A program made the position numbers and the translations under genes. A stretch of 64,000 bases of DNA, from positions 3,173,680 through 3,237,679 of the forward strand of contig OZ037767.1 of NCBI GenBank assembly GCA_964035545.1. Reading direction: 5' to 3'. How positions within the stretch are numbered: the first letter of the stretch is position 1; each line of letters starts with the position of its first letter. This document shows, one piece after another, positions 1 to 64,000 of the stretch. The notes under the pieces are model-generated. The model was not told the DNA's origin and did no database searches. It saw only the letters and a program-made list of their open reading frames with translations. The stretch is from Bugula neritina (Eukaryota; Animalia; Bryozoa).

Positions 1-465
1 TATCTTATAAAAGCTGGGTGTTAGTAAACAGCGCCTGTGGTTTTCATAAGCTGGTTAATCTATTGGAACTTGATCACACATTATACTAAAATAAACATTG
101 TCAAAGAAGCCATGGTAAATTGAAAACCCAAAGCAACTACAAATGCCAGAAACATTTTAGTAGATACATAATTCCTAACCCAAAAGTCAATAGACTTTGA
201 GCAAGTTACAACTAAATAAGTTCTACGTGCACTGAATATGTTTCAATCAGGAAGGAAATGCAAGTGCTTACAGATAGGAGCTATATGTTTGTGGTAAGGA
301 GTCTAAGAGGTAAGTAGAGTGAGTAAGTAAGAGCTACATGTCCATGACGTAGTAGGAAGAAGTTGAGTATCCAGTCAATACACACCCTTACTAGTAATTA
401 CCAGAAACTGAGTTAAATGAAAATAGAGAGGAAAAACTGTTGTATCTCTGTCAGCATAAAGTATA

Positions 466-560
466 TATATTGATATGATATTTTGATATTGATATGATGA
501 TATTGATATGATATATTGATATTGATATTGATATGATGATATTGATATGTTAATATTGAT
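466..560. repeat. (GATATT)n degenerate hexamer microsatellite in a USP34 intron
   Basis: Directly visible tandem gatatt/gatgat units. It explains the spurious ORF 375..611. Confidence 0.85.
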
Positions 561-706
561 AGATATGTTAATCGTCTTTAGCTTCAGTTTTTCAAGTAGA
601 AGAGAAAACATAAATACTACATCTAGCTAGAAAGAAGAACGGATCTACACTAGCACAACTAACTACCCAATACATTGGTTGCAGTATACCAGTAGCCGTG
701 ACTTAC

Positions 707-2362
707 ATTAGATAGGAAATGTACAATGTGACTGAGTAACGGTATGGACAGTCTGTGGGAATACTCTTCAAAGCACTTTTTAATAGCCTGAGGCCCACCG
801 GAATCACAAAAGAAACAGACATTTCTCAATAGCATGACCGACAATGAGTCAGGGTCCTGTAAAGTATAGCATAGGAAACTCAACTCAGGAATACAACGTG
901 CCACTAAAAATCCCATTGCTCATGAGTGTTGAAATCAGAGTAGGAAACAAACAAATCGCAGTTTCGTTATGAAAATGATGAATTGAAAGTTAATATGACA
1001 GATCAAGTTGTATATATATGTCATTGACGTTCACAATTTGTTAATTCATGGATTCAGAAAATAAAAAATATTACCTTAATTCAAGTTCAAAAAACCTTAG
1101 AAAAACATGAAATAACCCGGCTAAATCATAACATCTAATAATTATAAAAAAATGAAAAAGGCATTCAAACAACTTCAATTAAATTTTACCAAGTGTCTAT
1201 TAAATATATTTTGTATTAAAGATTTCAAAAATTCCCATATTAACTGTAAAACTTGCTAGTCAAGTGTGAAAAGCAGCATATGATATGAGAACTCTACACT
1301 TACCCCTGAATCCACATCACAGTACGTGGCCAAGATGGCCGAGTCCTGAGCAGACAATTCCTAAAAAACACGTTGGTAAGAATGGAGAGCAAGATATACT
1401 GACTTTCCAAGGACAAATTAAAAACTTTCTATTCATTCTGGGTAAAACATGATGGCTTGTGCATTTTTGTTGCACATAAGAACTTGCAGTGAGAATGATT
1501 AGTAAGATAACTGCAGCAGATAACAAACATACCTCGATGCCGCATATGCGATTATGTTTACACAGTATATACAGCGGGAATGTCATCATCATTGCGTTAC
1601 TAAGAAATATGAGTAGATGCTCCAGTTCCGTCACCGTCCACACCGCATCTCTAGCCTCTTTCTCATTCTCCGAATCTTCGTCCTCCGCACTAACGTTGAA
1701 AAAAATCGTAATTTAGGATTATATAAACAATCAACATGTTACTGCCTAAAAGCAGCAACATAAAAATATGCATATGTATATTTCAGAACAGATGTACTTG
1801 ACGAAGCAAATTATTTTTTAAAAATAATTGTTATGGAATACTACTTTCATGTAAATAAAACCTGACTAGCAACAAAAGCTGCTCAATACCACAGAGATAT
1901 GATATGTGATGAACAACAGCCAATTTACTCACGGAATATTTGTGTTGGTTATCTTGTTTTCATCATTGAAGTTTTGCAACAAACTTATTGCAGTCACAAT
2001 TAGTGTCTGTAGAATGTTATTGTATGCCTCATAATTTCTCGTATCCTTGAAGCAACACAAGCATTGCTTTTGGTTCCACAGCAAAGGGAACCGTATGTTG
2101 GCCTTGACATCTTTTTTTGTGAGAGTGAAGGGTCGAGATTCACTTTTGCATTGAAGATCTGTATTTATATTTTTACAGATTACTCTATTTGGTATTAACA
2201 ATGCAGAAGTAGTATACAGCATGCGATATAATATGCTGATAGTTGATAGCCTTTACATATGGCATCACTCATTGTGAAAAACATAACTAAATGTAGAATT
2301 AAGTTCAACATATACTTACAAAACTTTATTTGCTTGTGAACATCTTTGCATACTTCACACAT
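707..2362 (-). CDS. USP34: Ubiquitin carboxyl-terminal hydrolase 34, N-terminal 5 coding exons (gene continues beyond the left edge)
   Basis: Exons 2362-2320, 2158-1933, 1689-1533, 1360-1304 and 856-707 join in phase through GT-AG introns (633 nt). They give MCEVCKDVHKQIKF..WNQKQCLCCFKD..WTVTELEHLL..FPLYILCKH..IEELSAQDSAILATYCD..LLRNVCFFC..CFE..FLSN, which parallels the USP34 N-terminus as I recall it (MCENC..WTQRQCLCCFKE..FPLYTAYKH..ILGAFCD..LLRYVCLFC). An acceptor near 2370 implies an upstream non-coding exon. Confidence 0.9.
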
Positions 2363-2629
2363 TGTGATCCTGTTTCAAAGACAACAATGGCATGAGCAGA
2401 AACGATAAGTGAGTTGCACCCACTATGAACGTCAATGTCACGGTTAGGATAGAAGTAGGGGCATCAGCTCAGGAAAGTCAGTAACACTAAGACTAAGTCA
2501 AATTCGTACTGTAAGAAACACAGAGCTAATGAGAATTGTTCAAGTTTTACAGCTTCTTGTAATTATTATTATCGATATAATTATTTATATGATACATCAA
2601 GTAATAACTTATTTCAACTATATGATTAG

Positions 2630-3570
2630 CTAACAACTATTAGTATTAGTATTACTCATAAGTGATAGTCATAGTCGCAATCTTAACATTAACTACAGCC
2701 TTGCTCCTAAAAGCATAATACTTATACTTTAGGTTTTGACTCTTACTTGTACAGCTAGTAATTTAGCATTAATAATAATATAGTTACACTTACTGTTAGT
2801 TTTACTAATTATTAGTATTACTATAAGTATAATAATAATTACAATAGTCACAGTCAATGTCATGGTAATAGCCACTTTAAAGTTTAAACTAAGACTTACA
2901 ACTCCTCCTAATGATAATTTATTAGACTTAGTCACTGTCAGAGCGATAGTCTAAGTCTTACTCAAACAACAAATCCAATAATTTAACTTGAAGAAACTTC
3001 ATCAATCAAACCTACTACCTTAGAGTTAAAGTTAATAACTATCCCTTACCCTAAAACTATAAATTAAAAACTAGAAGTAATAATTGAACTAAAATAAAAC
3101 CTAACCGGCTAACATACAGGTACACCCTGACTTACAGTTACTGTAACCCTTACAGTTAGTGTTACTCTTAGAGTTAGTCTTACTGTTTCAGTTTGTGTTC
3201 CGGCGTTTGAATTAGTCCAACAATATTTGAGTATTACTATTTATATTAGTTTTATTATTACTACTAAAATTACTACTAAAATTACTATTAGTATTAGTAT
3301 TCCTATTAGTATTACACTTACAGTAATACTTTTACTTTTAGTTTTACTATGAGTATGTCTATAAGTATAACATTGACTATTACATTTTGATTTAGTTTTA
3401 CTGATTTAAGTTTACTGTAGTAGTACTCTGTATTACTATTAGTATTACTATAAGTATAACTGCGTCTACCAGTATTAGTATTATATTTACTATTTAGTAT
3501 CAAACTAAAACGTAAACTCAAACTGAAACTGAAAGTGTAAACTAAAACTGTAAGTATAAACTTGAAACAC
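2630..3570. repeat. Low-complexity 6-bp-periodic AGTATT/AATACT/AGTAAT tract upstream of the USP34 start
   Basis: Repeated tagtat/tattag/ttacta/aaactg hexamers, e.g. 3230-3320 and 3420-3560. Confidence 0.7.
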
Positions 3571-4150
3571 ACCGACACTCACACTGAACATTAATTTCTA
3601 ACATAAAACGGAAAAATTGAAAATGAATAATTAAATCTTTAATTTATTATCGTATATTCATTATATATCATTGTGCTCATTAATATTTTTAGCATAACAA
3701 GCTTTTATCATTACGTTTAAAGTAATCGAGAGAAATACAACGCTTTGCACAAAAGCAAGAACGAAATATTAAAATAGCTAGCAAAATAGAAAGTTTTTAC
3801 TCGCTACTCTTTACATTAGGTTGAGGTTCTAAAGAACGTGGTAAGAAATGCGGTAGTCTCAATAACTCAACCAGTTTACGACTGATTCATATTTTAGTCT
3901 CAAATTCTTTAACTAAAAAATATATTTAATTAAAATTTTATAACAGCTTTAGAATAAATTAAAAATTTGTATTATACTTTGAACCAAAAACTTTCTAACA
4001 GCTATGACGTTAAAGGCTACTAGGCGGAGACCAAAGAAAAGTTTCCTATTCATTGGCTACGCTACTTTCACCCCACGTGTTATGGTCCAGACGACGAAAA
4101 TAATGATACCCATGCATCTGGGCAATACAAACTGTCAAAACTATTCAATA

Positions 4151-4495
4151 AGCCTAGGGCCACACGGTGCGTATTTTCGCATGCGAAAATTGAAATCACA
4201 AGTAGCAAAGGTGTCCACTGTGCGCGTTGAGAAAACCTTCGCACTTGTCGCTCTGCATTTTCAACGCAAGTGCGAATCGTCTCTGTCGTCGTCACCTAAT
4301 TGGCTGGTAGCTATTCAGCGAGCCCAATTTCTTTATTTAGTGCTATATTCCAGTAAATTGCGTTTTATTGAAAGCGAGTGCGATTTAAAAATGAAAGCTT
4401 TATTTATCACGCATCACTGACGCTACAGTGGACACCTTTGCTACTCCTGATTTTAATTTTCGCATGCGAAAATACGCACAGTGTGGCCCTAGGCT
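4151..4495. mobile_element. MITE (345 bp) with about 70-bp imperfect terminal inverted repeats and a TA target-site duplication
   Basis: Left end agcctagggccacacggtgcgtattttcgcatgcgaaaatt..agtagcaaaggtgtccactgt. The right end is its reverse complement, acagtggacacctttgctact..aattttcgcatgcgaaaatacgcacagtgtggccctaggct. TA at 4149-4150 and 4496-4497. GC-richer than the flanks, no transposase. Confidence 0.88.
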
Positions 4496-5221
4496 TAGCA
4501 GCATAAACATACAACTAGTTGCACTGGAAACCCTAATCGTTTAGTGCTCTTTGAAACTATACAATAAAGCAAGATAATAGGCCAAAACTTCTGTGCAGCT
4601 ATTAGTATTTTTAAGAACTAGAGTGGTTGAGCTGGCAATGTTGGGATTAAGGAAATTGAGTAAGTTATTAAGTATACAGTATGAGTATAGGATATAGTGT
4701 GAGTGTACATGATATAATGTAGTTTTATACTTAACTGTATAAATTAATAATTTTAGTTCTCTACGTACATTAAAAGTATTATAATTTTCGACTGACCATT
4801 ATTTGATGTTTTTAGCCTAATTTCAGCTTTAAAGTTTTTTTTTATATTGCATATTTTTTGTTCTTTTCAATGATTTCTAATTTCGTAGAAAGGCAATCTT
4901 TGTCTTGTTTTCAAATTTCAACCCGCTTAAGTGTTTCATTACAGAATAGCAGAATTATGTAAATGATTTGCTAATTAATACAGTAGATCAGGTAACTGCA
5001 TGCCATACTATGGCTAAGCTCTAGGGCTAAACTCATGCATGCAGCTTCTACCTGTAGTTATCATCATTAAAGGTTTGAATTTGATAAAAAGTAGTTTACT
5101 TATTTAGGCCTACTGCTATTTATTAAAAGTTCCATATTATATTTAGGCAGGAGAGTTGTCCAGTATGTAAAAATGACTGAAAAATAGACTGAGAACTTAA
5201 CAACAAGGAGAAGCAAATAAT

Positions 5222-8200
5222 ATGGTGATGTACCCTCTAATCTTTCTTATACATATTCTAATATTCTTTCCACTGCCGACCCATTCATTGTCCTGTGCCA
5301 GCTGTCAGCGTGTCAACTGCCCGGTGGTTACTGACTGTGACGCCGGCATGACTTTAGACGTCTGTAACTGTTGCCCAGTTTGTGCTCAAGGTGAAGGAGA
5401 TAAGTGCGGAGGAAGCTTTGACATAGATGGCAAATGCGGGCTCGGTCTATATTGTGATCAGCAGGCTAAGCAAATTGGCATATGCAAAGGTTAGTGTAAA
5501 AATAAGTGTTCAATAATGTAATTTATAACACCAATGAAGAGAGTCATGTTGCGGTGAGAAAATCTGTAATAACATTCACAAAGTTGGGTATAAAATTGTA
5601 AAAGCCTTCCTGAAATATAGATCTTGTAAATATGCTTTCCACACATCTATATCAGGTTTAATAGACAATGTCTAGAACGTGTCTATCTGTTCAACAGACA
5701 CAATATAGAACTTGTTTATATGTGGTTGTGACAGACACATAAATAGAGCTTCATCGGAACTGTGAATACAGATAATTATTGAATTTAACCAGTATATGAC
5801 ATTTTCATTATAAGTTAAATCCCACATCAGTCATGAAGATCTCCAGGTATTGTTTTAGTTTAATAGTTTGAGCTGCTGCTCAAACTAACGATAGCCAAGA
5901 TGCCTATCTCTACGCTCACAGATATCGATATGTGTCACAGTTGATGCAGCTTTGTACACAGTTTTATCTTTAGGACTGCATAGGTGAAGGCTTAGTGTAG
6001 CTTTACTCTCAGTTCTATATAATGTTATATGCCTGCTTTGCCTATTGTCAGAGGTGATTAATATTGGTATGTCAATATTACTGAGCAAACAACCCAGCCT
6101 TAAGTGGCTCTTTCAACTGCTCATATGACTCTTGAAACACAAAGTTGTGTCAGAAAAAAATGCAGTGAAACAAAGTTGTAGTACCTATTATAGTGTCAGC
6201 CGTAACCATAGTAACCTTACAAGTAATCATCATGCTGAAAAGCATGCAGGTGGTATTAATAGGCATTTGGAAGGAAGCCACCTGACTGACTGCTTTGCTG
6301 CAACTAAGTGAATGTTTAAATGTGCAGCTAACAAATATTTCTAACCATTCTTCAATTTATTCTCCTTCCCCACATCTATCTATACATATCTTGGCAGAAA
6401 ATATACTTGTCTTTTTGCAAAGATATAAGTGATAGGTGTGTTTTTGCTTTTAACCAAAATTAAGTCCAGCATTGTTTGGAAATGGCCATAAGATAGTTTT
6501 AACTTACAATAAGAGGTTTTAGGTTACATGTTTGAAAACCCCACCTGTTTGTTTACATGGTTTGCATGATGCAAAGGATGATAATGTGTGAACTACAGTG
6601 TTTAGTTCTAATTACTGCTAATTACCCCTCTTTATAATGCAGTATAATATCCCTTTTAAATTTCTATTTTGAAGACTGTCCTAATAAAAATATTGATTTT
6701 AGCTTATAATGAAATTTCATGTATTCTCTATTCAAATTTAAGCTAATATCTTTTCACAACACAGACAAGCTAATTAATATAATGGACACTTATCACTCTG
6801 TCTGCAATATGTCTGTATAGCATCTTAGGAAAAACTGTTTTTGTTTCTGTATATTATTTCTGTAATGAACCTAAATTCACAAACAAACACCAAAATTGCT
6901 AATTAGTTTGTTTTTCTGTCATATTCTTGGACATAATATGTTTGCAGACCTGCTAATTTACCCTAGTTTTGTTTGCAAGGGATATATCCTTCATTCACAC
7001 CTTTGTGTGCACAAATTTTGCTTGGTTTACCCACATACTTAGTCATAGCCAATTATGGCTATAAAAAGGCTAAAACACGTATTATTTAACATCAGTCAAT
7101 CTCCTCGGTGTTTTTTTTTAAAAAAAAACAGGAATGCTTGTGAAGTTATTCTCTTTTAAATAAAGAAAGTTATAAGCCAATTGACACATCTGCAATATAA
7201 TAGTATATAATTATAAGCACAATTGTAGCAGCAATATGTGTAATGCATGGTAGTAGTACAAACAATACGACAGTATATTCCAGAGATATATTTTAACTTT
7301 AAATGTAGCCTAATTGGTACGCAAAATTTGGTTACCTATGCACTATAAGATGTGAAACTTTTTATTCTGTGTAACTTATACATTAATATATACACCTACA
7401 CTGAAGTAAAAAGTTTCAATTTCTAAAATGTATTCTAACTTATAAAGGTATTTTAATTTAATTATAACTTCAAACTAAAACAAATGTTTGCTACAAAAGA
7501 ATGTTTTCTATTGGTGTAGAACATAGATAGGATCGAACCATCACAAATTACCAACTGATCACAATGAGAGTTTCATTATATTTCCCTTTAAAATGGTTAA
7601 CAAAATATTGTCCATGTAAAAAAACACTGGCATATTTATTATTGAAAGCAATGCATCATATCAAGTATAAACTTGACGATATAATAATGTATTGTAATGT
7701 GTAATATAATTCTATAGAGTAGAATTATGGCTCTGGAGTTGAGAGTTTCCAGATCACATTGTAAAGTATATACGTGTTTTTAGATGAAAATTCTATCCAC
7801 AAATCATGACACGTGAAAAGAGAAAGTAAAGTAACTGTACCCAAAATATCAAAAAATGTTGCTAAAAATGCTTGTACCTAAAAAATATAAAATTTCTATT
7901 ATTCTAAAAGGTTGACCTCCAATGTGAAAGACTGATCAAATTAATGTCAATCAGAAATTAGTGGAGTGTGGCAAGATAAGGCATGATGATACACGAGTTA
8001 TTGTTTCCTTCTAGGGTTTTACAAAAAATACAGTGTTTATCTAAATTTTCATAACATCTTTCCTATAACTATTTAACATCGTATTTTTAATAAATGTAGT
8101 GAGAAAGAAAATGTAAATGTGAAAAATACTTCCTTAACAATTATTTATGATGCTAAATCACCTTTAACCTCCAGTAAGTACAATAGCAATATATCCAGCA

Positions 8201-11200
8201 TATCCATGTGAAAGACGCCATTGTAGGAAACTTTGCATGCTGTCCAATCAGCAGTGGGTGGTTGGCAGTCATATTGGAAAGCATAGGTTTTTCAATGAAA
8301 AGTTGTAAAATTTGAGTGATTATGCTTACAAGTTAATAAAGCAATTTATCTCCTTTGATTTACACTTTTTATGATTCTGTCTTGGCCTTGAGAATTGATT
8401 TATAACATTTTTTTGCAACTTAAAAGCCTCTATAGATTGCTTCTAGCTTCATGCTATTGGCAAACAGTTCTCAATATATAACTATATATACTCTAACCTA
8501 TGTATAGGGCTTTCGTATTTAAACTATATAATATACTCTAACCTATGTATAGGGCTTTCGTATTTAAACTATATATACTCTAACCTATGTATAGGGCTTT
8601 CGTACTTCAGCATGTTCTACAATCCACGCTTTAAACTAAACCGATAATCTTCTTTTCCTACTCTATGCACATGTGAGGTACGTTATCTGTACTAGTTATC
8701 ACACACAGTCTACTTGTAGCGTGTACTGAAGTGATCTACTCCGGATGTACAGTGGTCCACGGGATCTGCCAGTGTGGCAATTCTTGCACTCGCTCGTTTG
8801 ACTTTGCCGATAAGGAGTCTTGTCTCAACTCAGTCCTTACTCAAGGTGAGTCTAAGTCAGCACGCTGCCTTTCTAGACTGATAATAAAGACCTCCACTGG
8901 CTTAGATAGCTCACACGAATATTTGCTCTGGGAGATTTGATTTTGGTTCCTATAAACTATGTAGAGATAAAGGTTGTCCTGGACTGTGTTGATAGACTTG
9001 TTAATTTTATTTTCCAACATACTAAGTGTACTCTAGTTGAGTAACACTCAAGTGCTTTGTATAAGATGCCTTACAAGGAATTTTCTCCCCTGGCTGTGTG
9101 CCATACATGACCTATCCTATTATTGGAAATTAGATATTCAAATGTTTTCTGTATTACAACACACGAGAAAACTATAAAGTATAATAGTAGTGTGTGTGAG
9201 TAAAGAAGTAATTTTAAAAATAGACTGGTAATAAGTAGCTATGGCATGCATGTCAATACTCAAACTTTAGAATATTTTAAATGTAGCTTATCAGATAATA
9301 TTCTCCTTTGCAATGTGTTGGTAGAGTGGAGGAGATAAGCCTGTACGGTTTGATTACAAAATGAGATGATATTGATTTGATAATAACAATAAAACTGTCA
9401 AATTTGTAAACCTATTACAATTAGTTTGCCTTGTGGCAATAGTGCAGCCTCTATATAGAAATAGAGCTAACTAGGCATAATAGGTTGTGTATCAGTGTGA
9501 TATTGCATGGTTTCGTACAAAATTGGCCACTCTCACTTTTCACCAGATAAAAAGTAAACTTTCTGTTGATAAATGAGGACTAGAGTTTGATGAGGATTAG
9601 TTCAAGGTCATACAAAGAGACTGTATTTTTTCTTACAGATTCCCTCGTACATTTCATTCATGCAGCATTTTAATGGTCATATACTTTTAGCTATCAGCTA
9701 AATACAACTTCAGGATGGTATACCCAAGCATATTGGTTTTATTGGCATATTATGCTAATGCTGATGCTCATTGTATTATACGACTACTTGGGCATACTAT
9801 TCTTGAATTGTATTTATAACTGTTGGCAACGATGTATACATATAAATATTATAGTACTGCTTAAACGAAGTGTGTCGAGGATTCTTTAAGAAAAAGAAAT
9901 GTCCAAAAGGATGTCAGATGATGCATTCACTAGATATTTTTGGCTTTCCATAAAACTATTATCAGCCTATTTTCATAGTTCACATATTTTTATGCTGAGC
10001 AACCTTGTTGAATCTATTGATGCAAAAATATGCCAAAAGTCAAAGACCTTAAAACTTGCACTTGAAAGATAAAGTGTTGTACAAATAAAGCTTGGAATTG
10101 ACTGAATGCATAACTGGACCTCACTCAGTTGTATCACCACAGGCACGTCCTACACATTATTCTGATCGGAAACTATTCGTAACTATGGGCGCATTGACAG
10201 CGCTGTTAGAAACATAATATCTAATGCAACATTGATCAGCTAAATTTAGCTGCAAATGATAATAGATATTTATTTATGAAGACTTTTTAAAGCAAAATAT
10301 GCCTTTATGAAGTACATGTATGTTCAGAGACAACTTTCCCCATTTTTATGTACCAGGCTTAGTAGTTGGGAACATACCAGCACTCAAAGAAGGGGAACTA
10401 CCCCCAAAATATTGATTGCACTTTGTGACTTTTAATGATAGGGTCATCTTGGCAAAACAGTGTCTAGAAGTGTTGAAGGATTGTCAGTAAATGTTGAATG
10501 CAGAATATGTTTCAACTTTAGAGATATCAGCAATATTAGACGCATGTGGTTTAGTGAGAAGCTCTAGCAAAAGAAGTTATGCTCTATTCGAAAGTTATTC
10601 TCCAATTCGAAAATCATAACGGCTATGCTAGCAACTGAATAAAATAGCTGGTGCCTTTCTTCAGAGTTATCACTGTAGCCATGTTGGATCGCTGTTCCTG
10701 TAACCATGTTGGATAATTGTTACTGTAGCCATGTTGGACTATAGTTACTGTCACCACATTCAAAGGTTGTTAACATGGGCCAGCTTTTCTCAGTATAGTT
10801 TGCTTATTAACTCGCTGCATACATTTCTGAAGGTGTAAAAAAGCTAAATTTCTTTCAATTTTAGACTACATATTTTTAGGAGTATATTAGTTCTGTATAT
10901 ACTAGTTTGAATGTTCACATGTACATATAATGCATTAGAGTAACACCTCTCTTACAGTGCCCGGTGCTAGATTGTTAAATTTTGGAGATGCAACTAGCAG
11001 TAGTATAATTATATTGAACTGCATTACAGGGGACACAGATTACTGCGCCAGGAAGCAATGTCCTGCTGATCCAATGACAGAATGCCCGGAAGACAGCTAC
11101 AGACCAGCTAAGAAACTGTCGTTAGACGGCTGCTGTCAGCTGCCACAACCGTGAGTTAACAACTTTAATTCATGTCAATACTCAGTCTATACACATACTT

Positions 11201-13329
11201 GTGCTTCATTTTAATGTTGTGTGAGAAAATCCAGATCATGGTTATATAATTGTGAGGCCTAGCTGCAAGTTTGATACCAGAAATAACATTTTTAATGCTT
11301 TTGATATCAAGTCAATATGATTGATGCATATTCTGAAGAAATACTTCTGATTCAATAGTCTACACTCTACACTGTAGTAAACCCTAATGGCGTAGTACAT
11401 CTAGGTTAGCTATATGGAAAAATGCAGGCAACTTCGCTATTAATACACAACACCCTATAAGTGTAAATAGAAATGTTGTTTGTTATAATTACAGTAAAAA
11501 ATGCAATAAATACATATTATTGTTTATAAAAAACATCTAGTTTCTTAAGGTAGGTTTCCTCATAATACAATTTTTAAACACAAAACAAACTTGGCATTTC
11601 AAAGTTTTAAAAGTACTAATCAACTAATAGAGATAGGTACAAGTCACTTTCTAAATACAAGACATTAAGATTCGCAACTTTAGCCCCAAATTATAAAGAT
11701 TGTTTGCTAATGATTATGTAACATATCACTCATAGTTGTGCCAAAAAGTCTGTTGTCACTTTGATTGTTTGTTACACTTACTATTCAGTTATTTAGTTGA
11801 CAGGTGATTATTGATAGATTATAACACACAATGAATGACCTGCATGACTTGGTTTACACTCCTTAATGTAATAATAGTAATGTAAGAGGTGTAGACCGTA
11901 ATTAATGTAATAATAGTAGTGTGACAATAAAGGTGTGGGAGTATTAAATTTACGTTCTTTTATAGTGTAAACTTATTGATTTGTGATAGCAGCTCTATAC
12001 TTACAACTGTGTAAAAGTAGTCATCAAATTCTACTCCCAACTTCAAGATAAATAACAAGTGACACAACTCCAATAAACGGTAAAAATGTACACACTATAA
12101 AACATTGTTTCCTTTGATTTTTTCTATAGTTACCTAAAGGGGATTTTTTGTTTTCTATTAAAGCAAATTTTTCAGGAGATAAAATATTATTAAAGGACTG
12201 AATAAACACAACTGAGCATGTACTATTTCGTTTTGTGATGTATATTGTACAGCACATAGTTCTCTGCATGCTAATTTTCAATCAAGTGAATTCACATAAA
12301 AACATGCCTCATAATAAAGAATTACAAAATGATATAATGGATCATCAATTGCTGATAATGTAATTGTAAGTGTGTATGCACTATTATAGACAAAATTCTG
12401 CATATGCAATGTACACTGATGTGTTCATAACCCAACAAGAAGTGATGCTATAGTAGTTATATTTCAGTTTCAGACGTTTAAAAAATTATAACAATCCAAT
12501 TGCAAAATAAAATGTTTCGTTATAATTATCAAATTTTAATGTGAAAATAAGTCTCATATTAATTTGATATTTCCGGTAGTATAATACCCCACCACTACTC
12601 TATTTGATTTAAGCTCAGGCTAGGGGCATATATTAAGGCTAGTAGTCTAGTATCATCAGAAATGAGGTGAATATTTCCAGCATTATCAGAGATAAATAGG
12701 ACAACTCTAGTGACTGAATATTGGTGTAATTATCACCAATGATCAAACGTATTATGTACAATGAAAACATCCTAGCAGTGTACTGAATTGAGAAGCTATT
12801 ATTCAATTAGTAACCCAACACTGTACACACTACTACTAGTTGCCAACAGTTCATCTAACATCCCTTCTATGAATGTACATTACGAATTCATGAAAACTAT
12901 GAAATTCCTGGTGTCAAATTTCATAAAAACAGCTGTTCAGGTAACTAAAGGAATTTTAATAAGTCATTACCTGACAAGTGATGAAATTTTATATCTTATT
13001 TCTAAGATATAGATTTCAGTTGTGGTTCTTTGCATAACAATCTTTTGGTATAATGATGATGATTGCAACTTCGAAGGTCTTTATCATATATCTGTAATTC
13101 CAGTTTAATATACTGATGGCATGTAGTAAGCCAAATTTAGTACATTTCACAGAAATGTAGTATAGTATTACATGCTATATTTTGTTGTTAAGAATAAAGT
13201 TTACAATAATTATTCATAGTTTTGTAGTTAAAGTTATTTTAGTAGTGCAGTAGTCCTTGCAAGTAAACTAATTAGATTCACTAATTAATATTAATTTATA
13301 GCACAAGCATTAGCAGTCTCAAAATTATA

Positions 13330-13386
<57 letters not shown>

Positions 13387-16300
13387 AAATATAAATCATA
13401 CCACATCATTATATAATTTTTCTTTATTAAAACTTGACATGATTGTAGATGTAAATGCCTTGAAACAGGATGTCACAACCCGCCATCTTGTCCTGCCGGT
13501 ACCATGGTAGCAGAATTGAGCAGAGGGAATGGAGAACCCGGTAACTGTTGCTCCCAGTACACCTGTGTCAACAGTGAGTCCTTGACCTTCCAGTGTCAGC
13601 TTTGGCAAACTATTTGGCTCTGCAGTGTTCTTTTAGTAAAACTACTTCAGCCTGGCAAATATTTTTATGAAATATTTTAATAACAGTTGCATCATCAATC
13701 AAGCTAATTTTGTCCCTAAATAAAACTTTATGAGTTCATCAGACTGAAGTGCTTGGTATGCAGACTGTAAGGAGACACGCTGCCGATTACAGTTTGTAGT
13801 TGAGTTCATAAAACATTCCTATTTGATAGATTATAGTCTTTATATATAGCAAAGATCACATCGAAACTGTTTGTACACGATCTCTGCAGTTTAATGTAGT
13901 TTCAATAACATTGCTGACAGTGATTCTCCCCCCTACCATTGTTGGCAGCGATTGTCATGCACAGGTCCTGAAAACTTTATTTCAAATGTTTTTTACAAAA
14001 TTAGGTTTCACACTTCCATATGCAATCATTTTATTATAAAAACACTGATTTTGTATCTATGCCGCTCAATAACAGTTGTATGCATCCCTTTATGCAATTC
14101 TTACACAACAAGCTGTAAAGTTGATATATTGGAAAATAAATATTTATTTAATTTAATATTATACTTTTGGTTAGCATTTTTAAAGATTTTATTGACAGTT
14201 ACACAAGTTGATGTGTGATATGCCTAATAATATGGAATAAATTTGTAGCTTCACTAGAATGTGGAATGGGCAACTCTACATTCACCAGTGAATCTGACAG
14301 CTGTATAGAATGCAAATGCAAGTCTGGTATAGTGACATGTGGCTATCGCACTTGCAGTCTACCTTCATGTGAGTGGGCAGCACTGGAACCTGGGAAATGC
14401 TGCCCACAATGCAAAGGTTTGTGTCGGTCTAACTTTTAAGGTGCAGAAATTGGGAAAATGCCATGTGTTCTAGATAAAAGCTGTAGCAAAATAGTAACAA
14501 TCTCATAAAAATTTTAAGAACCACTTAAAACCAAAATGTATTATAAAAAGTTGATTAAAATTTATCCATCGCTGCACCTAAATACAATTTTTAAATTGTG
14601 TCAGTCTCAAGTTGAATATGACGTCTCAAAGTTTTATGCAGACTAGTTCCATTCTATTTTGCTTTTAATAAATTTTTATGCGAGTCACATTAATAGTTAC
14701 CATTTATCATGATGATATTTTAAAATGACTCATCTCAGAGGGAGAAAACTCTTATCAGACATACTTTAAAACCTGTTACCCCTATGAAGTCTTATGTAAT
14801 CACCAGGCTGCGTGTCTCCTACGACTAGACAGAGGTATTCCATTGGTGAGAGTTGGTCAGAAGACAACTCCTGTATCCAGTGTCAGTGTGTCAATGGTCA
14901 GAGCCAGTGCACAGCGTCAGTGTGTCAGCGTCGCTGCCTAAACGCTAAGAAGGTACCAGGGAAGTGCTGTCCAGTCTGTGAAGATAAAGGTACAGTCACA
15001 CTGCTGTTTCTCCTTTATGCAACATAATATGTGGCACAATAAATAGGCATTGCATTGATCAGGTGTTGACATTTTTCTTTTAATTCAGAAATTTGAAGCA
15101 GATGATTTTATTTATATCATAGCTTTAATTAATCAATGTAGATGATTTAAAACTGGGCCTAGCTAGTATATCGGTTGAATGTATATCTAGAGCCTCATAA
15201 AATCAAAACATTAGAGCAAGAGCCATGTAAAAATCACATTCAGTGGTAAATGCAATCGACTTCTCTCATATTCACATCACATCTACTGCTTAAGCTATTT
15301 ATTATTCAGTATATTTCTTATTGTACGATAACTTATCCTCATTAATAATCTTGAAGGAACTAAAGCAGCTAATCTCCCCACATAAATGGATAGTTGTGGG
15401 CGCAAGAGTACTTCATAAACAAATAGACTGGTTGCACAATACAGCTCATTAATATTTAGATATAGCTGCAAACCAGCTTCATTACTAACTACTCATAAAG
15501 TCATTTGCTTATATTTTCATATTCTGATTGGAGCAAATTGCTTCTGAGGCTGTTGATAATTCCATTATCTCACCCTAGGTGGGCACAAGATTTAAATTAT
15601 GGAGAAATGTAAATAACTGCATTCAACTTATTCTCAATGTTATTCAGTAATGCTTCTTTACAAGTAATAGTATCAATCCTTTTCCCTTCTATATCTCATG
15701 CTATTTTTATTAAAAAAAGAATTTATATCAAAATCCTTTGAAGTTATTTTTGCTATCATAGTTATTGGAAAGTAAAAACTGGATTAATATTTGTTTACAG
15801 CTTGCTAACATACTATACTTTTACTATTAGTGACTGGAAATCAATGAATTTTGTCTTGACTACTCAAAATCACATTTTTATAAGGTATAAGAACATTTAT
15901 GTGAAACCCCATCACTTGGATTTCAGCTTGGGGACATTAGGCATGCATCAGTAAACAAGTTATGAATTTAATTGGGTTTTCGCAGTTTAATATTCTAAAG
16001 TTATACTTAAAGGCATTTGAAAGTTCTATTCTAGAACCTAATTGAATTATTTAACTATTTTTAAACTTCAAACTTTAAAAAACTTAAGGTTATAAAATCT
16101 GATCTTCTTATTTATAATAAACTAAGTTCACGTGTTTACTAAGCTTTTCATTTATTACTAGTTGTGTCTTTCACTGCATAGCATAAAACAAGCACTGTGT
16201 TGGACCAGGTAGCATTTACCTGTCAAGATAAGCATGTTTATATTGAACAGTTTGTTCATAGTGCAAGGTGTTCTAATTATGATGAAAGTTTGTTTGTTTT

Positions 16301-18350
16301 AAACTTCAAAGAGAACTAAAATCAATTACTATTTGCTTTATAAACTATCAATAGCAAATATTACACAGTGACAGTATTTTTACGCTACAAACTATGCCTT
16401 TAGTGACAAAGACCCAAGCCTGCTATACTCAAATTGTTTTATATTCTTTTAAGGACTACAAATCAAACCCAAAAGGTGTCATGTTTCCAGTTTAGTTTTA
16501 TTGAGCTGCGCCTAACAACAATGTAATAAATTTGTTTGTTGTGGCTAGGCTTTCCATTCAGCTACGGCCATTTTCAAAAACAAATTGTTTTCATATTATC
16601 ATTATACCATCAGCTTTAAAGAGTCAGTGTGCCTAGATTTGAAATACTTAGTTTTATGTTGAACAATAAATCACAATCTGTTAGAATCTAGACTCTTGTT
16701 GGACCCCATTTCCTCAATTTGTAAAGATGCTTTTTCCAGTTCACAAATTGTAACTAGGTTAGATAAACTTTTAGTTCAGGGGTGTTCAACCTTGTTGGAG
16801 CGAGGGCCACTGAAATGGAAAATTTCATGGGGAGGGCCACATTGTAAAATTTAGCTGGGGCTAGGGACCACAGCATCAGTGTTTTTCGAATTATTTTATT
16901 TAATTACACAATAAAGTTCCAATAATTACTGTAGCTGCATGTTTTCAGCATATATAAAGATAAGACATTTAAAATGTGGTTTTCCCACTTTAGTACATAT
17001 ACATGTGCAACATAATTTTATCTGTTATGCCATTGAGGGCCACATAAATGTAGGCTGGGGGCCACCTGTTGGACAGCTCTGTTCTAGTTAAATATTGGAC
17101 ACACAAAACCTCAGGCTTTTTGATTTGAGCTGCAAGACATTTGTTTATATTTAGAATGCATTTCTTCACTCTTAGCACTATTTAGACTGAGATTCATAGA
17201 CTTTGCAATGTTACATATGTTTATCACTTGTTTTTATGATGTGTGTAATAAATCAGATACCTGGTTTAATTGTTTGCTCAAAAACAACAATGGGAGTGTA
17301 AGGAGAGCAAGACAGTTACAGATGATATATAATGTGTATGTAGCCCCTGGATCGCACATACATCAAATGATATTTTTGATATAGATGCATAGTATCTAAC
17401 ACCAACAAAGCAGTTGAAAACTAAAAATAACATTTTCAATAAAATAATATATGAAAGTTGTGTATGTTTTTTATTAGGCTTTGAAAGAATTACATGTAAC
17501 TCCAACATTTTCTTATAAGAAATTTATTTTAGAAAAAAGCCATGCTGTATTAATTTTTTAACCTCTTTGAAGCTTGATCATGGTGAATAGTGTTTTAATC
17601 GAAATTTAACTGCTCTTATGGCCATTGATAACAGGTAGAAAAAACCCGGATTTCAGTCATTATATTATATTGCATGCCGCCATGGAGTGTTTCTTCTCTT
17701 ATACGTATTTAATTTATGTCACTTGGTTTTGGGTGTGTTTTGAGTTGATTTGGGAGAAGTTGAAGTGGTGTTGAATAAAAAAACTTTCAAATCGCAAGGA
17801 CATTAAAGTAAATTCTAATTTATTTCATTTGCTTACAAATTTGTCTACACATTAGTGCATAATTTTCTCAACACTATTTTCTCATCATTGGTTTTTAATT
17901 TTATTCAACAGTAAATAATATGACAAATTGCAGTGTGTATATATAATACGTTATATAATTATCTTATATTATTTTATGTGATGAAGTCATTATTTCCTCA
18001 TTTATAGCAGTTATACATGATTTTACAGATACTTATGCAGTTTATAATGGAACCTTTCCTGACATTACTACCCCTGTGATATGTCCAGTAGAAAGTGATT
18101 GCCCAACCAACTGCAGGAAGAAATTGACAGTAGAGATCAATGGATGTGCTGTTTGTCTATGTGAAGGTTTGTGTGAAGATGTCAACTATTACGTTACATG
18201 CAATGCTTCATAAACTATTTGTATAGACCAACTCATTGACTTTAAATTGACTTTAATTAAACTTAGTAAAACTGTATATATCCTACAGTCTACACACTAC
18301 ACACTATAACACACTACCCACAACACGTGCGTACACACACACGCACACGC

Positions 18351-18393
<43 letters not shown>

Positions 18394-21300
18394 CTGTGTA
18401 CAGTTGTGTATGAGTTGCTGCTGTAAAACACATTACTGTTACTCTGAAATAACGTAAATTCTGTCTTCTAAATTAATACTCATAATTCTCTATTTACTGT
18501 ATGCATGCTTTAAGTTTTTTATTTCAGATGACATCCTTATGTGCCCAGGCAGTACTAAGTGTAGTAAAGTTTGTCCTCATGGCTACAAGAAAGATCGGCA
18601 AAAGGGATGTTCTCACTGCAGATGTCAGGCCTGCCCCACTTTTAGTTGTAGTCTAACCTGCCCCCAAGGCTATGCCAAGGACTTTTCTGGCTGCAATCTT
18701 TGTCAATGTCAAGGTTAGTTGATAATTTAGAAGTCGTCTTCTTCAAGAAAATATTTTATTTCACCTTTTTGATTTAAAAAGATTACCATAGTGTAGAGTA
18801 GGTTGTGGAATATGTTACTTTTTGCTTATTAAATTAAATATGTTTTTTAACTCTTGTTGTCATAGATTCAGCAACTCCAACTCCAACATTAGAAAACTTA
18901 CTTTTCAGCTTTTCTAACACTGAGGACACAAGTTTCTTGTTTATAGGACCTAGAGTTGAAATAAATGAAAACGAATGCTTGCCGAATAAAAAACCTGCTG
19001 TGGAGAACATATTAATTTCTGCAGTTGAACAAAATATTACTTTTAGGTATATTTTTACTTGTGCACTGTAAAGCTTATTTGTTTTGTGCAATTTTTTCTC
19101 TCTTAGAGTTTCCATTCAATTGATAGAGTGATATGGTTAATTAGTTACCTCTACAGTTGCAAAGAATTATACATTTTCAGTGGTAATTTCTGGCTCTTTT
19201 AGAAGACACCAAAGTGACAACAACTCCAACCATCTGCTTCACATCTGAGGGCAGGACATACAGCTCAGGAGACAGCTGGTTTGATGGATGTCACCAATGT
19301 TACTGTGAGAATGGCAGGGAGTTGTGTTCCCTCATCAACTGCCCGCTAGTGTCTTGTAAACAACCGCTGGTAAAGCCAGGAGATTGCTGTCCATCCTGCC
19401 CTTTCGGTGAGCAGGAAATGTTTGCTTAGTTAAAATATAGATTTAATGAAATGTTTATGGTACATATAACATATATATTATGTTAATATAATAGATTTAA
19501 TAGAATGTTTATGATCAGTCGTTATTGCAATATTTGCTCTCTAAAAACAGATGCTTTTTAAAATACATTACTTGAACTTATTAAAATATAAACAAAAAAT
19601 ACTGGCATCATGACTAAAATTTGGTAACTAAAAATTAAATTATTTATATAACATCTAAACTAAACCAATGTTTCATTTATAGTAAAAAAATAGAATCTAA
19701 ATAATATAGAAGTTTGATTTAGTTAGCCATGGTGTAGTGATTAGAGTGCTGACCTGGTAAATTGGAGGTCAGTTGTTTGTTGATGTTAGGAAGGGCATCC
19801 AATCATAATTGCCCCTGTGCCACATCAGAAAAAGCCTTAAAAGCTCCCTCTTCATTAGGGGTTCTCGTAGGAAGAGCGACTATAAACTTGCATGGGGTTT
19901 TTGCATAGAAACGTGATTTAGTTTTTTGATATTGTAATTATCCAATCAATTGTAGAGGCAGCAACAGCTTCAACTGTGAACATATCAACCAGCTGTGTCA
20001 GCACAGACGATCAGGAACATCTGGAAAATGACGTCTGGCAGCTGGATCCTTGTACTGTCTGTATGTGTCTACAAGGTGATGCTTTCTGTGAGACGAAGAG
20101 GTGTCCACCCACACTGTGTGCTCACCCTACCACAAGGGACGGGGAGTGTTGTGCCTCTTGCAATGGTAAGTTGTCTTCTCATTGACAGTTATCTGATTTT
20201 TGACTTCTACCCTAAGACTGAGTTCAAACCACATGTTGTCTTTTGTTCGCTCTACATTTATAATCTCATTAATTACTGTATTTAAATATAAAAAGATGTA
20301 ACCCAAAAACTTATTGGAAAAATTTGGTTATTAGTTTTTTGAGTTGTTTTTATAAAGAAGACTTGAAAACCTGTTAGCATGAGTGCACTTCCCAGGTGTT
20401 TGAATATAACTAGTCACACCATGTCTAAGTCTAAGTCATATCTAAATTAAAATTAAATTGCAATGTAAAGATGTTAAACTAAAAAATATTTATTCTTACA
20501 AGCATTTATGTTTAGTTAGTTTATATAAACATTCTGGGATCTAAAATCTGCTTATATCTGTAAAAGATTTGAAATTTATTGAGATTTATCTAAAAGTATG
20601 AAAATAAGTGCATCAGAAATATTGGTCCTGTGATATAATAAGCCAAATTTACTAATGGCTTTTTAAAATTCTTTTTTTCCTCACATCACTGAGTAAAACT
20701 CCACAGAACACAAATTAACACGCTGGTTAGACTCAAATGTAGGTTTTCTAATTTATAGCAGAGGTCTTTCAAGCTTGACATATAATTAGTGAAATTAAAT
20801 TTTACTGTAAAATATAAACTTTATATAGAAAGAACTATTTATTTTATTTTTCATTTATCTTACAGGTGAAATTGAATCTCAACCAATCACTGCAGTTGGT
20901 AAGCCTTGCACCACACTCTCAGGTGTAGAGTTTGACCACGGTAGCATCTGGAAGTTGGGGGACTGCCAGAGTTGCACTTGTAAAGACGGGACAGTCACTT
21001 GTTTTTCTCAAACATGTCCAGTCTTACTGTGTAAGACCACAGTGCAGCAGAAAGGCCAATGCTGTCCCAAGTGTACAGGTTTGTCAGTTTATATCATACT
21101 GTCTGCAAAATTGCTTAGAGGTCAAAGTACTTATTAATTTTTTCAAGATAAACATTTTTAGAGCTCTTTTGAAAAGTCCTGATGGTAAAGGATTGTATGT
21201 ACACTTTAGATGTGATATGCATAGACTTGCTATAATTTAGCTCAATCATGCATATTTTTATGTTCATAATTTTTTTTTCAAATTATTATATATTAATTAA

Positions 21301-22308
21301 TAGCATCTCTCTGGTGGTAGGATATGAAATAATTTTATAAGAGTAAAAATTTGCTATATTTACAAAATAGTAAGTAGGTTATTTTATATTTTATGTATTT
21401 TAGCAGAAAGTACCTACGATAAAATATGCATATATGAAGGTAGCTGGTACACACACTTGCAAACATGGAAGGACAACTCCCTACAATGCACTTGTATTCA
21501 TGGCCAATCTGAATGTAAATCTGTAGACTGCATTCCTTGTAAGGAAGACCAAAGTAACGGAGGGGAAAAACCGCGCTGCTGCTTACAACCAACTGGTTAG
21601 TTCGTCAATTAGCAATATACATAATATACTAATATAATATAAATAATAATGATATAATATCATAACAATATCATATAATATTATAATTATTAAAATCCCG
21701 CTATCCAAACAGGACAAAGCGAGGATAGGTGAAGATATTATTTTACAAGTTATTTTGCGAAATCAAATTAGCAGATATTTGTTGTGATAAATTGATGATT
21801 GGAATGCTCTTAATTTGAATTTTGAATTACTATTTGCTATCAAGTTTTCTTATTCTCAGTTAGCATTTATTATAAAATATTATAGAATAATATGATAGAT
21901 GGTTCTACATGTACACTCTATGCATTTTATATAATATTTGAGTTTGTATTTTTAGCTGAAAATGACGAGAGCTTTCTGCCCACTAGAATTGGTCTCCCAA
22001 TGATAATTTTGTTCTCAGTCCTTCTACTGGCGTTCGTCATCGTCATAGCTCTGCTGGTTGTCCTTATTGTGCGGCAGCGGCAAAAGCACAAAACCAAGCT
22101 GACAGCGATACCAAAGATCTTGGAGAGCCGAGTACTGCAAGGTGCTCAAGACGCTGCAACTAAGAAGAGACCAAAATCAACAAACCTGGAGTTTCTGCAT
22201 TCTACTACTGAAAACAGATATAATACGACAATGGCGTTAGGGGATACTGAGTGTTGCAAACCACTTGTAGAAAAAACACTTAGCGGGAACGAGTATATAC
22301 AATGTTGA
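5222..22308 (+). CDS. CRIM1: Cysteine-rich motor neuron 1 (CRIM1)-like type I membrane protein: signal peptide, IGFBP domain, Cys-rich region, 6 VWC, 3 antistasin-like repeats, TM, cytoplasmic tail; about 828 aa
   Basis: 13 phase-consistent exons: 5222-5489, 8720-8845, 11030-11150, 13449-13573, 14249-14416, 14807-14989, 18029-18166, 18528-18713, 19203-19406, 19956-20165, 20866-21078, 21404-21595, 21956-22308 (2487 nt). IGFBP motif DVCNCCPVCAQGEGDKCGG..CGLGLYC; VWC motifs CxxCxC..CCxxC; antistasin CxxxCPxGYxxDxxGCxxCxC; TM IILFSVLLLAFVIVIALLVVLIV. The order IGFBP-VWC2-antistasin-VWC4-TM is the CRIM1 architecture. Confidence 0.93.
8480..8604. repeat. Minisatellite, about 42-bp unit x3, CRIM1 intron 1
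   Basis: Unit aactatatatactctaacctatgtatagggctttcgtattta. Confidence 0.9.
10668..10757. repeat. Minisatellite, about 25-bp unit x3-4
   Basis: Unit approximately gttactgtagccatgttggat(N)n. Confidence 0.75.
13335..13384. repeat. (TA)n microsatellite
   Basis: Direct. Confidence 0.95.
16777..17081. mobile_element. Non-autonomous hAT (Charlie-like) MITE, 305 bp, in a CRIM1 intron
   Basis: Left terminus caggggtgttcaac; right terminus gttggacagctctg (reverse complement cagagctgtccaac). The 8-bp flanks ttttagtt and ttctagtt match 7/8 and resemble the hAT-Charlie target. Internal gagggccac subterminal repeats. Confidence 0.8.
18332..18390. repeat. (CA)n microsatellite
   Basis: Direct. Confidence 0.95.
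19722..19840 (+). mobile_element. tRNA-derived SINE copy (internally deleted)
   Basis: A-box-like tggtgtagtgattagagtg, then the shared core gatgttaggaagggcatccaatcataattg also seen in copies at 31.7 kb and 55.2 kb. Confidence 0.75.
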
Positions 22309-23650
22309 CTCCGTCAATGGAAGCTTTTACTTTTAAGAACAGGAGTGCATACAATGTTAACTTTGTAAAATCTCCAAGAAATAAGTGCATGCAAGGTTAC
22401 TTGACAGGAAATGGATGTGAGCTAACAGGAAATGGTTCTTTAAGATAGTATAAACGTTGGCTCATGAATACACTTGCAGTATGTCTAGTGATTAAGCTAT
22501 AGATAAGGGCACACAACCTAACACTACACAGTTATGGTATTACTATAGTTAAGTCAACATTTACATAGAAATCTATCTTATAAGGAAATACAGGGTATAT
22601 ATAGAGGTGGTGATTTTATTCATCTAATAACTCTCAAACCTAGAAATATTGTCAGATGCTTTGAAATTGGCAATATGCACAGTAAAATGATGTTTAAAAC
22701 TAAGCTAATAAAATACAGGGACATAATTTTGCTAGCTACCTTTTCATAACACTCTTTGCATAAATATCTCTCAATATTCTTGAATATATGCTGTTTCAAG
22801 GTTTAGCTTTTTTACTAAAATTTTACTGTTAATCGATAAGATAGATATTGGGTTTCTATGTAGTTTCAACCTTAAAGTTATGCCTACTCATGTCCTAATC
22901 ACTTTGCTTTACATAGAAAAAATGATTTATTGCATGAACTATTGCATTCTCTCATCTTATGAGTTCCTATGAGTTTGTATCTAAAGTATGTACAGTATGT
23001 TTATAGCAGTATATGAGTTTCCCTGGACACATTTTAATTATCATTAAGTACCTTTACTAGTACCTTGCATTGTGCTTTTTTATTTTGTGAGCATTCTAAA
23101 GTTGCATGATTTATGCAAGTATTTAATATGTAAACATCTTGTAAATATTTATTGCTATATTGTATTAAAGCTTGATTTATTTTTGTATTATTATATCCTC
23201 TATATCCATATAGTATACGGTTTTTATATTTTACTGATGCTGTTGACACCTTAATCCCATATTGTTATTACTGGCTTATATTTCAAGTATAAACACAATT
23301 TTTTTCAAAGGTGTACACAAGTAGTTTTAAAGTTATTATATTATGTTAATACTGTATGTGTTAATTTATATATATAAATCCAAATATATTATTTGGAAAT
23401 CTTACAGAAATTGCCTTTTATTATTGTTCATAATGAATCAAATATTTCAAATGCAGAAAGGAACTGATGATTTGTTAAAATAAATTTGAAGTTGCCACAT
23501 TTTATCCAATATGTGGAATGAAATAGTTATGCATTAAAACTTTCAACTGGTGAAAATTTTGTTGAAGCATGAACAATAAATAAAGTTGACAAAAAATTAA
23601 AGCAGCATTTCAGAGTCATGAGATAACTTCAATAATGTTTATAATATTAG

Positions 23651-23654
<4 letters not shown>

Positions 23655-23744
<90 letters not shown>
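23655..23744. repeat. (TA)n microsatellite
   Basis: Direct. Confidence 0.95.
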
Positions 23745-24193
23745 CACAATATATATACTGTATATAATGTGTTTTCATAGCTTCGTATAATACAAAACTT
23801 GGAAACGTAATGTATTACAATAAAAGTACTTAATGTAAAACATGTTGTCTTATCTCATAATATTAAGAATTTATTTTAGTTTAAACATTCCAGATGTTAC
23901 TTCCTGCCACCTGATCAGGAGACAACAGTGAAAGGTGAGAGCTCCGGTTTATACGGATCACTGAGTGTTTTTTAGATATACAGTACCATTGTTTCTGCAT
24001 GGTGTTTTGTCCAGTGAAGGCTTCATCGTGGATTTGATCTAACTTCAATCTTCTAAAGCAGCTGTTAGTAAAAGCTTTATATATTGTTTGATGACTATAA
24101 TTAATTTCATTCATTTTAATAAAGACTGGACTGACATCTAGAATAAATTATTGAATGATAGAGCGCAATCCAATTTACATTCAAACTGTGGAA

Positions 24194-24260
24194 AATTATG
24201 ACTAGATGCTCTTTCCAACATCACCAATAGCCTCTACTGAGTGAGGATCAAACTACTGAC
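24194..24260 (-). mobile_element. Partial copy of the same SINE family
   Basis: aattatgactagatgctctttccaacatcaccaatagcct matches aattatgactggatgctcttcctaacatcaccaatggcct at 31766-31805. Confidence 0.7.
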
Positions 24261-26009
24261 GTAATATTATTATGATGCGCTGCATTTTTTTCGTCATGAG
24301 GCTCTTCAAATTATTTTGTTGAATTTTTCTAGCTATTTCAGCTACCCAAATTACCCAACAATAAAAAGGATGCAGGAACAATAAGTTCAAGATCCTAGCT
24401 AGCTTTTTTCTGTTCAGTTCATATATAGATTAGCCAGAAATTGTTAATAAAATTGCCTTACTGTTTTAGGCGCCAAAAATTTTTTCATAATAACAATACC
24501 AAAAGTGCTCTTTTTGATATCCCAGAAACTTAAAAACTAATTAAAACTATTTGAACTTCTAAAAAAAGCTAATTATGACAATATAGCTATTATTTTCCTG
24601 CAGAGTTTTAGTTACCTCTACCAAACTTGAATTACTTCTTTACATTTAGCAGGGCAATTATTGCAGGCTTAGTGTAATATTTATACTAGAATTTATACCC
24701 GCAGCACAAACATACAACTAATATTTTAATCTATTACTTGCAGCAGCTAAAAACATGCATTGAGAGTTGTCTTACAACACTGGGTGTTGCAGGTGGTCAT
24801 ATTCAATCATTTAACCCTATAATTTAGGCCTCTCTGCCCACATACTACTTCCTTTATAATTATACCACTGCTGCAAGAAGTTTGGCATGCAGTCATTCAA
24901 AGCTGTATTTGCATAGCAGGGTGACATCTTTTCATGTGTCACGTTTGACAACTCCCACTCCATCGTCCACTTGAACCCTGCTCTTCAAGTTGATATATGA
25001 CTTTAATTTAATTGCTATTCTAGAGATTTAAGGTTTGTCATCACACAAGCTGACACACCAATTTCTTTAGTTGTAACCAAATGATTTTTTAATTTCTTGA
25101 AAATAGATTACACGCATATAGATTGCCACATGCATGAATATTATATTTCAAGCTAACAGATAAAGCCATGATTGACCTATTTGTGGATTGTTCATAATAT
25201 TATTATGTTTAGTAGTGATCTCTAGACATCAATTAGAAGTTCTGCAGTAAACAGTAGTATTGAGAATTAGATGTCAATGCTAGTATAGGTTGCCCTCAGG
25301 GAAAGAGTCTACAACACTAACCGTTGAAAGACAGTTGAAAACTGCAGGTTTCATTCTTTTATTCAATTAACAGAGAGTGTTACAGCTGGAAAAGAAATCT
25401 TCATCAGTAAATCTGAAGAAAATTGTGAAATGTTTGCTAAAAATATTTCTAAGCAATTATAACAATTGTTCTTTTAAAACTAATAATCTAAAAACCAAAG
25501 TATCTTTTATGAACGATAGCTATAAGGTTTTGAGCTCTGCAAATGGTGCATATTATATTGAATTGTATAGCTCCTATTAGATATTTATAGATATTTATAA
25601 TTAATTATTATGGACTGGAAGCTAAAGCCACTACATTTTCATAATTCTAAAATGAATGGATAATTTATTTTCACTCAGTAAAACATCACAGGTTGAATAA
25701 ATAGCAAAATTTTCATTTTCTTCACAAATTTAGTATTGTAGACATTTGAAAAGCTTGCATTATATTGAAACCTTTTGAAATTGCTTCAACCCTAATTTGA
25801 TAACATATAGAAAGACATCATGAGCTTTGATAGTCTATATACACTTCATAATGAAAAAGAGCATGAGTAGGTTGTGTCAGCACTGATGCCTATGTGCAGC
25901 ACGGATGCTGTATATACTGGTTACACAGATGAAGGGTTAATGGATGTAGGACACAACTCAACGTTTCGCCTAATGCCAACAGTTTATTTCTCTCACAAAA
26001 CTGAAACTG

Positions 26010-26150
26010 TAACAATTATTTGGACAATAAAGTTTAAGTTGCCTGCATCTTCAACAAAGGAAAAATTGAGCTGTACTGACTCATTAAACAAAAACTACCA
26101 GTAAAAAGCTATTGCAAAAGCTTCCACAAAAAGCCTTCCTAAAACAATAC
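26010..26150 (+). repeat. Unclassified interspersed repeat, copy 1 (inverted relative to 53000-53150)
   Basis: caattatttggacaa..ttgcctgcatc..ggaaaaattgagctgtactgactca..aaaagctattgcaaaagcttccacaaa aligns by eye to the reverse complement of 53000-53150. Confidence 0.75.
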
Positions 26151-27562
26151 TTTTCTTAAAGCTAGGGCAAAAAGCTCTTGCAACATAAGTGTTACAAAGT
26201 TTTCAAACTATAATACACAGTAACATGCTATATGTGTAGACAATTCATTTAACTCTTTCTGCATCGAGTAAAAATGGTGAAAGTATTATTTATTTATATA
26301 TAGGCACTTGTTTCAGATTTCTTTTCTATAAAAATGCACACGTCTTCAAGTTTCAGGGTGTCTCCTGATAACTATTTTGGGATCAAAAGTTGAAAGGTCA
26401 ATTACCGACCCCATCAAATATCTCAAGATGTCTACAGCATAGATATGAAGATATACACAGCATGTTGTTACTATTAGTCTTACTAGTTATAGCATTATCT
26501 TGATTATGCAGCCTAATAATATGCTTCTATACACAGAATCTGCTAATGTCATTGGCTTTCTTTCTACTAGTAATTATTTGTTGGCCAGTGAGGTTATATA
26601 TAATATTTATTGATTTCTTTCACAAGCTATAGCCATAAACATTTGTACCAGCAGTGCTGGTGACTGCATTAACTATACTGCGAGCCTTTGGGCACTGTCA
26701 TATCTAGGGCATTGCAAAATATTTTATTGCATCATTCTACAGCCATACTCAAGTAAAGAAGGAGTCAACTAAAATAAATTTATCAGCTGTGTGTAAATGT
26801 AGCACCATTTCTCAAACTGGAAGTGTAATAATTCTACTCATGTGCGGTAAGTTGATGTCTACATTGTAGTCTAACTTCAAACAACACACATTCACAGCAG
26901 TTATAAATTTAGCATATTTGCTGAACTATAAACTAACTGACCAACGCAATTTCAGATATTACCATTTTGATTATTCAAAATGAAAAGCAAAAATGTTGTA
27001 ATGTAAGTAGATGTAGCTGGTTAGTTGCATCTCTGTGAATGCTAGTGTCAACTGTTAGGAAACAGTTGTTTATGTTGAGAAATTTCTGTTTATGTTCTCG
27101 TGCATTTTCTAACTTGAAGTTTTTGAGAGAAATTTGCTGTTATACAGCTGATAGTAGATTTATGTAACAAAAGTTTTCTCCCTGGGATAAAGTCAAACTA
27201 TACTAAGTCCTAGTCTAGTCTACATATATACATTGCAAACCCATAACACTAACAGCGAGGAATTAAAACAAATCACACATACAATAGCATATACATTAAC
27301 AATAGCAGTACCAGTATCTGTAGCATTTATACATTGTAATATCGTCATACACTATATATACAAAAGCTCATGCTATGAATGTCAATCAATGTTTTATTCA
27401 TGCAATCAATATTATATCTATTGCAAACACAGACAGGTTTGAGTTTGCCATAAGGTTGGTTATCAAAAGTAGCATCTATATATATGCTGGTGCTGTTAGA
27501 AATGGATTAGTTAAAACAAAGTATGCTATATTTTACTCGCTTTGTATTACAGGTCCTCCATC

Positions 27563-30500
27563 ATGTGGAAAAGGTTGCGGATATATTTATTTCGAAATAA
27601 ATTGAAAGTCTTTACTATCATTTGGATTTTAATTTTATCAGTCAACATTTACCAACAACGTAAAAGTCAGTCAACGTACATAGAACTAGATAATGCAGCT
27701 GAGAAAAACCAACTACACAAACAATCTCGACTTCCTGAAACAAAGGCAGCGCCTCTCCAGATCAAGTCAGCAAATAAAGGAGATAGAGTAAACTCCTTCC
27801 AACCTTTTTCTCTGTATAATGAACCACTAGATAACTCTGTTTATGGTAAGTGAGTTGGTTATACTTCTGCTGTGTTGAAGAGATATAAATTGAGAACCTT
27901 ACTGTCATAAGTGAGTCATAACGCTGCTGCCAGTAAATAATGTGTACTTTTTGAGGTGAGAATAATTATTTTTGAAGTAAAGTGATTCAATCTGGGAACT
28001 CCTATGTTCTAGATGAGAAACAATGCAAACAAATTATCTTCTCAAAAAATTAATAAACTAATAGAAGTCATGGTATCAAAAATAAAAAAAAACTTGAGCA
28101 ATTAAAGTGTATACAATGCTTGATGTCTCATATTGAACCTAGTAGTTTGGGTTTGTGCAAGCAAATTTCAAAAATAATCTTTTAATGTTAATTGACCACC
28201 TTCTAGTCTTCTAAACTTACCGTTAGCTTTACTCTTAGTTACCATTTCAACTGTAGGCCTATGCAGAAATAACCCAACCTGTAGGTGCTACATTTTACTA
28301 TATTTCTAATGTACTCTTATAAGAATCAACAGAATCTACAACCATTCAAAAATCCCAGTTTGAAAACGGCATTTTAAAAATGAGCAAATTTAAAAAACTT
28401 TTATTTTTGAATTGTAATTTTTGAAACTATTTCATAAGTCTGAGTTCTTATTTTTGCTGTGTTACTTTAGAGCACATACCTGAAAGCTTCCGTACTAACT
28501 ACTCAACTGTGAAAAGTATAACTTACAGTTTCTCACCTACAATCAGAAAGGAAGGACCAGGATTTACCTTGATTACCATGTTTAACTTATTTACAGGTAA
28601 CTCTGCATACTTGTACTGTGTAGTGTTATATAAGATTGGATAATCTTAATACTATAATACAATCATTTGTCAAGAGATTATTTGCCTAGATGTTTAAGTA
28701 ATCATAACATAATTCTACATCAGAATCTCAGGCTTCTGATAGTCAAAACTCTAGACTCTATAGAGTTTTGTGTTAATGAGTGGGCAACTCCTTATTGCAA
28801 CTTCTAAATATTATATTACTGTAGTGCATTCATAATTGCCAGCCTGTAGGCTGTTTGAATGAAAATCTAATTAAGTTGAAATGCAATAAAGATGGCTTTC
28901 ACAGTTTTATTAGTCATCATCGCTATTATTTGTAGTTTCTGTATAAATACTTTAGCTGTAGATACTGTAGCTGTAGAGAATGCATATCTTTGGAAGTTGT
29001 AGCTATAACTATAATTATTTGCATATAGTAGCAGAGTCTTGCTATCTTTCAGTGAAAAAGGAAGAGAGAAATAGTAAATAAACTAATTGATTTCTATATT
29101 AGGAGAGAAATAAAATAGAACTCAAGAGGTTTCTTTTTGTATGAATGGCGTAATTTCTTTCTGCTTAGGCTGTGCTTTTTCAGTTCTAGAGCCGAAAAAA
29201 ATTCTTTTTACAGTATCATTTAGGACCTGGGCTTTTAAAAACCCAACTTTTGTTGTCAACAGTACATACTAATTTTTGAAGAGAGTAGAAACTAAATATA
29301 TTTGCTTTAAATTTATATTATGAAGACAATTAACGTCATTTAGATAGCAACAGATGTCTTTAATCTCATCCTTATCCCATTTCTTATCGCTGTCTAGTTT
29401 GCACATAACTATTGCTAGTTAATATTTTCTAGTCCTTCTTACAACATATTATTATCATTATATAACTCAGTACATGTTTATTTTTCGCTATAATCCACAG
29501 GACAAGCTATAGAAGGATACGACAAGGAAAGTTTACAAAATCAAATCAATAGAAACTGGGAGTACTTATCAACTATAAAAGAGAATATTAAACATGAACA
29601 GATCAAGAGGGTTGTCTTGCTCTACGCAGATGATAACTCTATCAAGGTAATCTGATTGGTTTTATTCAAAGGGTTAAAAGTCAAAGTTGATAGTTGGTGT
29701 AGAAATCGTGTCCCCATGCATTATGCAATGAATTTCTCATTTGGTGTGTATATAGGAACAGTGTCAATTGAGTGAAACCACAACAATAGAAATGTGTAGT
29801 TTTTTCATTCGTTATGAAAATTAATATTTGATGCTTGAGTGAAATAGCTTTACTTTATTACTTTTTGCTCTTTTGTACTTCAAACTAACACAGTATACAA
29901 GCTGAAGCAGCTAAGAATATAAATGTAAATACCACCATGCTTTATAATATAGCATATTATTGCTATACTGATGTTATTATTTATTTTATGCTATAAATAA
30001 GCACGCTATTGTAAAGTATCACCTTGCAAACATATGTAAACATAAGAAATATACAATGGATGTTATGTAAACATTCTGACAAGTGAATATAATAATAATG
30101 ATGTTAGCAGGCAGCTGCTAGTACTACCACTGCAGGTAGTGAGTAGTGAGATTTATATTATTATAATAGTTATACAAATTCCTTCTAGTTTTATAATATA
30201 TATTTTTATGTTTAATATTTTCTATTCTAATAGGCTGGTGATTCTGTAAGTTGAAATTGGAGAATAAAAAAATTACTTTGAATGTGTTTGAAGAAAGTAC
30301 AAAGCAAAACATATAAAATAGTAAGCTCAACTTTGCCACAAAGAGCAAACTCGATATGATTGAGATCTACTTATGACTCACTAAGTCAAAACCAATCGAT
30401 GAATAAACTTGAAAAACAATTAGGCAATAAAAACTGCATTTTATATCATTTTTGCTTACCTTTTACAAATTCAAAGAGTAAAATGTGAGAATTAAAGGGG

Positions 30501-32686
30501 TTTTAAAAATTTACTGAACTAGTTGAACTAAACGAAAGATTTCAGACATTAAACTCATCTTGATTATGTGTAGAGTGAATTAATGTGCTTAGGAAGTGGC
30601 TACAAGGTTTTGAAGTTTTCTAATTTTGCCAACTTATTATTCTAGGTGCTGTACCAGCAAAACTGGGTGAACAACTCCAAAATATTTCCCATGAAGATAC
30701 CAAGACTGATTCACATGTCAGATTTCTTCAATATATCATCAATATATTTACTAGATGAGCCAGTCATAGCTGCTAATGGAGATATTCGTACGTTATTATT
30801 CTGGTTTGTTGGTTTTGTTGTGTTTGGTCTAAAGCTGAACAATGGTACATAATTTGATTAAATATTTATAGCATTGATGGTAGCACATAATGAATGATAA
30901 TTTCTTTTATTATAAATTTGTGTTCTCATTTTGTTTTTTGTAATTTAAAAATGTCATTTTAATCAATTTTTGTAAATTTTTTATTAGAGCTTTTTAGGTA
31001 TATGACCTACCATTAAGTTAATTTAATTCTAATATTATAAATAAATTATAATATTTTAAACAATTTTGGTTAAATTCCAACCTCATATTTAAGTATTAGC
31101 TACTATATCTTTATATGTTTACTACATAATATTTTAGCAAATAGCATTGCTTTATTTTTATAGTAAATATATGTCTCTGGGATGGGCATTCTGGTTGACC
31201 ACCCTGACTTTGAAACCTTTTGTACCAGTTCTGAGACTACTAAAAGACTGCATAACTAAAATACATGTAGTTTACTTATAATTGTGCTATCTTTTATTTA
31301 TATATGTTTATTTATACTATTATTTATGAACGGATTTATCTATATATTCAGATATTTATCTGCATATTTATTTATATAGATTGTTATATTTTGTGTTTTC
31401 ATTGTTTTATAGTTATTGGAGAAAACTTTGACCAAATAGATACTATACGACTCCGAGATACAAAAACTCTGTATACGCTAACCAGGCATGGTAATAGGGG
31501 TTTTGGAGATTGCGTGGCACAATCAATGTGTCTAATGAAATACTACGGTAAGATAGCAGTATGCATTATGTTATACATGATAGTGTATCATACATTACGC
31601 CTTATACATTATATAGTATTATATTCTATTATATGTTATACTTCTTGTATAATATTCTTTAAAACTCACACAAGTTTATATTTGCTATTCATGTGAGAAA
31701 CCTCTGATAGAAAGGGTTTTTGTTAGAACAGGCTAAGTATTTGGTTTAGATGAGGCTCAGGAGCAATTATGACTGGATGCTCTTCCTAACATCACCAATG
31801 GCCTTTGTCGGGTTGAACCCATAACTCCGTGTTCACAAAGCAAACGCTTTAACCCCTAGACCACGGCTGCTCCCCTTGTATAATATTCTTTACACGTGTA
31901 AATATTGTATATATATTGTATGTATATTGTATATATATTGTATATATATTGTATATCTTATATATCATATATCATTCTCTGTTCTTCTGTAAATCTAGGC
32001 TCCCATGACACACATATATTCAGGCTAAAGAGTCCGGTACCAGCTACAGCACTGCAACACCTCAACTACCCTGTGAATTTGCAGCAAGCTGAAAATGGTA
32101 AGTGAAAGTAAAATATGTAACTTCTACTATATTGTCTGCTTTCTTTTCTTTTGCTTGTATATTAATCATTGCTCAAGATGTATGCAATAATATTATCTTT
32201 TTAGTAGTTTTATCAGTTTTATGGTTTGAGAAGTATGCAGTAAAGTAACAACTATAATAATATGTTAATAATAGCTTTGCCAGTTTTGTAACTGGTATTT
32301 GCATTCACTACAGTATAAATATGAAGTTTATAAACTCTAGCTACTTCAATATAGTGATACTTCATTATTGTAAACTATTTTTGCCTTCAATGAAATTCAA
32401 ACCACAGACCTCCGGTCTTGCAAGCTGGTGCGATAAACACTACACCACAGGGGCTACAGGACTCCTAACAGCAATAATATCTGTTACAGGTATGATAGGC
32501 ATATTAAAAACGGAACTGAAGTTTACAGTGTACAATCCCTGCCCTATCCTCAAGACCTACCATATACACTGCAGCCAAATAGCAAAGAGACTGAAAAAAG
32601 GACAGGATTCTATCAGGGACCCTCCTTGGAGTATTAGAATAATAAGAACTAGTCGGCCGGTCCACTCTCTCAAATACGGGCCGTAG
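27563..32686 (+). CDS. Uncharacterised type II membrane protein, putative GT-A-fold glycosyltransferase; about 375 aa
   Basis: 7 phase-consistent exons: 27563-27845, 28471-28596, 29501-29646, 30646-30787, 31413-31547, 31999-32097, 32490-32686 (1128 nt). Short basic N-tail plus signal anchor (VFTIIWILILSVNIY) and a stem, then RNWEYLSTIKENIKHEQIKRVVLL, VIAANGDILI, YTLTRH, GSHDTHIF, AEN, VYNPCPILKTYHIH. The gene model is solid; the enzyme call is an inference. Confidence 0.75.
31712..31873 (-). mobile_element. tRNA-derived SINE copy in an intron of the putative glycosyltransferase
   Basis: Reverse complement begins ggagcagccgtggtctaggggttaaagcg (A box), then gggttcaaccc (B box), then the core ggtgatgttaggaagagcatccagtcataattg. 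Colinear with 55182-55348. Confidence 0.85.
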
Positions 32687-34747
32687 TGGTAGCCACCCTT
32701 TACTAAGCATTCTGAACTATAGCTATATTATACTTGTTCTATAGTTTTTTGCAGTAGCATCATATGCTATATGCTATATGCTATAACATTATGTTGAATG
32801 ATATATATTTTATTATATCAGCTGCAATGAAAATGAGTTACTAATACTGTATTGTTTTTACATGTAGCATAACTATAAATATAAATTGATTATTTTGTAT
32901 GATATCTTGGTAAAATCTAATATTTATATAATATTAAAATATTTAATTACTGCAAAATCTTAAAATACGACACCAGACTGAATTAGAATTAAAAAGTATA
33001 ACTTGTACATTAAGTGATAGCTAACAATACACAAAAAAACCTTTTACTCAAAAGCCGCTGTTACAGAAGCTTCAACCAATTAAAACCATATCAAAAATGC
33101 CACACCCATTGTAAGGTAATGGTGGATATATGATGCATTGCATCTCTCTGTACTGTTAGTAATATTAAAAAGCCTTTCTCAATTATTTCAACTAGCATTT
33201 AAACATTCTATATTTCAACAAAATATTTTAGAGTGTAGCTTAGTTTCTATAAAACAAAGCGTGGACATTATATTATATATGAGTAGCTGCCATTGATGTA
33301 GATGCGAATGCAGATGTTCAAACCGATACTAAGACTGACAAATTTCATTATATTTCTTTAGAAACATAATACAATTCATGCAGCTTCTCATGCAGTTATA
33401 AAATTGAATAGCGCACAAGTTAGATTAAACATGACTTAGCAATTTCAATTCTGTATAGAAGAAAGTTTGTAAGTGACGAAGAAAGTCAACTAAACTTTTG
33501 TATGCATTTTGGAGAAATTTAATCCCTGAACAGAAATATGAACCAGGCGAATCATATTGACATGATAATTGAATAATTCAATAATACAGCTCAACAGTTT
33601 ACTGCTACTTCCTCCTACGTGGGTTGTGGTAAACATAGACCTACATTTCTATAGCTTTATCATTTGAGTAATCTATGTCGGCCATCTTTGATTGTAGGTC
33701 AATAAAATTTTATACCCTGCATGTTTGTAGGAAAGAGCAGCCATGTGTGCCAAGCATAAAATTCATTTTTTGACAATATTCTTCTAAGTTCCTAAATGAA
33801 GCTAATTAAGTATCTAAGTATCCCAAACTTGTGGTAAATTTCTCAATTTTTGCTGACGAGAAGTTTTGAATTTGAATCATATATAATGTAAGTTATGTTA
33901 CACGAATATAGTTTCACTCCAACAGTGTATGGAGGCAAGCATGTTCTATACAAACTATATACTATAGAAAGACACTAAGGTTTTCAACATGTCCTGCAGC
34001 AACAAAGAAAAGCCTGTGTACCAGATTAGAAATGTGGCAATAGAAGTCATGCTCCTTCAAAAATTTTAGCCTAAACCAAAATCTATTTAGAAAATTAAAG
34101 ACCTTAGGTTATTTCAAGTTATTGCAATTCACAACAGAGTTTTCTACTCAAAGTATGCATGTATTTACCACGGCTGCAACATATCTCCAGATCTAATTAT
34201 GTCATCAAATAATTTCATTGATAATCTTTAGGATTCCCTTTTGAATAACATACATACTTTGCTAACTGAATGACTTTTTGACCAAATATTTAGTGTTCTG
34301 TAGCCTTGCTTCTAGGCATAAACAAACCCTTATTAAACAACCAATATCAGAGTATTTATACCAGTAGAAACAAAGCTAATACTTGAAATCTAATTAGCCT
34401 AGGAAATATCTGTAAAGAGCGGGAGGTACTATTACATGCCCCAACATTGTCACGAATAATAAAAAGATGTTTATCCGGATGAATAACTGAGAAGTGATGA
34501 AATTACATGTGCTAAATTACACAGCACTTTAATATAATGAAATATGTTTGTTCACTGCTGAATCAATGTTGTTGAAAAAGAGGAAGTGCATGCTGTTGAT
34601 CATATCTATTCAGGGCAGATCAACAAGTTGTTGTGTGCATTCAGGATACTGACATACCACTAGCTGTTGGTATCATTAGACACTCACGCGAGCACTAATA
34701 TTTAGTATCACTCTCTGATTGAACTCTTTTACCTGCTACAATCTCTT

Positions 34748-35658
34748 ATGGCGTCTAATCCACTATTCCTACTTATATTTGGCGCCGTCTTTGCTGAAGG
34801 TAAGTTTTTCTTAGTTAGAAATGTCCAGTAACTGTTTACTTTGTATCTGATGATGGTTGCCATGTATTATTAAAGAGGGTAGATTTTACAACTTGTATAC
34901 CTAAGTTGGGTCATTTTATAGGAGCAGTAGTGGAGAAATTGAGGTATAGACTCAGCTCTATAATTTTCTTAGTAAATTTTGCTTTGGGGCTCAGACTGAA
35001 ACTCTTGGGAAAACATAACTTCTTTTGATATATTTCTAATTTAGAGCACATGGTTTTTTCTCAATTTCTCCATTACTGCACTTACCTAAGTTGGGTACTC
35101 ACTGATAATAAAAGTATTGTCTTTTTACAGCAACAGTCCTTCCATATAGCTATGAATTAATTGGTTGCTATCAGGATAGGACCATAAACAGAGCATTATC
35201 TGAGAAGATGATGGACATGAGAGCAGCTGCCACAGTGGAGCTATGTGTCAGCTTTTGTTACGATTGGAGTAAGTCAACATGTATTTGAGTGATTGAACCT
35301 ATTTATATTGAGAGCAGCAGACTGTAGTGGTTAAAGCACTTGCATATAATATAGTTATAGGTGTTAGGCCATTAGTTTGAATTCTGGCAGTAGAATTAAG
35401 TTTTCAAAACCCCATCAAGGGCTTTCACAGTGTTGGAGATTTCAAACATCATGATTTGAAAATTAAAACCCAGTCACCTATCTTATCACAACACCTGATC
35501 TCAATTTTTAGTAGTAGTATACATACCAGATTAGTGTGGTCAATGACTGTTATTTAGTATTTTGTTATCTATTTCTTAAAAGAGCTGAAAGTTTAAAGCA
35601 ACTGTTATTACATTTGCTTCTACAACTTGAATTTGATGGTTTTTAAAAACTACAAAAC

Positions 35659-35724
<66 letters not shown>

Positions 35725-38647
35725 TTGAATAAAATATTCATATTTTAGTTGTACCTATATGCTAAAGCTGTATATACGATACAGTAAATATCCTAATAGC
35801 AGTTGCAATCCTTCTTTACATTTTTATTTCTAGAAGTCAAAAGTTTGCTATTAGAGTGATCTTTATTTTCTAGATTTTGAATATGCCGGACTACAGAATA
35901 GAGTTATGTGCTACTGTGGAAACTCAGGCTACAATAAATATGGATCTTCGACTAACTGCAAAAAAAAATGTAAAGGTGACTCAAGTCAAACTTGTGGTGG
36001 TAAAAGGCAGAATACTGTATATAGAATAAGTAAGTATAGCAACATGTAATTTTACAAATTTTAAAATATTCAAACTTTAAAAAAACTCATTAGTATGGGT
36101 GCGTGCGTGTGTGCGTGGGTTTGTGTGTTGTGAGTATAGTTTTTGCTTAAGTTCTGTTCAGCATGTAACTTATCATTATATCTATTAGTTTTTATTAATA
36201 TTTATTGCTGTAAATATTTCTTACTATATATTCAATTTACTTCCTGTTACTATATGTTACAATTTTGCTTACTAGTTCCGATAACAAGCACAGCCATGCC
36301 CACTACTACAACTACTACAACACCAACTACTACTACAACTACTACTACAACTACAATGAAGTCTACCCTAACTACCACTTCCACTACACCAGATGTCTCT
36401 ACTACTACAGCATCTATAAGTCACCAGATAACAGCAATAGAGAGCATCTCAGATGTTGGTAATGCAACTCTAACTGATGACGGTACGTGGGTATTACTAC
36501 TATATGCGTATATCATATATATGCATATTATGTGTATTATATATTTATTATATATAATATATATTATGTATATTATGTGTGTGCATGCATATTTACATAT
36601 GCTATTGTATTTACAAAAGTAAACTTAAAAGCACTTTATTAATTCATTATTCATTCATCTAAAAAACAATTTTCAACTCCTGCTAGGCGACCAGGTATTC
36701 AAATTTGAATCTTTTCAAAGTTTGATTTATACATATACTGACACATTTTCAGAGTTACAGGCAAACCAACTAACCAATGTCTAAGAATTTTCTCAGCTCT
36801 TTGACACTATAGTGAAATTCTTTAATAAGCAGTTTTATTATGCTCCTAAATGATATTATATGTCACTGAATATATGATAAAATTTGCTTTACTAAAAAAT
36901 ATAACAAATTAATTAAGTCATATTTTTCAAAAAAGTTTTTGTTTACTTTTGTAAAGTTATGGCTTATTTTGCCGAAAAACGCAGCTTCTCAAATATTTTG
37001 ATATTGATGATTTGCAATAAAACCTATAATAACTTGTTGATTAAGTTGTTTTCACAATAAGTGTTTGATGTATCTGCAAGCAGATCATAGGCACATAAAC
37101 ACTCTTTGTCAAGAAATTGTGAAAATAACTTGTTAATTAACACCTAATAAAATTTCTATTTATTTAAACAACATAATATTATATTAAATGTATGCTGTTT
37201 TCTATAAATAATTCAACTTTCAATAGTAGAACAAAGTGTACACATAGCTCAATGCTTTGCCAAACTGAGCACTTATACTAAAAGCCTGACCCTACTTGAA
37301 TCTTTTGAACAAAACATTTGAATAATTACTCATATTAAACGTAAAAGTAGTAATTCTGTGTTTCAACATAGGAATGCCTGTGATCCTGGGAGTCTATATA
37401 GGAGCTGGAGTAGGGGTGGTGGCTGTAGCTGCCCTTATTGCCATTCTGATATGGTTTCTTGTGGCAAGGTAAAATTTTATTACACTTATAGGATAACATT
37501 ATAACCATTTATTTTTTGTTATTTTTCATGCAAAGTAGCAGGTTTTAACTAACTTATAAGTATCTGCAGTTTCTATTTTAACTATTTCAATTATAATATT
37601 ATAAATTATAAATTATCATACTATTTTAACTATTTCAATTATAATATTATAATTAAGCATTAGAGCTCCTAGTTTGGCATGTTTTGGGTAACTTATTTCT
37701 ATTTTTGATAATTTTTAGAGTGACTTATTGTTTTTAATTGTACAATTAATAACTCCTTGATGAAAACATGCTACATTGTTAACAAATAGCATCTTAAATT
37801 GGCTACTGTTTATTTATGCTCGTGCCTACAGATTTGAAAACGTTTGACTAATTTCCCATTAATTCCAGCTCATTCGTTTCATACAACAACTTATACAAAT
37901 GAACTGGCATTGATTTTCGTTTCTGCTTGCCTCATCAATTAAGTTTTATATAAAATATTTATGTTTATTTAGAAGTTTGAACTTATTTTATTTTATTTAT
38001 TTTTGTTTTATCAAAATTTTTAACAAGAAGTAGAAATAATATGGGGTGTCACCAAAAGAAGTAACCATACGGCCCATTTTTACCTAATAGTAAAGGAGGA
38101 TCGAGGAGTGTATTTAATATCTTGAATTGCTTATATATATTTACATCAACAAAAAAGCGTGTGAATGTATAATTGCAGGGGAGTCATAAACTGTAAAAAA
38201 GATCAACCTGATAACAGCCTGAAGTACAACAACCCGACTTACATGGTGACAGGCATAACTGACCGCAACAACTACCCTGACTCAGCTACACCAAACTTTA
38301 CCTGCGTGCCTGCGGAGTCTCCTCCCCCTAGCTATAGCGACAGCATGATATACGCAAATATTTTTCCATATTCAGCCAATCATAATGACTCTACTAATTG
38401 TTTAACCTATGACACTCCTGTAACCAATCAACTTGTAGCTAACCCTGATCAAGGTGTCACCGAAATGACAGCTGAACATTCAACCAGCTCACAGGTAACA
38501 GCAAGTAAACAAGCAAACAATGGAGATGTATATGCAGTTGTGTGTAAGAGTAGGGGAGACAACTTCAGTGGTGACGCAGTATATTCCTTGGCAGGCGAGG
38601 CTGAAGATGATTTGGTTGTTGTAGAAAATGACTTGTATAGCACATAG
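34748..38647 (+). CDS. WSC-domain type I transmembrane receptor A (SP-WSC-Thr-rich stalk-TM-Tyr-motif tail); 372 aa
   Basis: Exons 34748-34799, 35131-35268, 35874-36029, 36276-36482, 37372-37468, 38179-38647 (1119 nt). WSC: YELIGCYQDR..RAL..ATVELCVSFC..YAGLQNRVMCYCGN..CKKKCKGDSSQTCGG..VYRI. TM: VYIGAGVGVVAVAALIAILIWFLV. Tail: YNNPTY, PPPSY, IYANI, VYAVV, VYSL, ENDLY. Confidence 0.9.
35310..35400 (+). mobile_element. Degenerate SINE tRNA-like head in an intron of WSC receptor A
   Basis: gagagcagcagactgtagtggttaaagcac..agtttgaattc resembles the 5' end of the 55.3 kb copy. Confidence 0.5.
35661..35720. repeat. (TA)n microsatellite
   Basis: Direct. Confidence 0.95.
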
Positions 38648-39601
38648 CCTTGCTGTTAAATACAAATAGTGTGTAAATATAATAATATGTTATATTATAT
38701 AAATATGCTATACTAAATAATTGCTTGACAATCTGTGTATAATAGATAATATCTCTAAATAATAAGCATACAAACTACCACATTATATAATATAGTACAG
38801 TATACTATAACATATAAATAAATACAAAATGTTATTATTACAAAGTAAAATGCATTTTTTGTAAAATAGACTTATTCTTTTATACAATATATAAATAAAA
38901 TATAACATCAATAGATTAAGCTGAAAAGACAATGATTATTTTATAGCAGTATCAGATTCACGCATATCTTATAAACTTCATCATGTGACAGCTAATTTCC
39001 TGAGTTTTTATTAGGCCAATAATAGAGGCATCACAACACTAGGCAATATGGTGTCTCATGGCTTTTCAAATTGAACATTCTTGATTTTTACAAAAAAGCC
39101 CCATATGCTATGTTCCCACCTGTCCATCAATAGAAACTAATAAATCTATCAATTGGAATAATATGTAACAGGTTAATTTGAGTCTGATTTTAACTGGTGG
39201 CAGACCATAGACAAATCTCAACTTCCTCGAAGTAGAATATGGTAAACAGTTGCGATAAGCTGTAGGTCAATCAAACATGTTCCAAAAGCCTCTGTACCAA
39301 CCTTATAGCAGCATATATCATTAACAGTTTCTAAACCATCATATAAACTGTAAGAAAGCTCAGTCTCTTGCATGGCTCACAGTTTATCAAAAACAAACAT
39401 GAGATTAGATAAGAGCATTGCTTAAGCTTCACACCACACAGTGATTGTTGAAAACTAAAAACAGAGAACTTAAAGCTACGGTGGTTGACTATATATAATC
39501 AGTATGCAACTTTATTAAATATTCAATGTAGTTCTTAGTGAAACTTGTAATTGACAGTAACTGCAGTTTGTAAACCAATAGCTTACAGTATTCTGTCAGG
39601 C

Positions 39602-42600
39602 ATGACTTTCTATTGGACATCCTTCTACCTTGTGGTTTACATGTATGGTACCATTACTTTATGTTACAATGGAAGAGGTAAATATATTTGCTATATTAAT
39701 GTAATACTGCAGTTAAGTTTTCATACAGGTTGTAGAATTACAAACTATAGAATTTATAAGTGCATCATTTGTAAACAGGTGATCATAAAATATATGGAAT
39801 ACTTTGTAAATTAATAAACTATACTGTTACCGCTAATATTATTTTAGTGCAGGCGTATAAAACTGTTCATCTCGGATGCTTTAAAAATGGAATAGGATCT
39901 GCAGATCGCTTATTAACGGGTGCTACCTTAGATTTAGAAAGTCAGGCTACAGTGGAGTTTTGCACAAGGTGGTGCTTTTTCAACAGTGAGTATGAAAGCT
40001 GTCTCTAAAGCTTACCAGTTAAAAAGTACGCAAATTAATATGTAGTTTCCCTTTAAGATTTCTTTCTGCCGCATGCACACTATGCATATATGGAAATCAA
40101 ATGTGATAAATAAAAGTGCATGTACTACAATATGTAATACACAATACATATAATGAAATGTAATATTTAATTAAGAATATATGATATATTATGTAGAATG
40201 TTTTTATTTGTGTTTCAAATATCAATGTTGTTTATATCAAATGTTTTGTAAATTAGAGTTTCAATACGCTGGGCTGCACTTTGGATGGAAATGTTCTTGT
40301 GGAAACACTTTACAGAGAAACCTCCAAAAAAGTGCTAGTTGCAACCTACGATGTAGAGGCAACTCTAGTCAAGTGTGTGAAGGATACTTTAGTATTTCTC
40401 TTTATTATAAACAAGGTACATATCATGTACTGCTACATGTATTTTTGTGTGTAGGCTTTTTGTGAGTGCAATATTAGCCTACTTTCTACTCAAATCTAAG
40501 TCTACACAAACTGCTATGGGCTCGCATTTGCGTAGAGAAAGGAAAATTAGGTAGCAATTTAATAATAGCTTATTAACCTTTTGAAATCATCTTTGATCCA
40601 AGTTGTTGCAATAAATAAGGCTATAACATATCCTACCATTTCTATTTAAATATAAGTTAGAGACTGCCCATAAGTTATTGCTCCTTTTTAAAAGTTATTT
40701 CCTACTACACCGATATGATAAAAAGTGATGCTTATATATATACTTGAACTATTTCTAAGTACAGTTACTAAAGACTTCACATTTATATTTTTACTGTATA
40801 CTATTAATGTAAAAAAACATAAATGTAATATTTGTTTGAAATATTATATAATTACATAGATCATATCTATGCTGCATTACAGCACTGTGTCACAATCACT
40901 AATTTAATTGTTGATTATCAAATAATTTCTTGACTTTTTGCTACAAAGTCAATAAAAAGGCCTATACTGTATTTATATTTTATGTAAAGAAAGTCTAAAA
41001 GACTATTCAACTACAATAAATAAGAAAAATACCCCCAAAAACATTTTCATGAAAAGTACAACTATTTCAAATGCTAATCCAGTTTAGTAATAAATAATTG
41101 CCTCAATAAATATGAAACTGGGGCAATCCATATTTTATAGAAATCATTGTAAACTTGATAGATTGGTAGACTTGGTCTATTTTACAGAATCTACAACAGC
41201 TTCTCATGCGGTAACTTTAACATCTGGAAATACTGAAACATGGCTACCAGTTACTAGAAGAAGGAAAGCCTCATCTACAGCTCTACCTACTCGATATCTG
41301 CCAACTGTGACGGTTGCCTCCGCTACTCCAGTAACACCCTCCGGAACCTCAACTGCTAAAATGAAAAATAAAAACTCAATTTCCAAAACCTCAGTCACTA
41401 AACCTGTAACCCCGGCAGTTGCTTTTAATTTTTCTACAGTCATATCTAAGCAGATTACAACATCAGAAGGGAGTAATATCAGCATATATGTATCCAACAA
41501 CCCAGATAATCTACCACAAGCAAAAGGTAGAGTATAATGATTATATTATGGTACAATTATAGCTATGCATGCAATATTTGCAGCACCAATTAGGGTGATA
41601 TTTCAGAACTACATGGTAGAATTTTGTGTGACTATAAATAATGTTATATAATATTTTTTATTAAGACGTAAACAAAATGTCTTAATTGGGTAATAGGATT
41701 TTCTAATATAATTTTATATTTTCTTTTTTGAAACTTAGCGAGATAATGCTTATATAAATTTTCATAAGAAAGAAATCTTTTGCTACATAGAAAGCAAAAT
41801 TAATTTTAGTCAAGTCAATTCTGTGGCAATATCTTGAGTTCGCCATTAATTTCTTGAATTTGTATTCAAACAACTTATTGATTGCGAACCTATATAACAT
41901 AAATACATTAATTTTATAGATAAAACTGCGACAGAAGATATGACAAAGGTTTATATAGGAAGTGGAGTTGGAGCCAGTGCGCTATTGATTATAGTTTTCA
42001 TTAGCATAATAGTAGCAATCAAAAGGTGAAGAATATTTCATGTTGAGTGATCAAGCTTCTGATGTTAAGAAATTTTCTACCATATCTCTGTATATAACAT
42101 ATATTACCTAAACTAACAAAAAATTGATTATTGTTGTGAGATCTATGCAGTATATTATCACAATTTATACAGATTGTATACTAATTTCTTTTTTTAACAA
42201 TTGATTTTGTAGAAGAAAAGCTAATGGTAGTAGTCCTACCTCTCGCAAAAACACTGCTCACTATAATAATCCAGGCTACGAGGCAAGTCCCATTACAAGA
42301 AAGGCAACTCCTAATTTGTATGAAGAAGATCATACCTATTCATCAATTGATGATTGCTTGGGAAGTGATTTGAATTCAAGCTCACCCTACTACAGTGTAC
42401 CACCTTTAGCTTCAGATTCCAAGACTATGTCTGTGTCAGAGCATAGTACGTGCGGCGATACCACCTCAGCAAAATTAGGAAAACAGGCTTCAAAAGATTA
42501 CATTGCCATCGGTGAACAGGCAGAAAGATTCTCACCACTCAATGAACATGTAAAAGACAACTCCAGTACTAACAATAATGTCTCAATTCATGGTGCCGCA

Positions 42601-42912
42601 ACTCTTACTAAGCATTGTGGCATACCTAGTGAAGTTGTAGCTCAACCTGATGTATCTACTGAGAGAATTGGTAGCTGTGACGGGGGAGATAACTCTGAAG
42701 CAGACTCACCATACTACAGTGTTCCACCGCCACTAGATAAAGATTATGAAGTCACATCCGACTCTGTATATTATAGTACACCGTGTAACACTCTCACACC
42801 CTCTGGGATAGAAAGTCAGTTGCCAGATGGGTTGGTTGGTGATGATGAATTGCCTACAGAGGAACTTTATTCTGTGGCCTGTGATTTTCAAGATGATTTA
42901 GAATCAGAATAA
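39602..42912 (+). CDS. WSC-domain type I transmembrane receptor B (long Ser/Thr stalk, long Tyr-rich tail); 505 aa
   Basis: Exons 39602-39677, 39848-39985, 40257-40415, 41188-41526, 41920-42025, 42213-42912 (1518 nt). WSC: HLGCFKN..RLL..ATVEFCTRWC..YAGLHFGWKCSCGN..CNLRCRGNSSQVCEG..SLY. TM: VYIGSGVGASALLIIVFISIIVAI. Tail: YNNPGY, TYSSI, SPYYSVPP x2, YYSTP, LYSV. Confidence 0.88.
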
Positions 42913-43049
42913 GTAGTATGAAACCTAAGACTACGCTATCTGCAATGCCAAGTGTAATTAATGTTCTCCTATATATTATGGAGATTTGAGCTTTCTATTA
43001 TATAATAGTTTATTAATTAACATTTATGAAATTGCAATACATGTTATAG

Positions 43050-43165
43050 AATGGTTCAAGCACTAGTCTAGTATATGGTGCATGGTTCAACTCTTGACAG
43101 AGCCACTATAGCTAGAGTGGTGTCAGAAAAAGCATTCAGTCATAACTGCTGTCTCGCCTCAAAGT
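43050..43165 (+). mobile_element. Degenerate SINE copy downstream of WSC receptor B
   Basis: tggttcaagcac..ggttcaactc (B-box-like)..gtggtgtcagaaaaagcattcagtcataactgct resembles the family core. Confidence 0.55.
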
Positions 43166-45075
43166 TTTTAAACCATGTTAGTACAATAATTATATAAACT
43201 TCCAATTATTATTATTTTGACAGAAATAAAATAGACATATTAACATTAATAATAATGCTTATTTATAAAGAACAGTTTGACAACTGTTAGATTATCACAA
43301 TGTAATAGTATGTCTTACCAGTGATAAAGCTGCTAGATGAAAGAGAACGTTCACTCCGTTTGTCTGGGTTTTATCTGCCTTAGCTTGTAGCTATCTCAGC
43401 TATACGGTGGCTGGTAGGGCAACTCTTAGTAACACGATAGCTCACGTATCTGATAGGCTATTGTCATTAGCTAAACTCTCAGTGTGCCACTATAACAACA
43501 ACTATTTTTTATGGTTTATAGGCAACCTTATAATTTTTACTGTTGTCTGCTTCATTTTACAGTTTTAGTTTGTAAAAACAATAAAAATCCCCACCTCTTT
43601 TTATACCACTAGAAAGCTTCAGTGAGCTAACTTTGTGCGTAGACATATCTACCTATGACATAAAAATATATACATATTATTTGAACACATTTATTAATGT
43701 TGAATTATACATTTTAATCAGTATTTTTGTCTTTCTACAGAGTAGAATGCGTACAAGCATAAAACTTTATGCTTACTAGAATAAGTACGCCCCAAGCTTT
43801 CAAAAGATGTAATAATATAACGCTGGAGATTTCTATACTAGCTGCTACTCAACAGTGAATTATATATAACTTAGTTGATTGACTGCATAATGTATAATGC
43901 AAAATTTGAACTTTGCTCTTTACTAATAACCATAATAATAAATAGTAAACTGGGAATGCCCTTGCTTTTCTGATTCATATATTTAACTTCTATATATTAT
44001 GATATAAGCAATTTCTAGTTATTTTTATTATGAAGTTAGAATTGCACAGTTGATTTAAACATTTTTTCCTTGTATAAAGATCTGTCTTTCGCAAAAAAAA
44101 GTATGTTGAATAATTTCCAGTGTAAGATCTCGAGGTCTGAATCATATATAAAATACATAATAGTAATACGAAAGTCTACAGTCTACGCAATAGCTGATCC
44201 TCTTACTACATTTCTACACTCAAGTTGTGTTCTTGTTTTGTGTTTATATTTTATTATGCAAAGCAAAAAGTACAATTGTATTTCCACAGTAAATGAATGG
44301 ATCTACTCTAGTTTTTCCTTCTTTGTAGCCTACATGCTAAAGCTAGTATACAACTAGTATACACTATAACTAGAACATGATTTGATGGGCATCTTGTTGG
44401 AATTTGAATTTTCTTGGAAACCTCAACTAAAAATACAGCAGTAAATTAGGAAGGCATGGCTTGTAGATTTTGCAAGCTGGTCAAACAGGAGAGAAAATCT
44501 CCTTATACACCAAACACTGGAACAAACAAATATTATATTTAATAATTTAAGTAAAGGGAGATTGCATTTAGCTATATATAGACTCACATATGGCATTTAT
44601 ATACCATATTACATTCTAAGTAACTCTACCTATTTTTGCCAGCTAGTGATCACCACCTGACTGCCACTAGAGGGTGCTACACTTTAATAGCCTAAATTCC
44701 TCAGTATTCCATGCAGTTTTTAGTTTGAGGTGCAACTACAGCCAGAACAAACATCTCTTTCAAAATACTTTTATTAAAAAAATTACTGAAATTCTACACC
44801 AGCCTGCTGTGAGGGTTATAAACACTACGCAACCTTAGTAGAATCATAGTTGGAAATTACTTCAGTATCAAATATCAGTCTATAGATATTGTGGGTGTCA
44901 ATGCATATGAATGCTTGATTTAATTAAAGTCGCAGCGCTATTGTGACAAATCTTCTGCTGATGTCATCATATGAATACATGGCATGACTCAGTTCTTTTT
45001 GTCATAATATTATTATTCTTAGAGTGAGAAACTATCAGTTTACTATGTGGACTAAACAAATATAGTTACGACAGC

Positions 45076-46411
45076 ATGAGGGTGCTGCTAGTCATCTCAG
45101 TTCTTCACCTCTTTCGCTGTCAAGGTATGCATGTATTAGTTCTTCATCTTATTAAGACTGATTTTTTACTGATATTACAGCTAGCCATTTCGGCTTTGCT
45201 TCTTATGTTGTAAAAAATATATGTATGTTATTTTATAGGCTGTTTTAGTTAAAATTTGTGATCTTTGTTGCCTAGATTTGTGTCATTGTTTTTTAATGCT
45301 GCTTATGTTGGTTTAAGTTGCATATACTCGGCACATTTGTTGTGACTTTAACTGATAAAACTGTCACTCAGTTTTCTGGATGGCATCACCAGAATCACTT
45401 GTTTGTTTGTGAGTTTTTATTTAAAAATACTTTGATGACAATTAAACTGTAGAGGTATTAGCTAGCAATATATTTATAAGTAGTAAGCAAGTTAGTAAGT
45501 ATATATTAAGTAGTAGTAAGTAAATAGGCACTAGTAAGCTAGTAAGAGTACTTTGTTTGTAATCTAAGCAAAAATATTTTTTATTTCCCAGAGGTTTTAT
45601 TGACAACTGAAATTGTTGTGTGAATTAGAGCCAAGGGGGCTTATGAACTCTGTTCCTTACCAACCAATTAATGTTAAACCTACACTTGAATATTGTATAC
45701 ATACTATTCAAAATAACTGGCATATTAGTAGGAGTTACATGTAAACTGTGTACTCATCATATGATCTTAACTTCAATTTGAAGATGCAGTGAATTTGTTT
45801 ATATAAGACTCTGAGTCTAATCAAAAAGTCAATTCACTGCTTTCTCATATTAAGGAGACTCAAATGGTTTTTCTGCAAATTGATTTTTTTATCATGGCTT
45901 GAACATCAAAAAAGTAACTCCTTTAGCAATATATTAATTTAATTGAATTCAAAATGACTTTTCGAAACTTGACATGATTGAAAAAAGATCCACCTTGATT
46001 GCTTTTACAACTTCCACTTATTGCCTCACAAACATGCACCCTTCTTTAGAAAAATATAATCATTTATGGTAACAAAAATAATCAGTAAGTTTATTTGACA
46101 TCAGAATGAGCTTTGTATGTAATCTTCTATTATAGATGAGCGTTCTAATAAATCTACTGACTTCTCATTTCAGCCACATCTCAACCTCTCTATGAAGTGA
46201 AATATAAAGGTTGCTTTAAGGACTGGTTTATCAGAACATTAAAAGGAAGCTATGCAGATTTGGGTAGCACAGCAACAATAGAAGCATGTGCCCAGATGTG
46301 CTTCTTGATGGGTAAGATAAGGTGCATTTATCATGAGCTCTACTACTACTGCTATTGCTGCTTCTGCTGCTACTTCTGCTGCTACTTCTGCTGCTGCTGC
46401 TACTGCTACTG

Positions 46412-46461
<50 letters not shown>

Positions 46462-46908
46462 ACTTCTACTGCTAATACTACAACTACTACTATTGCTGCT
46501 GCTGCTGCTACTGCTACTGCTACTGCTACTGCTACTACTACTACTATTGCTGCTGCTGCTGCTGCTTACTATACTGCTACTCCTATAGTTATTTTCCAGT
46601 ATATGCTAAGGTGAACATTGTGATTTCAGTATATGCAAACTATTAACCTTCTCAACTTATACTAAAAATATGACTCTAAAGTATATATTGCTCTCTAACA
46701 GTAACTATATGCTGCAGGTTATAAACTGATTGGGCTACAGAACTACTCGGAATGCTACTGCGGCAATAGTCTGAAGAGTTTCAAGAAAAGTGGCTGTAAG
46801 TTGCCATGTAGAGGCAACTCCACTCAGATATGTGGGGGACATTGGCGAAATTCTGTGTATAAGATAGGTAAAGGCACCTCATAAGAAGTATCATTACCAT
46901 ACCACAAT

Positions 46909-46946
<38 letters not shown>

Positions 46947-46947
46947 A

Positions 46948-47006
<59 letters not shown>

Positions 47007-48434
47007 AACACACAAACACAAACACACACACACACACACAAACACAAACACACGCATGTAGCACATGTAACGCATATAACGCATGTAACACACACACATG
47101 CAACACACATGCAAAACACACAGTATATACATTCTATTTGTTATAGTTGAACCCAAGGTTCTCACAACCCCTTCTTCCACCACATCCTTTGATGTCACTA
47201 CAAAAGATATCATTGAGGAAAATAGAGGTGAGGCTGCAAAAAGCACGAAGTAAATTGTATATATACTAGGATATCTTCAGCATGCTATTATTAAATTAAA
47301 GGTCATACTTGTCTCTAGCTGAGTATATATAATTAGCTTAGACTGAGGGTGGTATATGAATGACCTGATTGTCATTTAAAACCATCCAATAAAACATGCA
47401 GTAGCTAGTAGTTGACCTATATTACTTATAATATAACCTAGATATGCCTATGCCTATGCTTGTATGTACTTGGTCTTGTTATATTACTTAGTATTAAGTA
47501 ATTAATTTCAATTAAACATTATCCTAATGTAGTAATTATGCATAAATTGTAGTAAAATGGAATTGTACTGATATTTACTGTTTTTTTGTAGAGGAAAGGC
47601 AAAAGATAACTATTGGATTTGGAGTTGCAGTTCCTTTGTTTATAGCAATATTGATCATGATGATTGTCATCTTCATTGGTAAAAGGTGAGTCATAATTTC
47701 AAATTCTATAACTTTCTAGAATCTTCTAGAAGGATATAGAAGTCTCTGAGAAAACCACCCTAAATTGTGCTACAAGATAACGGTAAAAAGTTCAGCTGGT
47801 AAACACACTATTATGCTTAAAAGCAGCCAGTTGAAAGCAGTGTAAACTTTCTACATTAATGTTAGAATTTGCAATTTATTTTGTATATACATTTTATTAT
47901 TATGTCATTTATCTACAGTTTTCATTCACAGAGGTGAATGCAGAATTTCAGTTGTATTAAACCCTACTACTTCTAAAGAAATTTTGTAGCCTGAAAAGTT
48001 GTTTTACCATGTAAAATAAACCATGCAGCACCAGACCTAAACACTAGAAAAAATTCATTGGTCCAAACTTTTACAAAAATGGTTGTTTTAACTTTTTTAC
48101 ATTAATTGTAGTAAGTAGATCACAGAGAATTCAGCTATATTGACAGTAGCGACTAAAAATATTGCTGATTGTTCACTGCTGTAGAGTGCAGCTTGATGTA
48201 ATTGCTAGATTTTAGTAAATAAACTTATGGTAATTTTCTAGCCGCAACCAGACAAAGAAAGTGTCTGTAGACAATACACCAAAGTCATCGGAACAATCTG
48301 AAGAAGACGGTTATGAGAAGTTAAGGAAGACTGTGATTGGCCAGAATGATCATGTGTATGCTTCAGCCTACGAGACAGTTGATGGGGCAACTCCCTACTC
48401 ACTTACACACTCATACTGCAACATACCTAAATAG
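45076..48434 (+). CDS. WSC-domain type I transmembrane receptor C (short stalk, hemITAM-like tail); 234 aa
   Basis: Exons 45076-45124, 46174-46311, 46718-46867, 47147-47227, 47592-47685, 48242-48434 (705 nt). WSC: YKGCFKDWFIRTL..ATIEACAQMC..IGLQNYSECYCGN..CKLPCRGNSTQICGGHWRNSVYKI. TM: ITIGFGVAVPLFIAILIMMIVIFIG. Tail: EEDGYEKL..VYASAYETV..PYSL..SYCNI. Confidence 0.9.
46340..46582. repeat. Compound (CTA)n/(CTG)n trinucleotide repeat, intron 2 of WSC receptor C
   Basis: Direct. Source of the poly-L, poly-T/A and poly-C/Y ORFs in the track. Confidence 0.95.
46912..47122. repeat. Imperfect (CA)n microsatellite, intron 3 of WSC receptor C
   Basis: Direct. Source of the (VC)n ORFs. Confidence 0.95.
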
Positions 48435-49337
48435 CTTATATAGCTTAAATGTAAATAGTAGATATACTTACTTTTCAAAATATTTTAATATTTCATTCAA
48501 GTTGAATTTTTTCTGTAAATAGTATCAATTTTGTAACTTAATAGAAATATATATTGAATTGTATTTTTATATGAAAAGTTTTGAAGTTATGAAATTATAT
48601 TGGCAAAAATGTGTGTTGTTTACTAATATAAGTATATTACATATTAATATATGTCATATTAATATTAATATATATTATATTACAGATTAGCAAATGAAAC
48701 TATGTTAATTTATCATCTTGCCTTATTTACTCAAGAATGACATAAAAAAGGACAGACAACTACAGTTGCTAACAAGAGTACACTAAGCTCAAACCAAAAG
48801 GAAATTGAACCAACCATCTGATAAGAATGAAGCTTGAAACAAAATATACTATCGCCATTTTTTGTGCCCCAAGAATTATTATCTGAAAGTTGTTGAGCTT
48901 TTTACTGTCAATAAGTTACATATAATATCCAATGAGCCATTTTCTTTGAAAATTGCATGCTCTCAAAATAGAACGCATGTGAATAACTTATAAAGAGAAC
49001 ACCTGTGATATAATTAGCAAAAAAATAAATTTTGCAATTTCATTACATAACAAATAGCAAATTTCAAAAATGAAAATGTTAATTAATTATGATAGCCACA
49101 TTAATAATTATGAAGTTACTGTTACAGAATTATTTTCCTTTGGACACAGACAGTACTGAGGCAAAATGAGTGCAAAGTAGTATCATTTATTAATTTAATT
49201 TCATAATTTCCAAGTTGGAACAATATAAAAATAGCACTATTCTTTAAACAAAAATAAATACTATAGCTGTATTGCTACTGTAAATGTTACATAAAGCAAT
49301 AAAATTGGTCTCCCATTGTATAACTGTGCTTATGTGC

Positions 49338-49410
49338 TTACTATACGTACAATGTACTTACTATACGTACAATGCCCTTACTATACGTACAACGGACTTA
49401 CTATACATAC
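49338..49410. repeat. 20-bp minisatellite x4
   Basis: Unit cttactatacgtacaatgNN. Confidence 0.85.
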
Positions 49411-49920
49411 TTTTATAAAATGTCTTAGCTAAAGGAGACTGGTGGCGATTTTGAAGACTTGGATTGTCAGCTTTTGTCTTAACAACGTAAAATTTCCTAA
49501 ATAAAACTAAGGTTGCAGTAAAAACAGCTGACATAAAATTTAAGAGTAGCTAAAACAGTATTAAAATAACAACCTGCCTGACTTATGGCTACTATGCAAC
49601 AATAAATACATGTACATATAAATTGATTATTACTATGAAGTAATAAATACTGCACATGCTGCTTATAGAGCTAAAACTTTAGAAAGCTACCCGAAAAGGA
49701 GAAACAACTCCTTGTTTACTTGACCCAAACATTAAAACAGGCAGATATACAAATCTTATAAAAGTTTAACAGAATGTCTCGAGGTAGAGTTTATCCACAT
49801 GGCCCTCACATAACGTGCTCCCTTTACATACCGGAGACTGTATGTATGCACAACTTGACCTAGTTACAACGCTTCACATGCTGTATATATCCGAATTATT
49901 TGACCTATATCTAGCAGTCG

Positions 49921-52203
49921 TCACCACCTAACATCTGCTTTGTGTTCTTCTAATAGACTCCAGCGTTTGATGGTCTCATAGCCTAGTATGATGGTGAAAG
50001 AGAAGATGGTGGACTGAGCCATACGGGCAGTAATAGCCTTAGTGAATAGCTTCATGCCTTCGTACTTCCACAAGTCCGACAGAACTGAGACCAGTGTACC
50101 TTTACCCTGCACCTAATAACATAGAAGAGTGGAGCCAAGGCTAAGGAATCTCTATGTTATCAGCAACTTCATACTCAGGGGAGATAAAGCCAAAACAGAT
50201 GGAAGTGGGGCATGTTATTGGAACAAATGAAGCGTAACGTGTAACACATAAAACAATGTCAAATTATTCAAATATAATGTAACATTGATGGAGCATTTAT
50301 TCAAAAGCATGCTGGTAAGAAAATAAATTAGACTGTCAAGAACAAAAGCTCACACTTTCAATAAGTGCAAAAGCCATAAACATCACATAATGCACTTTAT
50401 AAAATGCTATGCCAATTTGATCCCTTGCGATTATTGTGATCCCCAATACACCGTAATAAGATACATTGCATCAACATAACAACATCGTGCACCAACTCAA
50501 CTCACCTGTATTCTAGTACGGCTAACATCCAGGAAGTTGGTTAGAAGAGTAGCTGTACAGCCACCCAGTGGAGCAGCAACACATTGTATAGTCAGTCTAG
50601 GAACCCAGCTAGGACTGATCCCCGCCAGCAAGTCTACAACCAGATAATGTGACACTCCTTAATATAACATGTCTGTAGTGTTACACCCCTTACTATGTGT
50701 GTAGTCTTACACCTCTTACTATGTGTGTAGTGTTACACCCCTTAATTTGTGTGACGCCCCTTTTTCTGGATAACAAAACAATGATTGTACTATTACCAAA
50801 AGTATTCTTCTATCTAGAGCTTGTTGCTAAGCAGCATAAGTAAGACTAAAACATTGCTGTAAGCAATATATACATATAATTACCTGAAAATCTGTCATAA
50901 AAGAGCCACCAGAGGGCGCTGTGAGGAGCATATACTAGCACCGATATGAAGTAGCCTTTGTAGAAGCCTCTAATGCCATAGTTAGAGTATACAGCTTTCA
51001 TTACTTTGAAAGAGGCGCCAAGCCTGTTCACAGAACAAGTATTTATTAGGTCACAAAAAATACTTGTCCATATTAACTACAGTGGCCAATGTCTATTATA
51101 ACATATCATAACACAATACAATATATAATATAATATACAGCATAACATAATATATATTATATGATGTAATATGTATTATATTATAATATAATATATTATA
51201 ATACATTATATTATAATAAAATATATTATATAATATATTTTGTCACCAAAATGAAGGAAAGACAGTTTCCAACAATTTGGAATCTAAATTACCAGTAACT
51301 TCAAAGAACTAGTAGCTAGATGTTCATTTCCTTGAATACATCGGTCATCTCATAAAAACAAACTAAACACAAAACTTACAGCCAGCATAAGGAAAGCTTT
51401 CACAATACAGTGAATAAATATAGCTTACCTTGACCCTGAGGCGGTGTCAATGTTGAGAGTGTTCAGGTGGGTTCTGCCGGGTTTGATGGGGTGACCCTCC
51501 GTCTTAGTGTTGCCGAGGAGCATCATGTGCTGAGTCACTATGTCTAGAGGCACCACAAATACCTGACTCGCTGTCGACGCGCAGCCACCAGCTATAAAAC
51601 TTTTCAACTTGCGCGACTCGACATTGTGATTATGCAGCCATTGCCGTGAGCCCTCGTAAACAGTGATATACGCCATCTATAGAAGAGGAAATGACATCAC
51701 TAACAGGAAGTGTGACTGCAAACACACTTAGTTAATGTTTGTACAGAAAAACAACAACTAAAAATAGCACAACTCCAACTACCCAGAATATATCTCATGG
51801 TTTCTAATAATTAATATTTATTTCAGTAGCAGGTCTTAGCTTTTCTACCTTCATGAACTCAAGAATGGATAATAACTATAATTGAGAGTAACACATTATG
51901 TAATAGAAGGTTTAGACACAAGACCTGTGGAACTACAAGTAGGGAGTTGATCCAATACCCTCTATACAATCCTTTCACACCTTCTCTCTGTGTGATCTTC
52001 TTAAAAGCATCCCAGGTGCCATTATATAATATCTTCTTGTTTTGAACTTGGAGCCTCGTCTTCACAAGACTTAGAGGATATAATGTCGTACGAATGCAAG
52101 CACCAGACAAGAGCGCCAGGGGGTAATATTTGGTTTTGTCCATCATGTTCAACTCGATTACTTGTATATTGGAGGCATCTGTGGTCTCCACGCCTTCAGC
52201 CAT
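49921..52203 (-). CDS. SLC25A44: Mitochondrial carrier SLC25A44 (branched-chain amino acid carrier family); 328 aa
   Basis: Exons 52203-51925, 51676-51429, 51023-50884, 50633-50506, 50112-49921 (987 nt). IQVIELNMMDKTKYY..YPLSLVKTRLQVQ..YNGTWDAF..KGLYRGY; KSFIAGGCAS..VPLDIVTQHMM; GFYKGY..YAPHSALWW; GYETIKRWSL. These follow the SLC25A44 pattern. Confidence 0.92.
50650..50762. repeat. About 25-bp minisatellite x4 in an SLC25A44 intron
   Basis: Unit approximately gtgtagtgttacaccccttactatgt. Confidence 0.75.
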
Positions 52204-52999
52204 TGTCACCACCTTTATTATTAAAATATTCTACTCTGTCTAAAATATAACCTTAAGATTTTGATGGTTTTATGGTAAGGGTCATTAAGTAGAAATATAT
52301 AATATAGAGTGGATTGTCCTTGTGCTTAAATGTGTGACTACATAATTGGATGAGATGAATCAAAATAATATAACATCTCTAACTACATTACAGCTATGCT
52401 TTATTGTCGAATCATAAATTAAAGTGGTTGGTGTTTGATAGTTTATTTCTGGTAATGGCTTCAAATTCCATACATAACCTGTTAAATGGTGAAAAACATA
52501 TTATTGTGGCATACATAATCATCATACATAGCTACTTATTAGTTTTAGTTTCAGCTGCATATACTAGTTTTTTGTCCTGGGAAAATAAAAGCAATGTTGT
52601 CAACTAAAAAGATACTGTAAACAGGGTGTTTTCCCATAGATGTTTGATGCTCAGTTATCTGTTTCAGTAAATTAGAGAAGTCAAGAAAACTCAGTTGCAA
52701 AAGTACAATTACTATAAATCGACCTGAAATAATATAGTACAGTGTTTTCTTTTGAAACAATCACAACATTCTGATTTTAATCTAATAGCTAAATTAAGTA
52801 ATCAAAAGTCTGTACAAAAGTATTTTTTCGTTAGACTAAGACGTGACCAAAATTTATGAAACATCCATTATTGCTTATTTTTTTATTGTCAAACTAATAG
52901 TAAATGTAATAGGCCTACTAATATTAATACTAATACTAATAGTATCACTAATAGTAATACTAATAGTAATAGTAACTGTTTCAGTAGCTTTTTGGCAGC

Positions 53000-53150
53000 T
53001 TTCCAAAAACCATTGTGTAACGAAAGCTATTTGTGAAAGCTTTCGCGATAGCTATTTACTGACAGTTTTTGGTTGATGAGTCAGTGTAGCTCAGTTTTCC
53101 TCCTGCTAAAGATGCAGGCAATCTATACTTAATTGTCAAAATAATTGTGA
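53000..53150 (-). repeat. Unclassified interspersed repeat, copy 2
   Basis: Reverse complement of 26010-26150. Confidence 0.75.
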
Positions 53151-53459
53151 GTATCAAGTATTATACTATCTTTTGTTTTGAACTTCATTAACTAAATGTT
53201 TTGTCAGCTATGTAATTAATGTTAAGTTAACAATATGTTTGTAATTTTCATGGTTATAAGTTACAGTAAAATACGAGTAAAGTATGAGTTCGAGTTTGAG
53301 TTCAAGTGTGAGTCTGAGTTCAAATATACTGTTGGCAATAGACAAAAAATAGAGTTGTGGCCTGCATCTGTGTCCTCCATCCATTCACCCTTCATTAAGT
53401 GAATTACAATACATAGGCATCCGTGCCAAACAGCATCCGTGCTGACACAGTAACTGTAA

Positions 53460-54540
53460 TGCTAAGCCTAATACTAATAGTAATACTAATACTAATAGTT
53501 ATAGTAATACACTTTACAATCATTCACATTGACTTTGAGTCAAACTAAAAATTAAATAGTCAATTACTAATAGTAATACTAAGTAATACTAATACTAATA
53601 GTAATACTAATAGTATTACTATTAGTATTAGTATTACTATTACTATTAGTATTAGTAATACACTAAATCTAATAGTAATAGTAAAAAGTAAACACTAAAT
53701 TAGATACTATTTCACTTAGTTTTATTAATTAAAACTAATGGTAATAGTTATAGTAATACTATGTAGCAGTAAATTAGAATAAATATAACTCACACACAAT
53801 TATAATATTATCAATTTATCACTAATGAGTAACTCTGTAAATGTAATGATGGTTATTCATATTGATATTGTGATTGATGATAATAATTAATAATTCACCA
53901 GGATACGTGGTGATGTGATACTTTTGTGCATTGATGAATTGTAACAGTACTGTAGGATACGGTAAAACATTATTTAGCAGTCATATGCCTAAAAAAAATA
54001 CAAACGTTAATTTTAATAATTTTTAACATTAATAACATTAACATTATTAAAAATTTTGAGCAATATGTAGTAGTCCTTTATTAAAATAACAGCAGTTTTG
54101 CGCACATAAATCTCATCTATATAAATTCCGTTTAAAAAAACTTTTTCTCCAACATCTGAAGGTGCAAACAAAATTTGCTGTTGATAAACCTGAATTTGAA
54201 ACGTGTTATATGAATTGCAAGACATATTTATAGAAAGAAAAAATTTCTTGGTCAGAAAGTTTAGTAGTATTTCCTATTTTACGTTGCTTATGCTGATACA
54301 TGTGCCTGTGGGGTTAGAAATAGATGGCTAAAAGTAAAACTAAAAGTAAAACACTTAAATACTAATTATAATAGTAATACTAATACTATTAGTATTATAA
54401 TTAGTATTTAAGTGTTTTACTTTACTATTAGTAATAGTAATACTAATACTAATACTAATAGTTATACTTATAAGTTATAAGTTAAATAGAATTGCTATTA
54501 CTATTACTATTATTATTACTATTAGTATTAGTAGTCATTA
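53460..54540. repeat. AATACT/AATAGT hexamer tracts with two long inverted repeats between divergent SLC25A44 and Rieske-DUF455 genes
   Basis: Perfect 27-bp arms at 53582-53608 and 53612-53638 (3-nt loop). Perfect 31-bp arms at 54343-54373 and 54393-54423 (19-nt loop). Confidence 0.8.
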
Positions 54541-54674
54541 GATTTAGTTTTAAAAATAGATTTTCATGATGAAATAGAAATACTATAATATTATAGTAAT
54601 CTGTTCTCAATCATAATAAAAAACATTCATAAGACTAAGTATTTAAATAGGTGCTGGCGTTGTAGACTTAGCTG

Positions 54675-57600
54675 ATGGGAGAATCTGTAAAAGATTTAGA
54701 TGTTAATCAAAGTCTGTTGGAGTGTCTAAAAGATGTAGTGGAAGTGCAAGCTTGGCATGTTATTGGAGATGTTGATTTCTTAAAGGAAAAGTCATTGAGA
54801 AGGTGACATTTGGTTAAACACGTCTTTACTATTCTTAGTGATTAATTTAGCTAAGATAACTTGCTGTCTCAAATACTATTTTAATTATGATTAGCTGATT
54901 GACATCATTCTTATTATTATTTTAACTTGGACAGCTTGAGCTTGAATTTTTCTTTCAAATTCAATTTTGATAGCGCATAATTCGTGTGTTTGATGGATGT
55001 AGGTAATCTCATGCAAGCAGACTATACTCTAGACTTCTTTTACAAACCTTCTTGACTTAATCAGTTTTGAGTCACAGTTTCACTTGATTATATACAATTT
55101 CGTATATGTTTGAGTGGAACAGGTTGTATTTATATAAATCTACTCGGCCATCTCGCTATACTTCTATGAACTCCTGATTGAAGAAGGTTTTTGTTAAAAC
55201 AGGCTAAGGACTTGTTTTCCATTGTGGCAGAAGATCAATTATGATTGCATGCCCTTCCTAACATCATTAATGGCCTTTACTGGGATTCGAACCACTGACT
55301 TCAGGTTTACTAGGGCAATGCTCTAACCGCTAGACCTGTGCTGCTCTCAGTAGTTTACTGGTACCTTGTTGTTCAAATAGGCTTTATGGGGATAGTGAAG
55401 GAGAAGATATTGTCCTCATATACGATGATGAGGAAGATATGTTCCATGCAATGGATGCTGTGTGTAGTCACGAGGGAGGGCCATTGGACCTAGGAGATAT
55501 TGAGGATGTTGGTGGGGACAGGTGTCTTGTCTGCCCCTGGCATCGTTATGAATTCAAGCTAACTGATGGTTACTCAGAAACTACTGGACTGCAGGTAAAG
55601 ATTATAAACAAACATATTTGACTTGTGTCTATTTTTCTGCTGTTTGCTAGCATTAATCTAGTAGATGCAGTCTCTACACTTATTTCAGAGGATTCTCAAT
55701 CTTTTTTTTATATTTTTGTATTTGTACAGAAATTTGTAAATATGAAAATTAATTCCTAAAATACCAAGTTAGGTTTTCCTGTATGCTGTAAACTGTAGAA
55801 GTTAAATAAGCACATCATGATTAGTGTATAAAACTCAGTGATGTGCCATTTATGATTACATAATTTACTTTTATTATAATTTACTAAACTTCTAAATTGT
55901 TTCTCTCCTGTATTAAAGAATATGAAAATCAACCCCCTCCTCTTAAACTAATCAAGTTGAAATTTAACCTAAATTTATATTTTTATCCTTGATATGCTAA
56001 TCAGAAATGATGACTTTTAATTTCTAATAATTTAACTGAAAGTTGAATAGGCATCACAACTTTCACTCTTCACTGACTGTAAGCACAAACAGCTGCCATC
56101 TTTAATCTAAATCAGCTGACAACTGAAAACTAATTACTAGGAAAAATAAACACATTTTATATTATATATAGAATGTGTATATATTAATGGTATTTTACCT
56201 GATAAACTATGGTCTCACCTTTCACTGAATATCCACATCAAATATTGTAGTAACTTCATAATTTCTTTCAGCACCTGTTAGTCTTCAGCATCACTGCGTA
56301 TAAAATTGTAAATTATATAAGTTGGTTGACCTGAATCTTATAGTGAAAGTCTGTTAAAGTATCTCTCAACAGATCTTTAATTTGTAGCAGATATTTGTGA
56401 AGCTAAACAATAATATTGATTAGAGGTCATTCTACCTGCCTTGACCCCTACATTGACCTCTGTTCCAAGGTTATTGAACTTTCACTAACTTAGCCTTAAT
56501 TGCAGTAATAGTTGTAGCATGTTGGGTGTAATGCTTTCAAGGTATACAATAAAACTTATACTCAATGTCCAAGTTGTTAGTTCAAACTTCATTACTTTAC
56601 AGTCTTCCAGGTTTTTGTTTAAGTTAGCTGGATTTTCACACTGGCTTTTCTATCACTGCATGTGTCCATTACATTGCATCATTCAAATGGATGCTCGTAC
56701 AGATAAATTACTGTTTGCATGAACTTATGCTTGTGGTTTCAACATGTTTTCAAACATCAAATGAAATTCCATTTTCACAGTGCAAATCGAAGTTTAGAAA
56801 CGTAGTGAATAATACTTTTAATAGTATTTTCAAAAACCCCTTATGGAGCTGTTGTACTTCATATTCCACAGCAAGACGTGTACCCACTCATGGAGGTGGA
56901 TGGTAAGCTGTACATTAGAACTGGTGAGATGGAGCTGTCACTTGAGCCTAAGCTGCCATCAGCTGCTCCTGAGGTTGTCACGCTGCCATCTGAACACTCA
57001 GTTCCCTCGGCAGCCTCTCTCAACACTCTCACTTCTGCTGCCTTCCAAGTCCTTACGGCTGCCGATCCGTTTGAGAAGGTTGGCAGACATCTTTTAGTTT
57101 AGGGAAGTCATTGATACAAGTTTTACAGATATTTCCATTTACTGAGAGTACCAAGAATTGTGTTATTCAAATGAAGAATTTTAAATAAGAATTCCCTGTT
57201 AGAGCAAATATCTGCCTTTTAAATGTTATGAGTTGCTCTGTTTTTACAGCTATTGGCAAATCATTTACCAAATGTTAAAAAAGCTTTTTAATTCATAATC
57301 AAATTCTAAGAATAACAACTGTTTCAAATTTTAATAAGATATTTTTGAATTGCTGTTTGTATTTAGAGCTATAATTGTTAACAGCTACTGGTTATATTTG
57401 AATTGTCTTCTCATGTTGTTCTCATGATTTATGCTGCTAGATTCGACTCTCTGAGTTACTGGGCGGAGAATGGTGCTCAGGGGCAATCACAGAACTTGGT
57501 AATTGTCCCCCTCCTGATCATCCTGTCCGCAACTCTGACTACCTCCAGGTGGTGGCTCCTGGCAAGGAGGGCAGGCGCGGTAAAGGTGGATCACTGGTAA

Positions 57601-60600
57601 TTCTGCCCTTATAGTTTATCTTTTAGTAAAAATTTAAGTTTCGGCATGTAATGATAGAAGGAGTTACCACAGCTTTTTGCTTAAAGTCTGCTGCAGTACA
57701 GTATACTAGTATTAAATTCTGAAATACACATATTTATTTATTCTATAATCATTCGTAAATATTTTATTTCAGTTAGGCCCACGGTTGTTACTGAACCTTG
57801 CCAAGCTCTGTTGAAAGTAAATTAGTCTTTATATTCTCTGCTAACATAATTTTCTACTTTAAGTAATTGGAGTTGTCTTACTCTCTTCCTTCTAGAGTAG
57901 TCGTATATCCATACTACACGCGATGGCCAACATAGAACTGTGGGCTATAGATTTAAGTTGGGATATCCTAGCGAGGTTCCTGCCTCACTTTAGGCTCCAA
58001 GGCAAACCTTTACCCAAAGAGTTTTCTGACGACTTTGTGAGAGTTGCTCGGGAGGAGACGAAACACTTCCGACTCCTTAACGACAGACTCAACAACCTCG
58101 GCTCCCACTTCGGAGCTCTTCCAGTTCATAATGGTACATTACTGAGTACTACCATTCCCGCTGCTGCTGCCGCTGACTCTGATGTCATCAATAATACCTG
58201 TTATTTGCTATGTTGATGTTGTTGCTACAATGGTGCTAATGGTGCATTACTGGGTACTACTATTCCTGCCGCTGTTGCTGCTGCTGCTGCCTCTGATGTC
58301 ACCAATAAATCAATCAATACCTGTTGTTACTACTAATGTTTCTGTTACACTGTATGAGTTTCACTAATCTTAACAATGCCAACTCTGCTACAGTACATTG
58401 AATATACAGCAGCAATTTCACGGACTTCACCAAATACGCTGCTGTTGTAGGACTGTGGGAGTCTGCTGAGACTACTAATCATAGTTTACTAGCCAGACTA
58501 GCTGTGGTACACATGGTACACGAAGCCAGGTGAGATATATTATAGTATACTAACTGTGGTATACATGTAGTTATGTGTGTTATATTATAGTATACTAACT
58601 GTGGTATACATGTAGTTATGTGTGTTATATTATAGTATACTAACTGTGGTATACATGTAGTTATGTGTGTTATATTATAGTATACTAACTGTGGTATACA
58701 TGTAGTTATGTGTGTTATATTATAATATCCTAGCTCTAGTACATGTGAAGCTATGTTAGTTATATTAGGAAGATTTCTTGCACTTAGAATTCACGGTCGA
58801 TAAGAGACACTGTTGGTTTGTTTTTATGTCATTAAAATAGTTTTAAACCAATGCAAGTTTATATTCGATTTATTTTCAAGTGACCTGTGGCATCTTTAGA
58901 CCTTCTCCATTTCTATTATTATTATTATTATTATTATTATTAGTGTTTGGCCTACTATCAATCTATATCTGCTAACATTGGCTTTGTCTGATTAAACGGC
59001 TGTGAATCTAATTTTAAATAAGAACCAAGTTGCTTGCTTTAGTATTCTGAAATTCTGCTCACAATAATTTTAATTGCGGAAATTATAGTAAATTTGAAAT
59101 CAATAACATTCAATACTGGTGCACCTGCGAGTGGATATGGCAAATTATACTTGTACACACACTTCTATTCAGCTCAGCTGTGTGTTGTTAACTCAATACA
59201 AACCTGATTATAACCCTTGTCTTCATCATAGCATCTCTAGCTCCAGCATAGCCTTCCTTCCATTGCTCCAGCATAGCCTTCCTTCCATTGCTCCAGTGTA
59301 GCCCTCCTTCCATTGCTCCAGTATAGCCCTCCTTCCATTGCTCCAGTGTACCTTTCCTTCGAACTAATATAAGAATAAATACTATACTCTCAAAAATATT
59401 CTCTATATTTGCTTATTTAAGTTTTCACGTTCCTCATCTGCAATAATGTGCCAGATCTACAATAATATAACAAAGCGTGTAGACAAAGTTAAGTTTAAAA
59501 AGCCGAAATATTTTAATAAAATACATGTTTTACTACTTTGTAGATTAAGTTTCTATGACCTACACAGTATACCTAAGGAGCTTAGACTTAGAGTTATTTA
59601 CATTATTGTAGGGGGTTGGATGTGCAGCCCGTACAAATTGGTAAATTTGAGAGGCAAAACGACCAGGAAAGTCTGTCTATACTGCAAACAGTGTTCACGG
59701 AGGAGATAACTCACGTGGCTGCCGGAATGAAATGGTTCAACTATATCTGCGAGCACTCGGAAACTAAATTGGTGCGTCATAAACCTTTAATCTCTCTATT
59801 TGATCTCTCCATTTGACTCATATGTAGTACTGGCGTCTCACATGTTTTGTTGGATATGCTAAAGTTAGCCATTCTTTTTGTTACTCATTCCGGATTAAAA
59901 TATCTTCCCTACAGTAACTAGCAAATTTCTTACCAGTTTTGGTTTATACTCTTCTCACAAAATAATACTAGGACCAACAGACAGACTGCTATTACATAAC
60001 ATATTTTCCACAAACTAATATTTGTAGGATCCTGTGAAGACCTTTCACGAGATTGTGAGAAAAAACTTCAGGTAAATTATACAGACTCATAGATTCTCCA
60101 AGTCATAAGTTTATATGGAACTAGTATTGTGTTATTACAGATAGGTGGTTTCATTACTAGTTAGTCCTAGAAACATTGCTATTATATGGTATGTGCAAAT
60201 AGCAAACATATTTCAAGTCTATCAGAGTTCAGTGCTGCTTGTATTTACTTTAGCTACTTATTGCATAGGTATGTCAACTGCTAAGACAGATTCTGTAACA
60301 TGAAATGACCAGATTTTTCTTAATAAATTCGTAATGGAAATGTAACTGATTTCTCTTTGGAAGATATTCAGATTTCTATATTATATTTTCATAGTGTATC
60401 TACTCTATGTTAGACAGAATGCTGAAAACTTGAATTTTTCAATAATGCAACAAGTTGCAGTTATGTATGGTCAAATAATATTATATATCAAAATTAAATG
60501 TTTACATTTTATTGAGTTTTAAATATTAAAATTTAAACTGATTTTAAATTATAAGCTTTTTATTTTCCAAAATAAAAAGGCGAATACATACAATTTTTAA

Positions 60601-61252
60601 TACAGACACCTCATAGGAGTCTTGTGGTTTTTTACTCTTACTCTGAACTTTTCTAACTACTTTCTTCTCGTCTCACTTTGATTGGTTGAAATGTTGGGCT
60701 TTGTTTCTTATCTGATATACACTGTGTCTGATCTGTGCCTCTGTAACTTTGTGTTTAGGGGGTACTTGAAGCCACCCTTTAATACCGAAGCAAGAAGCAA
60801 AGCAGGCATGACTCCAGAGGTGTGTATTAACATCATGTGTATCATTTTTGACTATAAGTGAGTGCAGGCATGATTGTGGGTATAATTATTGTGTGTCATA
60901 TGAAGGTAGCCTATGTAATACCCTCTGTGTAGTCCCTCTTTCCCTGAACATATGTGATATAGCTTAGGGTATGTTATGCTAAGATATGTAACATTAGCAT
61001 TATATTGTTGTACATGTGGTGCACTGTTATATTACATGTATATATATGGTACACCGTTATATTGCATATTATTGTATTATATTATATATATTATATTGCT
61101 GTGTATGCTGTTTATATGTTGTACTATGTTTTTCCAAATTAAATATAATTTACAATTCCATGTTTCAGTGGTATGAGCCGTTGACAAAGACTGGATCGGC
61201 TGCCAAGTCTGTGCAGGTGTCTGCAGGTGTTACAGTGCATCAAGGTAGCTAA
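54675..61252 (+). CDS. Rieske [2Fe-2S] ferredoxin domain fused to a ferritin-like DUF455 (HI_0077-like) diiron domain; about 456 aa
   Basis: 10 phase-consistent exons: 54675-54802, 55381-55594, 56872-57078, 57441-57596, 57896-58133, 58451-58529, 59612-59771, 60028-60071, 60759-60819, 61169-61252 (1371 nt). Rieske ligands CSH..CPWH. DUF455 motifs LHAMANIELWAIDLSWD, EETKHF, LPVHNGLWESA, LARLAVVHMVHEARGLD, EEITHV, LKPPFNTEARSKAG. Confidence 0.9.
55182..55348 (-). mobile_element. tRNA-derived SINE, best-preserved copy
   Basis: Reverse complement: gagagcagcacaggtctagcggttagagc (A box), ggttcgaatccc (B box), then the non-tRNA core gatgttaggaagggcatgcaatcataattg. Confidence 0.85.
58536..58765. repeat. 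45-bp minisatellite x4 (perfect) plus a degenerate fifth unit
   Basis: Unit tatattatagtatactaactgtggtatacatgtagttatgtgtgt at 58536, 58581, 58626 and 58671. Confidence 0.95.
59240..59360. repeat. 25-bp minisatellite x4.8
   Basis: Unit gctccagcatagccttccttccatt. Confidence 0.9.
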
Positions 61253-63054
61253 ATACACAGGTAGAGAGAGCTCTTTCTATGTGTTTTTGTGCATTTTGGA
61301 AATTGAGAAGTGGAGTATTTTATTCTACTTGCCATACATATTGCAGTATATGCTATCTATGGTATATTATTTGTCATATGTGTTGCATTATATGCCATCT
61401 ATGTTATAGTGTATGTCATATATATAAAGTGCAACAGTTCATTAAAAAATGCAGAATACACTATAACTGCATACAGTATATAAAAGTAGTACTACTGGGG
61501 TACTGTAAGGGTACTGCTTAGGTGCCACTAGAGTACTGTTAGGGTACTGCAAGGGTACTACTAGGATACCATCACTACTAACCATTGCCAGTAGATGATA
61601 CTAGTTTATATCAATGTTAGTCATCAATAGCAGAATATCTAATGAATTTGTCTCTATTTAAAGGTTGTTTGTGTGTAATCAAGAAGCAGATGTGATATTC
61701 TACTAATTTGCTTGCATTATATTTGTGTGTTTATCCCCCACCTTAAACACTGTATCAGCGTGCACTTTGTATTGTGTGTTTTTGAATTTACTCTAAACAA
61801 CTGTTTTAGTTTTTATGCGTGGCATAATGACAACAGCATAGCTACATTGTTTACTCCTCAAACACCAAAGGGTTATCTTTACCGCCCCAAGTATGTGTTG
61901 TTTTAATGGTGGGAATACTTGGCTAAGCTGTTAGTCAAGCTTTTAGTACACTTGAAAGAGATTAGTATCAGTTGTGGGGGAGATTTTCTCACTTATGCAG
62001 ACAGTTTGCTGATGCAACTCTTATAGCATTGTCTCTTTCATTCTAAGCTTTTATGTCTTACGCTGGAAGGCTTATATGAAACTCTTAATGGCCTTCTGCT
62101 CCGTAGTTTATTCTGTTTTCTTCCTGCAAACTTCAAAACCTCAAAAAAGTTTGTTGAAATTTTTGAATAAAATATCAATTAATAAGGTAATTTATAATCA
62201 GTTTGTGTCATGTTGTCATTGTTTATTAAAGCACTGTCTCTCTGATATTATTAGAAGTAGAAACATTCTAGTCTAATCTCTAGGTGACGTTCTGATCTAA
62301 AGTTGAGGGGAAAGTCTTGTCACAGTTATAAGTGTTTAAAATATGACAGTCTGTCACTGGAGTTGCCAATAGGACTTCAACTTCATAACTCATCCAGCAA
62401 TATGGCTATATAATATATAATATGGCTATATAGTGTAATATAATATGTTACCATAGTAGCGTCTTACATCTGGGAAAGATAGTTTGAAGCACTATTAATT
62501 CTACAATAGGAGATACTCTTTAGTTATGTTAGATGATTGGTTATGTAGTGCCAAGATTCAACCAATGTATTTTGATGTTTGTCTCTGTAAAAATAACGTT
62601 TCCATTTTCTTTCTTTATTTGCATATTTTTTGTAGTTCGACCTTTCCATTCTCTCAATAAATTGATCTCTACTACACCACAGCCCAGAGCGGTTCCAACA
62701 TACTGTAAACCTCCATGGAGAGGTCACTCTGTGAAGAAGTTGCTGAATCTAGTCAGATACACTTTTCATTGATGTCTTCAGTTACTATTGAATAGATCTC
62801 AACAGTAATTTGTACTTTCTATATTTTAGATATTATGGTTGATAAGCTTATAATATTTTGAATTTAATGTAAACATTGTATATATTATTTGCTTTTACGA
62901 TATTTTGAATTTTTTTATAAACAATAAATAAAGAATTCATTTCAGAGTCGGTGGTTAATTTTATGCAAATAATATATGTGAAAATTTCACCTGGACTTTT
63001 TCTCCCCTCAAAAATATGATCTATCTTGCCGGAAAGTAAAAATATATCAATTAG

Positions 63055-63335
63055 CATTACGATGTAGTAGTGGGGCCCTAGCATACATAATATTACAGTA
63101 GTAGTGAAGCTCTAGCATACATATATATGATATATATATAATATTACAGTAGTAGTAGACCTATAGCATACATATATATGATATATATAATATTACAGTA
63201 GTAGAGCTATAGCATACATATATATGATATATATAATATTACAGTAGTAGTAGAGCTATAGCATACACATATATGATATATATATATATATAATATTACA
63301 GTAGTAGTAGAGCTATAGTATACACATATGTAATA
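63055..63335. repeat. About 48-bp minisatellite x5-6 with variable TA content
   Basis: Unit approximately atattacagtagtagtagagctatagcatacatatatatgatatatata. Confidence 0.9.
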
Positions 63336-64000
63336 GCACAGTAGCCGTAACAATTATGATTGTATTTCCTTTGAATGCTGGTCTTGTTGCAGCGTCTACA
63401 GACTAATTAGTTTTGTAATTTCTTTGCTATTGTAGCAATCAGTAAAGGTTGTTACGTTAGTAACTAAGATCTCCTGCCACTCGTTGTTACCCCTCTTTCA
63501 GCCTGTTTGTAAATTGCGTCCTAGGTTACATATACAAGCTCTAGGCTTGGCTTGCTCAGTTGTAATACATAATTGAGGTTAAATACCGTTACTTACCATT
63601 GTTTGTGAAAATTGCAATCAAAAACTCTTTTGTTCTCAGTTTAAATATCTAAATTTACTTTGAGTTAATCGACATAGATAATTTTTTTATCAAGAGCTGT
63701 TAATATTTCAATGACTCATAAGGAACTAGGTAATAAGAACAGCTAGTAAATATTAATTTAGTGACAACATTCTAGATTTGAGGTGTTAAAGCTTTGCAGT
63801 TGAAATATGAAACATATAGATAATGCTTGGGTGAGCCATTTGCAATCTGAATACTAAGTTGAAAGATTAGTTAACATAAAAGCTGGCTTCAACAACAATA
63901 ATGTAGAGGTGTGAGTTTAAGCTTATGTACTTTTAAATTTTATGAAATGTAAGTTTCCTCTAATGCGAAGGTGTGGGTCATATTGTACTCCGTTCTATGG

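Follow-up and report, generated by a model that had tools for sequence, protein, structure and literature searches.

Animal WSC domains are known from Kremen, polycystin-1 and the WSCD enzymes, and the ligand of known WSC domains is either a glycan or a protein, the WSC domain of Kremen being a protein binder. As the head of a type I stalked sensor, we know of the domain in fungi only. The fungal Wsc sensors consist of a WSC domain, a Ser/Thr stalk, a helix and a tail (PMC9024836). Within a 64,000-nucleotide window from the moss animal Bugula neritina (Bryozoa), we analysed three genes, A, B and C, each encoding a signal peptide followed by a single WSC domain, a Ser/Thr stalk, a single membrane helix and a tail without domains, the same order as in fungal Wsc1-3 (signal peptide, eight-Cys WSC, Ser/Thr-rich stalk, helix, enzyme-free tail). 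Unlike Wsc1-3, however, these are animal genes with five introns and only 25% identity to Wsc1, NPxY, PPxY and YxxL-type motifs occur in their tails, and Bugula lacks the fungal cell wall. The trio is a fungal sensor layout in an animal, combined with docking motifs of the animal type (tyrosine, PTB and WW). Common descent with fungal Wsc that includes the signalling tail was considered and rejected, given that fungal matches are limited to the WSC part (22-33% query coverage) and the tails have no relatives. Kremen1/2, which provide the closest solved WSC domain, are type I animal membrane proteins like the trio but contain Kringle and CUB domains, lack a mucin stalk, have a different tail and bind Dickkopf, a protein ligand; neither Kringle nor CUB was found by Pfam in the trio proteins.

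The three genes lie on the same (+) strand, as do all features given below, at positions 34748-38647 (A), 39602-42912 (B) and 45076-48434 (C). Each consists of six predicted exons, and re-derivation of all 18 from the window sequence confirms the three as real gene structures: every internal boundary has canonical AG...GT sites, the intron phases 1,1,1,1,2 are common to A, B and C, and the predicted products (372, 505 and 234 aa) contain no internal stops. The six-exon plan and phases had been claimed in a sequence-only reading of this locus and were fully borne out, and the sizes it gave for the stalk exons (69, 113 and 27 codons in A, B and C) and for the in-frame residues of the tail exons (155, 232 and 63) were reproduced. 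Its "identical" exon 2 is identical in length (138 nt in all three genes of the window) but not in sequence, protein identity among A, B and C being 30-40%, and in the other lineage of B. neritina, exon 2 of gene A is 135 nt long. Furthermore, KAF6039091.1, an independent and publicly available AUGUSTUS prediction on the draft B. neritina genome, matches gene A in plan and start.

Gene A begins with an exon encoding the start codon and signal peptide (34748..34799), the best upstream candidate among hydrophobic ATG exons followed by a consensus donor; its start agrees with that of KAF6039091.1. The N-terminal half of the WSC domain is encoded by exon 2 (35131..35268; Pfam WSC positions 2-34, 17.7 bits; dN/dS 0.33) and the C-terminal half by exon 3 (35874..36029; 35.1 bits, above the cut-off), in which 16 non-synonymous versus 4 synonymous changes separate the lineages (dN/dS about 1). 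Exon 4 (36276..36482) specifies a Thr-rich, mucin-like stalk in which Ser, Thr and Pro make up 63% of residues; the draft-genome allele is 51 nt longer with the frame kept. The membrane helix, with a GxxxG-type start, resides in exon 5 (37372..37468; hydropathy peak 2.97), all 97 bases of which are identical between lineages, compared to only 58-77% identity in the flanking introns. Exon 6 (38179..38647) encodes the predicted cytoplasmic tail and the stop; it matches no Pfam domain and has no paralogue in the genome, and its orthologue is 86% identical without indels (dN/dS 0.24-0.25). Motif scanning of this tail identified an NPxY motif (NPTY, 38231..38242) about 20 residues past the helix, with Asn, Pro and Tyr retained in the second-lineage orthologue and the change confined to the x residue, and a PPxY motif (PPPSY, 38321..38335), which is identical in that orthologue.

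In gene B, exon 1 (39602..39677; start codon and weak signal peptide) has the best donor among upstream candidates but a hydropathy of only 1.66, and is the exon of lowest certainty among all 18; its ATG and donor are retained in the second lineage (L002). Exon 2 (39848..39985; N-terminal half of WSC) is 30-40% identical to its counterparts in A and C, with dN/dS of 0.27 and no Pfam WSC match on its own, and exon 3 (40257..40415; C-terminal half) scores 40 bits against Pfam WSC with dN/dS of 0.48. The Ser/Thr/Pro stalk of exon 4 (41188..41526), in which these residues account for 42%, differs between lineages by two in-frame 12-nt indels and evolves with dN/dS of 0.89. Exon 5 (41920..42025; membrane helix, hydropathy peak 2.79) differs between lineages by one synonymous substitution over its 106 nt. 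The tail and stop are encoded by exon 6 (42213..42912), which has no Pfam domain and whose sole relative among 1.8 billion representative proteins is its own orthologue; the NPxY motif detected in it (NPGY, 42268..42279), at an offset as in A, is kept in L002. Gene B is fast-evolving, with dN/dS of 0.57 overall and 0.64 in the tail.

Exon 1 of gene C (45076..45124; start codon and signal peptide) combines a hydropathy of 2.72 with a good donor and is 92% identical in L002. Exons 2 (46174..46311; N-terminal half of WSC, Pfam WSC positions 1-35, 15.6 bits) and 3 (46718..46867; C-terminal half, 43.8 bits) have dN/dS values of 0.11 and 0.02, respectively. The short stalk (exon 4, 47147..47227, phase 1-1) and the membrane helix (exon 5, 47592..47685, hydropathy peak 3.06) are bounded by canonical splice sites, and exon 6 (48242..48434), encoding the tail and stop, has a canonical acceptor and a frame fixed by exon 5. 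The between-lineage comparison of gene C covers exons 1-3, the second-lineage orthologue of exon 6 not having been recovered; no paralogue of tail C was found in the genome. Motif scanning of tail C yielded a candidate acidic-Gly-YxxL motif (EEDGYEKL, 48300..48323) and a candidate ITIM-like motif (SAYETV, 48363..48380).

Exon 3 by itself exceeds the curated cut-off of Pfam WSC (PF01822; 27.8 bits) in all three genes (35-44 bits), so that the proposed identity of the domain passed the Pfam check called for in the earlier reading. Exon 2 on its own gives a weak match to profile positions 1-35 in A and C, and none in B. With the full-length orthologue of A, the score is 55.8 bits and the match spans profile positions 2-82. 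All three WSC domains contain eight Cys, and all eight are retained between lineages in A. The AlphaFold model of the WSC head (pLDDT 86.9) finds its top structural matches in the WSC domains of Kremen, Wsc1 and glyoxal oxidase, the closest solved structure being Kremen WSC (5fws; TM 0.83, rmsd 1.4 Å, 31% identity); the match to yeast Wsc1 (PDB 7pz2) has TM 0.74. The profile matches and the predicted model together show that the heads of A, B and C carry the WSC (PAN/apple-like) fold. Describing WSC as an established carbohydrate-binding module, as was done previously, is overstated, the closest solved fold being that of a protein binder.

A hydropathy scan detected one strong hydrophobic segment in each product, with no Lys, Arg, Asp or Glu inside the hydrophobic stretch of any of the three helices, and a Pfam search of the stalks, membrane exons and tails retrieved no domain, in keeping with the claim that the tails lack a catalytic domain. 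Each protein thus has a single predicted helix, the signal peptide being weak in B. Between lineages, the membrane exons of A and B hardly differ (P about 6e-5 each; 1 synonymous change versus 8.8 expected), and stalk length differs both among paralogues and among alleles. These features support A, B and C being type I membrane proteins with a WSC head, stalk, helix and a tail without a catalytic domain, the topology being predicted.

Tyrosine accounts for 5.6-7.9% of the tails, which had been described as densely packed with tyrosine motifs; the motifs are short and part of them are expected by chance, but the neighbourhoods of tyrosines are conserved above the remainder of the tail. Residues within three positions of a Tyr are 94% conserved in tail B versus 78% elsewhere (P 0.001) and 92% versus 81% in tail A (P 0.04), and 21 of 23 tyrosines are retained between lineages. 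The aligned tails of A and B support selection acting on the tyrosine motifs. NPxY occupies tail-exon residues 18-21 in A and 19-22 in B, is preceded by a Tyr in both and is retained in the other lineage; it is absent from tail C in the motif scan. No match to the ITAM (two YxxL/I, 6-12 residues apart) was found in any of the three tails, and for the ITIM consensus tail B has two matches, tail C one and tail A none, chance matches being expected at such length. The membrane-near NPxY shared by A and B points to adaptor docking or endocytosis. In the LDL receptor family, APP and integrin beta, a similarly placed NPxY binds PTB adaptors and mediates uptake by clathrin; the ectodomains of the trio are, however, unrelated to those of these receptors, and there is no tail homology outside the motif.

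In a second lineage of B. neritina, contigs carry one-to-one orthologues of the trio in the same order, with all tested splice sites and the reading frame kept and only in-frame indels. Between lineages, the WSC heads evolve fast in A and B and slowly in C (dN/dS 0.02-0.11). A and B combine rapidly diverging heads with conserved membrane exons; the head of C is under strong purifying selection. This pattern of constraint along the genes, with an invariant helix, conserved Tyr islands and unequal head rates, indicates which parts should be mutated first.

Genome searches recovered no further copies of the trio's membrane exons or tails, so that the trio comprises three members only, and, apart from their own orthologues, the tails are without relatives both in the rest of the genome and among the 1.8 billion representative proteins. 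These searches support restriction of the trio to the Bugula neritina species group, in line with the lineage-specific family proposed earlier. The search for the same architecture elsewhere in the genome, also proposed earlier, retrieved no other WSC gene with the membrane exon or tails of the trio.

The best explanation, to which we assign somewhat better than even probability as a whole, is that A, B and C arose by tandem duplication long ago and encode type I stalked WSC receptors that read a ligand through tyrosine docking motifs in the tail. Following cleavage of the signal peptide, a putatively O-glycosylated Ser/Thr stalk of variable length would keep the WSC head off the membrane, and the single helix, which opens with a small-xxx-small motif, would probably pack on another helix. 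A ligand, be it a glycan or a protein, would bind or cluster the heads, and the predicted disordered tail would act via short Tyr-centred docking motifs, with tyrosine phosphorylation, adaptor docking and internalisation as the likely readout. The common membrane-near NPxY of A and B may recruit PTB-domain adaptors and lead to clathrin uptake, A could additionally engage WW-domain proteins via its PPxY, and C would rely on the acidic-Gly-YxxL and ITIM-like motifs.

The bryozoan body wall contains chitin, and the trio could alternatively sense the integrity of the cuticle or matrix, or provide anchorage to it, as animal counterparts of fungal Wsc1, with the head reaching into the chitinous wall and strain or attachment being reported by the tail. 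We regard this as unlikely, even though the layout equals that of the fungal Wsc sensors (PMC9024836), the fold resembles the Wsc1 sensor domain, stalk length is variable and the WSC domain has undergone a large expansion in the genome (at least 149 hits). The tails bear no likeness to fungal Wsc tails, the WSC closest in sequence as well as in fold is that of an animal protein binder, Kremen, and a fast head, as in A and B, is unexpected for a structural sensor.

More doubtful still are paired immune or allorecognition receptors, the interpretation favoured in the sequence-only reading, whereby related heads would see microbial or non-self glycans and the tails would be activating or inhibitory. 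As in KIR, LILR, SIRP and Siglec loci, tandem receptors of the same fold have strongly differing tails, the A and B heads evolve fast (A exon 3 in particular), C combines acidic-Gly-YxxL and ITIM-like motifs and B has two ITIM-like matches, and at the DNA level the window allele differs by 12-20% from other assemblies of B. neritina. However, the divergence also spans the 10 kb upstream and is therefore not specific to the trio genes. Furthermore, defining features of paired receptors are missing: the WSC exons are merely 30-47% identical pairwise, too diverged compared to KIR and its like, the helices lack a charged residue for an adaptor, ITAMs are absent and the three genes have no further genomic copies. 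The orthologues are conserved one-to-one with order kept, the C head is strongly constrained, and the genes flanking the trio are developmental or housekeeping. The trio gives no evidence of a new immune recognition system, and the analysis yielded nothing that speaks for or against a role in allorecognition or immunity as such.

Tail C, with its acidic run followed by Gly-Tyr-x-x-Leu, closely fits the hemITAM consensus of Dectin-1 and CLEC-2, which likewise pair a lectin-like head with a single YxxL; C differs in being type I rather than type II, in its WSC rather than C-type lectin head and in the extra ITIM-like motif. B. neritina hosts a vertically transmitted bacterial symbiont, and one may speculate, with very little confidence, that in the trio a lectin-type phosphotyrosine receptor system was invented independently on the basis of WSC. 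C would then be Dectin-1-like, its hemITAM signalling to a Syk-type kinase, with A and B as endocytic or scaffold partners; all three would pair via their near-invariant GxxxG-type helices, and the fast A and B heads would track microbial or symbiont surface glycans. It is similarly improbable that the models are partly wrong, with B or C unexpressed or decaying or the loci forming one larger multi-WSC gene, a fusion conceivable because all ectodomain exons are phase 1-1: the stop of A lies only 954 nt from the start of B, the B signal peptide is weak and gene B, above all its stalk, evolves fast, but all three loci possess a start exon and a stop of their own, with the frame intact in both lineages, AUGUSTUS with transcript hints calls A as a separate gene, and the membrane exon of B is near-invariant and its Tyr motifs conserved.

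Nearly all of the at least 149 genomic WSC hits are interrupted by a phase-1 intron close to profile position 37, and this intron is hence no marker of the trio: other Bugula WSC genes share the split module but not the membrane exon or tails. The trio illustrates how freely a phase-1 module gets reused, and three small genes offer an easier way into the large WSC expansion of B. neritina than the big families. For the WSC exons of A and C, the best genomic matches lie in a cluster at C3:15.15-15.9 Mb (51-59% identity), and another type I gene in the genome combines WSC, Sushi and a helix.

The three adjacent forward-strand genes A, B and C are best read as a small receptor family, restricted to one lineage, whose members would present a WSC domain on a stalk at the cell surface. 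We translated the forward strand of the window from 34000 to 49000 and read every candidate exon boundary, which gave predicted genes of six exons each: A (34748-38647, 372 aa), B (39602-42912, 505 aa) and C (45076-48434, 234 aa). In order, the exons encode a signal peptide (weak in B), the N- and C-terminal parts of the WSC domain, a stalk, a membrane helix and a tail. AG...GT boundaries are found for 15 of 15 introns, the phases are 1,1,1,1,2 in all three genes, exon 2 is invariably 138 nt long and the frames have no internal stops. The stalk exons of A, B and C comprise 69, 113 and 27 codons, and their tail exons 155, 232 and 63 in-frame residues, respectively. The six-exon plan, phases, exon 2 length and stalk and tail lengths described in the sequence-only reading all agree with these re-derived exons. 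Each product contains one strong hydrophobic segment, and Ser, Thr and Pro together make up 42-63% of the stalks. A tblastn search of the whole window with the 18 exon peptides found no extra copies, and poly(A) signals occur at background rate and are uninformative. The joined reading frames served solely for codon counts; the window proteins were searched one exon at a time, and full-length searches were done with P0003, a public full-length orthologue of A. Gene C has long microsatellites in its second and third introns (46330-46610 and 46890-47100), comprising a trinucleotide tract (poly-Leu, poly-Ala or poly-Tyr/Cys, depending on the frame) and a CA/TG tract, at which the cross-lineage alignment fails.

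The WSC assignment was upheld by Pfam in all three genes: exon 3 by itself exceeds the family cut-off of 27.8 bits (35.1, 40 and 43.8 bits in A, B and C, profile positions 34-82); exon 2 shows a weak match to positions 1-35 in A and C and none in B. Each head (the WSC domain) contains eight Cys. No Pfam family was found in the stalk, membrane or tail exons. An independent model of A is available from the 2020 draft genome of B. neritina, which was annotated by AUGUSTUS with transcriptome hints (PMC7576161). A search with tail A retrieved a single protein cluster, that of its orthologues, which includes KAF6039091.1 (A0A7J7KLH7), a 388-aa 'WSC domain-containing protein' with exactly the six-part plan of A and a longer Thr stalk. 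At full length, this protein scores 55.8 bits on WSC and covers the entire profile. Its AlphaFold head model (pLDDT 86.9) is predicted to resemble the WSC domains of fungal glyoxal oxidase (TM 0.86) and Kremen (TM 0.83, rmsd 1.4 A, 31% identity), as well as the sensor domain of yeast Wsc1 (TM 0.74). The analogy with Wsc1 underlies a serious rival explanation, under which the three proteins would be body-wall sensors on the fungal model. Whole-protein searches with P0003 returned mostly fungal WSC proteins, matched through the WSC part and probably skewed by Thr-run words.

WSC is hugely expanded in the whole genome searched (216,009,554 bases; the Darwin Tree of Life assembly is given as 216.00 Mb, PMC11480708), with at least 149 matches. 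An intron close to profile position 37 divides nearly all of them, so the split WSC with its phase-1 design characterises the module throughout this genome and does not single out the trio. The possibility that A, B and C hold each other's closest WSC domains was rejected, because exons of a cluster at 15.15-15.9 Mb of contig C3 score higher and are the best matches of the A and C WSC exons (51-59% identity). What the three genes have in common is adjacency, strand, exon plan and the start of the membrane helix; A and B have, in addition, an NPxY with a Tyr before it, equally far from the helix in both. Searches of the whole genome with the tails of A, B and C and with two of the membrane exons returned only the query exons themselves. 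Further afield, the only relative of tail B among 1.8 billion representative proteins was its own orthologue, the helix and tail of P0003 had no match outside the genome, the metagenome matches to tail C were limited to two GC-rich bacterial sequences, both due to chance, and the Protein Atlas yielded a single sub-threshold mollusc lead (score 0.76).

Other WSC architectures were encountered in these searches. A locus 1.5 Mb away (C3:4745000-4754900, minus strand) encodes a different type I WSC protein, with exons for the C-terminal part of WSC, a Sushi/CCP-like domain and a short-tailed membrane helix, in this order. At C2:7970700-7980600 (minus strand), open frames resembling a Branch-type glycosyltransferase lie downstream of WSC exons, in agreement with an Atlas cluster, 'protein xylosyltransferase', carrying WSC and Branch. 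P0014, a 415-aa protein of an unidentified eukaryote from an ENA metagenome, has two WSC domains, Thr-rich linkers, one helix and a PPxY-bearing tail, indicating that stalked type I WSC proteins occur outside Bugula and fungi too.

For comparison with a second lineage, we used two JGI metagenome contigs (L001 and L002) and a draft-genome contig (L005). L005 is collinear with positions 25031-42416 of the window and L002 covers 38615-47122, so that the A-B-C order is kept in the second lineage; another contig, L006, ends before reaching gene C. Over 25031-47122, the window is 80-88% identical to the other B. neritina contigs (12-20% divergence), its synonymous divergence from L002 and L005 is 0.17-0.29, and the divergence remains high at least 10 kb upstream of A. 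The non-window alleles are far closer to one another (97-99% for A tails, 90-100% for B tails). Either the window assembly and the draft genome come from different cryptic species, or the block is a very old haplotype; the draft genome is of the S genotype according to its authors. Splice sites are conserved wherever covered, that is, at every A and B intron and at the boundaries of C exons 1-3, and indels in exons are all in frame, whereas the introns are gap-rich.

Rates differ among the parts of the genes. In A, dN/dS is 0.41 overall, 0.33 in WSC exon 2, 1.0 in exon 3 (16 non-synonymous and 4 synonymous changes) and 0.25 in the tail; in B, it is 0.57 overall, 0.27 and 0.48 in the WSC exons, 0.89 in the stalk and 0.64 in the tail. 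The non-synonymous to synonymous ratio in the A and B heads differs significantly from that in the C head (Fisher P 0.0014 and 0.007). Substitutions in the A head showed no enrichment in loops over strands and helices. The membrane exon of A (37372-37468) is unchanged between lineages at 97 of 97 bases, and that of B (41920-42025) has one change in 106 bases, which is synonymous, against 9.6 and 12.3 changes expected from the remainder of each gene (P about 6e-5 each). With synonymous changes only, one was observed in the two exons versus 8.8 expected (P 0.0015); identity in the flanking introns is 56-80%. This pattern suggests that nucleotide-level constraint also acts on the A and B membrane exons, such as that imposed by splicing signals in a small exon. 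In the comparison of WSC with membrane exons proposed in the sequence-only reading, A and B combine fast heads with near-invariant helices, and the head of C is slow (dN/dS 0.11 and 0.02 in its WSC exons). The helices of the trio probably pair with a partner.

The tails contain 5.6-7.9% Tyr. In tail B, conservation is 94% within three positions of a Tyr versus 78% elsewhere (Fisher P 0.001; 5 of 231 circular shifts attain the observed value), and in tail A 92% versus 81% (P 0.04); 21 of 23 Tyr are retained across lineages. The better conservation near Tyr indicates that the tyrosine motifs are constrained units in otherwise fast-changing, probably disordered tails. Tail A also contains PPxY, tail B a duplicated Tyr-Tyr-Ser-Val-Pro-Pro element, and tail C, as seen in the window sequence alone, a Gly-Tyr-x-x-Leu preceded by an acidic run, as well as an ITIM-like motif. 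As surface receptors, A and B would use their tyrosine-based docking motifs for adaptor binding and endocytosis, and C may carry a YxxL-type signal. The trio may serve recognition in a looser sense. The stricter proposal, paired immune receptors, does not pass the tests that define such receptors: divergence among the heads is far too great, the helices are uncharged and a motif scan of the three tails detected no ITAM.

The trio lies among ordinary genes rather than in a receptor-rich region, the neighbours being a CRIM1-like gene, exons of a mitochondrial carrier (50849-52230, minus strand), a Rieske-type protein (55334-55618, plus strand), which is soluble, and a DUF455 protein (57896-58213, plus strand). 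The CRIM1-like gene (5201-22305, plus strand) has exons for IGFBP N-terminal, antistasin and several VWC domains, and a membrane helix in its last exon. Between it and the trio, the region at about 26200-32700 (plus strand), with conservation peaks of 95-98% over a background of about 80%, corresponds to L005 1353-7725, annotated in the draft genome as a 397-aa gene with no Pfam domain; an open frame at 27515-27850 encodes a hydrophobic stretch followed by YxxL. A repeat of about 200 bp is found at 31660-31874, 55169-55346 and 19777-19900, and in L005 two oppositely oriented copies surround the corresponding site; the repeat looks like a small mobile element.

Follow-up and report, generated by a model that had tools for sequence, protein, structure and literature searches.

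A hemITAM-like tyrosine site in the cytoplasmic tail of a small WSC receptor of Bugula neritina

Does an eight-residue word in the tail of a membrane protein make that protein an analogue of Dectin-1? The question is raised by a locus of the bryozoan Bugula neritina, found in a window of 64,000 nucleotides (the whole stretch of DNA analyzed here, to which all positions refer unless a genome locus is named), where a gene encoding a small WSC receptor, called gene C below, ends in a tail that contains EEDGYEKL. The initial annotation likened this word to the Syk-recruiting hemITAM of Dectin-1 and CLEC-2, and proposed a convergently assembled Dectin-1 analogue in which a glycan-binding WSC domain would signal through a Syk- or Shark-type kinase. 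A hemITAM is a YxxL preceded by three acidic residues at positions −2, −3 and −4, and in CLEC-2 the role of these acidic residues is to favor YxxL phosphorylation, not to bind SH2 domains (PMC3576117). Recruitment of Syk to a hemITAM depends on phosphorylation, its tandem SH2 domains forming a bridge between the tails of two receptors.

Gene C lies at 45076–48437 on the + strand, is present as a single copy in the assembly, and consists of six exons whose product has ~234 amino acids (Table 1). All exon phases are compatible, as judged by eye and by splice phase, and database searches were run exon by exon rather than with the joined protein. The last G of exon 1 and the CC of exon 2 form an Ala codon, so that the two exons are compatible in phase; the exon and its GT donor at 45125 are kept in a contig (L007) of the sibling lineage described below. 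The length of exon 1 is consistent with the RNA contigs, its junction with exon 2 being deduced rather than directly seen.

Table 1. Features of the WSC receptor genes in the window, with the changes detected in gene C of the sibling lineage
Feature	Position	Strand	Read from	Changes in the sibling lineage
Gene C, exon 1: start codon and typical signal peptide MRVLLVISVLHLFRCQ	45076..45124	+	Sequence	Signal peptide: 0 synonymous, 4 non-synonymous, no indel
Gene C, exon 2: first half of the WSC domain	46174..46311	+	Pfam, AG acceptor and GT donor	4 synonymous, 2 non-synonymous, no indel; ~95% identical in L007
Gene C, exon 3: second half of the WSC domain	46718..46867	+	Pfam	8 synonymous, 1 non-synonymous, no indel
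Gene C, exon 4: short Thr/Ser-rich extracellular stalk	47147..47227	+	RNA contigs covering the exon	
Gene C, exon 5: transmembrane segment ITIGFGVAVPLFIAILIMMIVIFIG, then Lys	47592..47685	+	Translation, RNA splice	
Gene C, exon 6: 64-residue cytoplasmic tail and stop codon	48242..48437	+	Translation, RNA contigs	23 codons before Y24: 1 synonymous, 5 non-synonymous, 2-codon indel; 40 codons from Y24 to the end: 4 synonymous, 2 non-synonymous, no indel
Gene C, EEDGYEKL: acidic triad, Gly, YxxL	48300..48323	+	Translation	
Gene C, distal tyrosine cluster: HVYASA, SAYETV, PYSL, YCNI	48351..48425	+	Translation	
Paralogue B, tail exon: YNNPGY, then EEDHTYSSI, SPYYSVPP twice	42205..42912	+		
Paralogue A, tail exon: YNNPTY, DVYAVV, AVYSLA	38165..38647	+		

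A signal peptide opens the protein, its single WSC domain is separated from the membrane span by a short stalk, and the C-terminal tail has 64 residues. Exon 3 passes the Pfam cut-off for the WSC family (PF01822, profile positions 41–82, 39.7 bits; cut-off 27.8), while exon 2 covers profile positions 1–34 with 15 bits; its score alone is under the cut-off because an intron splits the domain. The membrane span has no charged residues and is followed by K-S-R-N-Q-T-K-K, whose basic residues place the tail in the cytoplasm. The product is thus a type I membrane protein, with the WSC domain outside and the tail inside, and the WSC ectodomain on a type I protein proposed at the outset is borne out by the Pfam match and by the order of the segments. 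No Pfam match was obtained for the tail or for the transmembrane exon. The tail is made of one split Ser codon and 63 codons, it contains five tyrosines (7.9%), and the 3' UTR that follows reaches at least 48646.

The initial annotation had placed the last exon at 48242–48434. The peptide that it gave (RNQTKK..EEDGYEKL..NIPK-stop) is exact, and it runs from 48243 to 48437; a reading frame that starts at 48242 had to be rejected, as it is full of stops. The base at 48242 is a C that serves as the third base of a Ser codon begun by the AG at 47684–85, and the correct frame begins at 48243. Support for this model is provided by spliced contigs from RNA runs of four different studies (X1, X2, X5, X8), which proceed from 47147–47227 to 47592–47685 and to 48242 onward. 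The joint between 47227 and 47592 has GT..AG ends in three runs, and the joint 47685|48242 is seen in all four, in a phase that leads the hydrophobic transmembrane exon into the frame of the tail. Because the contigs skip both introns with GT..AG ends, they represent spliced RNA, and the joint 47685|48242 excludes that cDNA reads exon 6 in another frame. The tail exon is therefore genuine, as had been proposed. Upstream, the RNA contigs extend 373–428 nt beyond the stalk (before 47143); their loose end before 47143 matches the end of exon 3, and the length of the extension fits both WSC exons, exon 1 and a 5' UTR. Gene C is a real and expressed gene.

The position given for EEDGYEKL in the tail was also correct. 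The YEKL part lies at 48312–48323, and its tyrosine, residue 24 of the exon peptide (Y24), is 25 residues away from the membrane. No other Yxx[LI] occurs in the half of the tail nearer the membrane; a second one, YCNI, is distal. With E at −4, E at −3, D at −2 and G at −1 of the YxxL, the window allele agrees with the published definition of a hemITAM (PMC3576117). The proposed pair YETV-x11-YCNI is likewise present, with ITAM-like spacing (YETV, with Y43, at 48369–48380; YCNI, with Y58, at 48414–48425). It fits an ITAM only if Val is allowed at +3, and a strict Yxx[L/I]-x6-12-Yxx[L/I] is absent from the tail. In addition, SAYETV fits the ITIM pattern [S/I/V/L]-x-Y-x-x-[I/V/L] and is kept in the sibling lineage.

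A separate observation is that EEDGYEKL also fits a sorting-type YxxPhi motif, and that a Ser precedes the acidic residues in a casein-kinase-2-type context (S-E-E-D).

Since short motifs can be found in many tails, chance frequencies were calculated from 200,000 shuffles of the gene C tail. The strict pattern [DE]3-G-Y-x-x-[LI] appeared in 3.5e-5 of the shuffles, [DE]3-x-Yxx[LI] in 6.6e-4, and the spacing-tolerant form [DE]3-x(0-3)-Yxx[LI] in 2.2e-3; in the longer tail of paralogue B, the spacing-tolerant acidic-YxxL form reached 1.7e-2. A relaxed pair Yxx[LIV]-x6-12-Yxx[LIV] was obtained in 3.2% of the tail shuffles. An ITIM-type match was found in 15%, a frequency that makes the SAYETV match weak evidence. 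The strict motif is thus rare for one tail, yet a few exact matches per proteome are expected by chance, and these rates are not negligible when thousands of windows are scanned for any recognizable motif. HemITAM-like matches come fairly easily in acidic tails rich in tyrosine, and paralogue B harbors a non-homologous one.

The two neighboring paralogues shed light on the history of the site. Genes A and B have in common the pattern YIGxGVG in the transmembrane exon, and both carry a YNNPxY at 22–23 residues into the tail exon. In a MAFFT alignment of the tails, Y24 of gene C fell on the tyrosine of this NPxY, and QNDHVYASA of gene C on EEDHTYSSI of paralogue B; the alignment is short in both cases. 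EEDHTYSSI is an acidic-Yxx[I] site that is invariant, flanks included, in the sibling lineage (P0004). It was considered as a homologue of EEDGYEKL and dropped, as MAFFT pairs it with QNDHVYASA, an assignment that is moderately secure. The alignment of Y24 with NPxY suggests, with moderate confidence, that the hemITAM-like site of gene C arose by remodelling of the NPxY site of an ancestral tail, instead of the convergent assembly of a Dectin-1-like module that had been proposed. It also suggests that acid-preceded tyrosines may be a general property of the small A/B/C family.

A word-based protein search for tail homologues yielded the sibling allele (P0001) only, with no homologue outside the species complex, and a profile search among 1.84 billion representatives retrieved the same allele and two unrelated repeat proteins, with no other tail homologue. 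The latter two (P0002 and P0003) share the word VIGQ-D-x-HVY and were rejected. The tail may be untraceable beyond the species complex because of fast evolution or because bryozoan data are missing. The nearest WSC paralogues elsewhere in the genome (L008–L010) were also discarded, as they show no comparable transmembrane-plus-tail exons within 10 kb and have other, multi-WSC architectures.

A comparison at closer range was permitted by the RNA contigs themselves. Their identity to the window never exceeds 99%, and for nearly all of them it is 90–95%. All the RNA contigs, as well as three host-associated metagenome DNA contigs (L005, L006 and L007), carry one variant lineage, in which a 6-nt insertion is found in the tail exon. 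A second gene copy with this insertion in the same genome was searched for in the assembly with the tail exon DNA and protein, and none was detected. As the tail exon is single copy, the variant transcripts come from another lineage and not from a paralogue. The three DNA contigs are colinear with 48136–49270 and 38615–47122 of the window, and keep both the gene B → gene C order and the splice sites. We read the variant contigs as a sibling lineage within the same species complex. Its divergence is ~5% in the tail exon and 7–15% in adjacent non-coding DNA: in the upstream intron 15% of the aligned sites are mismatched to L005, and downstream of the stop 6.8%, where ~9% gap columns must be added. 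The blastn identity between the window and the sibling contigs, over aligned stretches and with gaps counted, is 76–87%.

The sibling lineage has EDDGNGYEKL at this site, owing to an A>T change at 48305 and to the 6-nt insertion after 48306. The acidic triad, at −4 to −2 of the tyrosine in the window allele, is displaced to −6, −5 and −4, so the spacing that defines a hemITAM is not conserved in the sole relative available. The conservation of EEDGYxxL in close relatives, on which the proposal depended, thus fails, both in DNA (L005 and L006) and in RNA of four studies. Identity with the exact DEDG-YxxL pattern belongs to the assembled lineage only, and the site is best called hemITAM-like. 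YEKL and the eleven residues that follow, including the stretch Y-E-K-L-R-K-T-V-I-G-Q, are unchanged, and all five tyrosines of the tail are kept.

The distribution of changes along the gene was then informative (Table 1). The two WSC exons together differ from L007 by 12 synonymous and 3 non-synonymous changes, indicating that the WSC domain, exon 3 included, is under strong purifying selection. In the tail, five non-synonymous changes against one synonymous change, together with an indel, make the stretch before Y24 a weakly constrained one. The contrast between the proximal and the distal tail involves small numbers and is not significant (Fisher p=0.24); its direction is clear, and would place the acidic stretch in a fast-evolving linker under loose constraint, with the tyrosines of the distal cluster (HVYASAYETV...YCNI) in the constrained part.

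For signaling, a tail of this kind would need proteins that bind phosphotyrosine. Searches with SH2 and tyrosine-kinase profiles covered the whole assembly. A Shark-type tandem-SH2 kinase, which the initial annotation had named as a possible partner, is indeed present at one locus with the order SH2-ankyrin-SH2-kinase (G000:C7:~14371200-14378400, + strand). SH2 matches are located at 14371513 and 14374073, with ankyrin ORFs between them, and the kinase exons at 14376762–14377601. These exons were assessed one by one, from genomic ORFs. Both SH2 domains keep the arginine (FLVR, as FLVRDS, in the first; FLIR, as FLIRKS, in the second), and the kinase has HRDLAARN and the activation loop DSDYYKA. 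The best PDB match of one kinase exon is human SYK (3.7e-22), followed by ZAP-70. No canonical Syk locus was seen in the same whole-assembly searches. A SHP-type locus with the order SH2-SH2-phosphatase was found at G000:C3:23740128-23748502. With a Shark-type kinase and a SHP-type phosphatase, candidate readers of phosphotyrosine motifs do exist in this genome, both activating and inhibitory.

How should the tail be interpreted? Our preferred reading, put forward tentatively and at somewhat less than an even chance, is that it is a phosphotyrosine docking tail, with a Y24 site that resembles a hemITAM only in the assembled lineage. Upon clustering of the receptor, Src- or Syk-type kinases would phosphorylate the tail tyrosines, and SH2 proteins would dock on them. 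The acidic run before Y24 would favor phosphorylation and the Leu at +3 would suit SH2 binding, features through which Y24 could credibly serve the Shark-type kinase of this genome as an activating site. The distal pair YETV-x11-YCNI, which is better conserved, has no smaller a chance of being the principal docking element, and might act as an ITAM-like module for Shark or as an ITIM-like module for the SHP-type phosphatase. That the tail is phosphorylated, that SH2 proteins dock on it and that the WSC domain binds some ligand are all inferred from sequence. One alternative, which we regard as rather unlikely, is that the tail serves trafficking. Acidic-cluster sorting motifs are found in furin and other cycling receptors, and YxxPhi is an endocytic signal. 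YEKL, at 25 residues from the membrane, would be a YxxPhi for a clathrin-adaptor mu subunit, the Ser-acidic run would be a casein-kinase-2-type sorting cluster, and gene C would encode an endocytic or recycling receptor. The sibling lineage fits this possibility, as the Ser-acidic run (S-E-E-D, or S-E-D-D in the sibling) and YEKL are each kept while the spacing between them shifts by two residues: such a change is expected for two independent motifs, not for a hemITAM unit fixed at −2 to −4. However, trafficking leaves the four other conserved tyrosines and the constraint in the distal half unexplained, and sorting and signaling by one tyrosine are compatible.

The same distal constraint admits a further explanation, to which we assign a low probability: that the protein is an inhibitory or modulatory receptor in which SAYETV and the distal tyrosines recruit the SHP-type phosphatase, Y24 being secondary. 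SAYETV does lie within the constrained half of the tail and fits the ITIM pattern, the genome encodes an SH2-SH2-phosphatase, and a precedent exists in the amphioxus receptor BbLcLRR, which has YATV and YSEV, is phosphorylated by Lck and is inhibitory (PMC8211107). The frequency of ITIM-type matches among shuffles weakens this argument, however, and the comparison relies on one lineage. Finally, the resemblance to Dectin-1 may be fortuitous, an octapeptide that happened to appear in a fast-evolving acidic linker rich in tyrosine, with function residing in the WSC domain and the distal tail only. We consider this unlikely, if slightly less so than an inhibitory role. The rate of change in the first 23 codons of the tail is close to neutral, an indel has fallen inside the motif, the sibling lineage lacks the canonical spacing, and the fact that Y24 stands where A and B have their NPxY tyrosine implies that its context was remodelled recently; furthermore, the look-elsewhere effect is large, with thousands of windows set against per-tail frequencies of 3.5e-5 to 2e-3. 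Nevertheless, Y-E-K-L-R-K-T-V-I-G-Q is invariant in spite of mismatches at 7–15% of adjacent aligned non-coding sites, and the acidic run upstream is kept in both lineages. Apart from the motif match and the Shark-type kinase encoded in the genome, nothing supports a convergent analogue of Dectin-1, which seems improbable.

The putative ligand does not help the analogy. In the literature consulted, binding of beta-1,3-glucan is shown only for the fungal protein SiWsc3, with three WSC domains together; single WSC domains have no obvious pocket, and the WSC domains of animals, such as that of Kremen, bind proteins (PMC9024836). The comparison with Dectin-1, when extended to glucan or glycan binding by the gene C WSC domain, is unsupported.

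One speculation is that bryozoans may have independently evolved a lectin-type axis of innate receptors, in which type I receptors with a single WSC domain (A, B and C) would sense a glycan or surface ligand and signal through interchangeable NPxY, hemITAM-like, ITAM-like and ITIM-like modules to the Shark-type kinase and the SHP-type phosphatase, gene C being the activating member that uses a hemITAM. We view this scenario as improbable. If true, it would be a lophotrochozoan counterpart of the Dectin-1–Syk and Draper–Shark pathways. If the tail does signal through Shark, gene C would link Syk-family signaling to a putative carbohydrate-binding domain in a receptor of a lophotrochozoan, a case for which we found no paper, and a colonial animal that bears symbionts would offer comparative immunologists a tractable example of tyrosine motifs (NPxY, hemITAM, ITAM/ITIM) swapped among paralogues. 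What the present analysis provides is a verified gene model, with expression, for a small WSC receptor, and an illustration of how a short motif may match exactly and yet fail when its conservation is first put to the test.

Several known systems resemble gene C in part. We found no paper, on bryozoans or otherwise, that describes a WSC-only ectodomain and a hemITAM-like tail in one protein. The overall layout recalls fungal sensors of the Wsc1 type, in which a WSC domain at the N-terminus is joined through a Ser/Thr stalk to a membrane span and a short signaling tail; in contrast, their tails signal via Rom2 and Rho1, and not through tyrosine motifs (PMC9024836). The fungal WSC lectin SiWsc3 differs in that its glucan binding required three WSC domains, whereas gene C has one. 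Among animals, amphioxus BbLcLRR likewise has type I topology and an ectodomain that includes a WSC domain, and its tail tyrosines, of the YxxV type, are preceded by acidic residues and phosphorylated by a Src-family kinase; its inhibitory activity was observed in heterologous human T cells (PMC8211107). BbLcLRR is not an orthologue of gene C; it has LRR repeats besides the WSC domain and reaches 699 amino acids (PMC8211107).

The Draper/CED-1/MEGF10 system offers an invertebrate type I receptor with NPxY and ITAM tyrosines in a tail read by Shark; in Drosophila, the Draper ITAM is the one that Shark reads (PMC6219719). The likeness lies in the NPxY that A and B carry at the position of Y24 and in the Shark-type kinase encoded by the genome. 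Unlike gene C, Draper has an ectodomain of the EGF/EMI type and an ITAM of canonical form; the NPxY is lost in gene C, whose distal pair has a Val at +3 of the first tyrosine.

With Dectin-1, CLEC-2 and CLEC9A, the window allele shares the acidic triad at −4 to −2, the Gly at −1 and the YxxL, in a receptor that crosses the membrane once and whose ectodomain is a putative binder of carbohydrate. Differences are, however, numerous. The vertebrate receptors are type II and gene C is type I; their ectodomain is a C-type lectin domain and that of gene C is a WSC domain of the PAN/apple fold; the gene C motif is 25 residues from the membrane, in a 64-residue tail with four more tyrosines; the spacing is lost in the sibling EDDGNGYEKL; and the genome yielded a Shark-type kinase and no canonical Syk. 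A hemITAM on a type I invertebrate receptor is already known in the FcoR proteins of Botryllus schlosseri, whose tails combine [E/D]3-x-YxxL hemITAMs with ITIMs and tyrosine 'core' motifs (PMC12582321). FcoR has no sequence homology with gene C and differs from it by an immunoglobulin-type ectodomain, by its pairing with Fester-family genes and by its location in an allorecognition locus (PMC12582321). The two systems are alike in that the canonical motif varies, between alleles in FcoR (PMC12582321) and between lineages in gene C.

The exons of gene C, the single-WSC receptor with a tyrosine-rich tail, differ by about 5% between the assembly and nearly all public RNA contigs (four studies; window 47135-48900), and the same divergence is found against the JGI metagenome DNA contigs. 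Non-coding DNA adjoining the last exon presents 7-15% mismatches with the public contigs, and overall identity along these contigs is 76-87%. Synteny with the window is kept in the public contigs, including three metagenome loci of the sibling lineage (L005, L006 and L007). Judging from these comparisons, the individual that was assembled seems to come from a cryptic lineage other than the one represented by most public data under the same species name.

The location of the features discussed below is summarized in the table.

Features in the window and elsewhere in the assembly (G000; C1, C3, C4, C6 and C7 are its contigs)
Feature	Location	Strand	Remarks
Gene A tail	window 38165-38647		
Gene B tail	window 42205-42912		
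Long CTG/CTA trinucleotide microsatellite	window 46330-46590		In the gene C intron splitting the WSC domain
Long CA dinucleotide repeat	window 46905-47100		In the gene C intron after the WSC-domain intron
Mitochondrial-carrier-type gene exons	window 49921-52212	minus	Carrier-like repeats seen in the ORF translations
WSC-domain exons in large tandem arrays	G000:C3:15.15-15.86 Mb; G000:C4:23.06-23.08 Mb		
Tyrosine-phosphatase domain exons in tandem arrays	G000:C1:3.96-4.23 Mb; G000:C6:8.02-8.43 Mb		
Shark-type kinase gene	G000:C7:14371200-14378400 (loci L003, L004)		Order SH2, ankyrin repeats, SH2, Syk-like kinase
Tandem SH2, then tyrosine-phosphatase exons	G000:C3:23740128-23748502	all one strand	

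Among genes that could read phosphotyrosine, the Shark-type locus appears to be the sole tandem-SH2 kinase locus of the assembly, and the tandem-SH2 gene on C3 is probably a phosphatase of the SHP-2/Corkscrew type. The phosphatase-exon arrays suggest lineage-specific PTP gene expansions. In the WSC arrays, dozens of matches show 42-54% identity to the WSC exon of gene C, with a repeat period of roughly 1-2 kb on C4.

Domain searches of the assembly also returned full-length kinase and phosphatase domains without introns on small contigs (e.g., C10, C15, C33, C37, C44, C66, C101, C105, C133, C170, C176, C201 and C304). These matches carry 5-18 in-frame TAA/TAG codons each while TGA is nearly absent, a pattern that looks like a ciliate-type genetic code; hence, the bryozoan assembly probably includes contigs from a ciliate, either an epibiont or a contaminant.

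The microsatellite and the CA repeat in the gene C introns account for long artefactual entries in the ORF list (poly-Leu, poly-Ala/Thr, poly-Cys/Val). Downstream of gene C, a mitochondrial-carrier-type gene lies on the opposite strand.

A profile search with the gene C tail (1.84 billion representatives) matched P0002 and P0003, metagenomic proteins built of propeller-like repeats of ~40-45 aa, with VIGQDGHVY or VIGLNDxVYAQKFD in each. As the match occurs only through this word, they were rejected as unrelated to the tail; profiles of short tails can thus draw in repeat proteins.

The tails of the paralogues A and B have in common a YNNPxY near the membrane, that is, an NPxY motif of the PTB type. 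The gene B tail harbors two copies of SPYYSVPP, and its EEDHTYSSI is unchanged in the sibling lineage. In the gene A tail, DVYAVV fits the 'core-2' motif [A/D]VYxxV described for the FcoR receptors of Botryllus (PMC12582321).
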